Shown: positions 1-64,000 of the stretch, piece by piece
How positions within the stretch are numbered: position 1 is the first letter of the stretch
Layout: each line of letters begins with the position of its first letter
NCBI GenBank assembly: GCA_000708835.1
Contig: DF237433.1
Location: 1-64,000 of the forward strand
Origin: Klebsormidium nitens
Taxonomy: Eukaryota > Plantae > Klebsormidiophyceae
Length of the DNA stretch: 64,000 bases
Reading direction: 5' to 3'
Position numbers and translations under genes: made by a program
The notes under the pieces: model-generated
What the model saw: only the letters and a program-made list of their open reading frames with translations
Databases searched by the model: none
Told to the model about the DNA's origin: nothing

Positions 1-2
1 CT

Positions 3-2898
3 TGGCGCAAGGCTAGCCTGAGTTTCTTCCGACTGTGTGGACGATCCATCCTGGAGTGTTGCAGCATCTGCGGGCTGCATCCAAAGGTCAGTTCCCTTGC
101 TCAAGTGTCCAAGCTTTTGCTTGCTCAAAGGCATTGCTTGGTGCGGAGTTTTGATACTGAGCGCTGTACTCAACAGGAAGATGAGGGAGAGCCCATCGAG
201 AGTGCGCATCCTGGTCTTTCTCCACGTTAGATTTTGTGAATTTGAAGTCACGGACATCAAGAACTTTAAATCCTCTCGGTGGAGGACTGCAACCTCCTGC
301 AAGGCAGTCAAGGCTGCTCGAAATTGAGATTTTGTTGCACTCAACGCTCTTGCAGCGCACAGGTCCGATCCGCATTCTTGTTCTTGACAGGTACTTCTGT
401 GCGACGGCATCGCTGGTCTGGCTTGCGCCGACGGCGGGCGCCAGAAAGGAGGGTTGGCAGGCACCAGCGCGGCGGCTGTGCGCCCATTCACAGCGCCGAG
501 CCAGGATTCTGCTGGGGTCAACGTAGAGAAGACCATGGAGGCGGGCGTCAACTTCTGCGCTGCGTCTCTCGAGGGGCGGGGGATGAAGCGGCGTCTTGTG
601 ATCCAGCCTGAGCTGCGGACGCTGCTTGCGCGGTTCAGTGGACATCATCCAAAGGACCCCGACCTTGGGAAGCCCCTCGCTCAAAAGGAGTACGTGGAGT
701 TGCTTGTAAGCTATTAAGCGGCAAGCGGTCGCGTGATGGCGCATCAGTCAGAAGTTGCATGTTCTCCCTTGTGAAGAAGTCGGCGAGTTTTGACTAGGCT
801 AGCCCGGTGCATCACGCCCACCTTGCTCAACTTGCTCAGGAGCGGGCAGATTGCGGGGGTGGCGCGCATCTTGGATCAATCAAAACTGGGCTGGTCTTCA
901 AACATAGAAAGCTGACGTCTGAAGCTGACGTGGCACACCAGAGCAAGTTTTTGACTGAGATTGCGCTAGGTGCTAACGATTCATTGTGCTAATGCAGGTT
1001 GCGCTGGAGCGGGCTGACGTCGAAGTGGTGGCCGGCTTCGTGGCAGACCCAGCTGATGCTGATGCAGACCCCATTCTCCTTCACTGGAGGCGGCGGATCT
1101 TGACGGAGCAGGTTGGGCAGATCCGCTCAAAGAACGAAGCCGTGCTCGAGCTCCTTGATGGGATTGAGCGAGAGGCGATGCGTGAGAACTTGCGCTGGCC
1201 CCCGCGCTGCCCCGGCAAGTGGTCCGAGCTGCTCTATGGGCTGGGCACCCCTCTCTCCGTCTCGGACGATTCGAATCTCATTCAGCACGGACGGGCGCTG
1301 GCTGTCGTGCGAAAGCTCCTCCTCGGGGGCGCAGCAAACGGCGAAGACAAAGCCACCTTGGCTGAGCATGCGCCAGTCTTGCGGCGCCTGCTCGACCACT
1401 ACGGTGATGTCTACCCGGACTTCTTCATGCCCGCTCTGCACCACCTGTATCGGCTGACTTTGTTTGGCCGCGGAGCGTGCGGCCTGGGAATTGGGCGAGC
1501 GGGGTGGGCCCTCTCGGCCATCGAAGGGCTTGACTACTGCGTGAGGCTGGCCAGAGCGTTTCGAACGCAGCAAAACGTCCCAAACGCTGAGCAGCTAGAA
1601 GTGTTCCGCTTTTGGGAGGCACGTGCCAACGACCTGCTGCCCGGAATCGAAAGCCTAACCCCTCCAGCCCCACAGCAGTACCCTCTTTCCCAGGCGGAGC
1701 TCCAACTTCTGCGAGACAGGTTGGGGCTCGAGGCCGACGGCTCTGAACCTCACGCCCTTCCTTCCGACCACCCGTTCTGTAAAGAGCAACGCAAGCTGGG
1801 CTGCTATCCCCTGCCGGGCTGGGAGCAAAAGCAGCCTCTCCCCCAGTACAAGCCATTCGAGGACGAGCTTGGGAGGTCCGTTGATCGCCGAGAAGAACAT
1901 CGCTGCCGAAGCGGCCTCACGGTGGGCGAGTTCGATGCTGAGATTGCTGCTAAGAGCAGCGTGAAGTCTGCAAAGCGAATGCAGCAGCACACCAAGGGCG
2001 GTTTTGTGTTCTGCTGTCCCCACAGGGTCATTTACGGGTTCCATGTCATGTTGCGGGGCGAGTCCCCTCGAGACCCGTTCACCGTGCTCTACACGCGCGT
2101 CCGCCGACGGGACCTCCCTGACTTCCTTATCTATGACAACGCATGCAAGCTACAGGCGTATTGCATGAGACGCGAGCCGGCCTTCTTTGCTGATGTCCGC
2201 TTTCTGGTTGACAGGTGAGCGAAGTCTTGCGCTGCCTTTCCATCCTGATTTAAATGCAAGTGACTCGAAGGCAGGACGGTTGAGGTCCGACCGAATCATC
2301 AGGGCACCCAGGCACCAATTGCTTGCCACATGTGGCAGACTGCACAGGGGACGGCAGGTCGAAGGGCTGAGAACTTTTGGTTAGGAGGACCAGGGAAACA
2401 ATCTCGAAAGCAGCTTTGAATGGCAGCTGGCACTCAGCTTCATGATTTCGTTTCCCCTGCAGATTCCACTTCCAACGGACCGATGCTGAGGCGCATAAGT
2501 GTGGGCCGGGGTTCAATCCGGGTGAGTACTTGGACATGGAAGTCAGATCTCGCGAAATGAGTGGCTTGAGCAACTTGATTGTGTGCAGCATACCTTGATC
2601 AGGGCAAGCCTCATGCCTTCGATCCACTTGTCAACCTCGCTTATGTCTCCTTCCAACAGATTACTACGACGCCGTGCGCTGGGTCAACACGTCTGCCGTC
2701 GAGAGCTGCAACTCCTATCTTATCCGATTCAAAGTGTTAGCATGGTTCTCTAGTCTAGATACGTTTTTGGTCATTCTAGCTAACGTTGTCGGTGGGCGAA
2801 ACTCGAAGCTAAGGAGAGTCGATGACCCTAAGTCTCGGATAGCAGGAAGGGTAGACCGTTGGACCCCAGCCGTACAGGCAGCCCTCTTGAACAGTTGA
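3..2898 (+). mobile_element. KDZ (Kyakuja-Dileera-Zisupton)-type transposase, 5'-truncated by the window edge; exons <3-86, 391-705, 998-2214, 2463-2521, 2660-2898
   Basis: GT-AG joins keep one open frame: CCSICGLHPK|VLLCDGIAG...GGFVFCCPHRVIYGFHVMLRGESPRD...IYDNACKL...VDR|FH...HKC...VNTSAVESCNS. The CxxC-CDG, YDNAC, DRFH and NxSxxE motifs match KDZ/HMGXB3-like transposases. Confidence 0.85.
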
Positions 2899-3007
2899 TA
2901 GAACGCGTTTATTATTGAGCTTTCAGCGAGCGTGTTTGATGCTCTTCTTTTCGTTCATGCGTGGGGAGGAAAAGGAAAGGAACCTAGCAGGACACCTCTA
3001 GCACCTT

Positions 3008-3331
3008 TTACATACACTTAGCAATGGAGTATATGTAGCATGATTGCTCTACATGCTTCAGAACACCTGGCACCATTGGCACCTCGGCACCTTTTCTCGC
3101 AAGCATTGACATGAACGGGCAGTTGTCGAAGAACTCAGCCAAGAAAATTTGAGCGTTCGAGGTGCCGGTGGCGGCAACCCATTCATGAGCATGGAAATTG
3201 GAAATCCGGTGCAATCGGAGGGCTTGTGCAGCAACATCACACGGTACTCTGCACATATGATGTGGCGCAGACCAGAAGCCCAGATGACCGGATATACATA
3301 ACTTTTTGATTATAGCAATCAGATAGAGCAT
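3008..3331 (-). CDS. Hypothetical protein at the left edge of the island
   Basis: 107-aa ORF, no recognisable motif. Confidence 0.25.
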   Translation of the reverse strand: MLYLIAIIKKLCISGHLGFWSAPHHMCRVPCDVAAQALRLHRISNFHAHEWVAATGTSNAQIFLAEFFDNCPFMSMLARKGAEVPMVPGVLKHVEQSCYIYSIAKCM

Positions 3332-3612
3332 AGAATCTTTGAAATCAATTATTTTTAGAATTCTGGTCTTCTAGACTTCTGGTCTGTAATATCCATGCAC
3401 GGCCATGTACAAAATCCTTACTCCATAGCTCATATGCATAGAGATGGAGCATGAAAACGATCCATCTCCTGTGTCGAAGATGCACTTAAGCTGCAGACCA
3501 AAAGGCTAGAAGACCGGGTTTTCATATCTTTCTGATTATAGCAATCATAGTCTATGATGAATTCTGAAATAAAATATTTCTAGAATCTTGGACTTTTAGA
3601 CTTTTGGTCTTT
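3295..3612. repeat. Imperfect ~100-bp AT-rich direct repeat (about 3295-3390 and 3520-3612)
   Basis: tgattatagcaatca...gaaat...tagaat.ctgg.ctt.tagactt.tggtct occurs twice. Confidence 0.7.
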
Positions 3613-3781
3613 AAAAATGCACGACTCTATACAACCACTCAAACAAAAGCAACAAACAATGGCCGGGTCATTCTGCATCAGACGATCGACCATGGTGTAA
3701 GTGGTGCGCTTATGTCAATCTACGTGAATGTAAGGCCACAAACCTGTCTCGGTCTTGAAAGCTCGTCCTTACGGCCCTCCT

Positions 3782-6607
3782 CTAATCACAATCATCATAC
3801 TCGCAGCCGGATTTCAGTCGAACCCCTGAAAGGCCCTTGAATTGGCCTTGGGACTGTACCTGACTATCCGTGAATCGACCATCAAAAACCAAACGGTTAG
3901 CGCCTTCGGCAAACTCTAGAATACGTTTCTTAAGCCTCGTTGCCGACAACGAGCTGGTCAGATCCTCTTCCTTAAGCCAAGCCCGAAACGCTTCCCCAAG
4001 CCGTTCACCAACCGCTAAGTGCCAGGTCGGCTTTGTCCCTGGGTTGATGTCTTCGAATTCGAGGCAGTCTACGATCCACCGTCTTGCAATGTCGGAATCA
4101 TTGATATAGGCTTTGACAGCGTCCTCCATGACACGAGGACGGCGCATCAATGGGAGACTCCTTGGATTTGCACGCTTGAGCTCGTGATAACGTTTTGCTC
4201 CTTCTGTATACCATGACAGGCCTTCATCTCGACCCTGTTCACTCTTTAGATACGCTTCAAGTGTAGAATCCATGAGCTTCTGGCGTGGCTTGCTTGGATC
4301 AAGCTTTTCGGGAGGTAAGAATGTGACCAGCATCGGCAGAAGGGCCAAGCGTCGCGTAACACAATAGGTTACGTTTTGAAGAACGGGCCGGTAATTGGTA
4401 TTGAGGACGGTCTTAATACTGATTTTGAAAGTCTCCTGTTTGCTATGCAATCCGCGCCCTGTAGCCGTTCCCGATCCAGACCAGGCTTTTATCGCGGCTT
4501 CGTTCAAGACCGCCTTTTCGCCGGACTCATCCATCTCTCCAAGCCTCCCACCTCGAAGGGCCATTATATGGCTCGAAGCTGATCCAGCCGACCGCTTTCC
4601 CGCCTCGATGATGCAGTCCTCAGACATAAGAACAGCATAGCTTCCCAGAACCTCGAAGTTTGCTAGTTTTGTCAAAGACTTTCCGTTAGCTCCATTGCCT
4701 TGCTTGATCAAGAATAATTGCTCGCTCGTGTCTGCAGTCATACAATATCCGCAGAAAAGTTGATACCAATCGAGCACTTCTCTGTCGTCGTTGAAGCAAT
4801 CGAGCAGAAATTTCTCGAATCGGCTACCGCCTTTTGGCAAGCCGCGAAAAGCCGCCTTGGATGCACGTGAACACAACTGCGCGGGATGGAAAGCGAGCAA
4901 CTTTCCAGTTTCGGTATCAATGACGCCGTTGACGCATGCAAACAAGCACGGGTTGGCGATATCCATCAGCTCACTCAGGCTTTCAGGAGCTTGCAATGAA
5001 TTGATGACAAACTCGAGGCACACTCGAACCTCGGATCTCCGCGTCAAGTCGACTAGATCTTTCCTTTCCGGAAACGGATGCGTTTTGTTGACTATCCTCC
5101 ATGCTTCGTCACATATTTTTCTTTCTTCGTCGGATATCGGGTTGGATGCCCATTCTGGGAGTACCGAGTCAAGGGTCATTGGCTTGTTCATCTGTTTATA
5201 GATTGCTTGCTTGAAGGCGCTCGATCTTTGATTCGAATACCAGGTCAGGATGCGAGACATGTGGGTGCTGAAGACGCTTTGTACGTGGTATGCATTATCA
5301 ATTATCCAGCGGTGTCCGTTCCAATACTGAAAAGATTTTCCCTCAGCGATAATGCGTCCGTTAACGAGATACATAGCCGAGAATATTGCTGCCATTCCAC
5401 GATATCGCTGGGTCACATTACGCTTGATCAGATTGAGTTATGCTTCGAGCGCGGACTCTGACAACTTTCTCGAGTTGTTTGGAAACATACTTTTGTCGTG
5501 TATGGGATGCAATCTCAAAGGGTTGGCATCAAGCAAGGATATTGGAAGTCCGATGTTGCCAAGCTCCACAAGAGGTTTATCCGTACATTCGGAACCAAAG
5601 CATCGATAGAAGATGGTCCATCCGCGCTTCACAAGGGTCATATTATTACTACCATTGTGCCGATGCCCGTGTATGCAAGTTCGTGGGCCCTCACAGATAA
5701 ATGGATAGAGCATGCCATACGAACCTTGAAAGGACACATTTCCAGAATATCGCACATTTTCATCGAGGTTAGCGTCTCGCAACAATTTTATCATTGCATC
5801 AACGATTTTTGCATGCTCGACTGGTTGTGTCTCATGTGAGATATTACGATCCTCTTCTAGGTACATATTATTACCAACAATGCTTACTTTGCCAAGCTCC
5901 TCTGTTTGGTCTGATTCGGAACCACCTACCTCTAGTCCGTGGACTGGGTTGCAAGTCGACGCAAGACTTCCATTCTTCGATCTTCGTGCTGAATCGTTGA
6001 GGAACTTGATAACCCATGATGGAGCTGGTCTGATATTCGTTCTCAAGGGTTGCGTGCACCATGTGTATTTCAGCCCAACATCGTCAGAGCCCGGGGGAGC
6101 CAATGCTATCCCTCCTTCTCCGCGCCCATCAATACCGTAAAAGTGGCCTTTGTAATCAACTCCGGCAAAACATTTACCCGATTGAAGCCCTTCTTTCAGG
6201 GATCCGCCATAAGAGAAATAGTAATGAAAACCTCCGCTTGCAGTCGTTGCTCTCAACGTGTCCGGTTCCCCATGCTCCGCAACTAATCCCTTCCAAAGAG
6301 GCATGCCGGCTAAAAAATCATCATCGGGTTTGTCTCGATTATCAACGTCGAGTACGAAAATATCCGAGATGGCCCCGGTCTTGATGGCAACGAAGTTATA
6401 CTGTTTATCTTCGATAAATTCCTTGATTCGACTTTGCGCGGCTCTCCAATCGGATGGCGACCTAATGGCCCAATCGCCTTGGGAATGCGGCATCGTCCCC
6501 TTGATGCTCTTTGATCCGTCATCCGTTACTCCGACTTTTGCGGGTATCGCATACAGCCCTTGCTGTGCATATGCCTCAAAGACGTCAGCCATCGAGCTCG
6601 TCGCCAT
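3782..6607 (-). pseudogene. Intronless bifunctional primase-polymerase (PrimPol) + D5/SF3 helicase fusion (~940 codons) interrupted by one in-frame TAA at 5440-5438
   Basis: ORFs 5438-6727 and 3782-5416 are in the same frame, separated only by TAA plus 7 codons (SALEA*LNLIKRNVTQRY). PrimPol motifs AIKTG..IFVLDVD and TTASGGFHYYF; Zn-like motif CIHGHRH..SNN..YRC; D5 motifs FACVNGVIDTETG, Walker A QGNGANGKS, GEMDES, VLNTNYRP. Confidence 0.88.
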
Positions 6608-6750
6608 GCTTCTATCTGGTCCAAGGACCGGGAAGGTCCGACGCCCTCCTATGTTTTCTACCCCAGAAAATTTTGCTCGACCTCGAACGCGACACACGTT
6701 GGGGCGTAATGCATTTACATCCAACATCCACCGTTATATGTCTTTGGAAT

Positions 6751-7074
6751 CTAGTACGATTGGATCCACGAGTTCCCAATCTGTGCTTCGTGCAGCCGAT
6801 CCATCGTACGTTTGCTTAGTTTGCTTCCTTTTGCAATTCGTTCGAGAGCTTTTTTCAATAGGATTTCGTCCTTGTGTACCTGATAATAACTTTTGGAGTA
6901 CACTCGTTTCTTCGCCTGATGTTCATCCTTGAAAATCGATGCCTCCAAGCATGCAGCACACGCACTTGACCCGTGATTATGGTTTGTCGACTCCATAGCT
7001 CGGATGCAATGATGCCTCCTGATAGTCATTGAGTAGAAAATTTCTCTCCTATAGAACGCACACAATGTGTGCAA
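6751..7074 (-). CDS. Small basic hypothetical protein (virus-like)
   Basis: ORF tightly packed between the recombinase and the primase; contains KSYYQVHKDEILLKK. Start codon uncertain. Confidence 0.5.
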   Translation of the reverse strand: MHTLCAFYRREIFYSMTIRRHHCIRAMESTNHNHGSSACAACLEASIFKDEHQAKKRVYSKSYYQVHKDEILLKKALERIAKGSKLSKRTMDRLHEAQIGNSWIQSY

Positions 7075-7093
7075 GGTAAGAATCCGGCCCAGC

Positions 7094-8140
7094 TCATTCG
7101 TATCGTCTGTTGTAGAGTTCGTCTGCCGTCCTCATTGAATGACCCATGTATTGTGCCTTTGCTCTTACTTCACCGCGGGACATCAGCTTTGGACTGTGCT
7201 CGGTATGGGAGATATGTCGAAGAAGAGTACAACTGAGGTTTTTGCCAAAGTGCCTCTGGCCGAGGTCGTTTAGAACTACTGTGAAATTCGATATTGGCTC
7301 ATCAAGCCAAACCAGGTAATGCCTTTTGAGGATCAAGTGTTTTCTCGGGATCAGATTGAAAGAGCGGAGAATGACCATCACGAGGTCCTTCGGAATTTCA
7401 AGCCGTCTTACGCCATCCTTCTAAAGAGTCTTGTGTCTACCGATATGGAAAAAGCACCGCCTAGGATCGTCATTCAGCTCGACGACGTTAACATCACCAG
7501 GTTTTACCTCAACACGATCGTTCTTGGATTCCTTTATAAAGAAGACGCATTCGGCGTATTCATTTCTCAACGGTCCCAGCGGCATAGTGTATAGCGCCAA
7601 GATGAGATGATCCATCACGAGCTGCTTATCGTGGCGAGACAACCTTTCCTTTCGACAGAATTTTGGCACCACGCAATGAATAATCTGATCATCGAGTTCG
7701 GATCTCTTTTCCAGCAGCTCACTCCAGGGTATCCAGTTCTCCACCTCCTTTGGCGTTTTCCTCTGCATGGATCGATCGAGCTCTTCCTCGGTTGGCTTCA
7801 TTTTCTGCATATACTTCGAGTATGCTGCTTGCGCCTCTCCGGAAGCAAGAATAGTGAACGGAGCTGCGTAATTGCTCTTTGTGAGGGACTTGAGTAGTTT
7901 GCCATCACGCGATGTAAGACTCTCTATGGTCGCTATCACCTGCTCGTGGTCATCGATCCAATCGAGATCTTGCATGATGTCGGGTCCGAAATCTCCTGCT
8001 GCGTAAACGGTCTTGAGCTGTCTAATGTACACAGACACCGTAGAATCCGACCGGTTGTGGGGAGCTCCACGCAAAACCTTTTCGGGACCTTGGGCCTTTA
8101 GCTTTCTCCACACCTTAGCCTCGAAATTGGCATCCATCAT
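7094..8140 (-). pseudogene. Tyrosine recombinase/integrase-like gene (~350 codons) interrupted by one in-frame TAG at 7423-7421
   Basis: ORFs 7421-8146 and 7094-7381 are in frame (HKTL*KDGVRRLEIPKDL). Candidate catalytic residues appear in order: PLRNEY (R), HKT (K), LLRHI, MGHS (H), ELY (Y). Confidence 0.8.
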
Positions 8141-8208
8141 CCGCAATGAAGCGGCTTATTAATACTCATCCTCATAGATATCTTTTGTAAGATACACACC
8201 ATCCCGGG

Positions 8209-9048
8209 TCACAACCTGTTGGGATTGAAGTATTTTCCGTTGTAGTGAATCTTGCTCATAAAATTCGACCAATTACTTGGAGACATCACCGTTTGCGGCT
8301 GACTGATCGAGGTTAACAAGTGATCTCGCGGTATCAATTGGAGTGTTCGATGGATATATTTGCTGAGCATCTTTGACAAAGGGATTCGATCTCCGTCTTC
8401 GAAGACGAGTTCGTATGCTCCTTTCCGTCGTGAAGTTTGTAGCAGGTAGCTGGCACCCTTGAGACCCCGTTCCCCTTTAAGCACGATTGGAAGGTCGTGC
8501 ATTTTTATCCGGCGACGATGCTCGGGGTCCAGAAGCATGAACCATTCAAGGATCAGATGCCACATGACGACCTTCACTTCTTTTGAAGTCAGATCGCGTC
8601 CCAAATCTTCCAGGCTCAACTCTCTCACTTTGCGGGATAGCTTCTTTCCAAAGGCTTCGGTCTCTTTAACGGTCATCTCGGAGTCCTCGTTGCTTGTTGC
8701 CTCTTCCAATCTGCGTTGTGTAAACTCCTTGAGAGCCTTGTTCTCCTTCTTGAATGGTGCATAGTATGTTTGATAAGCATCTCCATACCCAAGCTTACGA
8801 CAGATCGTGAGGAATGGGGCTAGGCGAGTTCGTCGGCTACCAGGATTGTCGTAGCGCTCTAGTACACTTGCAACGATCTTCTGGGCCCTGCTCCTTATCC
8901 ACGAGGGATCCTCGGGCATCTTGTCTTCGAAACACATGTTATAGAGGAGCTGAATCCCCTTCAAATACTGCTCTGTGGAGCTCTCCGTTCGAATCCCATC
9001 AACCAAGATCCTCCTCAGACTATCCATACTTATCCGTACCTGACTCAT
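8209..9048 (-). CDS. Divergent paralogue of the adjacent tyrosine-recombinase-like gene, probably catalytically inactive or C-terminally truncated
   Basis: TESSTEQYLKGIQLLY..EDPSWI aligns by eye with SDSTVSVYIRQLKTVY..QDLDWI, and KVVMWHLIL with QLVMDHLIL. It ends at NPNRL*, where the paralogue has TLLRH. Confidence 0.65.
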   Translation of the reverse strand: MSQVRISMDSLRRILVDGIRTESSTEQYLKGIQLLYNMCFEDKMPEDPSWIRSRAQKIVASVLERYDNPGSRRTRLAPFLTICRKLGYGDAYQTYYAPFKKENKALKEFTQRRLEEATSNEDSEMTVKETEAFGKKLSRKVRELSLEDLGRDLTSKEVKVVMWHLILEWFMLLDPEHRRRIKMHDLPIVLKGERGLKGASYLLQTSRRKGAYELVFEDGDRIPLSKMLSKYIHRTLQLIPRDHLLTSISQPQTVMSPSNWSNFMSKIHYNGKYFNPNRL

Positions 9049-9355
9049 TGTAAGAAAATAAACTTCGAATGTCTTCACGTCTTGCAAGAGCTTATTTCAA
9101 CAAGCTCTGTCAGAATAAAGTGTCATCAAAAACTCTCTCAATCATTTATACTCTGAAAACTGCTAGCGGGGGGTCAAAAAATGTTGAGAAATCTCGAGTT
9201 TTGTCAAGACAATAACTACTTATTTCAATGGCACATGACACTTTTTTGAGGCCTATCCGCTTGCGCTTCATCCATGCTCCAAAAAAAAATGCATCAGGGG
9301 GCAGGTTTTCTTTTTTTCTATTCCTATCGTCATAAGTGCACTAGGCGGCCACGAT

Positions 9356-9865
9356 ATGGAATCCACAAAAAGAAGCTTTCGAGTCGTTGCTGCCTTCGAT
9401 TCAAAAGGCAACGACGCGCTCGCTCTGTTGAAAGATACAAGGCTTGAGATCGATGCTACGAAGGGCCGCGTGTCTCAAGCGGGGGCGCGTGCGGGGTCCC
9501 AGCTGTTTCGAACTCAAAAATGCCTGCAAGATAAAAAGGCTTCGCTACCACAGAGGGTGGTAGTAATGATCCAGGAGACCACAAGAGCTTCAGCAAAGAA
9601 GAAGTACGGTTACTCCGTCGAGATTGGCCCGGTCAAGAAAAGCAACCGTCCAACAGACATGCCATTCGAGGGTACCTTTCAAAGCACTCCCACGAAGATG
9701 GCAATCGAAGAAATCGAACGTACGAAGCCTTCTACAAAAAGTTCGAAGACGAAAGCCACTCAGACTCGCAAGCCGGGAAAGAAAAACGTAACGAAGACGC
9801 CCGCTGCAAAGAAAAAAGCCGAGTCGATCGATTCCAACTCTGATTCAGGTTCAGAATCGGATTGA
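9356..9865 (+). CDS. MC1-like (non-histone chromosomal) DNA-binding protein with a Lys-rich tail
   Basis: KRSFRVV...IQETTRASAKKKYGYSVEI resembles the MC1-like proteins of large DNA viruses (KRSFxVV...RETTRGSxKKxYxY); KKP/AAKKK-rich C-terminus. Confidence 0.65.
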   Translation: MESTKRSFRVVAAFDSKGNDALALLKDTRLEIDATKGRVSQAGARAGSQLFRTQKCLQDKKASLPQRVVVMIQETTRASAKKKYGYSVEIGPVKKSNRPTDMPFEGTFQSTPTKMAIEEIERTKPSTKSSKTKATQTRKPGKKNVTKTPAAKKKAESIDSNSDSGSESD

Positions 9866-11250
9866 CTGCAAAGAGCATGAAGATCATCTATCGTCCATTG
9901 AAACTACACATCCGCAACAACTTTTCTAGTCCAGAAAGATCTGCGATGGCCCCTGACAGTTTCATGTGGTCACCAATCGACAACATGTAGTCAGTGACTG
10001 ATATGTCAGGTAAAATGAGTTTGGTTAGAGGGGGGAACAACCACGTCCAAGATGCTTGATAACGGCGTCGAACGAGATTATACAGAAGTTATTTAAACTT
10101 AACAACTCCTTCTTCAATGAGAAGCTTTATCTGTTAAATCTAAAAACAATTCCATGTGGTCACCGACAGCTTCATGTGGTCACCGATCACCAACGTTATC
10201 ATGCAAGCCGTAGCCCTCGTTTGGTTCAGACTCGGATTGATTGCAAAGTGCATGAAGATCATCGATTGTCCGTCGAATCTATCACATCCGAAACAATATT
10301 CGTTCAAAAACAATTTGCAATGTCCCCTGACAATTTCATGTGGTCACCAATCTACAACATGTGGACAGTGACTGACAAGTCAGGCTAAAAAGACACTGGT
10401 CGGAGTGGAGAACAACCACGTCCAAGGTGCTCGATAACGGCGTTGAACGAGGGTTATACGAATTTTTTCAAACATAATAACTCGTTCTCCAATGAGAAGC
10501 TATATGTTTAAGATTTTGGAACAATCTCATGTGGTCACCGATCACCGACGTCACCAAACCAGCCGTAGCCTTCATTCAGGTTCAGAGTCGGATTGATTGC
10601 GAAGCGCATGAAGATTATCGATCGTCCGTTGAATCCACACATCCGCAACAATATTCTAGTCTAGAAACATTTTGCAATGTCCCCTGACAATTTCATGTGG
10701 TCACCAATCTACAACATGTGGTCCGACCACACTCACGGTCAGTGACTGCAATGACATGTTGAGCTAAAATTCTGGTCAGCGCGGCGAACAACCACGTCCA
10801 AGGCGCTTGATAACGGCGTCGAACGAGGATATACGGAAGTTTTTTAAACGTAAGAACTTGTTCTAAAAGCTATATGTGTTAGGTTCCGGAACAATTTCAT
10901 GTGGTTACCGACAGCTTCATGTGGTCACCACATTGCCGATGTCATCAGGCAGACCAGCCGTAGCCCTCATTCAGGTTCAGACCCGTGATTGATTGCAAAG
11001 CGCATGAAGATCATTGATCGCCCGTTGAATCCACACATCCGCAACAATTTTTCTAGTCCAGAAACATTCTGTAATGGCCCCTGGCAGTTGCATGTAGTCA
11101 CCCATGAACAACATGTGGTCACCAATCAACAACAAGTGGTCATTGACATGTCCGACTGGAATTCTGGTCAGAGCAAAATTCGACCAACGTCCAAGGATCT
11201 AGAACAACTTGTGTTGTCACCGAAATCCAACGTTCATGTGGTCGAAAGCA
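9840..11250. repeat. Diverged tandem array, ~4 units of ~350-400 bp, rich in catgtggtcacc motifs
   Basis: Anchor ggttcaga..cggattga.tgc at 9848, 10223, 10579, 10974; anchor gataacggcgt at about 10058, 10433, 10809; about a dozen (t)catgtggtcacc-like motifs. Confidence 0.9.
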
Positions 11251-11415
11251 ACGTGGTTTGGCAAATCAACGTGGTTTCTCACCCTATTGTAGCATGTGTC
11301 AGGTTTCACACTTGGATTGATTGCTAAGCACATGAAATGGATACTGACCTTGTAACAGGTCGCCTATCAGTCCTCCACAATTATGATACTTTTCTACCCC
11401 AGGACAATATAGATC

Positions 11416-11796
11416 ATGCAACAAAAACGATCGCCCGCTGTTCGATTTGTATACACAGATAGACGTCACAATATGCGTCATTTGTTGGATGAGGTCAAGT
11501 GTTATGACTTGGATTCAGAGCGTGTCGAAATGTGGATCGAACGAGGATTGTACATTCGATCGATTAAAAGTGCGGATCTAAGAAGGGGGGTGTTGCTGAT
11601 TCTAGCACGTGCTATGGAACCGGTGTCAAAGACAACCACTCTAGGTTCTCTGACGACTTTTCTTGACGCTGCGATAAGATCTCCATATAAAGAAGTCAGA
11701 TACTCGGCGCAAGACGTCAATCTGATCTTATACACAGCGGAGCAAGTGCTTGATAACGGCGTTGAACGAGGCTATACAGAAGTTATTGAAACGTGA
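11416..11796 (+). CDS. Hypothetical protein, convergent with primase-helicase 2
   Basis: 126-aa ORF ending 30 bp from the stop of the opposite-strand gene; its 3' end is part of the upstream repeat unit. Confidence 0.55.
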   Translation: MQQKRSPAVRFVYTDRRHNMRHLLDEVKCYDLDSERVEMWIERGLYIRSIKSADLRRGVLLILARAMEPVSKTTTLGSLTTFLDAAIRSPYKEVRYSAQDVNLILYTAEQVLDNGVERGYTEVIET

Positions 11797-11826
11797 CTCG
11801 TACTCCAATGAGAGACTATACATATG

Positions 11827-14800
11827 CTATCTCTCTACGATACTCTCTTTTGTTGGCGTATTGAGCTGGAATCCCCGATAACCCCGGACTGTGTGCCCCG
11901 GGTTGGCGAATCTTAGCTTGGATGGCTTGTCCGGGCCCTCCAGCCCCTTCTTCTTGCAAGGATCCGCGAACTTCCGATCATTGTGGATCTGTGGCACGTC
12001 GCTGTCGCCGAATCTCACGCCGTCGACCAACCTGTCCGGGTTGTTATATGCGTCCATGAGACTGCGTGTGGACTCGAAAGCCTTGATGTTCATTTTGCCT
12101 TCCTCCTGAAGGAAAGCCGCGAACGGATCGTTTTCCTGCTCCCAGGAGTGCATGTACGCCTTGCTGCTCTCCGGCATGTCAAGAAGCTTCTTCCCACTTG
12201 CGTACCAGTCCTTGGCACCTTGCACCAGAAATACCAATAGCTTCTCGGGCTCTGCCTTCAAGATGTCTTCCAATGCGAGGTCCCGGATTCCATGAAATGG
12301 GTTGTCCGGGTTGTAGCCCGGTTCGTCCGGATAGAAAAAGCGCATTGGAAATACAAGCGTCAAGAGGCGTCGCTTGAGCGCTATCGTCCAGGTCTTCACT
12401 CGAGGAGGGTAGTTGGAGCAGAGAATGTGCTGCAGATGGAACATATCGTGCATAAGCTCGTGAACGCGTTCTTGACACTCATGAAGAAGGCAGTTTTATA
12501 AGGTGGTGAGTAGGTGTCAACGTCCATGGACGGCACAGACGGCTAGGACAGCATAATTCGAAAGCCCTCGAAATCTGGTCTCGGCCCGAATATCTCCATC
12601 GAGGCCCATGGACAGCTGTGCTGTCCATCAAGACGAGGCTCCATCTACAAAATGCGCTTCATGGACGACACAGACGGCTAGGACAGCATAATTAAAAAGC
12701 CCTCGAAATCTAGTCCTGGCTCGAAGATCTGCATCGAGGCTCCTGGACAGCTGTGCTGTCCACCAAGATGAGTCTCCATCTACAAGATGCTCTTCACGGA
12801 CGGCACAGACGGCTAGGACAGCATAGTTGGGAAAAGCCTCCATATCTGGTCTCGGCCCCGAAGATCTGCATTGAGCTCCCTAGAGGACAGCTGTGCTGTC
12901 CATCAAGACGAGTCTCCATCTACCAATTGCTCTTCAAGGACGGCACAGACGGCGAGGACAGCATGGGCGGACCTTGCCGAGAATGCGAAGAGCCTTCAAC
13001 AACAGAGTTGTTCTTTGAAAGTTCTCATATATTAAAGAAAGCTTTCCGAGCACGATTACATCAGCTTTCCGCAGAAAGAAGATACGGCTCCGCCAGCATC
13101 AGATACCGGTGACTTACCAGCTGAGTTGTGGCAAATGTGACGTAATCCGAGTAGAGCGCTCTACTCGTGATAAAGGCCTCTCCGATCAACCGCTTCACGT
13201 TGGCCTCTGAAAACTCATCCGTATCTTCCGTCTCCGAGCATACAGCGAAACGAATGTTTCGTAAACCTGGAAAACAAACGTGTTCAAGACCTTCCGGATA
13301 TCGCACACACCAATAAGACATTCTTAGGCACGATTCGCTGGTAATCGATCAAACATTTATCTTGAGATGAGCTTCGTACAAAAACTAGCTCTATCACTGA
13401 GCGCTTGAAACAGAACGGCAACGAGTTGATATACAGTTGGGCATAATCTTTTTCAAGCGCAATAGCAATCGTCGTTACCGAAGCTTCGTATCCTAGCACA
13501 CATATTTCTGACCGTGAGTTGCTCACCTGCTTCCGCTGGATTTGCAGCACCTTTACCGAGCGGCCGTTGCCCCTTGGACGTCACAAGCATGTCCTTCGAG
13601 ACGTCCTTGTAGAACGGGCCGATCACTCGCTTCAGCATAGCCAACAAAAGGCTCTTTCCCGCTCCGCCCTCGCCGATCATCGTCAACATGACCTGGTTGG
13701 ACGTGTGCCCCGTGATGCCGTATCCAAGAATGCGCTGGAGATAAGCAAGCGCCTCCGAAGTGTGCGTGATTTGACGAAGAAACTCTCCCGTTCTGCCCAA
13801 CGGCGTAGCAAGCCCAGTCGACGGCCACCAGACGGGGAGCTTGAAAGACCACAAAAACTGCAAGACAATACAGAAAAGAACAATAACCAAACGCAATGCA
13901 GGACTTTGCAATTCTCTCAAGCATTTGCATCAACTATGCAATCCAGATGGGTCCGTTGGTAACGTAATTATGGTCATCATACAAAAAAACGCCACATGCT
14001 ATTCGAACTTGTGGCGGGGACATGAAAAGGAGCACATTTCAGAACGTTGGCAGTGTGCATGATTGCTGACAAAAAAGACACTATGAAATGCTTTGCTCAA
14101 GAAGAAGCGGCCCCCAAGTCAATAAAGTCCGGCCAATTCGAGTGGAGTTTCAAACAAAGTTAACAGCAGCCTCAAATACCCACCTTCGGATGGTGTGGCA
14201 CCAGGATACCGCTCTTAAGCAGTATGACTCCGTTTTGAAGAGGAAGCGCATCTCTGTTGGTATTCAACGACTCTTCAAATGCCGTCTCCAAGCAATACCC
14301 TTTCAGAGTTGTCATGATCTGGCTCATCTTGGCGTTGAAGTTGAAGTTCACGAGCTTCTCCTTCGTAGACTTTTTCTCCTCCTCCGCTTGCGAACTCTTG
14401 CCGTCGGCATCCGACGCAGCCTCCTTTTTCTTCTCCTTTTCTTTCTCCGTCTCCTTTTTATACGCCTTGCTAATCTTGTTGAGCTCTCCGCGGCAAATTT
14501 GGCTCGCAAGTCGTCCATTCACGTCCACCCCCCAAACCGATCCGTCATAATAAAACCACTTTTCGTTGCAGAAAACGAGCTTGAAACCCGTGTACGTTTG
14601 CAAGCGGTCGATGATCAATGCCCCTCCTTCATCACCTGGAAGAAATGTCTTCGACTTGTCATTGGCAAGCAATAGATTGGCGAGTGGCAGCCTCACGTCT
14701 GTATTCACGCGCGGCGAGACACTTTTCCTAGGAGGCGATTCGAGCACGACTAATTGCAAGTCATGCATTCGAGATTTTCGTTTCAAAAACAGTCCTTGAT

Positions 14801-16243
14801 CTCGAAGCTCTTCAATTCTTTCTTGAAAGGTTAACACAAGAGACGCATATTGGCTCAGGTCTGCATTATCGCGAAAGTTCTGCTTTCAAGAGGTTGACGT
14901 TGTAAGCAAACCTCGTGCACTTGTGACTGGGGGGCACCGAGGGGCGCACTGGCGGGGTCCCTCGAATTTGACTTCGTCCGCCAAATGGCCGAAGTCATGT
15001 TTTTCCAATTGGAAGTCCGTCCAACTTGGACAAACCTCTAGATCTTTTGACTTGATAGCAACTAGTCATAATGTTGTTTGAAGCACGGCTTACCCGCCGA
15101 AACCGAGAGGTTCTGTCGCAAAAACCAGAGGGGGAGCAGTTCTCGACTCTCGTACAATCGATCGCGATCGCTGTTCAGCGGAGAAGCGTCGGAATAAGCT
15201 GCGGCCACCGGGAAGCGAAGACGCCCGAGTTTTTTGTTTCGCTTGCTGTCGCCAGTCTTGCACCGTTGGCTGTGGCATACGTAGGTGATCTCTGTTCCTC
15301 TTCTGAGCAGACCAAAATTGTTGCTGCTGTGCGGCTGCGCCCCCTCCTCTGCATACGGACACACCCGCCCTCCCACATCATTTCGCCAGTGGTACATCAC
15401 GGCCCCAAAACCGGCAGCCGTGCTCGGCTCCGCCTTCGAGAAGACAGAGGAGTTGTCGCCGAAACTGCTGAGCATGCCTCGCATTGCCTTGACCACGTCT
15501 TGCTGCAGCTCAAGATCCATTAGGTCCGGCGCCTCAAATTCCGCATTGGCTCTCGCGCTAGGCACGGGCGCACTGGAAAGCTCGGGTGGCCCTTTCGAGC
15601 GTTGCCCAGAACGCCTCGACACCCGCTCGTTGAGAATCTCGATCAACCAATTCGGGAGAGGGGGCAAATCTTTTGCTGGGGGGAGCTCGCCTCCTCCAAC
15701 GACTAAATATCGTGCCGTCTCACCGAGTCGCTCATATGACGACGGGGGGCATGCGATCATGCCGTTTGAGCTAACACCCCTCATGTCGACTCCCACCTTC
15801 TTCAAAACCGCCTTTCTAGATTCCGGATCTCCGACTCTCAGCTCTAGCTTTGCAAAGTGGGTCGGTGTCTCCGCGCCCAGCCCCGACTCGAGACTTCTCT
15901 GATGAGAGAAGTAGATGTGCACTCCCCCGCTGCCCGTGCGCACCCGGGGAGCATCAAACGCGCCGTGCTCGGTTTCCCAGAATGCTAGCTGCTCCATGCC
16001 CCTGTCACCGACGTCAAAGTCGAGCACGACAATTCCGGACGCTGCCGTGTTGATCAGCAGCGTGTTGTCAGAGGGGTGGAAGTAGCGGTTGATCAGGCAA
16101 TTTGCTAAGGTAGATGCCGGCCAATCTCGTGGAGGAACCATGCATTTTTTTCCCTTCTTGGAGTTCCACTTGGTGTTTGCCGTGAATACCACATAGCCTT
16201 TTGCAACCAAGTCGCGAGCCGCAATCTCCTGCACAACAAACAC
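11827..16243 (-). CDS. PrimPol + D5/SF3 primase-helicase with 4 spliceosomal introns (~890 aa); exons ~16243-15094, 14635-14184, 13857-13527, 13266-13118, 12429-11827; true start uncertain
   Basis: Donors GTAAGC, GTGGGT, GTGAGC, GTAAGT and acceptors TTCCAG, TTGCAG, TTCCAG, CTGCAG all have matching phases. Joins read VSAG|DEGGAL, PHHPK|FLWSF, AEAG|LRNIRFAVCSET, TTQL|HILCSNYPP. Motifs VVLDFD, RTGSGGVHIYF, Walker A IGEGGAGKS. Confidence 0.88.
12520..12965 (-). repeat. ~130-bp tandem repeat (3-4 units) inside intron 4 of primase-helicase 2
   Basis: gacggcacagacggctaggacagcat at about 12530, 12665, 12798, 12939; it is the reverse complement of the dispersed family at 16.4-19.5 kb. Confidence 0.9.
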
Positions 16244-16394
16244 AGGATTGTAACCTTGTTGAAAGCCTACCGCACAAGTTCATCTGACTATGTGACCACG
16301 ACCGACGACTGCTAAGCCGAACCAAACGTACGGGTAAATCTCAAAGTGTTGTCCCAACCGTGGTCGGCGAAATCGAAATCGCGAGCTACTTTCT

Positions 16395-19300
16395 CAAACT
16401 GCTGTCCCAGCCGTCCAAGCCGTCCATGAAGACGAGTTCGTAGATGAGACTTCCTCTACATGGACAGCACTCCCGTCCTTGGTCGGCAAAACCGAAAAGC
16501 AAGCTGCTTTTTTAAAGTGCTGTCCCAGCCGTCCAAGCTGTCCAAGAAGACAGCTTTGTAACTGCGACTCCCTGTAGATGGACAACACTCCTGTCCGCGG
16601 ACGGCCTAGTCAACATCGTCAGCTATTCCGAAGTGCTGTCCATAAAGGGGAATTGAGTGAAGAGGGACGCTCCTTCAGCTGCACTCGAGTAAGTTCAACT
16701 CACCATTGCACTTGCTCCCATCACTCTTTCTTGGTCCGCGAGACGATGGTTCTGAGCGGAATCAACCGGCAGTGGACAATCGTCCAGCATCTCCTTGTCC
16801 GATGCCGTCTCCTCGTCGTCCGTTTCAGAAGATTCGTCGTCCGCACCTTCGCAATTATCACCGCACTCTGATGAAGCCGAGTCGGAACTGCCCGGCCCCT
16901 GCATCCAAATGGTAATATTGCTGAGGCAGCCTGTCACAAAAGGCCCAATGCTTTCCGGAGCCGAACAGGTAAACTGCAACAGGTTTTCGAGAAGGCATGC
17001 CATTACAGCAAGGTGGGTGTCGCATAAAATTTTCGCCGCGGCTGACGAATTTCCTTCCTTAAACGGGTTTAATGTGACATATGGAAGCACGGCCCTTGGG
17101 AGCAACTTGACTGGAGATGGGCAGATTGTGTTTGTTTACGACAGGCCTATCCAATCGGTGGAGGTTATCAAATTGGAGGGTCCAGACCAGCGCACCTGGG
17201 CCAAGGACGATGAAGACTTCCAAGATTCTAAAGGCTTGTCGCGTGCAGAACACAGCTACCCCTGAAGCCGCTCATTAGAAGATATCTTACACATCCTCCT
17301 TAGCTTCCAAAATTGTCTGAGACGGCGACGAATAGACACACGCAACGATGCATCCTTACGCTAGCATCCTCTGCCCCCATCACTTTGATATTGGCAGTCG
17401 AGTGTGCTCCTTCAACCCGACTTGCCGTCTGCTCGCTCGTCGCCCCTCCCTCATTCTCTGATTCGCCACTATGCTTGCGTTTTCGGCCCCGCGCCTGGCC
17501 CGCAACTTCCTGCATCAATCGCACACATCGTCACAAATCAGATCACACCGGATGATTAGCTTTTTCAAGGCCAATGACGGTGGCAAAGCCGAATCGAAAT
17601 TGTGAGCTATTTCCGAAGTGCTGTCCGAACCGTCCAAGCTGTCCATGAAGACAAATTCGTAGTTGAGAGTTCCTCTAGATGGACAGCAGTCCCGTCCGCA
17701 GGCCGGCGAGGCCGGAATCGATATTGTGAGCTCCTTCCAAAGTGCTGTCCGAACCGTCCATGGAGACGAAACTGTAGTAGATGGCGTCTCTCCATGGACA
17801 GCACTGCGGTCAGCGCTTGGTGGGTCTCTTTGGCGGCATGACTGTCGACAAGAAGAACTACAAGATTGGAAGATTCTGAAAGCGCTGTCCATGCTGTCCA
17901 TGCCGTCCATGGACACGAAAACTGTAGAAGATGACGCCTCTCCATGGACAACACTGCTGTCAGCGCTTGGCAACATGGATGCATTGATTTCAAACCAATC
18001 TGACCTGAGGCGCAGATCCCCCCACTCTAATTGAAAAAGTAAAGCTCATCTCAAAGCAAACGTTAAGAAGATTACCCACCATCTGATCTGCTCGAAGCTC
18101 TCTTCTCTGGTCCGCACGACGATGAGCATGGGCAGTTTCAACTGATGGGAGGCGGTTGTCACTGTTTCTAGCAGAAGACGCTGCTCGTTGCGACGAGGCT
18201 TTGGAGTCCTGCATGAAGGAAGTGCATGAAAGGTTGCCGCTTTTTGATTCCCAAAAGCTGGCACCAAAAAGTTGCAGGAATTGCCGGCCTGGATTACACA
18301 GCAGACCGCAAGAGCACGCTGCACCTTCTCGAGACTTCAAGCTATTCGTCGTAACTCGGGTATAGCTTTAAAATTCTGAACGTTGTGGCCAGTATCGTGT
18401 TGAAAGCGACTTTTTGCAGTGAACCCCACAAGGCTCACAAGGCAGACAACACCATCGTCCATCAAGACGGCCATTCTATTCAAAGAAACAGCCTCGGTGG
18501 ACTGCACGGACAGCCAAGACAACACTCTCGAAATCTCAAAGGATTTCAAACACTGTCAACGATCGTAGATTCTTAAGTCAGGACCGCGGAGCCGGACAGC
18601 ACTGCCGTCCATGGAGACAAAAGTTATTTTAGAAAGTGTCTCCATGGACACCGCGGACAGCGTGGACAAGACTTTGCAAATTTCACAGAAAGCCACAATC
18701 CACTGAGTGGAACGAGATTTTAGTAAAAGTAGCTCGCTGGAACTTGAATCACCCAGAAGTAGGGATGCTTGAGGCGCCGGGGCTTCAAACAATTTGTAGC
18801 CAGTATTCGAGGCAGGAAAAACTTTAAAGCAGTGCAATCACCTACAAAGAAGGGACCTGGCTGGGTGGCAAAGGGAGCTGTATTCTGCTTCACTGGGCCC
18901 CACATCGTGGACCAAGAAGCAAGCAGCACTTGGGGGACTGACCTTATCTACTGAACTCAAGACTCCATGACTGGCAGCGGTCTTCTCTAAAGTAGGCCCC
19001 CAGAAGATGAGTGTAGCAAAACACGTACCTGCGCAACGGTTGCATGAGAAGAATGCACCATAACCTGCCCAGGGTCTTTTTCACCACCTGTTCCCTGAAA
19101 CTTCTCCTTCGACATGACACAATTTGGGAGCGCCGCAGCCTCTGATGCAGGGTGGTCGCCATTTACTAAGGCTCCATCTCCACCATTCATGAGTCCACTC
19201 AAGCACAGGGTTCTTCTCAATGCTTTATCCGTTCCTCTAACAATGTTACAAATCAGACCCTTGAGGAATATCGCTCATGACGGAACTCTTCAATGCCTTC

Positions 19301-19545
19301 TCGCTTCTCATGCGAATGCAGACCAAAGATTGAAAACTTTGCCGCCCTAGACAGCTGGAAGACAAGGTCACAAGATTATCACTACGGCGACTAGGCCCTT
19401 GGTGGCTAGCCCAACTAAAGCAAGATATTCAACCACTTTTTTGGAGAGTTGCGGGAAGTGCTGTCCGAGCCGTCCAAGCCGTCTACCTTAGCGGAACTTG
19501 TAGATGGACTCGACACTCGATGGACACAGTGCTGTCTATGAAGAC
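16395..19545. repeat. Dispersed 70-90 bp semi-palindromic repeats (agtgctgtcc...ggacagcact)
   Basis: Copies at about 16400, 16515, 16630 (partial), 17615, 17740, 17880, 18595, 19458; inner inverted arms such as ccatggagacg...cgtctctccatgg. Confidence 0.85.
16795..17265 (+). CDS. Hypothetical protein between hairpin-repeat clusters
   Basis: 156-aa ORF with a Ser/acidic N-terminus; no motif recognised. Confidence 0.35.
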   Translation: MSDAVSSSSVSEDSSSAPSQLSPHSDEAESELPGPCIQMVILLRQPVTKGPMLSGAEQVNCNRFSRRHAITARWVSHKIFAAADEFPSLNGFNVTYGSTALGSNLTGDGQIVFVYDRPIQSVEVIKLEGPDQRTWAKDDEDFQDSKGLSRAEHSYP

Positions 19546-19989
19546 CTTGATCTGCGGGCTTGATATTCGGAATATTGAAGTTTTCAAGAACTCTGGGACT
19601 GTCGAGGCGCTCCTGTGGTTTTTGGATCTTAAGAAGTTGGAAATGAGGAAAGTTGGGAATGAGGATTTTGATTTGAAATTCTGGATTTTATAGGCTCGCA
19701 GACGGGCAGCTCCTGCGGTCCGGTCCGGTCTCCAGGCCACTCATGCGCGCACGTACGAGCCCCGAAAGGCCAGAATTTTCCCTCGGTCCGGTCCCGAGGC
19801 CACGTACAAGCCCCGAAAGGCAGGATTTGTATCGGACCGAAGGAGACACTGGGAAGGTGGCAAGAATGCTGAGTCGGGCCGAAATACGTACGCAGCTGCC
19901 ACGTACGGCACGGCGTCTGCTATTCGTCGGACCGTCCACCCCCAAGTTAGCGGGTCGGTTTGCCCATCCGGACCGTTTTTGGGGACCGA

Positions 19990-20095
19990 GGCGCGGTGCG
20001 GCACCGGGTCTCGCCGAAAAGGGGTGACACGTGTATGGTTGTCCATTTTATGCCGTTAACAGATTGTTATTTGCCCACGTGTCCCCCCTCTTCCA
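19990..20095. repeat. Left copy of an ~80-bp direct repeat (partner at ~25090-25175), with an internal inverted arm
   Basis: gcggcaccgggtctcgccgaaaaggggtgacacgtg...ttttatgccgttaacagattgtta; the arm cacgtgtccccc at ~20076 is inverted to ggggtgacacgtg. Confidence 0.75.
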
Positions 20096-21044
20096 TTTCT
20101 GCCGGTGGCCTTGAGATTCCGCTATGGGTTCCGTCCGACCGGGTCTGTTCCCGAGTGGGACATTCTTGAGGGCCGAAATATGCGCCTCGCACATTTTACC
20201 ACGTATGCTGCGTAGGGCCCGATACGTATACGCGATTTTTGGCCATATGTGGACGCATTATTGACCTCCTCGCCCAAACTTGGCCTCGAATGCAGCGGAC
20301 AAGTCCAAGTTGCGGTTTTCTAAGCTTGGACCCACAGCTTTACAGAAAATTTTAAAATGAGATCAACGTCCTCCTTTGCTCGACCCTACTGACCTTTCAT
20401 CGGTTTGCATGGTGCATAATTTTTTAGGAAATTGCGGCTGCCGCACCGTCAACTGCATCAAGAATATGTGGAATGCTAAGCTCGCCATGCTCATGCACAT
20501 CTAACATGCGGCATTGACTCGCACGTAGCTTGTCTAATGTGTTGCATGCATTGACGGAACTTCCGGTGATCAAAGGAGCTGCTTTGGCATGTCGATCAAA
20601 GATTTCTAAAGGCATACATCGAAGTATAAGTATGTGTCGCTCCTTCGTTCTAAAACGCGTCTTATTGCACTTGATACCCATACAAGCTCACCATTCTCCT
20701 GCCCGCTAAATGCAAGATGCTCCCATATGCATGCGGACTACTCTCCGGAACGATCAAAGCCCACCCCTCAGAGACATGTTAGAATTGACATACTCGTACG
20801 TGCGCTTATCAAACCGCCTCTACCGTTCGCAAATAAAGATGTGAGGTATGTGAGGCATTCAGGCTGCTCACAGCCGGAATAGTGCACACGGAGGATCCAC
20901 AAACGTTGTAAATAAGTCTGTATCAAAGACAGGAGCTGAGTCAAGATGTCCACATTGATTTGTTCCATCTGACGTTGCCCTTGTGCAGCAACCAGATGTC
21001 CCGAGCACCACCCTCGAGGCGAAAGAATGGCGCGTCACGGCTCC

Positions 21045-24000
21045 TCAAAAGCTGACTTCAAGTGCAAACTGCTTAACCGCGTTCCTCACTGCCGCAATCC
21101 CAGTACACTGCTTGATTTCAGATCCCTGGAACTTCATGAAGGAGTCGGAGGGCAGGGTAAAGCAAAGCTCAACAGCCCCGGGCCCGTTCTGCTGGAGGAA
21201 CTCGATGGCCTTCTTCAACCCAGCGCCTTTCAGGTCGTGCCTCTTGCTAACCGTTATCTGGAACAAGACGTTCGGCTGCACTGCAGAATCCACAGACTCG
21301 TTTGTCCTGCTCCGGGGTCTCAAATACTGCCCGTTTTGCTTGCCCTGAATATCTTGCCAACTGTCAAAGATGAAGGGGGCTGCACCAGGAGGAGGGTTAA
21401 GAATCTTGATCGAGGTGGTCAACAACGGGTCGGACAGCTCCCTTATCCTAAATCGCCCGCCCTGGATTAGTCTGGCGTGGCAGAACCCCTCCCACAGGTT
21501 GCCCCTCAGAGCTCCGACGGAGCCCTCCCCTTCTGATGAGCTCAGGAACATTCTCAGGTTTTCCTTCTCATTCTTCCAAAGTTGATACGCAACCCTATGG
21601 GTCACGTAGACCGAAGCCATCTCCATCACGGTCGTCTCGAAGTCTTCCCGGACGCGAAGATGGAGCAATTTATGGCTCGCTTCATTGGGAGCCGCTTCTG
21701 ACCCGACTGACTCGACGAGAACCTTCAGAGACGTGCGGCAGATGGCCTGCTCGAGGAGAGCCTGAGCATCCGAGTCCACCTTCTCTAGAACAAACCGCGG
21801 TATGCCACCCCATCTGCAGGATCAGGAGGATCTTGCAAAGCATCAGCGACTTTTGGATAGCATTCAAAGGACCTGTCCATTATAGATCGCAAGAAATAAG
21901 AATAGCATTCGAAGGACCTGTGTATCATCGACCCCATGAGAGCATGCGATTCCTAGGAGTAAAAAGCAAAAGCTTTCCTGACATATTCTGATGTGAATGT
22001 TCCTCGATGGAGATATAAGCAACCTGCAAGTCCGTACCTGTCGTACCGGACCTTTGACTCGTCAGGATCGAGATCTGGGAAGACGCCTGCTTGACAACTC
22101 TCCAGTTCCTCCCACGTCCACACGTCCATGTAGCGCATCCGATAACCCCCCGTTTTCCAGGGCTCCTGCCAACAACAAGAAGGGCATATAAGCTTCCAAG
22201 ACAAACCACCAAGCAGATCGTCAGATCAAGCCTTGACGAGTCCAAGAACTTAAACGTACAAATCTTGAGAGGTTGCTGCTTAGGTGTCCACAAAATTCCA
22301 GCATGCCTCACCTTGTAAATTCGTGGATCCGGGGATGTAACCAGGACCATCTGTGCCCCGTCTGGCATGTCGCCAACGTCCATCGGGTTGAGACCGTCTA
22401 CCAGATACCTGCAATCAGCAGAAGCTTTTTAGATCGATTTTGTCCCAGTTGTGAAACCCCAGAAGCAACATTCTACCGGGCTCATACAGCAATTGCAGAG
22501 CAACAGATACAAACAAATTATGCTTCAACATGCGACCACATCGTCCAGAATCACACATACCTCACTTCGGGCCGGCTCAGCTGATCTGCAAGGGACTTCT
22601 CGTCCAGCAGAAAGCATCCGTCTTTCGTAAGCAGCGTCGGCCTTGAACAGAATCCCCGCTTGACAACCACGACAGGCGGTGGCGGGTCTTCAGTTGCCCA
22701 CTGGTACAGGAGCAGGTATCCAAATATAGATTTCCCTATTCCTGCAAGGAAACATACTCGGCTACACTTTGTGCAGTCTGGATGCGGCCTCAGAATCTCC
22801 AAAAGAGGCGAAAGTAAAGAGCTCACGGAACATAGCCCAAACCCCTTCTCAGAGACAAAAACATGTGCCTTTTTCTCACCTGGGTTGCCGATGATCGCCA
22901 CTGCCCCGTTCTTTTTCTTCCCCTTGCTATCTTCTTGCGCAAACAGCCTTGACACTTCCCTCTGTAAAGATGGATAGCAGGCTCGAAGGTACAACTGGCT
23001 GCCGAGCTTCGCTTTCCCTAGAAAGTTGGTCCCCTTAGCAAGTGTCAAGACCTTTCCATCATCGGACCAAGCGGCATGCGGCAGAGCCGCCCAGAAGTCC
23101 GACAATGCTTGCGGAGGCACTGAAACTGCACAGGAAAAAAGAAAAGTTCCTTCCAGTAAGCACGATTGTGCAGTCGAAGGGTCTTCAGACTTGCACCGTA
23201 AGGTGATCTCAAGCAACCTTACCAAGACCAGCAGACGCCTCTAGGCAAGGATTGCACAAGCAGGCTGACCCTCCCATTTTGTGTAGCAGCCCAGCTCAAC
23301 TTGAGGCGGCTGGATGACGGCCAACCTATGCGCAAACAGACGCTCTAGCCCAGCCAAGAATCCAATATCTGCAGGTACTCACTGTCTGCAGAGGTACTTG
23401 GCCCAGCGGTTGCTGCACAAGATCAACAGCATTTGTCAAGTACCATAGAAGAGGCTTCCGCAGATGCCAATCCAAGCGTTCCGCTTCCATCCAGCCGCAG
23501 CGGCCAAGCTGACAGTATCTTCCTGCCCTGTCCTTGCAATCAACGCTGTTGCACGATTCTGCACAACTTGCGGGCTCGTCAGCATCTGAGCATGCGCCTG
23601 ACCCAAGCACAGATAGTCATTATGAGCCTGACTTCCTGCTAGAAGCAGCAAGCTGATTGGTGCACTCGCACACGCCGGGCAATGTCTTGCAGCAAGCAGA
23701 GGTTGTAGTGCATGCTTCTGCCAGGCATCTTATGTGGCGGATGCTCAGATCAGGGAGAACGTACAATCATCCCAAAGAAAGAATGAAATACCTGGCCTGG
23801 CAGGTGAAATGCACTTGCACAGGTTTTATGTCAAGAAAATGTTGTTGTTGACAGATGAAAGCCTTCTGACTGGGTGTCTTTTGGGAGGACCATGCTCCCA
23901 TAAAAACCAACGAACCGGAGGGGTGGTGTACATCACTGCGTCTACCATGACCCAGAGAGCTCAGGCACTCTGCCCTATTGTAGGCATGCGCAACTTCAAT

Positions 24001-24646
24001 TGCACAGGTCTACCGTCAGATGAATGTTGTCATGAGGAAAAAGAATCTCGGACTGCGGTGGTGCGAACCACAGTGTCTACCTTGAACCAGAAGCTCCAGC
24101 ACTCTGCTCGACTGCAGGCAACACTTGAATGCTATTGCACATGTCTGACTTTGAGAGAACATCACTAGATGCTGCTCCAAGGCTTGTAGCAGTCTTCCAC
24201 TATCTTCAACACCCAAACACCAAAGCAAGAGACATATCCCAAATCTGCTGGCTGGAGCCGCTCCTCCCCTGTCCCGGATTGGGTGGAGCAACAGGTAATG
24301 GTTGAAGAAAGGCGCTCTGAGCCAATGCAATCACCTGCCTGCTGCCTGCATTGCACAATCTCAAAGGCCACTAAACACAAGAGTCAACATGCTTGGCAAA
24401 ACGATACGTACCTGCAGACAGCAGCCGGGCCTTTTCGTCCCGCAGCTGCTCTTTTTCCTTGCGCAGCTGCTTCTCCTTATCCCGCAACTGATCCTTTTCC
24501 TTCTCCCAACGCTGCACCTCACTCTCATTGCCAGCCGCTTCCGCACGACCAATCTTCTCTTTTGCTTCCTTAATCTCTGTTGAAAGAGCATCAATCTCTT
24601 CGTTCACCTTTGCGACTTGCAACTCAACAGCCTGGATAGCATCCAT
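21045..24646 (-). CDS. Crinkler/RHS-like protein: N-terminal coiled coil + P-loop NTPase + restriction-endonuclease-like domain; exons 24646-24412, 23125-22880, 22741-22561, 22408-22312, 22165-22038, 21813-21045
   Basis: Phase-consistent GT-AG joins give EKEKDQLRDKEKQLR, Walker A IIGNPG|IGKS, R|YLVDG, VLVTSPD, DR|WGGIPRFV, GNLWEGFCH, SVDSAV..LFQITVSKRH. Confidence 0.85.
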
Positions 24647-25089
24647 TTCGATTCTCTCTACCTTCAGTCTCTAGGACAGACCAGGCAGCATCTGGAAGCA
24701 AAATGCAAAGAGGAGAGAAGTGCTGATCTCCCGCCCCCTTCCCAGCCGAGATGATTGATGTCTAGAAAAATACTCGCAGGGATGGAGATTGCATGCGCCT
24801 GAGATGGTCCTTGAATGACGAGGACTCGTAGACAGGACAGGTACCAAGGCTTTCTGACCCGTACTAGCAGGATCACAGGAAAGAAAGGACGATCAGTGGT
24901 AAATCGTGTTTGATCGATGCTCTCGAAAGCGCTCCATGGCAGATGCGTTTTTCGAAGCTTTTTCTTTGCAACCGCCTTAACGCGCGCTGCTCGCGCTGTC
25001 TCTGCAATTAGGTTTCGGACGGGAGATTAACCGTGACTCCCAAAGTCTCGCTTCGCGGCCGGTTCGTTGTCCTACAGGCGACCTTCGTG

Positions 25090-25175
25090 CGGGCGGCATC
25101 GGGTCTCTCCGAAAGAGGGGGACACGTGGCACAATGTGGTTGGCCCTTTTTATGCCGTTAAACAGATGGTTAGTT
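25090..25175. repeat. Right copy of the ~80-bp direct repeat
   Basis: gcggcatcgggtctctccgaaagagggggacacgtg...ttttatgccgttaaacagatggtta. Confidence 0.75.
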
Positions 25176-25697
25176 GTATCCTAGGCAAGCGATTCTCTAC
25201 CGGGTACTCTGGGTACTCTACGGGGCGCCAGTCCCCGTCCGACGGTTACCCGGAATGTGGGCGTAGGCGTCACGCCGGCGGCATCGCCGAAGCGCGACGG
25301 CGGCACAATTTGGGCAATTGCCGTCGATCTCAAATGCACTCCCGAGTGCAGGCGCCCACTTGGGCCTAAAGGCACCCTGAATCAGTGCTCGACGACTAAA
25401 AAAGTGCAGCCCGGCCAAGATAGGTGCCCGGTTTGGCCTCTCACGTGGCAGTCAAAGCCATTTTTCAGCGTAACCCAACGCGGGTGGCATGCAAACCGCA
25501 ATTCAGAAGTCACTTTCCATAACTCTCGATTTCGTGCATGAAGGGTAGGTAAGCGCCATGAACGGTGACGGAAACACTTAACTAATAACCTAAACCATAG
25601 TTTGCAAGCTCCGCACCCATACCCACCCTAACCCCCTAATTAACCCCACCCGTCCCAGTTACCCTTCATGGCGCTAATACCCTTTTTAGCACAGATT

Positions 25698-26100
25698 NNN
25701 NNNNNNNNNNNNNNNNNNNNNNNNNNNNNNNNNNNNNNNNNNNNNNNNNNNNNNNNNNNNNNNNNNNNNNNNNNNNNNNNNNNNNNNNNNNNNNNNNNNN
25801 NNNNNNNNNNNNNNNNNNNNNNNNNNNNNNNNNNNNNNNNNNNNNNNNNNNNNNNNNNNNNNNNNNNNNNNNNNNNNNNNNNNNNNNNNNNNNNNNNNNN
25901 NNNNNNNNNNNNNNNNNNNNNNNNNNNNNNNNNNNNNNNNNNNNNNNNNNNNNNNNNNNNNNNNNNNNNNNNNNNNNNNNNNNNNNNNNNNNNNNNNNNN
26001 NNNNNNNNNNNNNNNNNNNNNNNNNNNNNNNNNNNNNNNNNNNNNNNNNNNNNNNNNNNNNNNNNNNNNNNNNNNNNNNNNNNNNNNNNNNNNNNNNNNN
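25698..26100. other. Assembly gap (N run)
   Basis: Run of n characters. Confidence 1.
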
Positions 26101-26974
26101 NAGAGCGGTGCATGGATTTGTTTGTTGGCCAGTCCGCATTTAGTCTGCGTCATTTTATAGGTCAGGAGAACCAACAGAGGGTTGCTAGCTTTGTTAGAGA
26201 GGCGTTTAGGACTCGAGACTACATTCAGACCTTGTCTCATGAGCCACCCATGGCTCCTACGGGACTAAAAAATAAATTGATTGATTGATTGACCCTTAAT
26301 AGGCTTGATTCATGTACCGTAGTTAATATCAGATCGAATTTCACTGTGCGGTCTCGGTTTACGACTCATACGAGAGGGAGTTCTTTTCAAGGGCGCTTGC
26401 ATGCTGCAGCCTGCAGGCTGCAGTGCTTGATGGGCAAAGCCGGGGGGCCAAAGGGGCAGCGTCCGGTGTCCGCTACCAATTCTTGCTGCTGGTCATTTGG
26501 GTAGCCCTTGCACCAGCATCTGTAGGTGAGTATGGTAGATTTGTTGCAGGGCAAAAGCTGCGCTGAATATTCCTGGACTGGGTTGTTTCCGGATTGCTCC
26601 CTGTGAGAACCAAAGAGCGCTTGATGATGATAATTTTCAGGGCTTTAATAAATCCTGAGCTGTGAATGACTAATGCACTCATGTACCTTGTTTTTTGCTC
26701 GTTTGTTGGCCTAGTATGTTCTGTACAGTACAGCAAATGATGGATGTCGTAGATTAAACACATGTACCCATGATATTTGCGAGGAGGCCATTTCAAGAAG
26801 CAAGGTGCAACGAAAGAATGAGACACAGTGTTAGTTATAGATCTGCATATCTTTGTACAAAGTATTCTTTATCAAAAGGCACTCTTTCCTCTCCCTCCCA
26901 AAAAGATATTGCTTTAAATGCCATCTCTCATCCATCAATCATTGGCCTTGCAGGTAGCCTTTGTGAAATCTACC

Positions 26975-29724
26975 ATGGCTGGATTTGCAACTTGTCTGGA
27001 TACAAGGATGCTACTTCTGGTAATCTTGTGGGGGTTTAGTCTCACGTGCAAAGTGCAGCCTGCCACCATGGAGGATGTTGGCAATCTGGTCCATGGTCCC
27101 CTCTGGAATCAGACAGAGATTGATCTTTCCAACAGCAACCTTGTCGGCCCCATCCCCACAGCGCTTAGCAGACTGGTGAACCTGACCTACCTCAACCTTT
27201 CCAGCAACGCCTTCTCAGGCCAGATTCCTCCTAGTCTTAGTAACCTGACCAACCTCGCTTACCTGGACCTCTCCTTCAACAAATTGTCTGGCTCTATTCC
27301 CCTTGAGCTTGGCAACCTAGCCCATCTTAAGTGCTTAAATCTCTCTGTTAATGGCCTCTCTGGCCCCATTCCTATGCAGCTTGATAATCTCACCAACCTC
27401 ATGTTTCTCTCCCTATTCCAGAACCAGTTGTCAGGCCCAATTCCTACAGCTTTAGGTAGTCCTGTCATTACGCACATCGATCTTTCCAACAATAGCCTTT
27501 TGGTCCCATCCCCTTGCAATTGGGCAACCTCACAAGTCTGACTTACCTTGACCTGTCTTTTAACAGGCTCTCGGGCCCCATCCCAAATGAGTTGGGTAAA
27601 CTGTCTAGTCTTACTGACCTCTTTCTCAATAACAATTATCTTTCGGGCTCCATCCCCCTTGAGGTCGGCAATCTTGCCAAGCTTTCCATTCTCTCCCTCT
27701 CCTCGAACAGATTTGCTGGCCCCATTCCCCCAGAGCTTGGCAGCCTAACTAAGCTCACCATTCTCTCCCTTTACAATAACAACCTTTTCGGTCCACTCCC
27801 TCCAGAGCTCGGTAGCCTGACCAAACTTACGGGGCTCGACCTGAGCAACAACAATTTTTCCGGTCCCATACCCCCAGAGCTTGGCTCTCTGACCAAATTG
27901 GCCGTGCTCATCCTGCACAACAACGACCTCTCTGGCCCCATTCCCCAAGAGCTCGGCAACCTGACCGAGTTTATCTGGCTAGAGCTGAACAACAACAATG
28001 ACCTCTCGGGCCCCATCCCTTTGGAGCTTGGCACTTTAAGCAAGCTTGAGGCCGTCGACCTCTCATCGACAAACACAACTTTCGATACCTTCAGCTTCTC
28101 GCACTGGAAGAACCTTTCGGTGCTGAGTCTTCCTGGCCCGCCCCCTCCCTCAATCCATGACACCAATACACTGTATTTGACTTTTGAGATCAACAATCAG
28201 ACAACAAAAGGTCTAGACTTGTCACTAGTGCCGGACTCGTGCAAGTTTGTAAGCGTGAGGGGCCCGCTCACCTACCTTGAAAGCATTCGTTTTTGGGGAG
28301 GTTGCGAGAAGGGATGCATCGTTAACTTGGCAAGCACAAGGGCGAGATTATCTGGCAGCACGCGGCGGAAAGTGTGCTTAAGCAAGATTTCGGTTTTCCT
28401 CAATGGGGACATTCCTGACGGCGTCGTCGAATATGTTACCGATGGGGTGCCTCGAAATAGAAACCTTCTTAAGAACGAACAGGGGTTGATCTTCAACTTG
28501 ACGGACCCGAATTTCGTGGACGAGATCGACCTGGGGCCCAATGGAAGAGCGTACACGGGGGTCGGGTTCTCGCGGGTCCAGGCGGGCAATCTGTGCGGCT
28601 ACCCCGAGGCGAAGATGGTCGCTGCTTCCGTGTTCGGCTCGGCTGCCGTGCTTCTCGTTCTGGCGACCTTCGCCATCATCGTGGTGGCTCGGTGGCGCCG
28701 TCGGATCCGCGGAAACTCCTTGAGCGAGAGCCGCTATCACATGTGAGTCAATGCTCGTCCGTCATCCATGATGTGTGGTGCACGAGGGGCTCGTTTGATA
28801 CACCACTACGTTATATTTGGATGCTTGTTGGTCACGGGGGTATTGATGTTGCACGAAGGGCTCCTGTGTTCTAGTGTATCCTAGTGTTGCGAGCAGAAAG
28901 TAGTTAGTCTGAGACGTTGACAATTAAGCAGTCACAAAAGAGTGCACTGTCTCTCTTGCAGTTTGAGGCAAGGTGGCGTCTATTTGTGGGGAGCCGCTCG
29001 GGCAGTCCTGCCGGTGGTGGACCTTGCCACAGACTTCCTGGTGTTGAGCGAGGTGTGGGGTGCGTGGCCGATGTGGGTGTTGTTGGCGTCCGTCGGCGCA
29101 CCCTTCGCGTTCGGGGCTTACGTGCTGGCCAAGGCTTGGGCGTCGGCCAGGACACCCTTACTTAAGTGGAAGGGCATGCGGGTGCGTTGGTTGTGGCCGC
29201 TTCCGGAATTGGGCGAGGAGCGGCTCAAGTCCGAAGGCACGAATGCGCGGTACTCCTGGCTGCTCGCGATCGTCCTTCTGCCCTTGGGGCTGGTTGGCAT
29301 CCTCGTCCAAGACCTGCTGTCCGTGGCGGAGCGGTTCGGGGTCCATCTGGCGTGGGGGGACGAGATCGTCGTTTTCGAGCGCTACCACGAGTCCCGGGTG
29401 ATGGTCGAGCTGCTCCTGGAGTCCTTGCCACAAGCTGTATTTCAGACCGGACTCTACATCATAGGGAGCTCGAGGGCGACGCGCATCTACATCGACGAAC
29501 GCATATTCGTGCAGTCTATCGTAGTCTCTCTGTGTAGCATGCCCATTCACTACTGCACTATGTTATGGGAGGCGGTCTACGAGGGAAAGACATTGATGAG
29601 GGTGTTTCTGGACCGTTTCGAGAGTGCGGGGCAGCCGATCATTGTGACGGTCACGCCGACCAAGGATGAAGAGGAGATGGGGAGACTGAGCTTGAATAGC
29701 CAATTGAAGGCACAACATACCTAG
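26975..29724 (+). CDS. LRR receptor-like protein (signal peptide, plant-type LRRs, TM) probably spliced to an XK-related multi-pass membrane domain; exons 26975-28742 and 28962-29724; 1-nt frameshift near 27497
   Basis: LxxLxxLxLxxNxLSGPIPxELG repeats; TM AASVFGSAAVLLVLATFAIIVV followed by RWRRR. Donor CACAT|GTGAGT and acceptor TTGCAG|T are both phase 2 (YHI-LRQGG). XK-like motifs VDLATDFLVL and ELLLESLPQAVFQ. The run ccttttggt is one base short of an in-frame join. Confidence 0.75.
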
Positions 29725-31239
29725 CCTGTAACATCTGGCTTGTACAAATAATCTAAATAGTGTGAGGGAAAATTGCTATCATGCATGGTTGGTCATCCTT
29801 TTAAACGATCGAGATGCACCTTGTAACTCTAGCATGTGTCTCTCCCTCTAGCGTGGCTTCTTCCGGTTAGCAATCTGCCGGTTCAAGTTGACACTGCGTG
29901 CATCATATTGCATATTTCAGGACATTTAGTCGAACAGACGAGTCAGTTTGAAGGCTGCAGCTAGATGGCCTAAATGTGTGCGGTCGACGGATTCAGCAAA
30001 ATCCCGATCGCCCGAATGCAGGCCAGCCCAAGTCAGAGTTGGCGAGCAACGACAAGCTTCAGCTAGATTAATACGGAGACTAATGCATGCGTGACTGATC
30101 GAAAGAAGCTCCAGGCCCCTGCTGGCAATGACCACGGGAATCATTGCAACGTCAGAAGCTGCGAGATGAGAGTGAGATGTGGACGCAACAGATGAGCCCG
30201 GTATATAAGGGTTCCAGGAAGAGAAGGGAATTGAACGGAGGAAGATCATGGAAATAGCTCGGTCATACATTCAGAGGTTCTCGATGCATTTTAATCCGCT
30301 AGTCGTAATCTTGATAGTATAGATGTGTGCAGTGGGTGTGACAAAGTTTTGTGTATCATACTATACATCCTATACACAAATTGCCCCGACGCCGGATCTG
30401 GATTGCCAGTGTGTCGAGGAGAAACTTTTGCTCGCCTTCTGCTCAGACCGTACCGAATTAACATGATAAGTGCACACGTTTGTGACTCGTGCATCCGACT
30501 TCTTTATGCGCGTGATCTGAAAATGTTTGCGGCACACATTTGCTAGCGTATCAAGCATGGGCCTCGATCACGGTTCGACTGGACTTTCAGCTTCTTTGGG
30601 AGCAATTTGCGATTGGGAATTTCAGTGCTAAGCCGGGAAGCTGCTTTTTGGGTCATCACGCAGGCCCCGTTTCAAATTGCATAGGCCCCGTTTCAAGGGT
30701 CTGTCAACTGCAATGAGGGTTTTGAGCTCAAAACCCTAACTAGTACGTTGGGGGTGCCCTAACCGGGGAGGTCGCGGGCCATGCAAGATTCCTGAGCCTC
30801 TGACTACAACATCATTAGCTTTTCCAATTGCACACATGGTAGTATACATCCGGCTAGCTCACTGCCAGGCTTTTTGGGGTAGCTAGAAAGATCATGCATG
30901 TGAGTTTGGAGTCTTCTGAATCATGATCATTGATACGTTAACATACTGTATGCAGTGATTTACACTCCGTCAACATCATGCGCGGCATGCATTTGCATGC
31001 ACTCAGCCGCCTGAGTCCTCTGTTGATAGAAGCTGGTACCTAGACAAAACTCATCTAAAGCCTGTCTGGTTCGGGCCAGCGAATCGACACCCTCTCTTAT
31101 TTCGCCTTGAATTTTGCGTGGCCTAAATTCATGTTAGATGGCCACTATGCTGCGTGTTGCTATACTAAGGCTGGAACCACTGCCTGAGAGCTTTCGGAAC
31201 TTGGCTGCAATCCTTGCATACAGAATGTACACACATGTC

Positions 31240-31326
31240 GTTGGAGAATTTCTGTGGGAGTCTGTGTAGACAAGAATCGTGTATACACACTCTTGTCTAC
31301 ACAGACTCCCACAGAAATTCTCCAAC
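31240..31326. repeat. Perfect 36-bp inverted repeat with a 15-nt loop
   Basis: gttggagaatttctgtgggagtctgtgtagacaaga / tcttgtctacacagactcccacagaaattctccaac. Confidence 0.95.
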
Positions 31327-31670
31327 TTAGCAGCGTCCTTAACTTCAGACTTAACTTGAGATTATAGACCCTGGTGGCCTGGCTAGCCGTTTTAAGCTTG
31401 GTTCAACCACTCTCTGATTGATTTATTGCCAACCGTGCGTGGATGGACTTAGCCACTAGCTTCAATGTCTTGAGGGTGTCTCAGCCAACACTTTGCTTGC
31501 CCACTTGTACGCAGGTTCTAGCACAATCGTACGCTCTCGAAAACGAGGGAGGCTTTTGTGCCTTACTCGTTACTAAGTTATTGCAGCGTCTATTGATTAA
31601 CAACTCGGATTGTCGGTCCAAACGCTAATTCTGTACAACACCAATGCAGCCTCCTCATAAAGCATATCGG

Positions 31671-34600
31671 CTACGCCACTTTCTTTGCTGTGGGGTCAAC
31701 ACCCGCCGTGTTGTCTGCATTTGCAAAAACTGCTTGTTTCGTCCTGAACTCCTTTTCCCGCAGTTTCTTGAGCTCCTGCCGGTTGCTATCCAGAACCCTG
31801 TCCACGTCCTTCTGCAGCAATTTGGAGCTTTCGCTCAGAAACGGCAAGAAAAACAGATTGTTCAAATCATCGCTTTTGTCGTGAACGATCAACGCTCAAG
31901 GCGAGACTTAAGCAAGACTCAAAGCGAGACTCAAAAGATCTAGTATTTTCTGCGGATCAAGTTTGCTTGTCTGCGATTGTTGTTTAGAGCAACAAGTAGC
32001 TCGCATGATACAACGGGTCAGAAAAATTTGCGCAGAGAGTAACTAAAGCCCTGAGTTCTTGCTGCACGAACCAGAACTGTCACCACAGATCAACAACCTG
32101 GGGCGGAGAAGTTCAAAGGTATTTATGAAACGACATCAGTGCCCCACTTAATGAAAGTTGACTCGGAAGTAAGAAAAGGGACATGCGTTTGAACAATGTA
32201 AGAACGAAACTATGCACCGAGAGACGCAGAGACGAGAGAATTACCTTGTGAAGCCGATAGATTTCCGCAAGGGGCTGAGTCGTGCCAGCTGCCGTCATGA
32301 CCGGTTTAATGAACACTTTGGGCAGTAGCCAATGACAGATGCCCTGCATTAAATGCCCGGCAGACGATCAGACGGTCTGTAAACCATTCGTCAGAAGCCG
32401 ACATTCTGCAGCTAAGAGCTAACGGTCGGAGTTGGCAGTCAGGACCTCCAACGATGGAGAGCAGCTTGTTCATCGGACACTTTTGCTAAAGTTCAAATTG
32501 CCAGGACAAAGCTTTTGGTCCGAGGCAGAAAGGTAAGTGGTCGCAAGGCTATCTGGGCATCGATGTCAAAACCCAAGCGCACCTCTCTGAACACGCGGAT
32601 CGCGTGTCCGAGCGCCAAAGACACCTCATGGGCGCTTGACTCTCGGACAGATCAATAGTGAATGCTCGTCGTGGCTAAGCCTCATTTCAAACCTACATAG
32701 TTTCTTGCTTACTTCCCCCTCAGCGTTCAAAAACACACATTTCTGAACATGCGGTTCGCGTTTCGGGGCGCCGAAGACACCTTCACAGTGCCGGAGCCTC
32801 GGACAACTCCGGTCGATGCGTGCCCTTCGAATTCCAACCGTCATTATTCGACACAAGCCAATGCTAAGAGTGAGGCTCTCAGCGAAGCGTACGACACAAA
32901 AGAACAAACGAAACGAGCGTACCTGTCTGAAAATGCGGATCGGTTTTGCGAGCGCCAAAGACACCTTCATCGGCGCCTGACTCTCATAAAGATTCATCGA
33001 CAGCGCACTTCGCTGCTACTCCCCTCCCCTAATCTTTCCATATGTTTTCCACCCTTTTCTCAGCTTTGAAACGCACCTGTCTGAACATGCGGATCGTATT
33101 CCCAAGCGCCAGAGACACTTTCATGGGCGCTTGACTCTCGGATAAGTGCAGTCAATGGATCCCTTCAAAAATCCAGCCGTCATCATTCATCAGATTCTAA
33201 ACTCAACGGTCGGAGGCTGGCAGCGAAGCGTACAACACACAGAACAAACGAAACGAGCATACCTGTCTAAACATCCGGATCGCGTTTCCGAGGGCCAGAG
33301 ACACCTTCATGGGCGCCTGACTCTCGGACAGGTCCACCAGCGCGTGGCCCTCAGGAACACGTAGCGCCGAGTACCGCTCCAGGACGCCCGGCAGCTCCGA
33401 GGCGTCGCTCTGCACGGAACGGAAGCGGAATCGTAAACGGAACGGTCAGCGATAAAGGTGACAATATGCTTGACTCTCGGACAGGTCCACAAGAGCGTGA
33501 CCCTCAGGAACGCGTAGCGCTGAGTAATGTCCCAACATGGTGTCAATATCGGACAGTGTACGAAAGCGTGTCCTTCCAACGCGCAGGACACTTTCAGTGG
33601 CGCTCCAAGACGCCCGGCAGCTCCGCTCTGTGCGGAACGGAAACGAAAACGAAGCATCGTGAAGCTGATTGTGTTCTGAACTGGCATCTTGACACCGTTT
33701 TCATACTTTACCGAGGGAATCTGGAATTTTGGAGGGCCAGTCGGCATCAAGCGAAGATCAGAGCTGTGCCTTTATGCTCGAATGCTCCTTTAAGGCGGAC
33801 CAGCGCTCAAGGAAGTAGATTTTCTTCAGCCAACGGGGGTGAGAGCAGCAAGAAGGACGCGCAGCCCTCGACTTTTTCTTCAACCTAAAAACTATCAAAC
33901 GTCCCAGAACTGTCGAATCAATGGGCGCTTACCATGCCTAAAAGGAGCGACGCGAGCGCGGCCGCGTCGGCGAGGGAGGTGTTGCAGCCCTGCCCGATGG
34001 AGGGGCTCGTGGAGTGTGCGGCGTCGCCCATCAGAACAGCGCGGCCGTCCGCATCGTGATATTGGCTGCACTTAAGCTGCAAAAAAGCGTCCGAAGATCT
34101 CAGTCAGGTCCAAGAAAACGTCCGAATGCCGAGTGGGTGTCGGAATGTGCTTGAAGGGACCTCTTCTTCTTGTTGTAAATGCGCACACAGAAAATCCGAC
34201 TTCTGTGAAGCGAAGCGTCGTCCATTAGGACAGCGCGACCGTCCGCACCGTGGTACTGGCTGCACTTAAGCTGCAACAAAGCGTTCGAATATCGCTGTGG
34301 CTGTCCAGACAAGCGTCCGAGACTTTTGACTTCTGTGGAACCTCGCCAGTTTCGAATCGTGCGACCGTTTGCGTTGCGTACTGGCCGCACTTGAGCTGCA
34401 AACGAGCGTCCCTTTCTGCGGTTTGATTATCCACTCTATCGAATCCTGTTCTCATAATCTAAAATCGAAGGAGGAATTCGCTTGCGTAAGTTGGCGCCCA
34501 TCGAAACCATGGGATCGCCCGCATCATGGTACTGAATGCACGTGAGCAAGCGTCAGGAGATAGGGGATGTGGCTGCAGATGACATTCTTGTGAGATTGGC

Positions 34601-37600
34601 TGCCCAGATTTTGAAAGTGGGTATTGACTTGTGTGTGAAACGGCGCCCATCAGAACCATGCGGTCGTCTATGTGTGATACTTACTGGCACTTCGATCCTA
34701 AGAGCGTCCTAAAATCGACGTAACGAGTTTCAATTTGTCACAGCTGTGAATAGTTCAGTGCGTTTGGCTGCTCGGACTCTAATGAAAAGTCGCATCTTTG
34801 CACGGATTTGCAAGGATTTTAGGGTTGGGCGATTTAATTGCTGTCTCCTTCAGCTGCAGCTGGTGAGCAGCTCGTACCTATTCTCGAAGATCAAAATTAT
34901 CGAGCCTCGTAACCAGAAGCCCCATTAGTGGTGATTCACATTCGGGTGTGATTCCCTGCATCTCAAATAGACGCCCCTAGCTCTCGGACTAATTGCTTCC
35001 GCCTTACCTGCATGCTCCGCGACGGCCGCTGCGTGACCAGCGATTCCGCCGCCTCCAGCGGAACCTGCAGCCACGGAAGGTGCCGCTCCAAAAACTCCTT
35101 CGCTTCTTGCCCTGTCTTGAGGGCCAGCCACGGTTCAGGGGGTTCCGCGATTTGCCAGCCCAAAACCAGGCACATCGTCGGGTCGCCTTCAAGCCTGGCA
35201 AGGGGTGAACGACGGTCCATTGCTGTTAACAGATAAGGACAGATACGGACAATCGGATACGGCTTTCGCGTTGAGGGGCTCATAGAACCCGCATGAGGCA
35301 CGCGGTTTAATAACTCCCCTTCCGCCTAAAAAACACTCACGGCCGACCAGGTTAGCAGTATACGTGAGGAGAGTTAAGTCACCATGGTTGCATGTAGCTG
35401 ACGCGATTTACATGGGGGAGTGATGCTGAGTGGCCCGCCCAGTGACGCCTTTGAAGCCTGGAAACTTCTAGAATTATAAAGGAAGTAATTGACTTTTAAG
35501 CCAAACAATAAATCTCCAAGCGAGCCTCGAGCAATACCGACAAGCTTCGACAATTTCCTTCAGGGCCTTGGGACCAAACGACGAAATCCGAGAGTTTTTT
35601 GCATGAGCAGCCCGCTTAGGCCGCCCAGGTAATCCCCTGGGCCGAAAATCTCAAGCCGCGCGACTTACGAGAGAGTGCTGGGCAAGAGCAGCCCGCCTAG
35701 GCCGCCCGGTTTGCTTCCCAGGATGATCATCCAGTTGTGCTCGGTGGCCGGAGGCACCGGGATGTTAGCCACCAGCCACTGGGAGCCCAGGTCGCGCTGC
35801 TCGTAGTCGAAACTGCAAAGCGAGGAGAAGAGGCTGAGTATTTCGACGAAAGTTACATAAAGAGACGCAACGCATTCGATTGTGCTCGGTGGCCGTAAGC
35901 ACCGGGATGCTAGTCACTGGGAGCCCAGGTCTCGCTGCTTGTAGTCGAAACTGCGAAGCAAATAGAGGAATCGCTTTCTTTTCGAAGGAGACCATCCGCA
36001 GGCTGAGTACGTTCGAGGCTGAGTACGTTCGAGGAAGACTCTTTCAGATGACAAGTCTCAAGAGGCGTGGCAAAGATGTCAATCTCGTTCGGACCACTTG
36101 AAAGATTCACGAAAGGGGGAGGGCAGATAATGAGTTCATTGCTCTTGTTCCGCCCTGAAGAAAAGCAAACACGAAAGATATAGTCCTCAAGGTCTTCAAC
36201 ATAGTTGACGCCTCGTTAACTCGGCAGTGATAAGATGGGCTTCAACAATGCGCAAGAACACCGGCATTGGCACCAGTTTGCCATTAAGCTCAAGATAACC
36301 AAACTTGAAGTTACTATAACCGGGGCGCAAAACCCACCTCCTGAGATGCTGCATCATGCTGCCTCGCACCACCGACCGAACCCCATCTGCGCCGACCAGC
36401 AAGTCATACTCCTTGGTGTAAACAACCTCCCCGTGCCCATTCACACCGGCAGTCACGAAGCCCTTCACACCAGCCGTCTCAATCCCGGTAGCCGCGTTTA
36501 TGCGGTCGATAGGGAGCAGCCCGCCGGTTTGGACGTCCGAAAAAGTGACAGTGCGGGCGTCCATATCGACTTGAGTGCAGCTCTGGTTGAAGCGGACTTC
36601 CAGCAGCTTGGTGTCGCCATACCTGGAGAAACGAAATTTTACTCCTAGGCCTGAAACCTATGTCAACAATACGTACGGATGGACCAGAATCCTTGCCGCT
36701 ACTCTCTGCATCAAAGCTCATGTTCTTATCATGAATATGGCCACCTTAATTGCGTTATGCCGAGTTAAGGTGCCGGGTCAGCTGAACAACCAGCTCCGAC
36801 TTTTGGTCAGGTGTCAAACAGGATTGGTTTCAAAACTGAGCTCAAACTGACAATATCTTCCTGGGTTCTTAGAGGTAAACTTTTGTGGGTTAGGGGAGAC
36901 TGGACGACACGGATTATGATCAGCATAACCGAGTACGATACATACATGTCGTGTAATTTCCTGCCGTCGGACTGGGAAGCTGGAAGGTATCAAACTTTCA
37001 AATCATTAATCAAGGGTGGGAGCGCTCACAATTAGGTGAGTTTGTGGTTAACGAGGTCAATGGTTGAGGGGTTTGACCAATCACAGGACGAATAAACTGT
37101 GTCATCACGGGGCGCACTCGACATGATATCAATGGTGTCAAATCGTCTCGGATTTGGTATTACTCGTCCTTCTTTTGTCAGTTGGTACAACAACTGGCCA
37201 GAAAACCCGAGCAGACGGCAAGTCTGGAAAACCCACACGCAAGCCATGAACCTTACTTGGCCATGAGATGCTCTAGCATGGCCGCGCACAGCGCAGTGCG
37301 GTCGGTGATCACATTGCCGTCGTCTTTGGTCGGGTCGGCCCGCCCCGGTAGTTCGATCAGCCGCCCGAACAGCCAAATTTTGCCGAGCTTTGTTGGCACG
37401 CCGGCAGCCTGCAAAAACGAAGCACAACTATCAATGAAGCATTCAAGGTCTTACGGAGCTTCCCTGCGTCTCATCTATCCAAATGCAATGTTGAGAGGAT
37501 AGCACAAGCCACCAACCGAAAAGCTTAGGCCTTCCTGAATCTTGCAAGAACAAGGAACGAGAGAAGACCATTTCTTGTGTTCTTGACAGAAAGTCAGAAG

Positions 37601-38668
37601 TGAAAAATGGACCTCACCTTCACTGCTGCCCACAACCCATCCACTTTGTCCAAGGCCGCCTTGCCGCGCTGGCTCAGACCAAGTGAGTATCTGCATGGAG
37701 AGCAAATGAATCGAAATCAGAAGGGGCATCAGGCAGAGACTAAGTCTCTTGACCTGACGCTTACACACTTTGATTCATCAACCACTGTGTCTCATGTCAC
37801 ACAATCCATTGGGGCTTTTTCTGCTCCTGAAATAGTATCTCCAGGAAACTTTTAGCAGAGGCTCGACTTACAAGGCCATGTCTGTTAAGCAAACCTGGCG
37901 GGTTTCCAAAAAATGAGGTCAAGCATTGACCGCGTGGTTTGACCGACCCCAACCTGTAGCCCAAACCCTCGAGAGACCGGCCGTATTTGCGATTGCCAAT
38001 GAGGGATTCAACGGATGAATTGAAATAGAAACAGAGAAACGCTGACAGCGACCGGCGTCAGATCTCATCTTTGGAGCTGGATTGGGCAGCCGGAAAATCA
38101 AGCAAGGACCAGAAAGCCAACTCACAACATGCGACGGCATATGGAAGTCCGTGTCAACCGCACACCCAATGCTTGTCACAGGCTTATCTATGTTGGTGCC
38201 ACCTCTCGCCCCTTGCGCATAGGGGGGCCTCAAGAAGCAAGAACTGCATTCTACACACAAGGAAGCCATTTGCAATGTCGTCCACGAATTATACCGCCTC
38301 TTTCGGAACAGATTCCCCACTCTGAGATGCCGACAGATCCATAGATTCCTCTCACCGCATTCTACATAGTCCGCAGCCTTTTGCAAAATTGCCCACAACT
38401 CACACCGCCTGTTTCAGCATTGAATTCCCCCGACATGAGATGCCGACGAACTCTCGCATTCCTCTCACCTTCTCGGAGTGGGGGGCCGCTTCATGGTCAC
38501 CCGAGGGTCTTCTCGTGCCTCATGTATGGAAACCCTAAATCTTCCATTCCCCTTTTCTAGGAGGTAGTGCGCCAAGAGGAGCCCAGAGGGGCCCGCCCCG
38601 ACTATGACCACTTTCATGGGCTCAGGCGGTGCGCCCCCGGCCTGGTCATCGGGAACTAGCGGCGGCAT
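31671..38668 (-). CDS. FAD-dependent monooxygenase (kynurenine-3-monooxygenase-like); exons about 38668-38469, 37691-37619, 37409-37256, 36622-36338, 35812-35669, 35194-35008, 34076-33933, 33409-33263, 32343-32245, 31811-31671
   Basis: VVIVGAGPSGLLLA (GxGxxG), YSLGLSQRG, YDLLVGADGVRSVVR, VLMGDAAHSTSPSIGQGCN, ERYSALRVPEGHAL. Splice phases are consistent for the last seven exons; boundaries of the first three are approximate. Confidence 0.9.
32575..35965 (-). repeat. Degenerate copies of exon ends (with splice sites) inside the monooxygenase introns
   Basis: Copies of the exon-8 3' end at about 33070-33145, 32905-33000, 32740-32830, 32575-32650; exon-8 5' part at 33465-33645; exon-7 5' end at about 34215-34280, 34350-34410, 34490-34545, 34640-34700; exon-5 ends at about 35880-35965 and 35595-35645. 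Confidence 0.85.
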
Positions 38669-40192
38669 ACTTTCTGCCCCTTCAGAAATGGTTGAGATCT
38701 AGAGCTGCAGGCAAAGGAGGAGAAACATGAGAAGTGAAGATTCAGACGAAACCCCCAGCTTCTTAGGACTTCTTACTGGCATGGGTTTGAGAGATAAATG
38801 TCGCACACGAGATGTTTCAGTTTTATGTTTTCGAGCGCCCCTTGTCTCGCAGAGTCATACCACTCTATGGACTCTGAATTTGTCTCCCGTCTTGAATGAT
38901 ACAGGTGAGCGAGAACAAAAACGACTTGTGTGCTGCGCAGCCAAGAGTGACCCAGGGATCAGACAATCAAAATTGCTCTTCAACCACCAAATGGTGCCAT
39001 ATCAACTCCTTCTATTGCTTGATGGACCCCTGCCTACAGCGCAGTAGGGAGTCTGCATTTTCACGAGCTTACCCGCCTCCTCTGAAAGGATTGCAACAGC
39101 TTCCCTGACCTTACTACGAAGAGAAACGACTCACCTCAAGCTGATGCCTCGTCAAAGCAAGTGTACGTTTCAGCAGCAGGAAACCCTACTGTGCTGGAGG
39201 TCGTTTAACTTTACGCCCTAATACCAATAGGCTCTGAATCTGAATGGGGAGTGCAGGCGCAATTCTTGCGAGCACAAAGATGCCAGCATGCAACATCTGG
39301 CATTGGCAATGTGTCTGCTGGAATTCTGAATGCATTATGCAGTCACGACAGTATGATGATCGTATAGACGTGGATCATCGATGGCCGTCGCTTCCGACCC
39401 CTAGTCGAGGCGGACGGTCTTGAAAGCACCAGATGACGCACGTGACTCATCCAAAGGTACCCCGGGCGGCCGGCCGGCGCCGGCCCGACCTCTAAACCTA
39501 GGCTCCGTACGGTCGCGCCTGCCAAACCCGGGGCCACCGCCAAACCGCGCGGTCCGGGGCGCCCGCGGCCGCGGGGCCGGCCACATGAAAGTGTCAGACA
39601 TCATAAGTTTCCTGTACTGGACCCAAGTTTCTGTTGACAGATAAGCGTTGCTGAGGCGGACCTCGTAACCTAAAATTTTCCGAGAGGATTTTGTGAGCAG
39701 GTAAGTCGATGTCTGGCCGCCTTTTGAAGTTTCTCCGACACTTCTGATCTGACGTTCAGGTAGAATTTTAGGACTTCTTTTCCAACACCATGTTGACGAG
39801 TTCCTTCACGTTAGTGCTGCTGATTGGTAGAACCACAAAATCTGTCTGGAGACGATAGCCCGCTTAAACGCTTACACTGCCTTTGTACAGTACGTTGGCT
39901 TTGTTTGTTCAAGATGGAGACTTGAGTATGAGTAGGACAAGAGTCAGTGTTCCTGATCAGCTGATACGAAAGCACTTCTGAGGATCCTCCGAGCACCCAC
40001 TCCAGACTGCAAACCATATTCAATGTGTTTGTTCGAAGTGCTGCAAAAAGAAGTGCAAAACTCGCTCATGGGATAACGTTTTAACATGCCGGAACTAGGT
40101 GCTGCAAAATTGGCTTGGGACGAAACATTGGACAGCCAGTATTCTGTACGATCGAAAGTGGCACTGAATTATCTGCTTGCAATTCCTTGCAG

Positions 40193-41623
40193 ATGGCACC
40201 TCCCAGTAGAACCTGGTTTGGTTTGAGACGGAAAAGTCCATCAATACCAGACTCTGGTTTGCCCCTGTCTACGACCGCCCTACCTGGACCTGGCAGCTCG
40301 AAGTATGGAAAAACATGAGGACTTTCAAGAGTCGAAGAGCAAAGAGCAGAAGTTTGCCGGTCTCTGGTGGCTGTTTCGAACGTGCCAGACTCGACTTTGA
40401 CGGTTCTTGAAGACGGTCGACCGCAAAAGCAGGCTGAGACCCGCTCAGATCAGGTCGCCAAACTTTGGGCAGAGATTGCCGAGCTGGGTCGGAAGCTGAC
40501 GGACGAGAAGCAAGGGAAAGAGCGAATCTTTGAGGAGCTGACGCGCGCTGGCGCCGAACTGGACGACGCGCAGGATGAAGGCGCCAGTCTGCGCGCTCAA
40601 CTAGCTGCTGAGATGCGGCGGGATGGGGAGAGGACGGAAAAGGAACTGGCGAGCGCGTGCGCGAGCTTGAACGAGGTGCAAGCAAAGAGTGGCGGTCTTC
40701 GAGCGCAGCTCGAGACGCTCGAGTCGAAGCTCGCCGCCAAGGAGAAGGAAAAGCTCGAGGCGGCTTCGAAAGTAGCGGAACTCGAGAGCGCGCTCGAGAG
40801 CTCGCGCGGCGCGGCCGCGGCGCTGGAGGCCGCAGCAGAGGCGGGCGCGCGGCGCGCGCGCGAGGGCGACAGGCTCCACTACGTGCTCGCGTGCAATGGC
40901 CAGACGGGCTCCATCGCACGGAGCGTCATGGCCTCCGATCCCGAGTCGCGTCTCTACAAGACGTTCAGCGGGGAGTGGAATTACGCGCGCGACGAATCGG
41001 GGCGCGCGGTTATCACGTGCCATCCGGACCGTTGGTCCGCTGTTCTGGAGCATCTGACGACGGGGGCGGTTCCGACGGACCGCGATACGCAGTTGCTAGA
41101 GCAGGCACGGTTCTGGAAGTTGCAAAGGCTGACGGCAGCGCTCGAAGCGCTGACGCCAGGAGCGGTGGTCTCAAACGCAGACTCTCAGGGGTTTACGGTG
41201 CGGGGTACGTTTGTGTCCGTCATGAGCGCCTATGAGCCGCGTCTCCCTTTCGTGACGCCCCGAGGTTGCGTAATGTATCTTCTAGTAATTGATTCTGGAA
41301 TTTGGATGTACTGCCATCCAGACTCTGATGCAGGATCTGCAGACGTCCAGCTGTCATACAGGTGTCGCGTGCTTTTGCGTGACCACAGCATCGAAAAGGA
41401 CTGGTCGACGGCCCCATGTATTGTCGGCAGGGATAAAATCAGGTCTTGGCATGAGGATGAGAGTCGTTGGGTTACGTATACGTTTGCGAGGTCCAAAAGC
41501 TGGGGCCATACCTGGAAAAAGTTGGGTTATACCCTGCATCAGATGGTCAGCGAGCCTTTGGCCTTAGCACACGACAGCCTCGTGGTCGAGTTTGAAGTTC
41601 GGTACATGGACGAGAAAAAGTGA
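40193..41623 (+). CDS. Coiled-coil + KCTD-type BTB/POZ + MATH-like C-terminal domain protein; in-frame TGA at 40316-40318 (pseudogene or downstream start)
   Basis: SDPESRLYKTFSGEWNYARDESGRAVITCHPDRWSAVLEHLTTG..LLEQARFWKL resembles the T1/BTB domain. The start MAPPSRTWFGL matches the paralogue, then GKT* occurs in frame. Confidence 0.7.
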
Positions 41624-42934
41624 GACCGTGGACTCTTTCTCTGCGGAAATTATGTGATACGATGATAAAAGGATTACGATTTGTTTCGTGCGCTTGACCA
41701 GAGGTTGGCTCGAGAAGGTGCGGCTCTAGATTTTCATTCTGACCACTTCGAGGTAACGGCAAGGAGCTGCACTTCTTGCTTTGCAGAAAGCTAGCTGTAT
41801 AGTATCGGTTTCTGAAAGCTACATTGCATCTCTTGCTTTATTATTCAGCGTAAGAATTCAACAAGTCCTGGAGTCCTTGACCGCATTTTCATTATGGATC
41901 CTTGCAGCATCTGAATGTAGGGCTTCTATGTCTACAGCAAGCCCACGTGGAACCTGGTTCGATACAAATAATCGAGCGAAATGTTACCTCTATAAGCAGT
42001 CGACGAAGAAAACTGGTGCCCACCTTTCAAACGCACATAAAATTTGATTGTTAGTGCTCTTATACGTCTCGGATGATTATACAATTCAAGTTCGCTAGAA
42101 CCCAATGGAGAAAAATGGTGCCCTTTCGAGCTTCACAGGCTTATATCTCGCATAATCAAATGCTTGCACTTTTTGTACACGTGTCATTAACACGGCATCC
42201 GTCTTAAAGAGCTCCGAAGAATTAGTGCATGATGAATGTATCTTCCAAAAGCTCACGGAAGCAGTCTAGCTATCCTATAACCACACGGATGTGCAGCGAC
42301 GTCTTAGGCCCCGCCTTTATTGACGCGCTGCCTTTATGAAAAGAAGGAAAAGCTACGTGCACTAAGGACGCTTTTTCCGGGACGACTGTGCTTGCACAGA
42401 CCGTGTCAGACCAGCGTCTGTCCGTCTTCTGCTAAACCCCTTAGTTGGATTCACGGTAATGATTGACCACTCAACGCATCAAGAAAAAGACGTTCTTTCG
42501 ACACTCCTTACAGAACATGCCATTCGCTTATGTGATCAGACGCTGGAAGGAAGCAGATTGAGGGCGATTGCAGACTTTCGTTCTCGTTGAATTCTAAACG
42601 TGGTATTGCAGAAGACATTGTACCCGCCGTTAACGTGCCAAAATCTTTCTGCAGAATTGTTGTAAAAGTTTCTTAACTTAGGTTTTATGGCCAAACAAAT
42701 CCTACACAGGCCGCACCTAGATCACTGATCACAGAGCGTCACGGACCTCTTTTTGTGTTGTCCAGTAATTGTCCAGTAATTGTAGAAACATAGCCGCAGG
42801 GGATAAGAGCAGACTCAGACTTTCGATTCTAAAGTGTATGTTTTAAATCGACCCCAAATTTCTCCCTGCATCTTTGCAGTACTTTTAGAACTACCACCTA
42901 TCCCTACGGAAATGATTCGCTTCCAAAATCATTT

Positions 42935-44305
42935 CTACTCGTCCAGATACCGAACCTCAAATTCCACGACGAGGCTGTCGTGTGCTAAGGCCAAAGGCTC
43001 GCTAGCCATCTGATGAAGGGTATGACCCCAGTCTCTCCACGTATGGCCCCAGCCTTTCTCGCTCCCTTCCGCAGGCGGACGTTCCCAGCTCTCATATTTC
43101 TTAAACTTCTCGCACGTGGCCGTCGACCAGTCTTTTACGATGCTGTTGTCACGCACGAGCACACGACACCTGTACGACAGCTGCGCATCCGCGGGTATAT
43201 CATCCGAATCTGGTTGGAAGTACACCCAAATACCGGACTCGTTGATGTGCAGCTTCATCACGTGACTCTGGGGCGTCACGAAGGGAAGGTTCTGCTTCGA
43301 GAAATTCATGACGGACACAAAGGTGCCCCGGACCGTGAACCCTTGCGAGTCTGCGTTTGAGACCACCACCCCTGGCGTGAGTGCCTCGAGCGCTGACGTC
43401 AGCCTTTGCAGATTCCAGAACCGCGCCTGCTCCAGCAACTGCGAGTCGCGCTGCTTCGGAACAGCTCCCGTCGTCAGATGCTCCAGAACAGCGGCCCAAC
43501 GGTCAGGATGGCACGTGACAATTGCGCGCCCCGAGTCGTCGCGCGCGTAGTCCCATTCCCCGCAGAACGTCTTGTACAGAAGCGACTCGGGTTCGGAGGC
43601 CAGGATGCTCCGCGCGATGGACCCTGTCTGGCCGTTGCACGCGAGCACGTAGTGCAGCCTGTCGCCTTCGCGCGCGCGCCGCGCGCTTGCCTCTGCCGCG
43701 CCCTTGAGCGCCGCGGTCGCGTCGCGCGCGATCTCCAGCGCGCTCTCAAGTTCTGCTACTTTGGAAGCCGCCTCGAGCTTCTCCTTCTCCTCGGCGGCGA
43801 GCTTCGACTCGAGCGTCTCAACCTGCGCTCGAAGGCCGCCTCTCTCCGCTTTTAGCTCGGTCAAGCGCGCGCGCGCGCGCGCCAGCTCTTTCTCCGTCCT
43901 CTCCCCGTTCCGCCTCGCAGCAGCGAGCTCCGTCCGCAGACTGGTGGCCTCCGATTGCACCTCGCCCAGCTGCGCGCGCGCGCGCGCCAGCTCCTCAATG
44001 CTCCGCTCTATCTCCTGCATCTCGTCGTTCAGCTTCCGGCCCAGGGTTCCGATTTCAGCCCAAAGTTTGGTGACCCGATCTGAGCGGGTCTCCACCTGCT
44101 TGTGAAGCCGACCATCTCGAACTAACGGAGTAGCATCCACCTTCGAGACAGTCGTTAGGAATCGGTCGACATGTGCACTTTCCTCGCCTGCTGGTCCGGA
44201 TAGGCCACTTGTTGAAGACTTGGCCGTAGGCGGGACCAGAGCAGAGGTTGACTTTGAAGGGTTGCCTTTCCTCAACCCAAACCAAGTTTTGCTGTGAGGT
44301 GCCAT
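42935..44305 (-). CDS. Intact paralogue: coiled-coil + BTB/POZ + MATH-like protein
   Basis: MAPHSKTWFGL start after a ttgcag acceptor; near-identical BTB segment; ends HDSLVVEFEVRYLDE. Confidence 0.8.
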   Translation of the reverse strand: MAPHSKTWFGLRKGNPSKSTSALVPPTAKSSTSGLSGPAGEESAHVDRFLTTVSKVDATPLVRDGRLHKQVETRSDRVTKLWAEIGTLGRKLNDEMQEIERSIEELARARAQLGEVQSEATSLRTELAAARRNGERTEKELARARARLTELKAERGGLRAQVETLESKLAAEEKEKLEAASKVAELESALEIARDATAALKGAAEASARRAREGDRLHYVLACNGQTGSIARSILASEPESLLYKTFCGEWDYARDDSGRAIVTCHPDRWAAVLEHLTTGAVPKQRDSQLLEQARFWNLQRLTSALEALTPGVVVSNADSQGFTVRGTFVSVMNFSKQNLPFVTPQSHVMKLHINESGIWVYFQPDSDDIPADAQLSYRCRVLVRDNSIVKDWSTATCEKFKKYESWERPPAEGSEKGWGHTWRDWGHTLHQMASEPLALAHDSLVVEFEVRYLDE

Positions 44306-46417
44306 CTGCAAGGGGATGTAAACGAGTGCCCTGGTTAATGTCAGTTTATTCCATGTACATGGTCTTCTCACGTTGAAGGTGAACGCAATATTGCCACTAT
44401 AAAACTCTGAAAAAGGTTTCTCGATAACCAGAAGTTTGCAGCCCATCAAGCGGCAGAGCTTTGAACAAAACCATTAAATTGGGTGTCCAGAACTATGATG
44501 GGAGCAGCAAAACTTTCTTGGATGCTTCTGAATGAACGGGAACGCGGAACTTTTCTCCATCCGATGGAGATCTATTTCATGAACCATTCTAATCAAAGCG
44601 TGCTCTTTTTCCAAAAGCAGCGTGCGTAAGCTCACTGCGTAAGCTAGAGAAGGCTCTCGTGATCAAGCCGATTCTGAAGGTTTTTGACATTGCCACATCT
44701 CTAGTCGGTTGATTCTTCAAAAAGGTGCCGCCAACCCTGCGTCTTTTCAATCAAAATATCAACTCCAGGCTCAAAAGGAGATTTCAAGCACAGTGTTCTG
44801 ACATACCTTGCATTCCACGCGGTCAGGAGATTCGCTTCCGCTGAACGGGTCAAAAGCAGCGCTTGTTTACTTTCAAAGCCATTCGTCACACGTGAAACGA
44901 GAGCTGCGCGGTATCCCTCTAGGTTGGTGACTCAAAGGAGCCCGACAAAAGTAGAAATTCCCGATGAGGAGCAGGCTTTTGCCGGCCTCGCGAACCCCTG
45001 CCGCGGCCGGGGGCCAAAAGAGCCGTGCATGCGCCTCGGCGGCGCCGTGGAAAGCGAAAAGGCTGAGAGAGCATACGGCCAAATCCCGACCGTCGATGCC
45101 ACATGGCTTGGAGTCGGTAAAGACGGACAAGATTGTTCCACATCGGCGCTGCTAGGGGTCAATCATTGTCACTGACGTCTAGCATCACATCAGGACAATG
45201 GAAGCGCGTGAGAGCCGGCCGCGCCGTCCGCAGAGCGCGGCCGCCTGTACGTCGGCCTGGGGCTTGTCCCCATGGCTACCACGGCGCTAATGACCACTGG
45301 AATTCCGTCGCCAGTAACGCCACCCTAGTGCGGGTGAAGCGCAGAGGTGCAATTGAGCTCCGGCTGTCTTCGAACCCGGCAAGGAGCACACCCATTGCAT
45401 CCGATGGTTACAACAAGCCCAATTCAGAGCGGTCACCCAAGACCGTGCTTGAAGGACAATTTGTAGCCCTGAATAGTAGCGTAGATATGATTCCGCGCGC
45501 ATCAGAGCAACAGACAAACCCCTGTAAAAGGCAGGCTCAGACAGCCATCGCGAACTGCCTTTTCGCGCCTTCCCGGTGGCGGTGAGGCGACCGGTGTTAA
45601 GAGCAAAAGTCTTTTACATATTGTGCAGGCGCCCATAAACCGCAGATACAGTCACCAACTGAGCCAAACAAATCATGTATCGCGCGCTACCTTATCCGCG
45701 TCCGTCAAAGAACAGGCACAGAAGCGCGCATGCAAAGAGGAACTTATGAGACAGATGAGAGGCCGTGCAAAACGCTGTTTGCAGTATGCCATGTAAGAAG
45801 CGGGTAGGCCGGATTAGACACGCTTCCTACGTCTCATTATTCAACTGCGACTGCTGCAGAAAAGCATGCAAGACTAATTTTATCCGATACCAAAAATCGC
45901 AGCGGTCATAAGAGGCAGCTTCGGCTGTGTGCACGAGTCAAACAAACTGGAAGATGCAAGCGCGTAGGCGACAGAAACCGTTGCAGCTCCAAATGTAGCT
46001 CCATCAAACGAGAACTTACGTTTTACTTTGATCCTCGTATGACTATTTATCTGATGCAGGAATGTTATGAAATGTATGAGCGGAGTAAAACATCTTAAAG
46101 AGCACATACGTCCGATCTGACAAAGAAGCCTCTCCTAAGGCACATGCCAATGCAGATTCCTCAATAATGAGTCAGATTCACAGAGGATGCGCGTCGAGCT
46201 CAAGTAAACAGACGCGGGCATAAGCTGAAGGAACCTTCCCTTTGATTTGTGTCGCGAAGTATGTCGCACAAACGGGGCACTTCTAAGTTCTTTCTCATCA
46301 CAAAATCCTGCGCATCCTGAGAAACTGATATCACCGATCTTTTGTAATCTCTTGGACGTGGTTCCCCTTTCATACAAGTAACCAAATCCCCACTGCCTCA
46401 GGATCTCTTCTGAACTA

Positions 46418-47566
46418 TTATCTCTGAGCTGTACTCCTGAAACCGGGCTCCCAAGGAGCGTGTGAACTCAAGGCTTTTGCATGTACATCCCCAAAAACTA
46501 TGCTAAGACCCACGACCAGTACTCCGGTCAATATCATACTGAGAACGGTGTACAACTTAAAGAACGTTGGGTCCGAAGCTTTGCTAGATGCGTCTGATTC
46601 TTCCAACGAGATACGTTGGCCCCTATACGGGTCCGGAAGCCAGGTACAGCCGCCTTGAACGCCCACGTAAAAGCTGAAGCTCATGTAATATTCGCACAAT
46701 TCCAGTTGTTCGCTCCCGTTTGTTGTTTCCATAAGGTATTGGTTCAACCCTTGAGAAGGGTCCGGAAGACTCACCGGTCCCAGGTTCTTCAGTTTGGGCC
46801 CTGTGGTCAGAAACTGATTGTCGCACTGTACGCGAAGAAACATTCTGGAACAGTCATGAGAATGAGAAAGTACGGTATCACCGTCTGGGACATTACGCTT
46901 ATGCGATGCCAGAACGGTACTAGACTAAGGCTTTCGCTTGTAACCTGATCTTCCAGGTTTCCCGTAGAAACCTCTGCTCCCGGCCAAGTTTCTGAACCCG
47001 GAACGGCGAACCCAGATTTTATGGTTACCAAGTCGTTTGCAAAAGCTTTCAACGGCAACAGAGTCTTTGGCCAGCTGAGGTTGTTCCACGTAGTCTGAAG
47101 GAATCTCACGATTTCGATGCACGCGGCGATTGGGACTAGGACCGTCCAGCTCAAGATCCCTATAGCCAGCAAGGAGCCTCCTATGAGAAGACTGATGTAA
47201 GCCCAAGTGAACAAAGCCCAAAACGCTACCGCTGAGCCAATACGAGATGGACGCACGGCTGCTATTACGGGCGGCGGAGGGTAGTCCGAAGCGCAGTTGG
47301 TCTTGGGCGCTTCCACTTGGTAGAAATCCAGAAAGGGTGCCCGCTTCAGGGTGCCGGCACTTCACGACTTGGAGGAGGCGGGTATTTTTTGCTCCAAACA
47401 CGGGGTTCGTTAGAGAGGACTTGTTGCGAAGGAATTCGTTTACCAAGTTAGGCTCTGGAAGCGACAGGCGCAGAAAAGTCTCGTCATTCGTTGCTTGAAC
47501 AACTCGGCTGACCGAGAGGAGGCATGTTACAACAAAGCCAAGTGCCAGAATCCCCCTTCCTGCCAT
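46418..47566 (-). pseudogene. Membrane-protein paralogue A (two frameshifts)
   Basis: Homology to the ORF at 51972-53225 is split over three frames (LSLPEPNLVN / YPPPPV..FWALFTWAY / LPDPSQGLNQY..VGVQGGCTWLPDPY). Confidence 0.75.
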
Positions 47567-48584
47567 TTTTCCTGAGTCTCTGCCCTTCGCAGTCTTGCCG
47601 TGCACAAAGCGCGCCGGTTATTGACCACTTGCAGTTCTGAACAAAAGAGCCTCCTCTCACAGCAAAGCGCACAAGCCTTGAGTCTGAGGCGGTCTCCTTT
47701 CACTTGATCTGGAGCCGCTGAAGGCAGCCGCGTGGCGCGACGCCATTTGTAAGCGCGCCCCGGCTTTGGTCGCGGCCGCGCGCCGAGAACGCTGAGCTGA
47801 GCGGCTCCGAATCTAGGCGGGCGCAGCGCGCGCATCGCAGGCCGACGACTACTGAAGCAGTGCGCGCGCCCGAGCACGCAAAAACGTGGCAATTGGTTTG
47901 TTTTCAGTGTAGCAATTCAAAGGTTTCGGATCCAAGTCGACAGAGGGCTGTTCAACGGTTGTGCGATTTCGCCACCACACAATCTGTTTGAAAGCATCGT
48001 ATAACGGAGATTAAAAGATCAAGAGAGGGTTCGGTAAACCTGTTACAATCCATAAGTTTCTTGAACCCTAGACGAGCGGGGTGGATATACTCGAGCCCAT
48101 GAGCGCCGACAAAGTAAAAACAGCTTGTCAGCAAGGGAAGAAGCTCGTTTCCATTTAAGCAGCGTAGAGGACTTGCATTTAAGCAGCGTAGAGGACGAAC
48201 ATGTCTAAACAAGATAAAGACCTATGATTCTATTTGCATACCGCACAAAAGTACTATTCGAGAGCAAGTACCACGGAAGTGATACAGCCTCTTGAAGGCA
48301 AGCGTCAAAGAAGAAACTGATACATAAGGACGTTCTTCAGAGCATTGGAATTTATAAGTCTGCATCAATTCACTTTCGGAGACAGTGTTTGGGACGAAGC
48401 GGTCGATCTGGAGACGATGTCGAGGTACCTTTCTCGCTGTCTAAAAAGACCGTTCCATCCTATCTCTGACTTAACGGAGCGTTATTACATCATCATGAAA
48501 AAAAGATTACAAAGTACCGTAAGGCCTAGCTACATACCCACTTCCTGAGATCCTGAATTGTTTTGAGAGAGGTCACGTCGCTAT

Positions 48585-49703
48585 CTACACAGCTACTGAT
48601 AGATCAGCTTCCGAACCGCTCAGTTTGCCTGCGCAAGCCAGCAAAACAAGCATCACGAGCATTAGCCCGGTCATTGCCATGCTAGCCAAAGTGTAGCCCA
48701 CGCTATTTGACTCCGTCGGATCTTTAGTAGACACCTGTAGCTCCTTCAAAGCGACCCGTTGCCAGCTGTACGGATCCGGACGCCAAGCACAGCCGCCAGG
48801 AACACCCACGTAAAAGTTATAGCTCATCCTTTCGCAGAGCTCCAGTTGGATGCCTGCGGTCTTTTCTTCCAGGTATTGATTCAGCCCGTGAGAGGGGTCG
48901 GGAAGAGGCACCGGTCCCAAGTCTTCGACTTTGGTCGCTTTGGTCAGAAGGTCTTTCGCCGCACGGTAAGCTACGAAAGGTGCCAGGAAGAGAATAACGA
49001 GGAACAAGTATGGCGCCACCGGATAGAGGATCTTTTGTACGCGTTCGGCCAACCATACTCGAAAATCTACTCCGTTTATGGTCACGCTCTGATCGTGTTC
49101 TTCTCGAGACCCAGTAGCGGATTTTGCGGACCCAGTCTCTATATTTGTCAGTTTTTGGGTGCTTGATTCCACGGGCACCCTAGCTTTTGGCCAGAGCTTG
49201 AATTTAATCCACTCAAGAAGAAGTTGGAGAATACAATAGATGAACAACCCCGCGATAAGAGAGACGTACACCGTCAAAACAAGGAAGTATCCAACCAAGG
49301 CAGAGCCTCCTATGACGAGACTTATGTAAGCTAAGGTGAACAAAGCCCAAAAGACTATCCCCGAGGCGGCCATACGAGATGGGTGCGCGACTGTTATCAC
49401 GGGAGGGGGGTACTCCGAGTCGCAGCTGCTGTTGGGTGCTTGCACTTGGTAGAACTCAAAAAAGGGCTCCCACTTTCGTTGGCACTTTACGACCTGGACA
49501 GGCCGGCTGTCGTTACCGCCAAACAGGGGGTTTCACTGAGAAGAGCTTTCCCGGAGGAAGGCGTTTACCAAGTCCGGTTCTGGAAGCGACAGGCACAGAC
49601 AAGCTCTCCCAGTGCAAGAAGCCGATGCTTGAACAAAGCGGTCCGCCGACAGCAGAAGGCATGCCAGGACCAAGGCAAACGCTGAACTCCATTTTGCCGC
49701 CAT
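48585..49703 (-). pseudogene. Membrane-protein paralogue B (in-frame TGA at 49535-49533)
   Basis: MAAKWSS start is in frame with ORF 48585-49445; FLRESSSQ*NPLFG versus FLRSNSSLTNPLFG in copy C. Confidence 0.75.
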
Positions 49704-51971
49704 CTTTTAGCCTTCACTCTCAGCAATCCGGCAATAGGTTGTGCTCCCAGTTGCTAGTCCCGAAAATGTTCACTGAATGCGCCACTCGTTTTACAGCAAA
49801 AGCGCGCAAACCTTGACGTTGAGAAGTAGAAGCGAAGCCCGAGGGGTCACGTTTGTTCAGGGGTAGCCGTGCGGCCCGGCCGCGGCGCGCAAGCCGCACG
49901 GGAAGATTGCCGGCGGCCGCACGCCGCGAATGTTCAGAGCGATCGTGACCGATGCGAATGCTCAGCGCTGAACGCGCGCGGCGCGCCGCAGCCAACGCAT
50001 ATCAGGCGGCCGCGCGCTCGGGCACTCGGAATCACGCGGGGATCAACCGAGATGCGTGCAACTCGTGCAAGGTGGGCGCCGCGCACGGCCACTCTTCGTG
50101 CGGCCACTGAGAGCACTCCCGGCACCAACCGACCGCGCGCGCACACGACCTGCGCCGCTGCCGAGCCGCGCCCCGCCGCAATAGCGGTCCAGTTTGACCG
50201 CCCGACCAACGACTCTCCCGCAGTCCGGAACGTGCTTTCAGATCGCGCCATTTCCACTTCGAGACACCGCTTGGCTTGAGAGGTTTGATGAACTTGAGCG
50301 TGACTTCTATAAGTCGGTACCCCTTCTCATCATCGCCAAACTTAAGCTTTCAGTAAGGCAGCGCGCACGCAGAGCCCACGTCCCAGTCGCCAAGCGACTG
50401 CGCTGGTGGGCCCCGGCGCCGCTATGTCGCCCATGCATGGCAAATTCGGCCCAGTCCGACCGCCCGAACAAAAGCGTTCCACAGCCTGAATGGCACCTCA
50501 GGTGCAGTTTAGAATACAAGTGGTACACGGCTTGGCTTCAGAAGGTCTTGAAGGTACCCAGCAATGAAGGTTTCTAGTCAGCACCACTACTAATTGATCT
50601 TTGCCACTGCCCTAACATAACCAAGCTGCTTCGTCTCGGAAAGGCCGTTACATGGTACGCCTTGCCACTCGGGAGACTTGGGAGAAAGCTGCTGCTCGAC
50701 AGTCAGAATGTTCATCTGACCGTAGGACGCCTCGAGCGCTGTTACGGCAGTGCTTCTGAGTTTAGCGTCAGTTCCGACTACGCTGACGAATCTGCAGAAA
50801 CGTTTCGAAAGATGATGCCTATGATTTTGGTGGTCGCTTTGGCCAGACCTGCCCATCCCAAAGTTCTAAACAGGCGACAAATTCGCATATTGCTTCTAAA
50901 ACAAGATCTCAAACGCTGATCACCATAAATGATAGCCCGGTTTAAGATCTTTGTGAGGCCACTTCGATCCTCAACCTATCCAGCTTTTCAGGCCATTTTG
51001 GTCTTAACGTTGTGCCAGACCATTTTGATCTTAAAAGCTGAATTTCTGAGATCAAAACGGCCTCAGCAAACGATCTTAATCCGGGTATGATTTATAGTGC
51101 GATCCACGAGTCCAGGAGAGGAGTTGGCCCAACCAGATATATAAAGCACGGCAACGTGCAGGAGAACTAGTCGCAATATAATGATCTAAGCTGCGCTCAC
51201 GTGAGCTGCTCGCACTGCCAAGCAACCATTAGCTTTGATACGACCGCGGCCACGAACGAGTCCACGGTGTTAGAGACTTCTCACAAACGGGTCGACCTTC
51301 CTTAGCTTCGCGCGTTAAAGCTTCGACCGCGGAAAACAGTACGCAGCAGATTTCCTTGCTGCTACATGAAACCTGCACAGTCGCGGCCTCCTTATGAGTA
51401 GCAAAGTTGAGTCGTGTTGTGTCTTTCATACGAGGCGGAGCATGTTTCAAGGGCGTTTCGGAGGTTATACATCACAAAGTATGGTTGCATGTACTTCAAA
51501 CACTTTAGCGTCTGAAATTTCGACTGATACTCTTCATGCGATTGACACGCTTCATCCGGTTCATACACATATTATGACTACGACGAAGGTCATTGAGAAG
51601 ACCCCGAGTCGCTGTCTTTGATATTAGTAAGACCGGCAGCCTTCTTGATTACATTCGTGTGTGGCCTATCTCGCAAGCGACAAGCATGCTAAACATGCAA
51701 ATACATGGGCGATATATGCAATAGCATCTTGAGATTTTGCGACATCAAAGCAGGCAGATGAGCAACTTTCAAATTTGATGCAAAAACCCTGTGAGCGCAA
51801 GGAACACAAAGCAAGACAACGGACTTCCGAAACGATTTTCAGTGACTCACTTTCTTGAAGGGTTCTCCATGCTGAATTATGATCGAGTTCTACAAAACTT
51901 TGCAACAAGCTCATTATCGAAGAGGTTTGCGACCAAAGCGGTCAGGCCGGCCTATGTCAAGCGTACCTTTC

Positions 51972-53225
51972 TCACGGGACTCTGTTATCTGTTTCTGGAA
52001 GACCGGGACACTTCTCTCTTTCTCTGGTTCCTACAGTAATCCGCATAAGACAACAACCAGATCCTGGTATCCGGGTTGTCTTATTGTGAGCTCTACTTGT
52101 CGCCTTGAGGCTGGCTGGCCGTTCACTCTGATATACCAGGCGTCTCCGTAACCAACAAGCCGCTATGGCAAAGAACACAACCATGAATCCTGTCAGTACC
52201 ATGCTGAGAACGGTGGAAACCATAGCGAGTGACTCAAAGTGTCTGTTAGCCACGTACAGCTCAAGTTCCTCCAAGGGAACACGTCGGCCTCCGTAAGGAT
52301 CCGGCAGCCAGGCACAGCCACCAGAGACGCCCACGTAAAAGTTGAAGTCCACTGATTGGCACAGCTCCAACCGGGCAGTCGCGTTTGCAGCTTCCAGGTA
52401 CTGATTCAGCCCGTGAGCGGGGTTGGGAAGGGTTACCGGTCCCGAGTTTTCAACCTTGGGCCAGACCGTTAGCAGTTCTTTGGTTGCACTGTAAGCTATG
52501 AACGGTGCCAGGAAAACCATAAGGAGGAACACGGATACTATGACCAGCTCCCAGATCGCTTTCACACGATCCGAAAACTTTAAATCTCTGCTGACCCTTA
52601 CACCGTTTGCCTGTTCCTCCAGAGCCCCTAAAGAAAAAGCTGACCTCAAATTGGCAAAGACAGGTGTCTCAGGATCCAAGGAAGCCATATCGTCTGTACT
52701 TGGATTCTTGCGCACCCTACTCTTTGCGCCAAATCTGCTCCATTCACTTCTGAGGTATGAAACGAAGTGAAGGCACGCGGCAAGAGGGACAATCACCGTC
52801 AGAGTGAGTATTTGCGTGACCAAGATGGAGCCTCCTGTTACGAGACTAAAGTAAGACCAAGTGAACAAAGCCCAAAACCCTATGCTCGAACCCGCCAGAT
52901 GAGTTGAGCCCACAAGCGTCAGTAGGGGAGGGGGAGGGTACTCCAAATCGCAGCTGCTGTTGGGCGCTTGTACTTGGTAGAACTCCAGAAAGAGTTCCCA
53001 CTTTCGCTGGCACTTCACGACCTGGAGGGGGTGGGTGTTGTTACTTCCAAACAGGGGGTTTGTAAGAGAGGAGTTGCTGCGCAGGAAGGCGTTCACCAAG
53101 TCTGGCTCCGGAAGTGACAGGCACTGGCGCAGACAAGCTCCTCCAGGGGGGCAAGCCAACGCTTGAACAAAGCAGACGACGCAGGCTAGGACCAGCCAGA
53201 AGGTTAGCACCCTGTTTCCAGCCAT
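51972..53225 (-). CDS. Membrane-protein paralogue C, intact; signal peptide plus about 4 TM segments, unknown family
   Basis: 417-aa intronless ORF with hydrophobic segments and conserved Cys motifs (VVKC, SSCD, LELC, GGCAWLPDPY). Confidence 0.75.
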   Translation of the reverse strand: MAGNRVLTFWLVLACVVCFVQALACPPGGACLRQCLSLPEPDLVNAFLRSNSSLTNPLFGSNNTHPLQVVKCQRKWELFLEFYQVQAPNSSCDLEYPPPPLLTLVGSTHLAGSSIGFWALFTWSYFSLVTGGSILVTQILTLTVIVPLAACLHFVSYLRSEWSRFGAKSRVRKNPSTDDMASLDPETPVFANLRSAFSLGALEEQANGVRVSRDLKFSDRVKAIWELVIVSVFLLMVFLAPFIAYSATKELLTVWPKVENSGPVTLPNPAHGLNQYLEAANATARLELCQSVDFNFYVGVSGGCAWLPDPYGGRRVPLEELELYVANRHFESLAMVSTVLSMVLTGFMVVFFAIAACWLRRRLVYQSERPASLKATSRAHNKTTRIPGSGCCLMRITVGTREREKCPGLPETDNRVP

Positions 53226-53513
53226 CTTTCACGCCTCCACTTTTTGCAATCTAGAGAGGAGAGGAGGGCAGCAGCCGAACACTCGCTTGCTGCTCACAGA
53301 GCCTGACAAAAGCTCCACCTCTTACAAGTGAAAGGACAAGCGCGCAAGCCTTGACGTTGACTCAACGGTTGAGTGCCACTTTGTTTTGTTCATTTGATCG
53401 AGGCGCCGTCGCTAGGGGCGGCCGCGCCGGGCGGGGCCTCGACGGGCTCCGGGTTTGGACGGTCACTGCCGTGCGCGACGCGTTTGAAGCGCGCGCGTGC
53501 ATTGAATGTTACC

Positions 53514-53600
53514 CAGTTGGCGCGACCTTGCATTCCCACCCAACCCAGCCGGGCACGTCTACCGGGCGCCCCGAAACCAACACCGTCTAGCATAGGCTAT
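53514..53600 (+). promoter_or_regulatory. Conserved upstream element, copy 1 (37 nt identical to 61729-61765)
   Basis: cagttggcgcgaccttgcattcccacccaacccagcc lies 400 bp before the ATG at 53914. Its function is inferred. Confidence 0.55.
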
Positions 53601-53913
53601 GAGCCAAAAGGGGCCCGGCGGGCTCACGCCATTCCGTTACCAAGCACTCAACAGACCATTCCCATCAGAAGGTTAACTTTGACATGATCCCCAGCATATG
53701 GAAGCTCTTCAAGAACGGGCACAACTGAGCGGCTCTGGCTAAAGAAAAAGGGGACGCCTGTTTAGAGGAGTGCTTGCTAAGTTCTTCATGAGTGCGCACT
53801 GATAGGAGTGCATATCCAGCGAAGGTGCAAAGGTATCAGAAGTTGTGCATGCGGATGTTCTCAGATGACGGACTAGTCTTGGGTACAAAAGCTGGTCATC
53901 CAATCGTGTCGTG

Positions 53914-56900
53914 ATGGCAAGAGGCCGGCCTCATGGCCGGTCCAAGTCCGATCACAGAGTCTGCCAGGAGGCTCGTCATGCACGCGCTGCTGAGTACAGG
54001 GAGAGGATCGCCATCAGTGCTGAGCAGCAGGAGGCACGCATCGCTGCTGTGAATGCTAAGTGCAACGTGGAGGATGCCCCTCGTAGGCAGCGGGGGCAGA
54101 AGTCGAGGGAGTCAAAGACCAAGGCAGGGGCGGCTCGGATGTCCACAGGGGGCCGTGCTTGCAAAGCGTCTGGCAGTGGAAAGAAGAGAGCAAAGAAGGG
54201 CCTCGAACATGTGCTTGGCAGAGCTGCAGAAAGAGGTGAGTTCTTGTGCATGGCTGCTGGTTTGATTGGTTTGCCTTCTGAGGCCGAGGCCAAGCAGAAG
54301 CTAGGACGCTTTGCGCGAAAGGTGAATGGTGGGCTGGCTCTGTGATGTATACCAAGAAGAGCGTTTGTTTTTTAGTAGACTGATGGGCATTTTTTGGTAC
54401 AATGCAGTCAGTCGTAACCTTGTTCCGACAGTCACATGGATGGCTGGCCTTGCATTGTTGTACCAAGAACAGTGCGCTTCTGTGTAGACATTGAAGGGAA
54501 TGAACTGATACACATAAGTATTGGTAGTACCGCTAGAAATGAAGGGTGCGGTTGGCTCTGCAGCTCTGTACCAAAAAAAGCGTGGTCTTAGTTTGGGAAG
54601 ATTGCCCCGAGGCCTCCATTGTACCAGGAACAGTTTGCCTCCATTCACGAGCATAGTGACTGCTGGCTCTGCAAGAACGTACCAAGCTTTGCCCTTTTCT
54701 CATCAGAATATAAGATGCTGATCTTGGTACATGCTGTCAAATCACAAAGTCCTAAACAATCATAGCGGGCATGGTTTCCCTGGAGTGTACCACAAACAGC
54801 CTCTTCCTCTTAGAGAAAGAAAGGCAGATTCTTGGTACATACTGGCAATGACAAACCTTCAACCCCACTGCCAGAAGAAAGAGACTTGACTGCAAAAGGC
54901 AGCGGTGACGCGGCACGCACCAAGTTTTGCATGCATCTCTAATCTTAGACTCCAGGTTCATTACCCAACCCTCGGCGCTTCTTCATTGCAGACTTGCACA
55001 GTCTCTACTGCCACGCGTGCGGCGCCCTTGCAGAGTTTGGGCTGAGGGGAGGCAAGGAGGGGGGCAGCGTCAAGTACACGTGCAGAGCGCACGCCACGCC
55101 GAATGGGTGCTTTCGGATCGACCGAGTTCGTGCAGGTGAGAGCATCTGGGGAGCCTGCTGTTGACATGGTCTGAGATTCATGCAATGTTCGTAGCTGCTC
55201 CCCTCGGGTCAGCAACGTTTCTTTGAAGTAGAATGTTGATATTGACGTGCTCTAGACTCTCCTGCAGATTGGGCAGAGGGCCAAGAGTTGCGCCGCTTGA
55301 GAGCAGAGGAGAGAAGATTGGAACAGGAGCTGCGAAAGCTGGGAGGGAGCTCGTCCAATGCAAAACCAACATCTGGTGAGCGTGCGGTGCTGGTTTAGAC
55401 ATCTGACTGGTTTGGTTCTGCTCTTGTACACAATCTCAGAGCAGCAGGTTCCCTGTCATGCCTCCGATGCGTTGTTGCTCCTTCTGTGTGCATTCCACAC
55501 GTGACTCAACAGTGACGGCAACTCAACGCTTCACTTTTCGTTTCTGCAGCTGCAGTCGGGGATGAGTTTCAAAGTTCGGGGGTTTGGGCTTCGATGCCCA
55601 TGAGCCGGTCGCTGATAGGTAAGGCATCTTCAATGCAGCTAAGGCAATGTAGTTGCTTCTAGAGCATCTCAGACCTGTCCTCTACGACGATCCTCTTGTT
55701 TTGCCCAGGGATCCTCCAATCCTTTCTTGTTGAGTCAAGCTGCATCCAGTATCTGGCTTGACAATGGGTTTCTCCTCACCTGCAGCCACGCTCTTGATGA
55801 TCGGTGGCATCGAGCGTAATCCTGGACCTGCCGCAGACAAGGGGAGCCCGTACAAGGGAGATCTTGCACTTCCAGGCAGGACCAGCACAGGCTGCAACGA
55901 AGCGCCAGGAACTGTTGTTGAATCTGATTGGCCCCTTAACCTGCTGCCCTCTCTCGACGTGAGCGTGAGTCTAGAAGTCTTTTTCTTCATGCAGTTCAGT
56001 TCTATGTCGCACCCAAGCCCTGGACTGAATCGTAGATTGTGTAAGCACGGAATATCTGCTGGCCGAGATGCCTGTGAACACTCGATGGTCTTAGTTTCAT
56101 CGGGCTAAGGCGCGCAGGTAGCGAGAGCCGCTGGCGAGCATCACAGCTTAACAATCAGCAACCCTTACATCATGCTGCGCAGGAGGCTCATGGCAGTGGG
56201 CATTTCACCATCTCTCGTTTTGAAGGCTATCAATGGTTTCCTTGCAGGCGCTCAACCCAAGACACATGACTTCCGAGAACGGAAGAGTAACTCATGCAGG
56301 CAGGGGGCTGGACCTGTTGGCAGGGATTCCGGAACGAGGGGATAGCGAAGGCCAGACTCGTCAGCTACACCTGCGGCTACGAGGAGGAGCAGACGACGAG
56401 CCTATGCCCGAGGTACTTTGCCTCTCTCACAGACACTGCAGAGACAGGGGAGAAGAGCACTTGCAAGTTCAACGGTGTCCATCTGTTGTGACCACCTTGT
56501 ACTTGCTGGAATGTAGTGTGTACTTAAGAAAACACAGGTCAGACTGTGACCCTCTGCATCAAGGGTTTCTTAGGAGACACTTTCTTATTGTCCATTGCAG
56601 CACCTTGTGCCTCACACGCCCCTTGTAACCTTGCTCACAGCAACAGCTCTCCTCTGCAGGCCCACAGCGACAAGCCTGCCCTCATTCGAATCCAGCTGAG
56701 AGGTACCAACGAAAGATGCTCTTTTGAACCACCTCGCCCTCGAGAAGCAGTTCTGGAGCACCTAAGAGATGAGGAACGCTGGGGAGAAGGAAAGATCACA
56801 AAGGTGGTGGATGGGGAGGAGACTGCTTGTATGAAGGGGGATGTGCTTCAAGCCGGCGAATATATCTTCACAGCATTCGAAGGTGAGCCACCACCAGTCT

Positions 56901-59900
56901 TGATTCCCAGGGGCGGAAAGAAGGAGAAATACATCCCTTACTAAGTCAGTGACGTCTCATTTGTGGTGCCCACTTTTGGCGCCTTGTAAGCACAACCTCT
57001 GCTTAGCATCTTCTAATTGCCAATCAACAGCAAGTCAGCTGGCGCTTATAAGAGCACTAACAAGGGGGAAGACCTGCTGCGGCACTAGGACTTCGTTCAC
57101 TTTGGGGTTTCCTTTTGGGCATAGTAAAGCTGTGACCTCGCGCAGAGACTTGCTGCAAAATCAAGGAACTGCTCACGCACCCTTATGCAGTCTTTAATTT
57201 ACTAGGGTCTCCTTAGTTGATAGATAAGCCCTATCGAGTGTGATTCAGAAGTATGTTTGACTTAGGCAAACCTGAGCAGCCAGAATGCAGGTTCAAAGAA
57301 GAGGCATGTCAATGTTTCACGTGTTTCACGACTTCTGCAGTCCAAGGAGCATCCAGTGCTGGACCTTCAGCCGCACAGGCGTCGAGGCTGGAGCCAACAG
57401 AAGGGGCCAAAGGTACTAGCCACTCGGATATTGTCTGCCGAAATCGTTGTGGACCATAATTGCTTATCTGCTGAGAGGGGCTGTGATTGGGCATCGTAGG
57501 ATTTTCCAACTGTTAACGTCTGCGAGCTTGACATCAAGGCAATTACTTAGTGGGCTGAAAAAGCTGAAGCTTTTTTGGAGGAGTGTCACTTGGTTGGGAT
57601 ACGAATGGGCTGACATAGGGGACGCCTTTGTTTGAAAGCGCGCTTCTGCAGAAGTCACGATTTGCCTATCCTGCTAGGGTCTTCTTCACAACCCCTTGCT
57701 CGCGTCAGCATCGAAGGCCCCTTCATTCCAGAGCAGAGCTGGTTAGGGTGGCTCATTCGTATCCGCTTTAATGACCATACCTTATCTTTTTCTGGTTCAG
57801 GGGATCTCGGCCCTTCACCAATCAAAAACTGGAAGGAGCGGGAGAAAGTGGTGGGAGACAAGATAGTAGAAGCCCACGAAGCGCTGGCGCATTGCATGGT
57901 TAACGAACCCGATTCCTTCAGAAGTCCGGTGACAAACGAGCACACAGAGCGCATTGGAGGCCTTAACATTGTGGCTGCCCCGCCGGACACCCCCCTGCTC
58001 CTTCTCACAAACCTGCCCTCAGGAAACCAAGGAGGAGTCGCCACAGATGATGAGGTGCTAAAGTGGTTTCACAAAGCCGACAATGAGCCGATTATTCCTC
58101 CCCCTACGGCTGTCCTGCTTGGGCCCCCAGGAATTGGCAAGACCCGGAAGTGCATGCAGCTGGGGTCAACTGAGCCTGGCGTCATTTACCTGACCTGTGA
58201 ACGGAGTGGGGAGTTGAGGGCCCCTGACATGGAAGCTGTTCGCGCGAAGCTGGAGCAATGCGAGGCAGACCCGCAGTCTTGGAAGGCCAACTTTGTGCGT
58301 GCCAAGCGACACCTATTGGCGTGCCTGTATGCCCGGGTTTCCCTTCTCAAGTATTTCCTGGACAATCAGGCACAGCAGGCTTGGGACTTAAGGCACTGGA
58401 TGCTCTTCCAGTCGGGAGTAGCGTTTGGCGCCTCAATGGTGAGCACAACAACCCAGCTTATAAGTGCTTCTCGGAAGATTGGCTGCGGAGGGCATCAGTT
58501 TTCAAGGCAACTGATAGGATTGTCAAACTGGTCCGTCCCAAGTGTGGACGCATCTACCTCCAAAGTCTGGCTGTACCTGCGTCTGTCGCTGTTCTGTCCA
58601 GAGAGGCAAGGAAAGTTGCTGCCAAGCCTCTCATCTCGTGTGTGGATGTCCACTCCAATTTGAGTGCCTTTGTTAGATTGCGCAGCAAAAAGCAAGCACG
58701 CTGCACATGTCTTCATGGCTGTGGAGCAGGAAGCAACTGCTCACATGCCCTTTGTTTCCGTGCCAGGCGCCCATGTTGGAACTCTACCGCTCTGCTAGCC
58801 TGGTGCATGTGGATGAGCTAGAGGAGCAGCTGGCAGCCTTGCTGGGAGAGTGCACCAAACTTCTTGGGGGCAATCGGCGGGTGTGCATTGCCTTGGACGA
58901 GGCGCAGTCCTGGTCGTCTGCACTAAACCATTGCTTCTCCAATGGTAACGAGCCCCCTCAGGGTCGGCCGCTCCTGACTGCTGCCATGCGCATCCTGTCA
59001 GACCCGCCACTTTCCCAGCACCTGAAGATCCTACTTGCGGGCACAGGCTTCTCGCTCCTGAGCACAAACATCATTGATTCCGCACTCGCGAAGCATGGCA
59101 CGTTCAAAGCCCGGCAGTTGTCGCTTTTCAAAACCCTTTCAGAAGATGAGGTGCGACAATACGCGGCGCACTTTGCGGGCAAAGAAGAGGCAGATGGTGC
59201 GGTAGAACAGATCAGAAAGCTGGTAGGGCGAGCGCGCTTCGTTGTGGGGGCTGTTCAGCGTTGGGTGGGGGAGGGGGGGGAACGATCATTGAGGGATGTG
59301 CTTGAAGAAGAGTATGACCTGCACACGGACCCAGACGCGTGGCACCGCTCTACCCTGGTGCGAGCCCGGTACGAGAAGCTGTACCTCTACGGTACCTTGT
59401 GGGCGCAGGCTCAGCACCCTCAGTCGGCCAAGCTGTTTCAGCAGTTGAAGAAATTGACATTTGCGCATTGGGTGATTGGCCAGCCGGCATGCTTCCGGAA
59501 CAAGGAGGAAGTAGACATTGTGAACCTTGGCTGCGCCCTTCTTGAAGGGGAACGGGATACTCAGATGGCGGCCATCAGGGAGCCCGTCGTTCAGACTGCA
59601 GTCCAAAATTTCCTAAAGCACGAGATGCAGTGGGATCCACAGACGCACGCCGAAGAGATGTTCTGTGAGAGCGGCTTCCAGCCCCAAGTGCTCGGGAACT
59701 GGTGGGAGCTGGTTGTGGCGCAGTTCATCCGTCACATGTTCGAGACGGAGGAGGCGCTTGCCGACAAGCCGCTCTTTAGCAACCTAGGCCGTGACACGTT
59801 ACCCCCTGCATTCAGGGAGATGGGAGCCAGTCTGGTGGCGGTTTGGCGTGATGAAACCTCTGGGCAGTTCCGCTGGGAGGAAATCAAAAAGGAAGAGCGG

Positions 59901-60744
59901 TTTTTGAGAATGAAGGTTGGAACCACCGCTTACAGGCTGGTTGACTTCCTGAAGGACCCTCAAGGATTTGTCCTCTTCTTCCCTGAAGACAAGGCGGGCC
60001 CCGATCTCGTCTTTTTCATGGTCGTGGGCGGCAAGCTCTTCCTCGTGTTCGTACAGCTCAAACTTGCGGTAGCGGTGAAAGAGCCCTTGAAGGTGATGCG
60101 TACCGTGGACCCCAGCACTGCTTACAGCAATCACCCCTTAGAACGTGAGTTTCGGGAGGAGATCAAGGAGGCGCTTGGGCCTGACAGTGGGCTTGCTGGC
60201 GTGATTGCGTGCATCATAGGCTACCCGCTTAAGTTGCCACAGTCTATCTTCGAGGAGGTCCGTGATTGCAAGCCGCCAAGGAGGGCCTCGAAGCGCCTGC
60301 AGTTGGAGGTGGTTGCGGACTACGACATCTCGCCAGCCGTACGAGTCGTCGTCGATGGTAGCCAAAAGTCGGATGAGTTGGCGCGGACAGATCTGAAGCC
60401 CCTTATTGATGCACTGAAGAAGGCTGGGGCTGTCGAGACCGGTACCTCTCCGACTGAGGTGAGGCAATGTGCGCAAGTGCCGGCATGTCAAAGTAGCATG
60501 TGGGTGCGGTGAAAAGGGGAATGAAGGTGCGTCCTTAGGAGTGCCGCTGTGGGGTTGGCGGCTTCTGGATAGCCTCCAAGAGTGTCAACGATTCTATGTC
60601 ACGCGCTTTCAAGCTGAGATTGCATTAGCATTCCGGTGCTTGCATTACCATGTGGTAGAAACTCTTTTTATGAACATCAGCATCATCCGTCCATTCCTTT
60701 CTATACAGGGATTGAGCAGCTCTACCCCCATGGACGTGAGCTGA
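53914..60744 (+). CDS. ~1220-aa multidomain CR-type NTPase + REase protein with N-terminal basic region, Cys/His motif, 2A-like and LRLRGG motifs; exons 53914-54235, 54992-55135, 55550-55618, 55786-55964, 56248-56412, 56660-56882, 57341-57412, 57678-58438, 58767-60458, 60709-60744
   Basis: All nine introns are GT-AG with matching phases, and the exons sum to 3663 nt (1221 codons). Walker A LLGPPGIGKT, Walker B VCIALDEAQ, LVGRARF, GNWWELVV, REase-like AGPDLVF..FVQLK. The joining of the first four exons is less certain than the catalytic part. Confidence 0.72.
54330..54860. repeat. Array of alternating tggtac/gtacca motifs in intron 1
   Basis: About ten gtacca or tggtac cores at roughly 50-70 bp spacing. 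Confidence 0.6.
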
Positions 60745-61728
60745 TTGCCGCAAGTGAGGAGTCCGGGCAGAGACCAAGCGCCTAGATAACTTAGGCAACA
60801 TGAATCGAGACATTCTCTGAAATGCGCGTTCCATGGACCAAGAGATGCTAAAACCGATTCTCAATGATGGCCCCAGTCCTTGCAATCAGGACAAGACGTA
60901 TGTACATCTGGTCATGCCAACGAGCCTTCATCTTGCATCCCTATGGAGCCCCGCATAGGTTTGGATTGGGGTGCATGAGTCTCATGAACCAATTTTGGCC
61001 TCTTTACTCTGGACAGAGGCCATGCATCTAGACAACATGCATGTGCTTGTAGCTGACTTTTGCAATCAATGATAACAAAGAATAGTGAGTAGGAAACATC
61101 TGACAGCAGTATGTGACTGGGTAAGGCACTAGGTACATCAGCAAGGAGCATCATGATTAAAGGGTATTTCGAGTAGGCTTAGCTACAACCGCTACTTCAA
61201 GTTGCAAACATTGCCTGTGTTGGAGCACATGGCACCGTTTTGCTCAACTCAACGGGGCTTATGCAACCCGAGCCTAATAGCGTGAAAAGGTTACCGCTTC
61301 GCTTTGCGCGTCATGATGGCCTTGCAAAATCGTCGCTGAACCATGCAGTAGTTGACGAGCTGTGATGCATGTATAGAACAGCCCAACAACGTGTAGTACT
61401 AAGCATCATTGCACGCTCATCAGATATATAAGTTGAGCTTTGCATGGTTCAGGACGCCAGTAAGCGCGCTTGCGAGAGTTACCGGAATGCTTAGCATCTT
61501 CACGATCGATACTGGTCTGAATCTGAGCCTTCACCGGTCACCGGAGCGCCTGCCCGGATATCGCCCTTTCGGCAAAGCATATGCGCCATGAGAGCCAGCA
61601 CAGTCACCATACTCATCCGAGCCATTCCCGCTCACTCTGAGTCGGGCAGCTAGTTGCCAGCGATTCTGAGGTCAGTGGCGTATACTGCAATATCCTCAGC
61701 ATTTTACATGGTATGGCCGGTAACAGGT

Positions 61729-61830
61729 CAGTTGGCGCGACCTTGCATTCCCACCCAACCCAGCCCGGTCAGTCTACCGGGCACCCAGGGGTCGGACCCT
61801 CGCGCATAGGCTATGTGCCATAAGGGCCGG
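61729..61830 (+). promoter_or_regulatory. Conserved upstream element, copy 2
   Basis: Identical 37-mer, followed by similar gtctaccgggc and gcataggctatg segments. Confidence 0.55.
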
Positions 61831-62384
61831 GACCAGTCGTAAAGGCCCCGTTACCATCCAGACCGTGACCGTTCCCGCCGGGGTCCGACTGCACAGTCTG
61901 CATGGCCGAAGGTGCCACCTCTAGTCTCCAGCTCCCAGCATTCTGCAACTTGCCTTCAGAAAGCTGAGTAGGACAGCGACAGGTTGACCTTGCAAGTTGC
62001 ATGGGCGGAGCTGCGAGCAGTGAACAAGCGCCGACCTAAGTTTTTTCAGGCATCGAGTGAGTGATTGTGCTGGCAGCTGTCCCCGGGCAAGGAGCTCATG
62101 CATTTCATACCGAGGAATTTCTTCAATTGTTTGTTATGTTAAATACTGTCCACTGCTGGCATTGCAAGAGGAAAGCATGAGTGGTGTGCAGGATAGGTGT
62201 TTGTTCAGCACACCTGTGGGACTGCAAGCTTTGAGACCAGGCATTCTGCTCCGCTTCTGCTTCAAGTTTGTAGGTTGTCCTAAAGCTGTGGGTCTGCTCT
62301 CAGCTGAAGCTGAGCTTCTGTTGCTGTGAATTGAGAGCGTGTTTGTAGCTGTGATTACTGGGCAGAGCTGGCGCTTGATAGATC

Positions 62385-64000
62385 ATGGCGCGAAGCCGGC
62401 CTTGCGGTCGGTCTAAGTCTGATCACAGGGTCTGCCAGGCTGCTCGCTTTGCACGAGCTGCGGAGTATAGGAAGCGCGTCGAAATCAGTGCAGAAAGGCA
62501 AGCGTTTCTGATCGCTGCTGTCAATGCGCAGAGCGATGACATACCTGCCCCTGGCCGCCGGCGGTGCCAAAGGTCAGAGCGATTGAAGAATGAGGGGCAG
62601 CCTGCTCGTAAGGGTTTACTTGGCCGGCGCTTCACCGCTGCTGGCCAGAAAGCAAAGCGGCAGGATCCGCGAGTACTCAAAGATGTTTTAGATTGCGTCG
62701 CGGAACACGGTGAGCAGAAGGCAATTTGTTTGATTCTTCAAATGCCAACTCTTAAGGTCAGGGGATATTTGATTGCTGGCCCTGCAAGCAGGTGTATCAA
62801 GGCTTGTTCTAACTTCTTCGAGTAACAGTAGGACATCTAGAGATCTTTTGGTTTCAGGAAAGGTGTGTTGTTTAGAACTTCGGATTCACAGTGGGTCAGA
62901 GATTCCGCAATCAACGCCAACCAGAGAAACTTTGGTGGCATGGCTGGGCGTGTGTAGAGAAGTGTACCAAGTTCTGGCCAATTCTTTCTAAAGATAACAA
63001 TAGGCCATTTCTTGGTACAGCGCCAGAAGTTGGTGGCATGGCTGGGTGTGCGTTGAACATGGTACTAGGTTTGAACCACTTATTCTAGAAGAGAACAATG
63101 GCGCCAAAAGCTTGAGGCAGGACTGGGCATGTGTAGGCAGCAGTATCAAGAGTTGACCAGTTAACAATGGATCATTTCTTGGTACCGCGCCAAGACTTGA
63201 TGGCATGGCTGGGCGTGACTTGGGAATGTACCAGGTTTTGACCACTTATTTCCAAACATAACAGTGACACCAAGAGTTGATAGCATGCCAAGGCGTGCAC
63301 ACGGAAGTGAACCAAGTTCTGACCCGTTCTTTCTCGAGATGATTATGGGTCACTTCTTGCTACAGCTCCCAAAACTGATGGCATGGCTGGGAAGTGTACC
63401 AAGTTCCGGCCAATTCTTTCTTTAGATAACAATGGGCCGATTCTTGGTACAGCGCAAAAACTTGATGGCGTGCCCGGTTCTGCAGGCAGGTGTATGCGGT
63501 AGGAATAATAGCCCTGATTTTCTTTGCCTTCATCTCTTTTCCAGACCCACATGGCATCCATTGCTGCGAGTGCAATACGGCCGCAGAGTTTGGGCTTCGT
63601 GGGAGCAAGAACGGAGGGAACGTCAGATACTGTTGCGAGCGCCACGGCCCAACGGAGGGTTGTTTCCATATCGACAGGGATCGCACAGGTAAGAGGAGAG
63701 ACACACACCTTGCTTGTGCGCAGAAAACCCGCCAAGTCAACCTTGATCGTGCAGGTCTTTGCATAGCTGCAGCCCGTGGCAGCCTCCCATTGAGCGTGCC
63801 ATTTCATCATTGCAGCATGGGTTCAGGGCCGCGAGAAGACGCGACGGAAGGCAAACGCTGCCTGTCTGGAACGCGAGCAGCATCGGAAGGGATCTGGGTC
63901 ACTTGCTGCTCTTTGGTCACGGCCAGCAACGGCAGGTGAGCGCCCAGAATTGTCAAAGGGACTGGATTCAAGATTGTGCAAGGCCGAAGGTCGCATTCTC
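62385..64000 (+). CDS. Paralogue of the N-terminus of the 53914 gene, running off the window; exons 62385-62709, 63545-63688, ~63817-63936
   Basis: MARSRPCGRSKSDHRVCQAARFARAAEYR versus MARGRPHGRSKSDHRVCQEARHARAAEYR; same phase-1 donor; a 144-nt Cys exon (HCCECNTAAEFGLRGS..YCCERH) of the same length as in copy 1. Confidence 0.7.
62900..63500. repeat. Tandem ~85-120 bp repeats (ttcttggtac...tggcatggctggg...gtaccaagtt) in intron 1 of the paralogue
   Basis: tggcatggctggg at about 62936, 63035, 63200, 63379, plus more diverged copies. Confidence 0.8.

What the first reader, a model, noticed from the sequence alone, without database searches (positions are those of the whole stretch)
3000..19690. 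Capsid-less virus-like island: PrimPol-D5 helicase, tandem tyrosine recombinases and MC1-like protein
Seen: a compact gene set for replication (primase-helicase), integration (YR) and DNA packaging/bending (MC1-like), next to a motif-rich repeat array, inserted among spliced host genes. No capsid, A32 ATPase, PolB or retroviral integrase was recognised. Known: D5 helicases, YRs and MC1-like proteins occur in large DNA viruses and Polinton-like viruses. Inference: this is either a self-replicating, YR-integrating element family of algae or a remnant of a giant endogenous virus.
Basis: partly seen in the sequence, partly recalled or inferred. Interest (0 to 1): 0.85.

Follow-up and report, generated by a model that had tools for sequence, protein, structure and literature searches.

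The report
Capsid-less viral replicon beside spliced replicase
In a Klebsormidium-type green alga, a broken copy of a repeated virus-like copy-and-integrate cassette (primase-helicase, recombinase, predicted DNA-bending protein; no capsid gene seen here) sits tail-to-tail with a second, intact, spliced primase-helicase gene, and the cassette is likely a virus replication module that has been spreading without its coat.

Summary
The genes are real, but the 'island' is two units. Unit A (about 3.0-11.4 kb, intron-free): palindrome, Prim-Pol/D5 helicase, 81-aa ORF, OLV11-type tyrosine recombinase (YR1), catalytically incomplete YR2, NCLDV-type MC1-like gene, 375-bp array. This copy is broken: one in-frame stop in the replicase, one in YR1. 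Relatives are whole and linked: replicase and YR homologs share 13 contig lengths, YR and MC1 share 6, and three related genes are annotated in Klebsormidium nitens. The order palindrome-helicase-YR matches the published 'replicative end module' of Polinton-like viruses (PLVs). No capsid or A32 gene was found in the 64-kb window. But K. nitens has 7 published PLV capsid loci whose link to A I could not test. Unit B (19.2-11.5 kb), not described in the finding, is a second Prim-Pol/SF3 gene only about 25% identical to A's. It has nine exons and an open 1,101-aa frame, is spliced in RNA contigs from four studies, has expressed paralogs, and carries about ten 50-bp inverted-repeat modules, all outside exons. 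The left neighbour is a KDZ-like transposase, linked to A in one other copy. Verdict: new variant of the PLV replication module, probably free-standing.

The parts
1..2898 (+). 3' part of a spliced KDZ (Kyakuja-Dileera-Zisupton)-like transposase gene; its 5' end lies outside the window; possibly part of the mobile unit
   Evidence: PF18758 E 0.012, below cut-off; RNA contigs with splice joints, mostly paralogs, plus a 0-difference piece at 2659-3081; one DNA contig of another copy joins 2770-2902, 3036-3178 and the YR1 end 7017-7181 in the same order (record 2)
3036..3178 (.). conserved spacer shared with another copy (26 differences in 143 bases); function not assigned
   Evidence: record 2; no Pfam match for ORF 3011-3331
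3268..3547 (.). imperfect palindrome (44-nt arms, 3268-3311/3343-3386) with a 55-nt direct repeat (3267-3321/3493-3547); candidate origin or recombination site (inferred)
   Evidence: I5, D16; DNA fold z -3.65, 0 of 200 shuffles as stable
3782..6607 (-). unit A replicase: Prim-Pol fused to D5_N/SF3 helicase, broken by one in-frame stop at 5438-5440 (start at 6607 inferred from homologs; the ORF is open from 6727)
   Evidence: 61% identical over 923 aa to intact 931-aa P0209; Walker A GNGANGKS in the sequence
6751..6996 (-). 81-aa ORF with a CxxC motif, conserved directly after YR1 in relatives
   Evidence: 60-62% identical to 80-aa P0033/P0035; fused behind YR in gene call P0036
7094..8140 (-). 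YR1: OLV11/PLV-type tyrosine recombinase with R-K-R-H-Y catalytic set, broken by one in-frame stop at 7421-7423
   Evidence: model of relative P0002 pLDDT 92.7 matches XerA, XerH, Tre, Cre
8209..9048 (-). YR2: recombinase-derived protein lacking the catalytic Lys loop and the C-terminal His/Tyr motifs; predicted non-catalytic DNA binder
   Evidence: HMM E 1e-19; hhalign 98.6%; groups with other YRs, not inside the YR1 clade (quick tree)
9356..9865 (+). MC1-like protein (giant-virus type) with basic tail
   Evidence: Foldseek BFVD: top 10 of 500 counted matches are all NCLDV proteins, 2 of the 10 named MC1/non-histone chromosomal protein, best E 5e-3, none at E<=1e-3; model pLDDT 58.7; 13 homologs including K. 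nitens KFL_011770020
9843..11340 (.). 375-bp tandem array (3.4 copies, 77% match, plus a degenerate tail); each unit holds the 3' end of the MC1 gene, the 3' end of ORF 11416-11796 and TGTGGTCAC motifs
   Evidence: 8 of the 9 TGTGGTCAC sites in the window lie here
11416..11796 (+). 126-aa ORF of no known family; overlaps, antisense, the 3' untranslated end of the unit B transcript
   Evidence: RNA contigs of B reach 11532-11560
11532..19190 (-). unit B: nine-exon Prim-Pol/D5_N/SF3 gene, 1,101-aa open frame with an acidic, low-complexity N-terminus and an RKRK motif. Exons 19190-19029, 18208-18080, 17509-17360, 16898-16704, 16228-15094, 14635-14184, 13857-13527, 13266-13118, 12429-11827 (stop), then 3' UTR
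   Evidence: three introns (15093-14636, 13526-13267, 13117-12430) joined in RNA contigs of 4 of 4 runs, listed pieces with 0 differences; three upstream joints from contigs with extra letters, probably a close copy; 14183-13858 and 16703-16229 inferred from GT-AG and frame; Pfam/PHROG hits
12525..19540 (.). about ten 50-bp modules GYYGTCCAT..TGTAGA..ATGGACRRC (inverted sites, fixed spacing), in introns and upstream of unit B; those in the last intron are inverted relative to the rest
   Evidence: 20 of 22 window hits of TGGAC[AG]GC lie in 11.5-19.7 kb, all non-exonic; 0.57 expected, max 3 in 300 simulations; alignment; no covariation

Best explanation
Unit A is a broken copy of a multi-copy Klebsormidium cassette built like the replication-integration end module of Polinton-like viruses, which likely spread on its own without capsid genes, and unit B beside it is a separate, intact, spliced primase-helicase gene. 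Proposed working of an intact A: YR1 recombines at sites near the palindrome to excise a circle and to insert it elsewhere (inferred from the family). The Prim-Pol/SF3 protein opens the palindromic origin and primes and copies the circle with no other polymerase (inferred). MC1 bends or compacts the DNA for recombination or for carriage in a helper virus particle, and YR2 binds DNA as a non-catalytic regulator (both inferred). Shown: gene identities, order, linkage in relatives, the two stops. B is transcribed and spliced by the host (shown) and likely recognises the 50-bp inverted modules in its own introns (inferred).
For: Gene set and order palindrome-helicase-YR match the end module in PMC11296320 (passages). 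Intact relatives: single 931-953-aa replicases and YRs with conserved R202, K247, R318, H344, Y353 in 46 sequences and a Cre/Xer fold. Linkage by shared contig length: 13 of 35 YR contig lengths recur among 28 replicase ones, 6 recur among 12 MC1 ones, 1 carries all three. K. nitens gene model KFL_011090010 fuses a YR end to the replicase, which shows the same order at another locus. In the source run 259 of 545 laid pieces are under 90% alike and 124 are 90-95% alike (whole 20-kb stretch). 14 of 15 listed differences in the replicase and YR1 fall on third codon positions (only 40 of 2,884 rows were shown). The family YRs form one clade (SH-aLRT 99, quick tree) with internal divergence down to about 40-55% identity, so the family is old and diversified. 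No capsid or A32 gene in 64 kb.
Against: No termini, target-site duplication, empty site or circular junction was found. Flanks of the other copies could not be read, and K. nitens carries 7 PgVV-group PLV capsid loci (PMC10120064 Table S5) that might adjoin such modules. The capsid search used one PLV as query, and divergent capsids are easily missed. Contig-length matching is indirect. MC1 is linked only in part of the family (6 contigs) and its assignment is weak (E 5e-3). One other copy keeps the KDZ 3' end beside A, so a transposase rather than the YR may move it. Junctions are shared by other samples (records 7, 14, 26), so this insertion is not recent.
Confidence: 0.5

Rival explanations
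1. Unit A is the surviving end of an ordinary endogenous PLV (PgVV group) whose capsid module was deleted or displaced here, perhaps by unit B; other copies are full proviruses.
For: YR1 is OLV11-type, and both viral loci found with the family alignment carry an A32 ATPase gene; L001 also carries capsid-like genes (23-24% identity). K. nitens has 7 PLV capsid loci. YR is the commonest integrase of PgVV-type PLVs, and AEP replicases pair with YRs in these viruses. B abuts A about 30 bp after the ORF 11416-11796 stop, inside an array-like unit.
Against: No capsid or A32 trace in the window. MC1 was not reported as a PLV-encoded gene in the passages read. Family YRs lie apart from the L001 YR in the tree. 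No IMG/VR contig holds a close relative.
Confidence: 0.3
2. A, and perhaps B, is cargo of a giant KDZ/Zisupton-type DNA transposon, like the YR-rich Plavaka giant repeats of Amoebidium; the KDZ enzyme moves it.
For: A second copy joins the KDZ 3' end, the spacer and the YR1 end in order at a uniform 82-85% identity (record 2). The KDZ family is transcribed and spliced. Precedent in PMC11244446 (passages).
Against: One contig only. Other KDZ-like contigs end or diverge at the last exon (loose ends). No terminal repeat found on the right. The YR and replicase are conserved as if needed.
Confidence: 0.12
3. A is a fragment of a giant endogenous virus (NCLDV).
For: MC1-like and YR folds match NCLDV proteins best. 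Klebsormidium holds NCLDV core genes (PMC5294986, passages and table).
Against: No NCLDV core gene recognised in 64 kb. The replicase is of the PF09250 Prim-Pol type with nearest outside hits mostly among phage/plasmid-type primases. The same small cassette recurs on many contigs.
Confidence: 0.08

Closest known systems
PLV 'replicative end module' (inverted repeat, primase-helicase, tyrosine recombinase), PMC11296320; OLV11-like YR, PMC4642659
   Same: Order repeat-helicase-YR, D5-like SF3 helicase, OLV11-type YR, small accessory ORF
   Different: No capsid, A32 or protease module at this locus; adds an MC1-like gene, a non-catalytic YR paralog and a 375-bp array; multi-copy in a charophyte
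PgVV-group endogenous PLVs of Klebsormidium nitens (7 capsid loci, PMC10120064 Table S5)
   Same: Same host genus; a virus group that commonly uses YR
   Different: Defined by capsid genes, which were not found here; their gene maps are pictures I could not read, so linkage is untested
Transpovirons and proposed mobile AEP-SF3 replicases (12 copies in Bodo saltans virus), bioRxiv 10.64898/2026.10.13.758929
   Same: Capsid-less replication modules; a stand-alone AEP-SF3 gene resembles unit B
   Different: As described there, transpovirons use pPolB plus DDE transposase and the AEP-SF3 copies lie in virus genomes without flanking repeats; B is nuclear, has eight introns, is spliced and carries repeated inverted modules
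Plavaka giant repeats of Amoebidium, PMC11244446
   Same: YR-rich intron-poor clusters beside a fungal-type DDE transposase
   Different: Different transposase family; no primase-helicase or MC1 mentioned in the passages read
Cryptons; bacterial pipolins and phage satellites (recalled, from no call)
   Same: YR mobility without capsid; satellites pair a primase-helicase with an integrase and iteron origins
   Different: Cryptons lack a replicase; pipolins use a PolB; satellites are prokaryotic

Membership tests
Polinton-like virus | major and minor capsid genes at this locus | tested here: not met
   No unassigned ORF of capsid size in 2.9-11.8 kb; tblastn of L001 capsid-like proteins against the window gave only one 28-aa hit at E 0.69; single query, so decayed remnants could be missed
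Polinton-like virus | A32 packaging ATPase at this locus | tested here: not met
   No hit at E<=1 with L001 A32; no Pox_A32 in 19 + 10 ORFs scanned
Polinton-like virus | capsid module beside other copies of the family | not testable with these tools
Polinton-like virus | terminal inverted repeats | tested here: inconclusive
   None between 2601-3800 and the rest of the window or; ends may be eroded or outside the window
PLV replicative end module | inverted repeat, then primase-SF3 helicase, then tyrosine recombinase | tested here: met
Tyrosine recombinase (YR1) | R-K-(H)xxR-H/W-Y catalytic set and Cre/Xer fold | tested here: met
   (R202, R318 invariant; K247, H344, Y353 at least 90%); on relative P0002; the window copy has an internal stop
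Tyrosine recombinase (YR2) | complete catalytic set | tested here: not met
   KT loop deleted and frame ends before the RH, H and Y motifs
Giant endogenous viral element (NCLDV) | core genes (PolB, capsid, A32, VLTF3, RNA polymerase) in a long gene-dense tract | tested here: not met
   None recognised among the ORFs listed; only those in 1-25 kb were scanned against Pfam
NCLDV MC1-like proteins | MC1 fold | tested here: inconclusive
   Consistent NCLDV hits, prob 0.99, best E 5e-3, model pLDDT 58.7; no Pfam hit
KDZ/Zisupton transposon | terminal repeats and target duplication enclosing unit A | not testable with these tools
   5' end of the KDZ gene lies outside the window
Transpoviron (as described in 10.64898/2026.10.13.758929) | pPolB plus DDE transposase | tested here: not met
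   No pPolB found; replicase is Prim-Pol/SF3 and the internal integrase is a YR

The most novel reading that the evidence does not exclude
Klebsormidium hosts a class of capsid-less self-copying nuclear DNA elements built on Prim-Pol/SF3 replicases, in two stages: an intron-free YR-integrating replicon with its own DNA-bending protein (A), and an intron-bearing, host-spliced replicase gene that carries its own origin repeats in its introns and multiplies with no integrase (B).
Probability: 0.2. Interest if true: 0.85.

Novelty: new variant of a known kind. Interest (0 to 1): 0.62.

Why it matters
Recent work proposes that PLV replication modules can live as autonomous elements, but the examples in the passages read come from virus genomes and endogenous PLVs. 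A multi-copy free-standing family in a cultured sister lineage of land plants would make that testable by assembly and PCR. Unit B is the more surprising part: a phage/plasmid-type primase-helicase with eight introns, spliced in routine cultures, with expressed paralogs. It is either a domesticated viral replicase or a self-copying gene, and both can be tested.

Tried and rejected
No whole genome held. No RNA holder was listed for 3000-11800, and none of 4 RNA-type runs had a contig over 3336-11339 at 80% likeness; contigs show presence, not absence, so this is not used as evidence. Scans for related loci: viral contigs empty for the helicase, MC1, replicase alignment, P0066 and P0064; hits only at 23-24% (a PLV-like and a virophage-like contig examined, L003 not examined); metagenome contigs empty twice. 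None of 10 window ORFs is in the protein collection letter for letter. MC1 against solved structures: nothing by sequence or wide fold search (best Z 4.1); Atlas on homolog P0055 gave no usable hit. Pfam and PHROGs did not recognise the YRs. The 50-bp modules as a conserved hairpin: rejected, 0 compensatory changes in 9 pairs; 3 of 4 modules folded better than shuffles (z -2.5 to -3.5), 1 did not. Stop-codon reassignment as the cause of the two internal stops: rejected, since TAA and TAG end neighbouring ORFs and relatives are open. Summed depth was not used as copy number. CpG depletion in A: none (o/e 0.99-1.26 in genes). Earlier scan findings: nothing. Literature searches that found no description of either unit. 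The Iyer 2014 KDZ paper is not held. No complex prediction was run.
Full report
Host and setting. The window is a spliced eukaryotic genome. Named homologs of its genes come from Klebsormidium nitens, so the host is inferred to be Klebsormidium. Near-identical DNA occurs in runs of other samples, and pieces span the KDZ-A junction (X4, 2596-3336, 1 difference), the A-B junction (X7, 11468-12479, 12 differences) and the right edge (X4, 19322-20323). The arrangement is therefore shared and not a recent insertion.

Unit A genes. Prim-Pol (PF09250, E 4e-16) and D5_N (E 1e-9) ORFs are in one frame, separated by a single stop at 5438-5440. The read-through aligns at 61% over 923 aa with an intact 931-aa protein; 953-aa relatives also exist. 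Of 15 hits at E<=1e-20, 8 are family members at 57-71% and 7 are outside hits at 25-32%, 4 of them named as phage/plasmid-type or putative primase/helicases and 3 unnamed. YR1 (8140-7094) has one stop at 7421-7423. It has 15 homologs at 53-92%, and its profile finds 940 proteins at E<=0.001. In 46 of these the catalytic R, K, R, H and Y are invariant or nearly so. A model of relative P0002 (pLDDT 92.7) matches XerA, XerH, Tre and Cre and, among viral models, proteins of Aureococcus, Tetraselmis and Pyramimonas viruses. Aureococcus virus carries an OLV11-like YR according to PMC4642659 (passages). YR2 is homologous (E 1e-19; hhalign 98.6%) but lacks the Lys loop and C-terminal motifs. A quick tree of 72 rows (the careful search did not finish) places it outside the YR1 clade. 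An 81-aa ORF after YR1 is conserved. ORF 9356-9865 has 13 homologs. Its weak model (pLDDT 58.7) retrieves NCLDV proteins in all top ten BFVD rows, two named MC1/non-histone, best E 5e-3, so MC1-like is likely but not proven. PMC11464507 reports a megavirus MC1-domain protein as the most abundant giant-virus protein in virophage particles (passage).

Unit A non-coding parts. A palindrome at 3268-3386 (z -3.65) and a 55-nt direct repeat lie just past the helicase stop. The 375-bp array is made of units holding the 3' ends of the MC1 gene and of ORF 11416-11796, which suggests tandem amplification of a two-gene tail. No terminal repeats were found.

A is a family. Using printed contig lengths as labels, 13 of 35 YR contigs recur among 28 replicase contigs, 6 among 12 MC1 contigs, and one 91-kb contig carries all three. 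Two further contig lengths were set aside because they entered only through the 80-aa ORF. This is indirect. Three annotated K. nitens genes are relatives (71%, 60%, 67%), one of them a YR-end/replicase chimera with the same order. Among the 40 difference rows shown of 2,884, 14 of 15 in the replicase and YR1 are third-position changes, against 6 of 16 in YR2. One 4.5-kb contig of another copy joins the KDZ 3' end, the 3036-3178 spacer and the YR1 end.

Capsid question. At this locus no capsid or A32 gene was found. The viral loci found with the YR alignment carry an A32 gene and, in L001, capsid-like genes, at only 23-24% YR identity. PMC10120064 lists 7 PgVV-group capsid loci in K. nitens (supplement Table S5); its gene maps are pictures and gave only labels. 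Whether they adjoin A-type modules is the main open point.

Unit B. A second Prim-Pol/D5 gene runs on the minus strand from 19190 to 11827. RNA-type contigs from 4 of 4 runs (four studies) skip 14636-15093, 13267-13526 and 12430-13117 at GT-AG sites, and the listed pieces have no differences from the window. Joining the five 3' exons gives 889 codons without a stop, with Walker A GEGGAGKS. Adding four 5' exons gives 1,101 aa. Three of those joints are seen in contigs with extra letters, probably from a close copy; two introns are inferred (15 of 39 joints were shown). B is 25% identical to the A-family replicase, so it is not a copy of A. RNA contigs about 80% alike show expressed paralogs (records 6 and 12). 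Twenty of 22 window hits of TGGAC[AG]GC lie in B, none in exons, against 0.57 expected. They form about ten 50-bp modules with inverted GTCCAT/ATGGAC sites at fixed spacing, conserved in sequence without covariation, as expected of protein-binding sites. The likeness to iteron origins of satellite primase-helicases is recalled, not tested. Fourteen contigs of the source run differ at one module position, so the module also occurs elsewhere. No integrase lies in B.

Mechanism and comparison. The order repeat-helicase-YR is the replicative end module of PMC11296320 (passages). BioRxiv 10.64898/2026.10.13.758929 (passages and section 13) reports that AEP replicases pair with YRs and may move independently. 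A works like that module; it fails the PLV test at this locus. Excision, self-primed copying, reintegration and the roles of MC1 and YR2 are inferred. Confidence: free-standing family 0.5, PLV remnant 0.3, KDZ cargo 0.12, giant-virus fragment 0.08.

Papers seen. Passages only: PMC5294986, PMC11244446, PMC11296320, PMC4642659, PMC6431247, PMC5890265, PMC11464507, 10.1101/2022.07.28.501842, 10.1101/2022.12.26.521929, 10.64898/2026.06.19.733378. PMC10120064: passages, rows of supplement 2 (cut when stored) and part 1 of 3 of supplement 3. 10.64898/2026.10.13.758929: passages and one section. Preprint supplements are closed and may list Klebsormidium elements. Nine searches returned no description of either unit in listings or passages read; most subscription journals are not covered.

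Noticed in passing
window 19687-20900: GC-rich stretch with short direct repeats followed by DNA that has diverged matches in the source run; probably another repeat element at the right edge of unit B
   Followed up: no
window 21045-24646 (-) and 57614-60512 (+): Spliced genes with an N-terminal coiled coil or small domain and a P-loop region, resembling Crinkler/RHS-type families (recalled; no Pfam support)
   Followed up: partly
window 26918-28746 (+): Leucine-rich-repeat membrane protein gene with 72-bp repeats, in two frames
   Followed up: no
window 40185-44313: Two paralogous coiled-coil genes in inverted orientation, 83% complementary over 802 nt
   Followed up: no
window 46400-53230 (-): Three tandem paralogs of a membrane protein gene, spaced about 2.1 and 3.5 kb
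   Followed up: no
window 31240-31326: Perfect 36-nt inverted repeat with a 15-nt loop
   Followed up: no
window 53869-54345 and 62382-62825 (+): Two related short basic ORFs beginning MARGRP/MARSRP
   Followed up: no
window 28921-29724 (+): Host membrane-protein exon similar to the C-terminal half of K. nitens model KFL_011770020, which is thus probably a chimera of an MC1-like gene and a host gene
   Followed up: partly
L001 10848-11798 and 14336-16990: PLV-like contig with a Tet/JBP oxygenase (E 3e-20) and a large primase-helicase-like ORF
   Followed up: partly

Follow-up and report, generated by a model that had tools for sequence, protein, structure and literature searches.

A spliced primase-helicase gene of viral type and its multi-copy family in the alga Klebsormidium nitens

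Gene structure and transcripts

The window, the whole 64,000-nucleotide stretch of Klebsormidium nitens contig DF237433.1 that was analysed, contains a reverse-strand gene (gene B) with nine coding exons and eight introns. Gene B is larger than the span first described (16243-11827): the start given at 16243 in the preliminary description falls inside a fifth intron, 16703-16229, and three further introns lie upstream. Its features are as follows.

TATA-like box, 19685..19694, reverse strand: upstream of the transcribed leader, putative function
Gene B, 11827..19190, reverse strand: 889-aa core behind a low-complexity acidic N-terminal extension; PF09250, PF08706, PHROG primases
Exons 1-3, 19190-19029, 18208-18080 and 17509-17360, reverse strand: basic RGRKRKH stretch in exon 3; introns 1-3 lie between and after them, the whole spanning 16899..19190
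Exon 4, 16704..16898, reverse strand: acidic, 67% identical to the N-terminus of KFL_002790170
Intron 4, 16229..16703, reverse strand: overlooked in the preliminary description; joint in 6/6 RNA-like runs; two palindromic units inside
Exon 5, 15094..16228, reverse strand: Prim-Pol domain (DxD, His) and Cys/His motif; 0 differing letters in RNA-like contigs
Intron 5, the first of four core introns, 14636..15093, reverse strand: phase 1, after residue 590; frame and RNA-like joints
Exon 6, 14184..14635, reverse strand: D5_N
Intron 6, 13858..14183, reverse strand: phase 0, after residue 741; frame and RNA-like joints
Exon 7, 13527..13857, reverse strand: Walker A
Intron 7, 13267..13526, reverse strand: phase 1, after residue 851; frame and RNA-like joints
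Exon 8, 13118..13266, reverse strand: Walker B region
Intron 8, 12430..13117, reverse strand: phase 0, after residue 901; the palindromic unit forms a 135-bp tandem array inside it
Intron 8, long alternative form, 12219..13117, reverse strand: 899 nt, second acceptor within exon 9, frame shifted
Exon 9, 11827..12429, reverse strand: motif C, arginine finger, C-terminal domain and stop

The four core introns (15093-14636, 14183-13858, 13526-13267 and 13117-12430) are all GT-AG, measure 458, 326, 260 and 688 nt, and have phases 1, 0, 1 and 0. Their excision leaves a single stop-free frame down to 11827, encoding an 889-aa Prim-Pol/D5_N/SF3-helicase; with all eight introns out, the frame in the letters of the window is 1101 aa. 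All four joints are present in six of six RNA-like runs (X1, X2, X9, X12, X11 and X3) from five studies (P1, P2, P3, P5 and P6). The RNA status of these runs is a computed guess, none being on record as RNA, and is backed by the GT-AG joints. In the DNA-like run X19, which has cover in 30 of 30 bins, none of the four core joints occurs. The introns called in the preliminary description are therefore real, both by junction and by frame.

RNA-like contigs over 11500-16898 (X1, X2, X9 and X12) list no letter differences from the window, and the transcribed leader extends to at least 19568. Contigs joined over exons 1-3 depart from the window by a few percent and by 1-nt deletions. The alga may therefore not produce the 1101-aa form, and at the 5' end the locus that is transcribed may not be exactly the one in the window. 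Introns 3 and 4 have homologous counterparts in a second transcribed copy, which resembles the window more closely over its 5' portion than over exon 5, a mosaic pattern. Contig-depth sums suggest that both transcribed copies use variant 5' exons, depth being a poor measure on which we do not rely. Intron-retaining contigs also occur, and the alternative acceptor of intron 8 is joined in X1, X9 and X11 (three of the five studies) and unlisted in X2, X3 and X12. Its predicted product is a helicase-dead protein of 943 aa without motif C, the arginine finger and the C-terminal domain.

Within the window, a unit of about 72 bp with inverted 9-bp ends is found only in introns 1, 2, 4 and 8 and in the 5' leader of gene B. 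All matches with E<0.1 lie within 12522-19526, as do all 18 matches to a pattern of the unit (0.33 expected in shuffles); none was found in the viral contigs searched with the palindrome pattern. Similarity among the eight introns is confined to these internal units, introns 3, 5, 6 and 7 matching nothing, and an Introner-type origin was rejected on this basis.

The predicted protein and the neighbouring element

Pfam places PF09250 (Prim-Pol) on gene B above cut-off, together with a PF08706 match, and a PHROG search returns primases. The catalytic motifs are intact (DxD, His, Cys/His, Walker A, Walker B, motif C and arginine finger, the SF3 motifs under the names that we take to apply), in agreement with the unbroken protein of about 890 aa described earlier. 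In a profile search of solved structures, poxvirus D5/E5 and ASFV C962R came top with E 9e-36, and the predicted fold of an 84%-identical paralogue, P0186 (pLDDT 87), matches the same proteins with E down to 2e-25. By domains and motifs, gene B is a predicted primase-helicase of the Prim-Pol/D5_N/SF3 (P4/D5-like) type. It was rejected as an orthologue of the giant-virus core D5, since the best giant-virus MAG locus (L076) aligns over residues 604-1017 only, at 27% identity. Nor was an endogenous giant virus recognised: capsid, ATPase, PolB and VLTF3 had no Pfam match among 52 window ORFs, a scan that took in only some of the shorter or spliced ORFs.

Gene A, 5.1 kb from gene B, lies among the following features.

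Gene A, about 3782..6733 (also given as 3782..6607), reverse strand: intronless Prim-Pol/D5_N/SF3 gene of a separate family, in-frame stop at 5440-5438
Tyrosine-recombinase-like gene, 7094..8155, reverse strand: in-frame stop at 7423-7421; Atlas lead
ORF, 8209..9096, reverse strand: weak similarity to the recombinase N-terminal half, pairwise E 3e-4
KDZ-transposase-like multi-exon gene, 977..2895, forward strand: Pfam KDZ E 0.013, 15.7 bits against a curated cut-off of 26.6
375-bp tandem array, 9843..11121, no strand: partly similar to the gene B 3' untranslated region (11743-11820)

Gene A had been called an intronless, decayed paralogue about 5 kb away. The distance, the absence of introns and the stop all stand; 'paralogue' overstates the relationship, as the two proteins are 25% identical and fall in separate, fully supported clades, with joint monophyly rejected at p-AU 0.022 (AU test on 40 rows with an LG+G4 quick tree). 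The phylogeny thus recovers two supported families and no recent paralogue pair. Since gene A belongs to a separate intronless family in an element of its own, the pair gives no before/after view of intron gain, and the side-by-side comparison once envisaged falls away.

The element that contains gene A is decayed and tyrosine-recombinase-like. The Atlas lead for 7094..8155 is a score of 0.94-0.97 to viral clusters and to a cluster in which 22% of members carry Phage_integrase, and the gene presumably has the catalytic pattern of such enzymes. At a second K. nitens locus the same gene again sits ahead of an A-family member; KFL_011090010 opens with a 77% match to 7330-7241. A possible Plavaka/KDZ-type transposase flanks the element, its KDZ match being below cut-off. 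Element A shows the primase-helicase plus tyrosine recombinase trait of Polinton-like viruses, the recombinase being named from the Atlas lead and the presumed motif. No major or minor capsid, packaging ATPase or terminal inverted repeat was found in 1-12 kb, with libraries that cover such capsids poorly. The stretch 3300-11504, which served mainly as a silent-stretch control, has no cover in three RNA-like runs while X19 covers it, which hints weakly at best at a silent element A. One X19 record crosses the stop of gene A with 4 differences from the window. An ORF at 9356-9865, which we took to be MC1-like, gained no support from Pfam, PHROGs, or PDB sequence or fold searches; nor did Pfam support the Crinkler-like identity that we presumed for 21045-24640 and 57614-60512.

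The Klebsormidium family and the age of its introns

Thirteen other annotated K. nitens genes are 30-86% identical to gene B, giving at least 14 copies in total. The family is one clade on a long stem (support 100/99; 100 in another tree), in which the terminal branch of gene B is short (0.04-0.10). Six of the 13 relatives sit on scaffolds under 19 kb, and only 4 of the 13 gene models have both primase and helicase motifs, though faulty annotation may explain the broken models. Outside K. nitens, no named homologue above 34% was found among the matches looked up, and neither metagenome scans nor single-protein viral scans found a locus.

One reading of these data is that gene B is a relic, an old viral gene that was intronised and duplicated in repeat-rich regions and is transcribed without function. 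The intron-retaining contigs, the frameshifting isoform, the deletions that the RNA-type copy has in its 5' exons and the many partial gene models are all consistent with it. The family motifs are nevertheless kept across members only 30-45% identical, and gene B has a 3.3-kb frame without a stop, whereas two genes of the adjoining element carry stops; we therefore regard a relic as unlikely.

For the other copies, intron positions are indirect readings, taken from break points in the proteins and from RNA-like contigs. Relatives 37-48% identical to gene B are interrupted at its intron sites, and 15 of the 29 fragments with an unaligned tail stop within 3 residues of a site, where about 3% would be expected per end (cluster mates not being independent). 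The intron 5 site is common to gene B, P0006, P0013, P0014, P0020, P0038, P0111 and P0195 and is missing in the P0007 subfamily. The intron 6 site is common to gene B, P0007, P0020 and P0115, that of intron 7 to gene B, P0039, P0107, P0115 and P0206-P0208, and that of intron 8 to gene B, P0042, P0207, P0196 and P0199. Apparent read-through of site 901 by P0196 and P0199, and of site 851 by P0042 and P0207, was dismissed as alignment overruns.

Because these distant relatives break at the same codons, the introns of gene B are old and inherited, and were not gained by this copy as had been proposed. The broader part of that proposal, gain after nuclear integration, fares better. Three of the four core sites are crossed stop-free by 126-151 of 155 IMG/VR loci (the fourth is spanned by 3 alignments only), and the nearest homologues outside the family, at about 25-33% identity, are likewise stop-free across three of the four, so intron gain in a eukaryotic nucleus is likely. 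The likely ancestor of the family is a single intronless replicase of virus or plasmid type, with the core introns likely gained before the family split, in an old common ancestor. A viral origin is possible, with the nearest non-family homologues about 30% identical.

The introns could instead have arisen in a nucleus-using virus lineage infecting Klebsormidium, each subfamily being a separate viral insertion. K. nitens is described as having many distinct giant-virus inserts (PMC5294986), PMC9693826 calls it unclear whether introns of endogenous giant viruses predate insertion, and intron-bearing relatives at 45% identity sit on JGI and Logan contigs. The lack of viral hallmark genes among the 52 window ORFs argues against this origin, as do the IMG/VR contigs, none of which matched the P0001 patterns; the best of the 155 viral loci is 27% identical, over the helicase half only, and uninterrupted. 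A virus-first origin of the introns is accordingly improbable.

Proposed role and comparison with known systems

The gene B protein likely serves to replicate mobile DNA in the algal nucleus, and the best reading, at a probability of roughly 0.5, is that of a nuclear-adapted replicase family spreading with mobile DNA. Splicing in all six RNA-like runs, intact motifs, many copies and the KDZ-like and recombinase-like neighbours argue for this reading, as does the confinement of the palindromic unit to gene B within the window. Against it, no terminal repeats, paired ends or integrase are tied to gene B, and an ordinary host gene would account just as well for transcription in five studies, a TATA-like box and eight introns of host style. 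Gene B does not look like an autonomous DNA transposon or integrating element, as no paired ends were found around it, it has no integrase of its own and the recombinase-like genes go with gene A. Mobility would then depend on transposase or recombinase systems close by, or on segmental copying, and since introns are kept in each copy, spread would be via DNA rather than RNA.

Host domestication is possible, though less probable: an old capture would now work for the alga, with tasks such as repriming, DNA repair or protection from DNA viruses, and the extra copies would be ordinary duplicates. The transcription and splicing of gene B in five of five studies, its intact frame over nine exons, its short terminal branch and the missing integrase favour this, as do the exon 5 differences of X19, 4/4 of those shown being synonymous (among 40 of 465 rows). 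A selfish replicase would show purifying selection too, however, and the high copy number, deep subfamilies, many partial models, mobile-element-like neighbours and lack, among the matches looked up, of a named homologue above 34% outside K. nitens sit poorly with domestication. On copy number and neighbourhood we lean towards an element.

If the protein works like pRN1 ORF904 and D5-type proteins, six gene B subunits would form a ring, the C-terminal end may bind an origin, the SF3 motor may travel along or open the DNA, and the Prim-Pol domain would lay primers and may extend them. Speculatively, the protein could use the 72-bp palindromes as its cis sites, with the frameshifted isoform as a motor-dead regulator. 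A bolder and rather doubtful version of the mobile replicase reading is a capsid-less, self-copying nuclear element family with a spliceosome-dependent replicase, the intronic 72-bp palindromes as origins and the last-intron isoform limiting copying.

Most accounts portray the viral inserts of algae as silent and poor in introns, with intron timing relative to insertion stated as unclear. Gene B is a viral-type replicase that is spliced, transcribed and multi-copy in a streptophyte alga, a close relative of land plants, and raises the question of which DNA a nuclear primase-polymerase-helicase copies there. Intron sites are common to some subfamilies and absent from others, and it is on the family rather than on the two local genes that the order of intron gain and loss can be worked out. 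Intronised viral genes are already known; the gene B family is not described in the literature searched, subscription papers lying outside its coverage. Moniruzzaman (Nature, 2020) reportedly found introns in genes of the endogenous giant viruses that green algae carry. Like the genes of such viruses treated in PMC9693826, gene B is a viral-type gene with spliceosomal introns in an algal genome; unlike them, no giant-virus context was found for it, its splicing is shown and its intron positions are common across a deep multi-copy family. The D5 cell for K. flaccidum in Table 1 of PMC5294986 is blank, a symbol possibly having been lost in the text.

Element A resembles Polinton-like virus inserts in pairing a primase-helicase with a tyrosine recombinase (PMC4642659, PMC10120064, PMC12220804), and differs from them in that capsid and packaging genes and terminal inverted repeats were not found. 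With its intronless primase-helicase beside recombinase-like genes and a possible KDZ-like transposase, it may also resemble the Plavaka giant repeats of Amoebidium (PMC11244446). Polinton-like virus inserts are stated to be without introns (PMC10120064), in contrast to gene B. The KDM4-like genes of Amoebidium are, like gene B, multi-exon, transcribed and tied to viral DNA, and are proposed there to be domesticated; they are host-derived with introns retained, whereas gene B is a viral-type replicase whose introns were apparently gained (PMC11244446).

Poxvirus D5/E5 and ASFV C962R are the best solved-structure matches by profile and fold, although the match covers the D5_N and helicase half (profile positions 335-779) at 14-17% identity and the N-terminal part of gene B is a Pfam Prim-Pol. 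The plasmid replication protein pRN1 ORF904, which combines Prim-Pol with an SF3 helicase, has the same order of Prim-Pol, SF3 helicase and C-terminal domain at a similar size, and is the source of the proposed mechanism, as a hexamer on DNA with primase and polymerase activity and origin binding (PMC2777425). The likeness is one of architecture: ORF904 belongs to an archaeal plasmid and is intronless, whereas gene B has D5_N and Cys/His and is nuclear, spliced and multi-copy.

Structure and transcripts of the spliced primase-helicase gene

The spliced gene seen in the preliminary description is real. Its four introns there (15093-14636, 14183-13858, 13526-13267 and 13117-12430; introns 5 to 8 of gene B, 11827..19190, minus strand) have GT-AG ends, their excision leaves a single stop-free frame, and all four joints are present in six of six RNA-like sequencing runs from five studies, the RNA status of these runs being a guess rather than on record. 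The gene is larger than described, with four further upstream introns (16703-16229, 17359-16899, 18079-17510 and 19028-18209) and a window frame of 1101 residues over nine exons, starting at an ATG at 19190. No letter differences from the window are listed over 11500-16898 in RNA-like runs X1, X2, X9 and X12, and introns kept in some RNA-like contigs are identical to those of the window. Run X19, in which 30 of 30 bins are covered with none of the four joints, behaves like DNA from a near-identical strain.

In RNA-like contigs, exons 1-3 are a few percent divergent from the window and have 1-nt deletions that shift the frame and close it; translation may therefore begin near exon 4 or 5. The 5' half of the gene in the window may be another copy or an assembly mosaic. 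The encoded N-terminus is acidic and of low complexity, and a basic stretch in this region could be a nuclear signal. Runs X1, X9 and X11 show splicing to a second intron 8 acceptor, at 12219, which is not listed for X2, X3 and X12; its use shifts the frame, and the predicted 943-aa product lacks motif C, the arginine finger and the C-terminal domain.

The exons match Pfam Prim-Pol and D5_N, both above cut-off, and PHROG primases. As had been claimed, the motifs are intact: the DxD, His, Cys/His, Walker A, Walker B, motif C and arginine-finger positions are all kept. The predicted model of paralogue P0186 (84% identical; pLDDT 87) matches ASFV C962R and poxvirus D5/E5, as does the B-family profile.

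A unit of ~72 bp with inverted ends lies in introns 1, 2, 4 and 8 and in the 5' leader of gene B, and nowhere else in the 64 kb. Because it sits within introns, it did not create them. Loose contig ends in the runs show that the genome has related sequence at other sites; the unit could be either a cis-acting site belonging to the B family or a small host repeat. One X19 DNA contig links the gene B 3' untranslated region (11825) to an opposite-strand palindromic unit (17593), a join that may reflect either a derivative with a deletion at another locus or an artefact of repeats. A 375-bp tandem array (9843-11121), between convergent genes, shares sequence with this untranslated region (11743-11820). 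An 89-bp segment (19993-20073 and 25089-25176, 79% alike) lies ~400-550 bp upstream of both the gene B leader and a multi-exon gene at 21045-24640, and is a possible shared promoter module. That gene and the one at 57614-60512 presumably resemble Crinkler-type P-loop/nuclease proteins.

Other features of the window
21045-24640 (minus) and 57614-60512 (plus): multi-exon genes, weak Pfam AAA match only
26918-28746 (plus): leucine-rich-repeat gene, split across two frames
31240-31326: perfect 36-bp inverted repeat, 15-nt spacer
40185-44313: coiled-coil gene duplicated in inverted orientation, the arms being 75-88% alike
46418-53228 (minus): membrane-protein-like gene, three tandem copies, no Pfam match

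The decayed element carrying gene A

The intronless neighbour, gene A (3782..6607, minus strand), had been taken for a paralogue of gene B offering a side-by-side view of intron gain. The two are 25% identical and fall in separate clades, and their joint grouping is rejected (p-AU 0.022; 40 of 163 rows, LG+G4, quick tree). A larger tree used all 163 rows and excluded 42 proteins in which the helicase region was absent or insufficiently long. The gene A family consists of proteins 59-71% identical, some of them full-length single frames. Gene A is adjoined by a recombinase-like gene (7094..8155, minus strand) that also has a stop, a pairing found again at KFL_011090010, and is flanked by a KDZ-like gene (977..2895, plus strand; Pfam match below cut-off). 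As gene A belongs to a decayed element of its own, comparing the pair gives no before-and-after view. The element is similar to the Polinton-like inserts described in PMC4642659 and PMC10120064, but without capsid genes, and to the giant Plavaka repeats in Amoebidium (PMC11244446, section 7).

A 147-bp direct repeat (3267-3412 and 3493-3634, 76% alike) in the gap that separates gene A from the KDZ-like gene may be an element end. An ORF at 9356-9865 (plus strand) has a basic tail and adjoins recombinase-like genes. We presume a likeness to MC1-like DNA-binding proteins of giant viruses; Pfam, PHROGs, PDB sequence and fold searches did not confirm this identity.

The Klebsormidium family and the age of its introns

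All 13 named close homologues of gene B are Klebsormidium nitens genes (30-86% identity where measured), and not one of them matches exon 5 at 90% or more, as the window's own gene would. Scaffolds below 19 kb carry six of the 13. Gene numbers in the KFL identifiers are at most 030 in 11 of 13, five of these 11 being on scaffolds above 30 kb; if the identifier format is as we assume, low numbers suggest scaffold ends. With JGI/Logan relatives, these genes make up a single clade with a long stem. The nearest homologues outside it (P0012, P0016, P0018 and P0022) are each encoded in one open frame and share its domain order, at 25-33% identity. P0034 (GAQ92546.1), from the same alga, represents a third Prim-Pol/D5_N lineage, distinct from the other two.

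Intron sites in relatives were read from break points, DNA-called proteins losing their match where an intron starts. An unaligned tail was found in 29 of 36 fragments tested (four short and poorly aligned), its boundary at most 3 residues from an intron site in 15 of the 29 and at most 10 in 20, against a chance expectation of ~3% per end, cluster mates not being independent. Site 901 (intron 8) is common to gene B and subfamilies at 37% and ~45-60% identity, sites 741 and 851 (introns 6 and 7) recur in the P0007 and P0038/P0115 subfamilies, and P0013, P0038 and P0111 have site 590 (intron 5). In the P0007 subfamily, the reading frame continues across site 590 and starts with a Met of its own. 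Sites 212 and 590 are thus variable among family members; the tree does not resolve the basal forks and so gives no order of gain and loss. A second transcribed copy retains introns homologous to introns 3 and 4.

Among 155 IMG/VR loci, 126 are stop-free across site 741, 151 across 851 and 151 across 901 (three across 590, where few align). The introns are thus likely nuclear gains, made in the B-family ancestor rather than, as had been proposed, by this copy after integration. A virus already bearing them is improbable, given such uninterrupted loci.

A proposed mobile replicase and its relatives

Endogenous viral genes with introns are already known from algae (PMC9693826), and so are giant-virus inserts in K. 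nitens (PMC5294986, section 3.3 and Table 1). Searches of open-access papers, excluding the D5 tree supplement of PMC5294986, turned up no description in Klebsormidium of a primase-helicase family that is spliced and multi-copy.

Only four of the 13 gene models combine primase and helicase motifs; annotation error may account for some of the rest. That gene B is a relic is unlikely; this and a virus with introns beforehand are less likely than a mobile replicase or domestication. Host domestication would accord with the steady transcription of gene B and with neither integrase nor terminal repeat being attached to it, and is a tentative second choice. Copy number, deep subfamilies, the mosaic second copy and mobile neighbours lead us to favour, at a probability of about 0.5, a replicase dispersed along with mobile DNA.

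The protein of gene B would be the replicase of such DNA, spreading together with it. Its domain order is that of pRN1 ORF904, a protein that assembles on DNA as a hexamer and acts as primase, polymerase and translocase (PMC2777425); by analogy, the gene B protein would share this chemistry.

Follow-up and report, generated by a model that had tools for sequence, protein, structure and literature searches.

The locus analysed here raises the question of whether a nuclear gene of a streptophyte alga directs the splitting of its own product during translation, and which of its several apparent processing signals would do so. The window, by which we mean the whole 64,000-nucleotide stretch of Klebsormidium nitens DNA that was analysed, is intron-rich eukaryotic sequence of about 52% G+C with introns of the form GT...CTGCAG, and all coordinates below refer to its forward (+) strand. 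A sequence-only reading of it had proposed a host-processed polyprotein in which a 2A-like peptide and two LRGG strings, lying ahead of an NTPase-REase module, release the nuclease by ribosome skipping and/or deubiquitinase cleavage. The three motifs are where that reading had put them: LLMIGGIERNPGP is encoded at 55791-55829, LHLRLRGG at 56365-56388 and FGLRGG at 55036-55053. Our analysis points to unequal roles for them. We consider it probable, though well short of certain, that the locus at 53914-60512 is a co-translationally split leader-StopGo-payload gene, belonging to a small family that has been encountered to date in Klebsormidium alone.

The peptide itself conforms closely to what has been described for StopGo sequences. 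Read across the splice, the window motif is SRSLI|ATLLMIGGIERNPGP, and its octapeptide GIERNPGP (55806-55829) matches (D/G/C/N)(V/I)ExNPGP, the form to which the functional core has recently been widened (Li et al. 2026, PMC12846837), with the predicted skip point between the Gly codon at 55824-55826 and the Pro codon at 55827-55829. Upstream of the core lies a Leu-rich run ending in GG that contains three Leu, two Ile and a Met. Its hexapeptide TLLMIG-G, at a place where StopGo function requires a hexapeptide of a recognised class, fits, by eye and against published motif descriptions, the L-rich class ending in (A/G/S)G at p12 that has been reported for StopGo (PMC12846837). The earlier caution that G in place of the consensus D might weaken skipping does not hold, because G at p12 is as common as D among functional sites and fits the current core, and is thus no defect; the rare core variants assayed in vitro showed separation activity of about 90% or above (PMC12846837). 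Only one of the six NPGP strings found in the six frames of the window is of the 2A type. Shuffled sequence would be expected to contain the DNA pattern for [V/I/M]ExNPGP 0.01 times per window; the window has it once, and the same pattern is found at the homologous place in the contigs L001 and L004. Since a rate of 0.01 per window still permits chance matches genome-wide, the case for a 2A peptide rests on conservation.

Conservation was assessed in four relatives, namely the Logan contig L001 and the annotated K. nitens genes KFL_000380150 (P0006), KFL_002470030 (P0046) and KFL_006010010 (P0047). The motif is kept in L001 (AALLMMGGIEINPGP; short form LLMMGGIEINPGP), in P0046 (ATLLLRGGVESNPGP; LLLRGGVESNPGP) and in P0047 (ATLLMRGGVETNPGP; LLMRGGVETNPGP), and it has decayed to CVECNPGL in P0006. 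The motif persists where the flanking DNA has diverged to about 75% identity or past the point of alignment; in L001, for instance, the leader DNA matches the window at about 75% identity and cannot be aligned just downstream of the motif. The SRSLI|ATLL splice that had been proposed (donor 55619, acceptor 55785) is confirmed as in phase, and the identical junction is read in the annotated P0006, P0046 and P0047. The 2A sequence is in frame in our model of the window gene, and in the annotated paralogue P0047 the coding sequence clearly continues in frame past it. P0046 and P0047 share 60% identity over the leader, the 2A peptide and the first small post-2A domain, and their payloads are unrelated, which indicates that the leader-2A cassette precedes different payloads. 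Taken together, these comparisons support a genuine, conserved peptide of the 2A/StopGo type. Among named sequences, those nearest to the leader and to the enzyme part alike are proteins of K. nitens; our literature search found no paper describing a Klebsormidium leader-2A gene family, and the main texts of PMC13405545 and PMC12338488 contain neither a mention of Klebsormidium nor reporter data for these peptides.

The gene model was phased by hand, and its exons were analysed one at a time. The ten junctions of the model all follow the GT..AG rule and are phase-compatible, and the coding sums, 684 nt (228 residues) through the Gly of NPG and 3042 nt (1014 residues) after it, are both multiples of 3. 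Exon 1 (53914-54235) begins the leader at the next in-frame ATG downstream of the stop at 53866, encodes a basic N-terminus, MARGRPHGRSK..., and ends in phase 1; its N-terminal string matches P0047 as well as a second copy in the window at 62385. Exon 2 (54992-55135) carries the zinc-type motif CxxC-x18-CxxH-x5-C, including FGLRGG, with 67-69% identity to P0006 and P0046 and 72% to L001, and a Pfam scan of it at E up to 10 returned only a chance Imm31 match. The cysteine-rich EsV-1-7 motif, which we take to be a look-alike of this leader motif, was rejected as its identity, given that the likeness (FG..G...C..H...G) is by eye only and that the Pfam scan gave no match to the family. Exon 3 (55268-55375, phase 1 at both ends) encodes a charged, coiled-coil-like stretch, ELRRLRAEERRLEQELRKLGG; it is conserved in L001, and inspection of P0046 and P0047 shows it there too. 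Exon 4 (55550-55618) ends with ...MPMSRSLI and the first base of an Ala codon, and its donor, ATAG|GTAAGG, is invariant among the window, L001 and L004 (alignment A2).

The start of the second tandem copy spans 62385-63688 and comprises exon 1' (62385-62709) and the zinc-motif exon 2' (63545-63688, with FGLRGS), both reproducing the lengths and phases of the first copy; the remainder lies beyond the window end. Searches of Pfam, NCBIfam and PADLOC with every exon and with P0046 and P0047 gave weak AAA matches only, and a search of the ESM Atlas with the P0047 leader gave nothing usable. The Logan contigs L002 and L003 were considered as transcripts and rejected: they are unspliced genomic DNA that runs colinear at 98% identity and still contains the intron.

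At the other end of the locus, two exons encode the enzyme part. Exon 9 (57732-58438) holds the N-terminal part of a P-loop NTPase, with the Walker A motif GPPGIGKT at 58121-58144, and exon 10 (58767-60512, with the stop codon at 60510-60512) holds the Walker B motif CIALDEAQ, a winged helix and a PD-(D/E)xK nuclease. The two Walker motifs together identify a P-loop NTPase; the Pfam AAA_22 match of exon 9 is weak and below the family cutoff, its identity to P0006 and P0047 is 27-29%, and its phase-1 acceptor is also usable in L001. The nuclease core consists of GPD at 59997-60005 and QxK at 60054-60062, and across 33 aligned relatives P212 and D213, the PD of GPDL, never vary, and Q230, the Q of VQxK, hardly does (alignment A1). 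In an AF2 model of the last 381 residues (pLDDT 79.6), residues 1-89 match the winged helices of Cdc6/ORC/NLR proteins with Z 6-7, and residues ~89-350 match the PD-(D/E)xK enzymes Card1, MspJI, HamA, BspD6I, Cdn1 and PaqCI with Z 5.2-5.6; further matches were to SAMD9 (Z 6.3) and, weakly by Foldseek, to FokI and VC1899. The final exon has no PDB sequence match. These motifs and the model give moderate support, at middling Z values, to a payload composed of an NTPase, a winged helix and an REase-fold nuclease.

The 601-residue ORF at 58707-60512, which covers this final part, returned only near-identical relatives from Logan assemblies in a word search, and 44 relatives among 1.84 billion representatives. 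Those that were looked up include sequences of K. nitens, the chytrid Rhizophlyctis and the fern Adiantum, and their N-terminal heads vary, with TPR, SAM, CCCH and one sub-threshold Crinkler head. The Crinkler header PF20147 matched no exon of the window; it was seen in the distant relative P0035 only, below cutoff.

The connection between the 2A peptide and this payload is where the window copy departs from its relatives. Within exon 5 (55786-55958, or to 55964), positions 55786-55841 correspond to an ancestral 56-nt mini-exon encoding (A)TLLMIGGIERNPGPAADK, with homologues at 5754-5809 of L001 and at 3202-3257 of L004, the latter within the annotated KFL_006010010. In L001 and L004 the mini-exon ends with ...AAG|GTGAGC or ...GAG|GTGAGC. 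The window has lost this donor, showing GG at 55842-55843 where both contigs have GT (columns 292-293 of the three-way alignment A2), and it continues into a stop-free, in-frame run-on (55842-55958) whose first bases are homologous to the L001/L004 intron; by this alignment, the residues directly after NPGP would stem from a former intron. Candidate cryptic donors in phase are found 117 and 123 nt downstream, at 55959 (gtgagc) and 55965 (gtgagt), and without splicing the 2A reading frame stops at 56109. The chain onward to the LRLRGG exon (exon 6, 56248-56412, phase 0 to 0) is in frame only through one of these two non-ancestral donors, so that, with the ancestral donor lost, the link between the 2A peptide and the nuclease depends on a candidate cryptic site. 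In addition, nothing in L001 corresponds to the segment between about 55842 and 57585, and the flank at 57585-61277 is 91% identical to that contig, from which it follows that the middle of the window copy was replaced. Exons 6 to 8 have no homologues anywhere searched, and exon 8 (57341-57412, phase 1 to 1), a Ser/Ala-rich linker, is predicted from its CTGCAG acceptor and GT donor only. The exon chain originally proposed thus stands at the SRSLI|ATLL junction, in phase and annotated in paralogues, and is weakened after the 2A peptide by the change of the donor from GT to GG.

The two LRGG strings fared worse than the 2A peptide. The string in exon 2 reads GLRGG in P0006 and P0046 and GLRGS in L001, P0047 and the second window copy, and it lies inside the conserved CxxC...CxxH motif; its interpretation as a processing signal is accordingly withdrawn, and from these comparisons FGLRGG appears to be a structural part of the zinc-type motif and not a cut site. 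The di-Gly tail in exon 6, LHLRLRGG followed by ADDEPMPE, is a different matter. When exon 6 was compared with all PDB sequences, only four matches were obtained at E<10, all of them ubiquitins (E 0.28-5), and it aligns ungapped to ubiquitin residues ~42-76, with L43V, A46, G47, L50, L56I, L67, L69 and the RLRGG tail kept. The Pfam ubiquitin family gave no match to exon 6 at E up to 10, the N-terminal half of ubiquitin was not found in the three frames of 55830-56420, and the alternative-frame ORF at 56109-56342 has no PDB sequence match. A complete beta-grasp of ~70 residues before the LRLRGG tail was therefore rejected, as only the C-terminal half aligns, and weakly. No counterpart of exon 6 is present in L001, P0006, P0046 or P0047, and a word search with its ORF was blank. 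The claim of a second processing signal loses its footing on these grounds, and exon 6 would most simply be a captured fragment of a ubiquitin-like exon. When conservation in paralogues is taken as the yardstick, as the sequence-only reading had suggested, the 2A peptide holds up in three of the four relatives, being degenerate in P0006, and LHLRLRGG has a counterpart in none of them.

Exon 7 (56660-56882, phase 0 to 1) encodes a small alpha/beta domain, and its low-confidence, single-sequence AF2 model (pLDDT 63) has the beta-grasp-like order b-b-a-b-b-a-b. It gave no fold match with Foldseek or VIA-align, no PDB sequence match and nothing usable from the ESM Atlas, and a ubiquitin-like identity was therefore set aside as unproven.

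Three other explanations of the locus have to be weighed against co-translational splitting. Cleavage at LRLRGG is unsupported, and we regard it as very improbable that a deubiquitinase cuts after this string, and/or after GLRGG, to free the nuclease from an N-terminal piece. The ungapped alignment, the exact RLRGG tail and the fact that all four PDB matches are ubiquitins speak for it, and natural ubiquitin fusions are indeed cut after this tail. Cellular USP and UCH enzymes, however, require a folded ubiquitin body, whereas here the match is at E 0.28-5 and escapes the Pfam family, the N-terminal half of the fold is absent upstream in any frame, and the residues before exon 6 derive from the former intron; moreover, the exon is confined to the window copy and missing from the four relatives, and GLRGG is replaced by GLRGS in three copies within the zinc motif. 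The proposal of release by skipping and/or deubiquitination is consequently retained for its first half, as predicted skipping at a conserved StopGo core, and not for its second.

A decaying or rearranged paralogue is a more serious competitor, to which we assign a minor but appreciable share of the probability. The leader-2A transcript would then stop at 56109 or be degraded, the NTPase-nuclease would be silent or separately expressed, and the 2A peptide would be intact since the change is recent. The lost donor, the segment unrelated to L001 with its three exons without relatives, and the degenerate motif of the neighbouring paralogue P0006 are all consistent with such decay. Nevertheless, the strong in-phase donors downstream and the stop-free run-on preserve a path to the payload, phase is kept at all later junctions, and the final exon of 581 residues is intact in the window and open in strains or relatives 91-98% identical. 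Less likely still, in our estimation, is that the peptide acts mainly as a translational brake, not as a separator, holding a potentially toxic nuclease at low dose. According to a preprint (PMC13405545), eukaryotic 2A-like sequences with 3 or more upstream Leu tend to fall in a "reduction" class that includes death-domain proteins, and the three Leu of the window peptide lie at that place; yet its octapeptide core is perfect, such variants reach about 90% or more separation in vitro (PMC12846837), and braking and separation are not mutually exclusive.

The split polyprotein hence remains the best reading, and the original placement of a 2A peptide upstream of an NTPase-REase module is upheld by a motif that is conserved and, in the model, in frame. 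Under this reading, and provided that the window copy is expressed and spliced along the modelled chain, the gene would encode a leader of ~228 residues in which a basic N-terminus precedes a zinc-type motif (CxxC...CxxH), a coiled coil and a 2A end, followed by a variable payload. In the window this payload, of ~1014 residues, would start with a linker region and continue through a P-loop NTPase of ORC/Cdc6- or STAND-like type and a winged helix to a Crinkler-associated PD-(D/E)xK nuclease. In the family, the 2A peptide is assembled across an intron and sits on the 56-nt mini-exon. While the alga's own ribosomes translate the message, the Leu-rich stretch together with GIERNPG would be expected to stall the nascent chain, the leader would be released ending in ...NPG, and translation would restart at Pro, so that one mRNA may yield two proteins with the nuclease at an equal or lower dose. 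The term "host-processed" does not suit such a gene: it implies a delivered effector, and the leader N-terminus is basic and, by eye, not signal-like, and StopGo acts on the ribosomes of the producer itself. One could speculate further that a selfish or defence-type gene family uses the leader-StopGo cassette as a portable expression module at the 5' end. Each mRNA would then supply dangerous enzymes together with a fixed surplus of a zinc-finger/coiled-coil partner, acting as guard, antidote or nucleic-acid chaperone, and the captured ubiquitin tail would contribute a second, deubiquitinase-dependent step of maturation in this copy; we hold this extended scenario to be a long shot.

According to recent reviews, StopGo is essentially viral and rarely cellular (PMC12846837), and the family in this streptophyte alga keeps a textbook StopGo sequence on a dedicated mini-exon before unrelated payloads. 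It may therefore offer a clean natural system for asking what a cell gains from breaking a protein in two as it is translated; a nuclease might be dosed in this way, or leader and enzyme held at a constant ratio. The window copy, with its lost donor and replaced middle segment, would show the arrangement in the course of erosion or rebuilding.

Each component of the locus recalls a known system and departs from it. Ubiquitin fusion precursors, such as ubiquitin-eL40 (PDB 9eho chain m), likewise have ...LRLRGG directly followed by more polypeptide, but the window shows only the C-terminal half of the fold, weakly, and does not conserve it in paralogues. Crinkler/CR-type NTPase plus REase modules are said, in work attributed to Zhang and colleagues of 2016, to carry swappable N-terminal heads. 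The window shares with them the order of P-loop NTPase and then PD-(D/E)xK nuclease, with head-swapped relatives in chytrids, ferns and Klebsormidium; it differs in that no N-terminal LxLFLAK ubiquitin-like domain is detected in it by Pfam and in that the organism is free-living. Non-LTR retrotransposons, as described in two accounts (Odon et al. 2013, PMC3708506; Snell and Matreyek preprint, PMC13405545), resemble it in having a Leu-rich 2A-like sequence near the front of the enzyme of a multi-copy element. A partner of the coiled-coil, nucleic-acid-binding type from the same message is a further likeness to these elements. In contrast to them, the window has no reverse transcriptase or APE endonuclease, its payload is an NTPase with an REase-fold nuclease, and it occurs in tandem copies.

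The sea-urchin NOD-like receptors (Roulston et al. 2016, PMC4981915) provide a cellular precedent, with a 2A-like sequence before a large STAND-type NTPase. In those receptors the 2A-like sequence lies at the very N-terminus, where it also serves as a signal peptide, whereas in the window about 215 residues of conserved leader precede it and nothing resembles a signal peptide. Viral StopGo/2A peptides, such as the F2A of FMDV (Li et al. 2026, PMC12846837), share with the window the G-I-E-x-N-P-G-P core, the Leu-rich upstream stretch ending in GG and the position of the peptide between two functional modules in one frame. Natural use of StopGo by plant viruses was not found, and cellular use is called rare (PMC12846837). 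The Klebsormidium peptide differs from the viral ones in that a streptophyte alga encodes it in a nuclear gene with introns, on a 56-nt exon of its own, and in that it would separate a zinc-finger leader from an NTPase-nuclease, where the viral peptide separates capsid from replicase.

Immediately upstream of copy 1 of the leader gene, the reverse strand carries an intact open reading frame of 417 residues (51972-53225), which contains several hydrophobic stretches, membrane-spanning in appearance, and which matched no family in the Pfam scan. At the 5' end of copy 1 itself, the segment 53881-53913, which precedes the first in-frame ATG, is still similar to the annotated K. nitens paralogue P0047 (GYKSWSSNRVVM in the window versus GIESWSFNFLIM in P0047), and a stop codon lies upstream of this segment, at 53866. 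The real start of copy 1, or an upstream exon, may depart from the gene model. The start of exon 4, the exon preceding the 2A mini-exon, displays tandem acceptors (CTGCAG CTGCAG) 6 nt apart, at 55550 and 55556; both are in frame, so that splicing could give a pair of isoforms, one of them two residues longer than the other.

A second copy of the leader gene starts in tandem 1.9 kb past the end of copy 1 (62385-64000), with exon 1 and the zinc-motif exon equal in length and phase to those of copy 1; it is visible only up to the window end at 64000, which falls before its 2A exon. The related Logan contig L001 is arranged likewise, the next copy beginning near its 3' end. Degenerate tandem units fill intron 1 in both window copies (54340-54900 and 62850-63470); where their period was measured, it is 87 bp. 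These units, which include ...TGGTACC...GGCATGGCTGG..., are common to both window copies and L001 (11931-12364).

In the K. nitens annotation, P0006 (KFL_000380150) and P0004 (KFL_000380160) are a single NTPase-REase gene represented by two adjacent models: the P0006 model stops within the NTPase, the REase part is found in P0004, and the 2A motif in P0006 is duplicated and degenerate.

The most variable part of this leader-2A gene family is the stretch directly past the predicted skip site. The first element past 2A in P0006, P0046 and P0047 is a small helical domain (W..E....P.LL..L......L..WR.L), present once in P0046 and twice in both P0006 and P0047, and in L001 a different exon again occupies this position (5989-6163).
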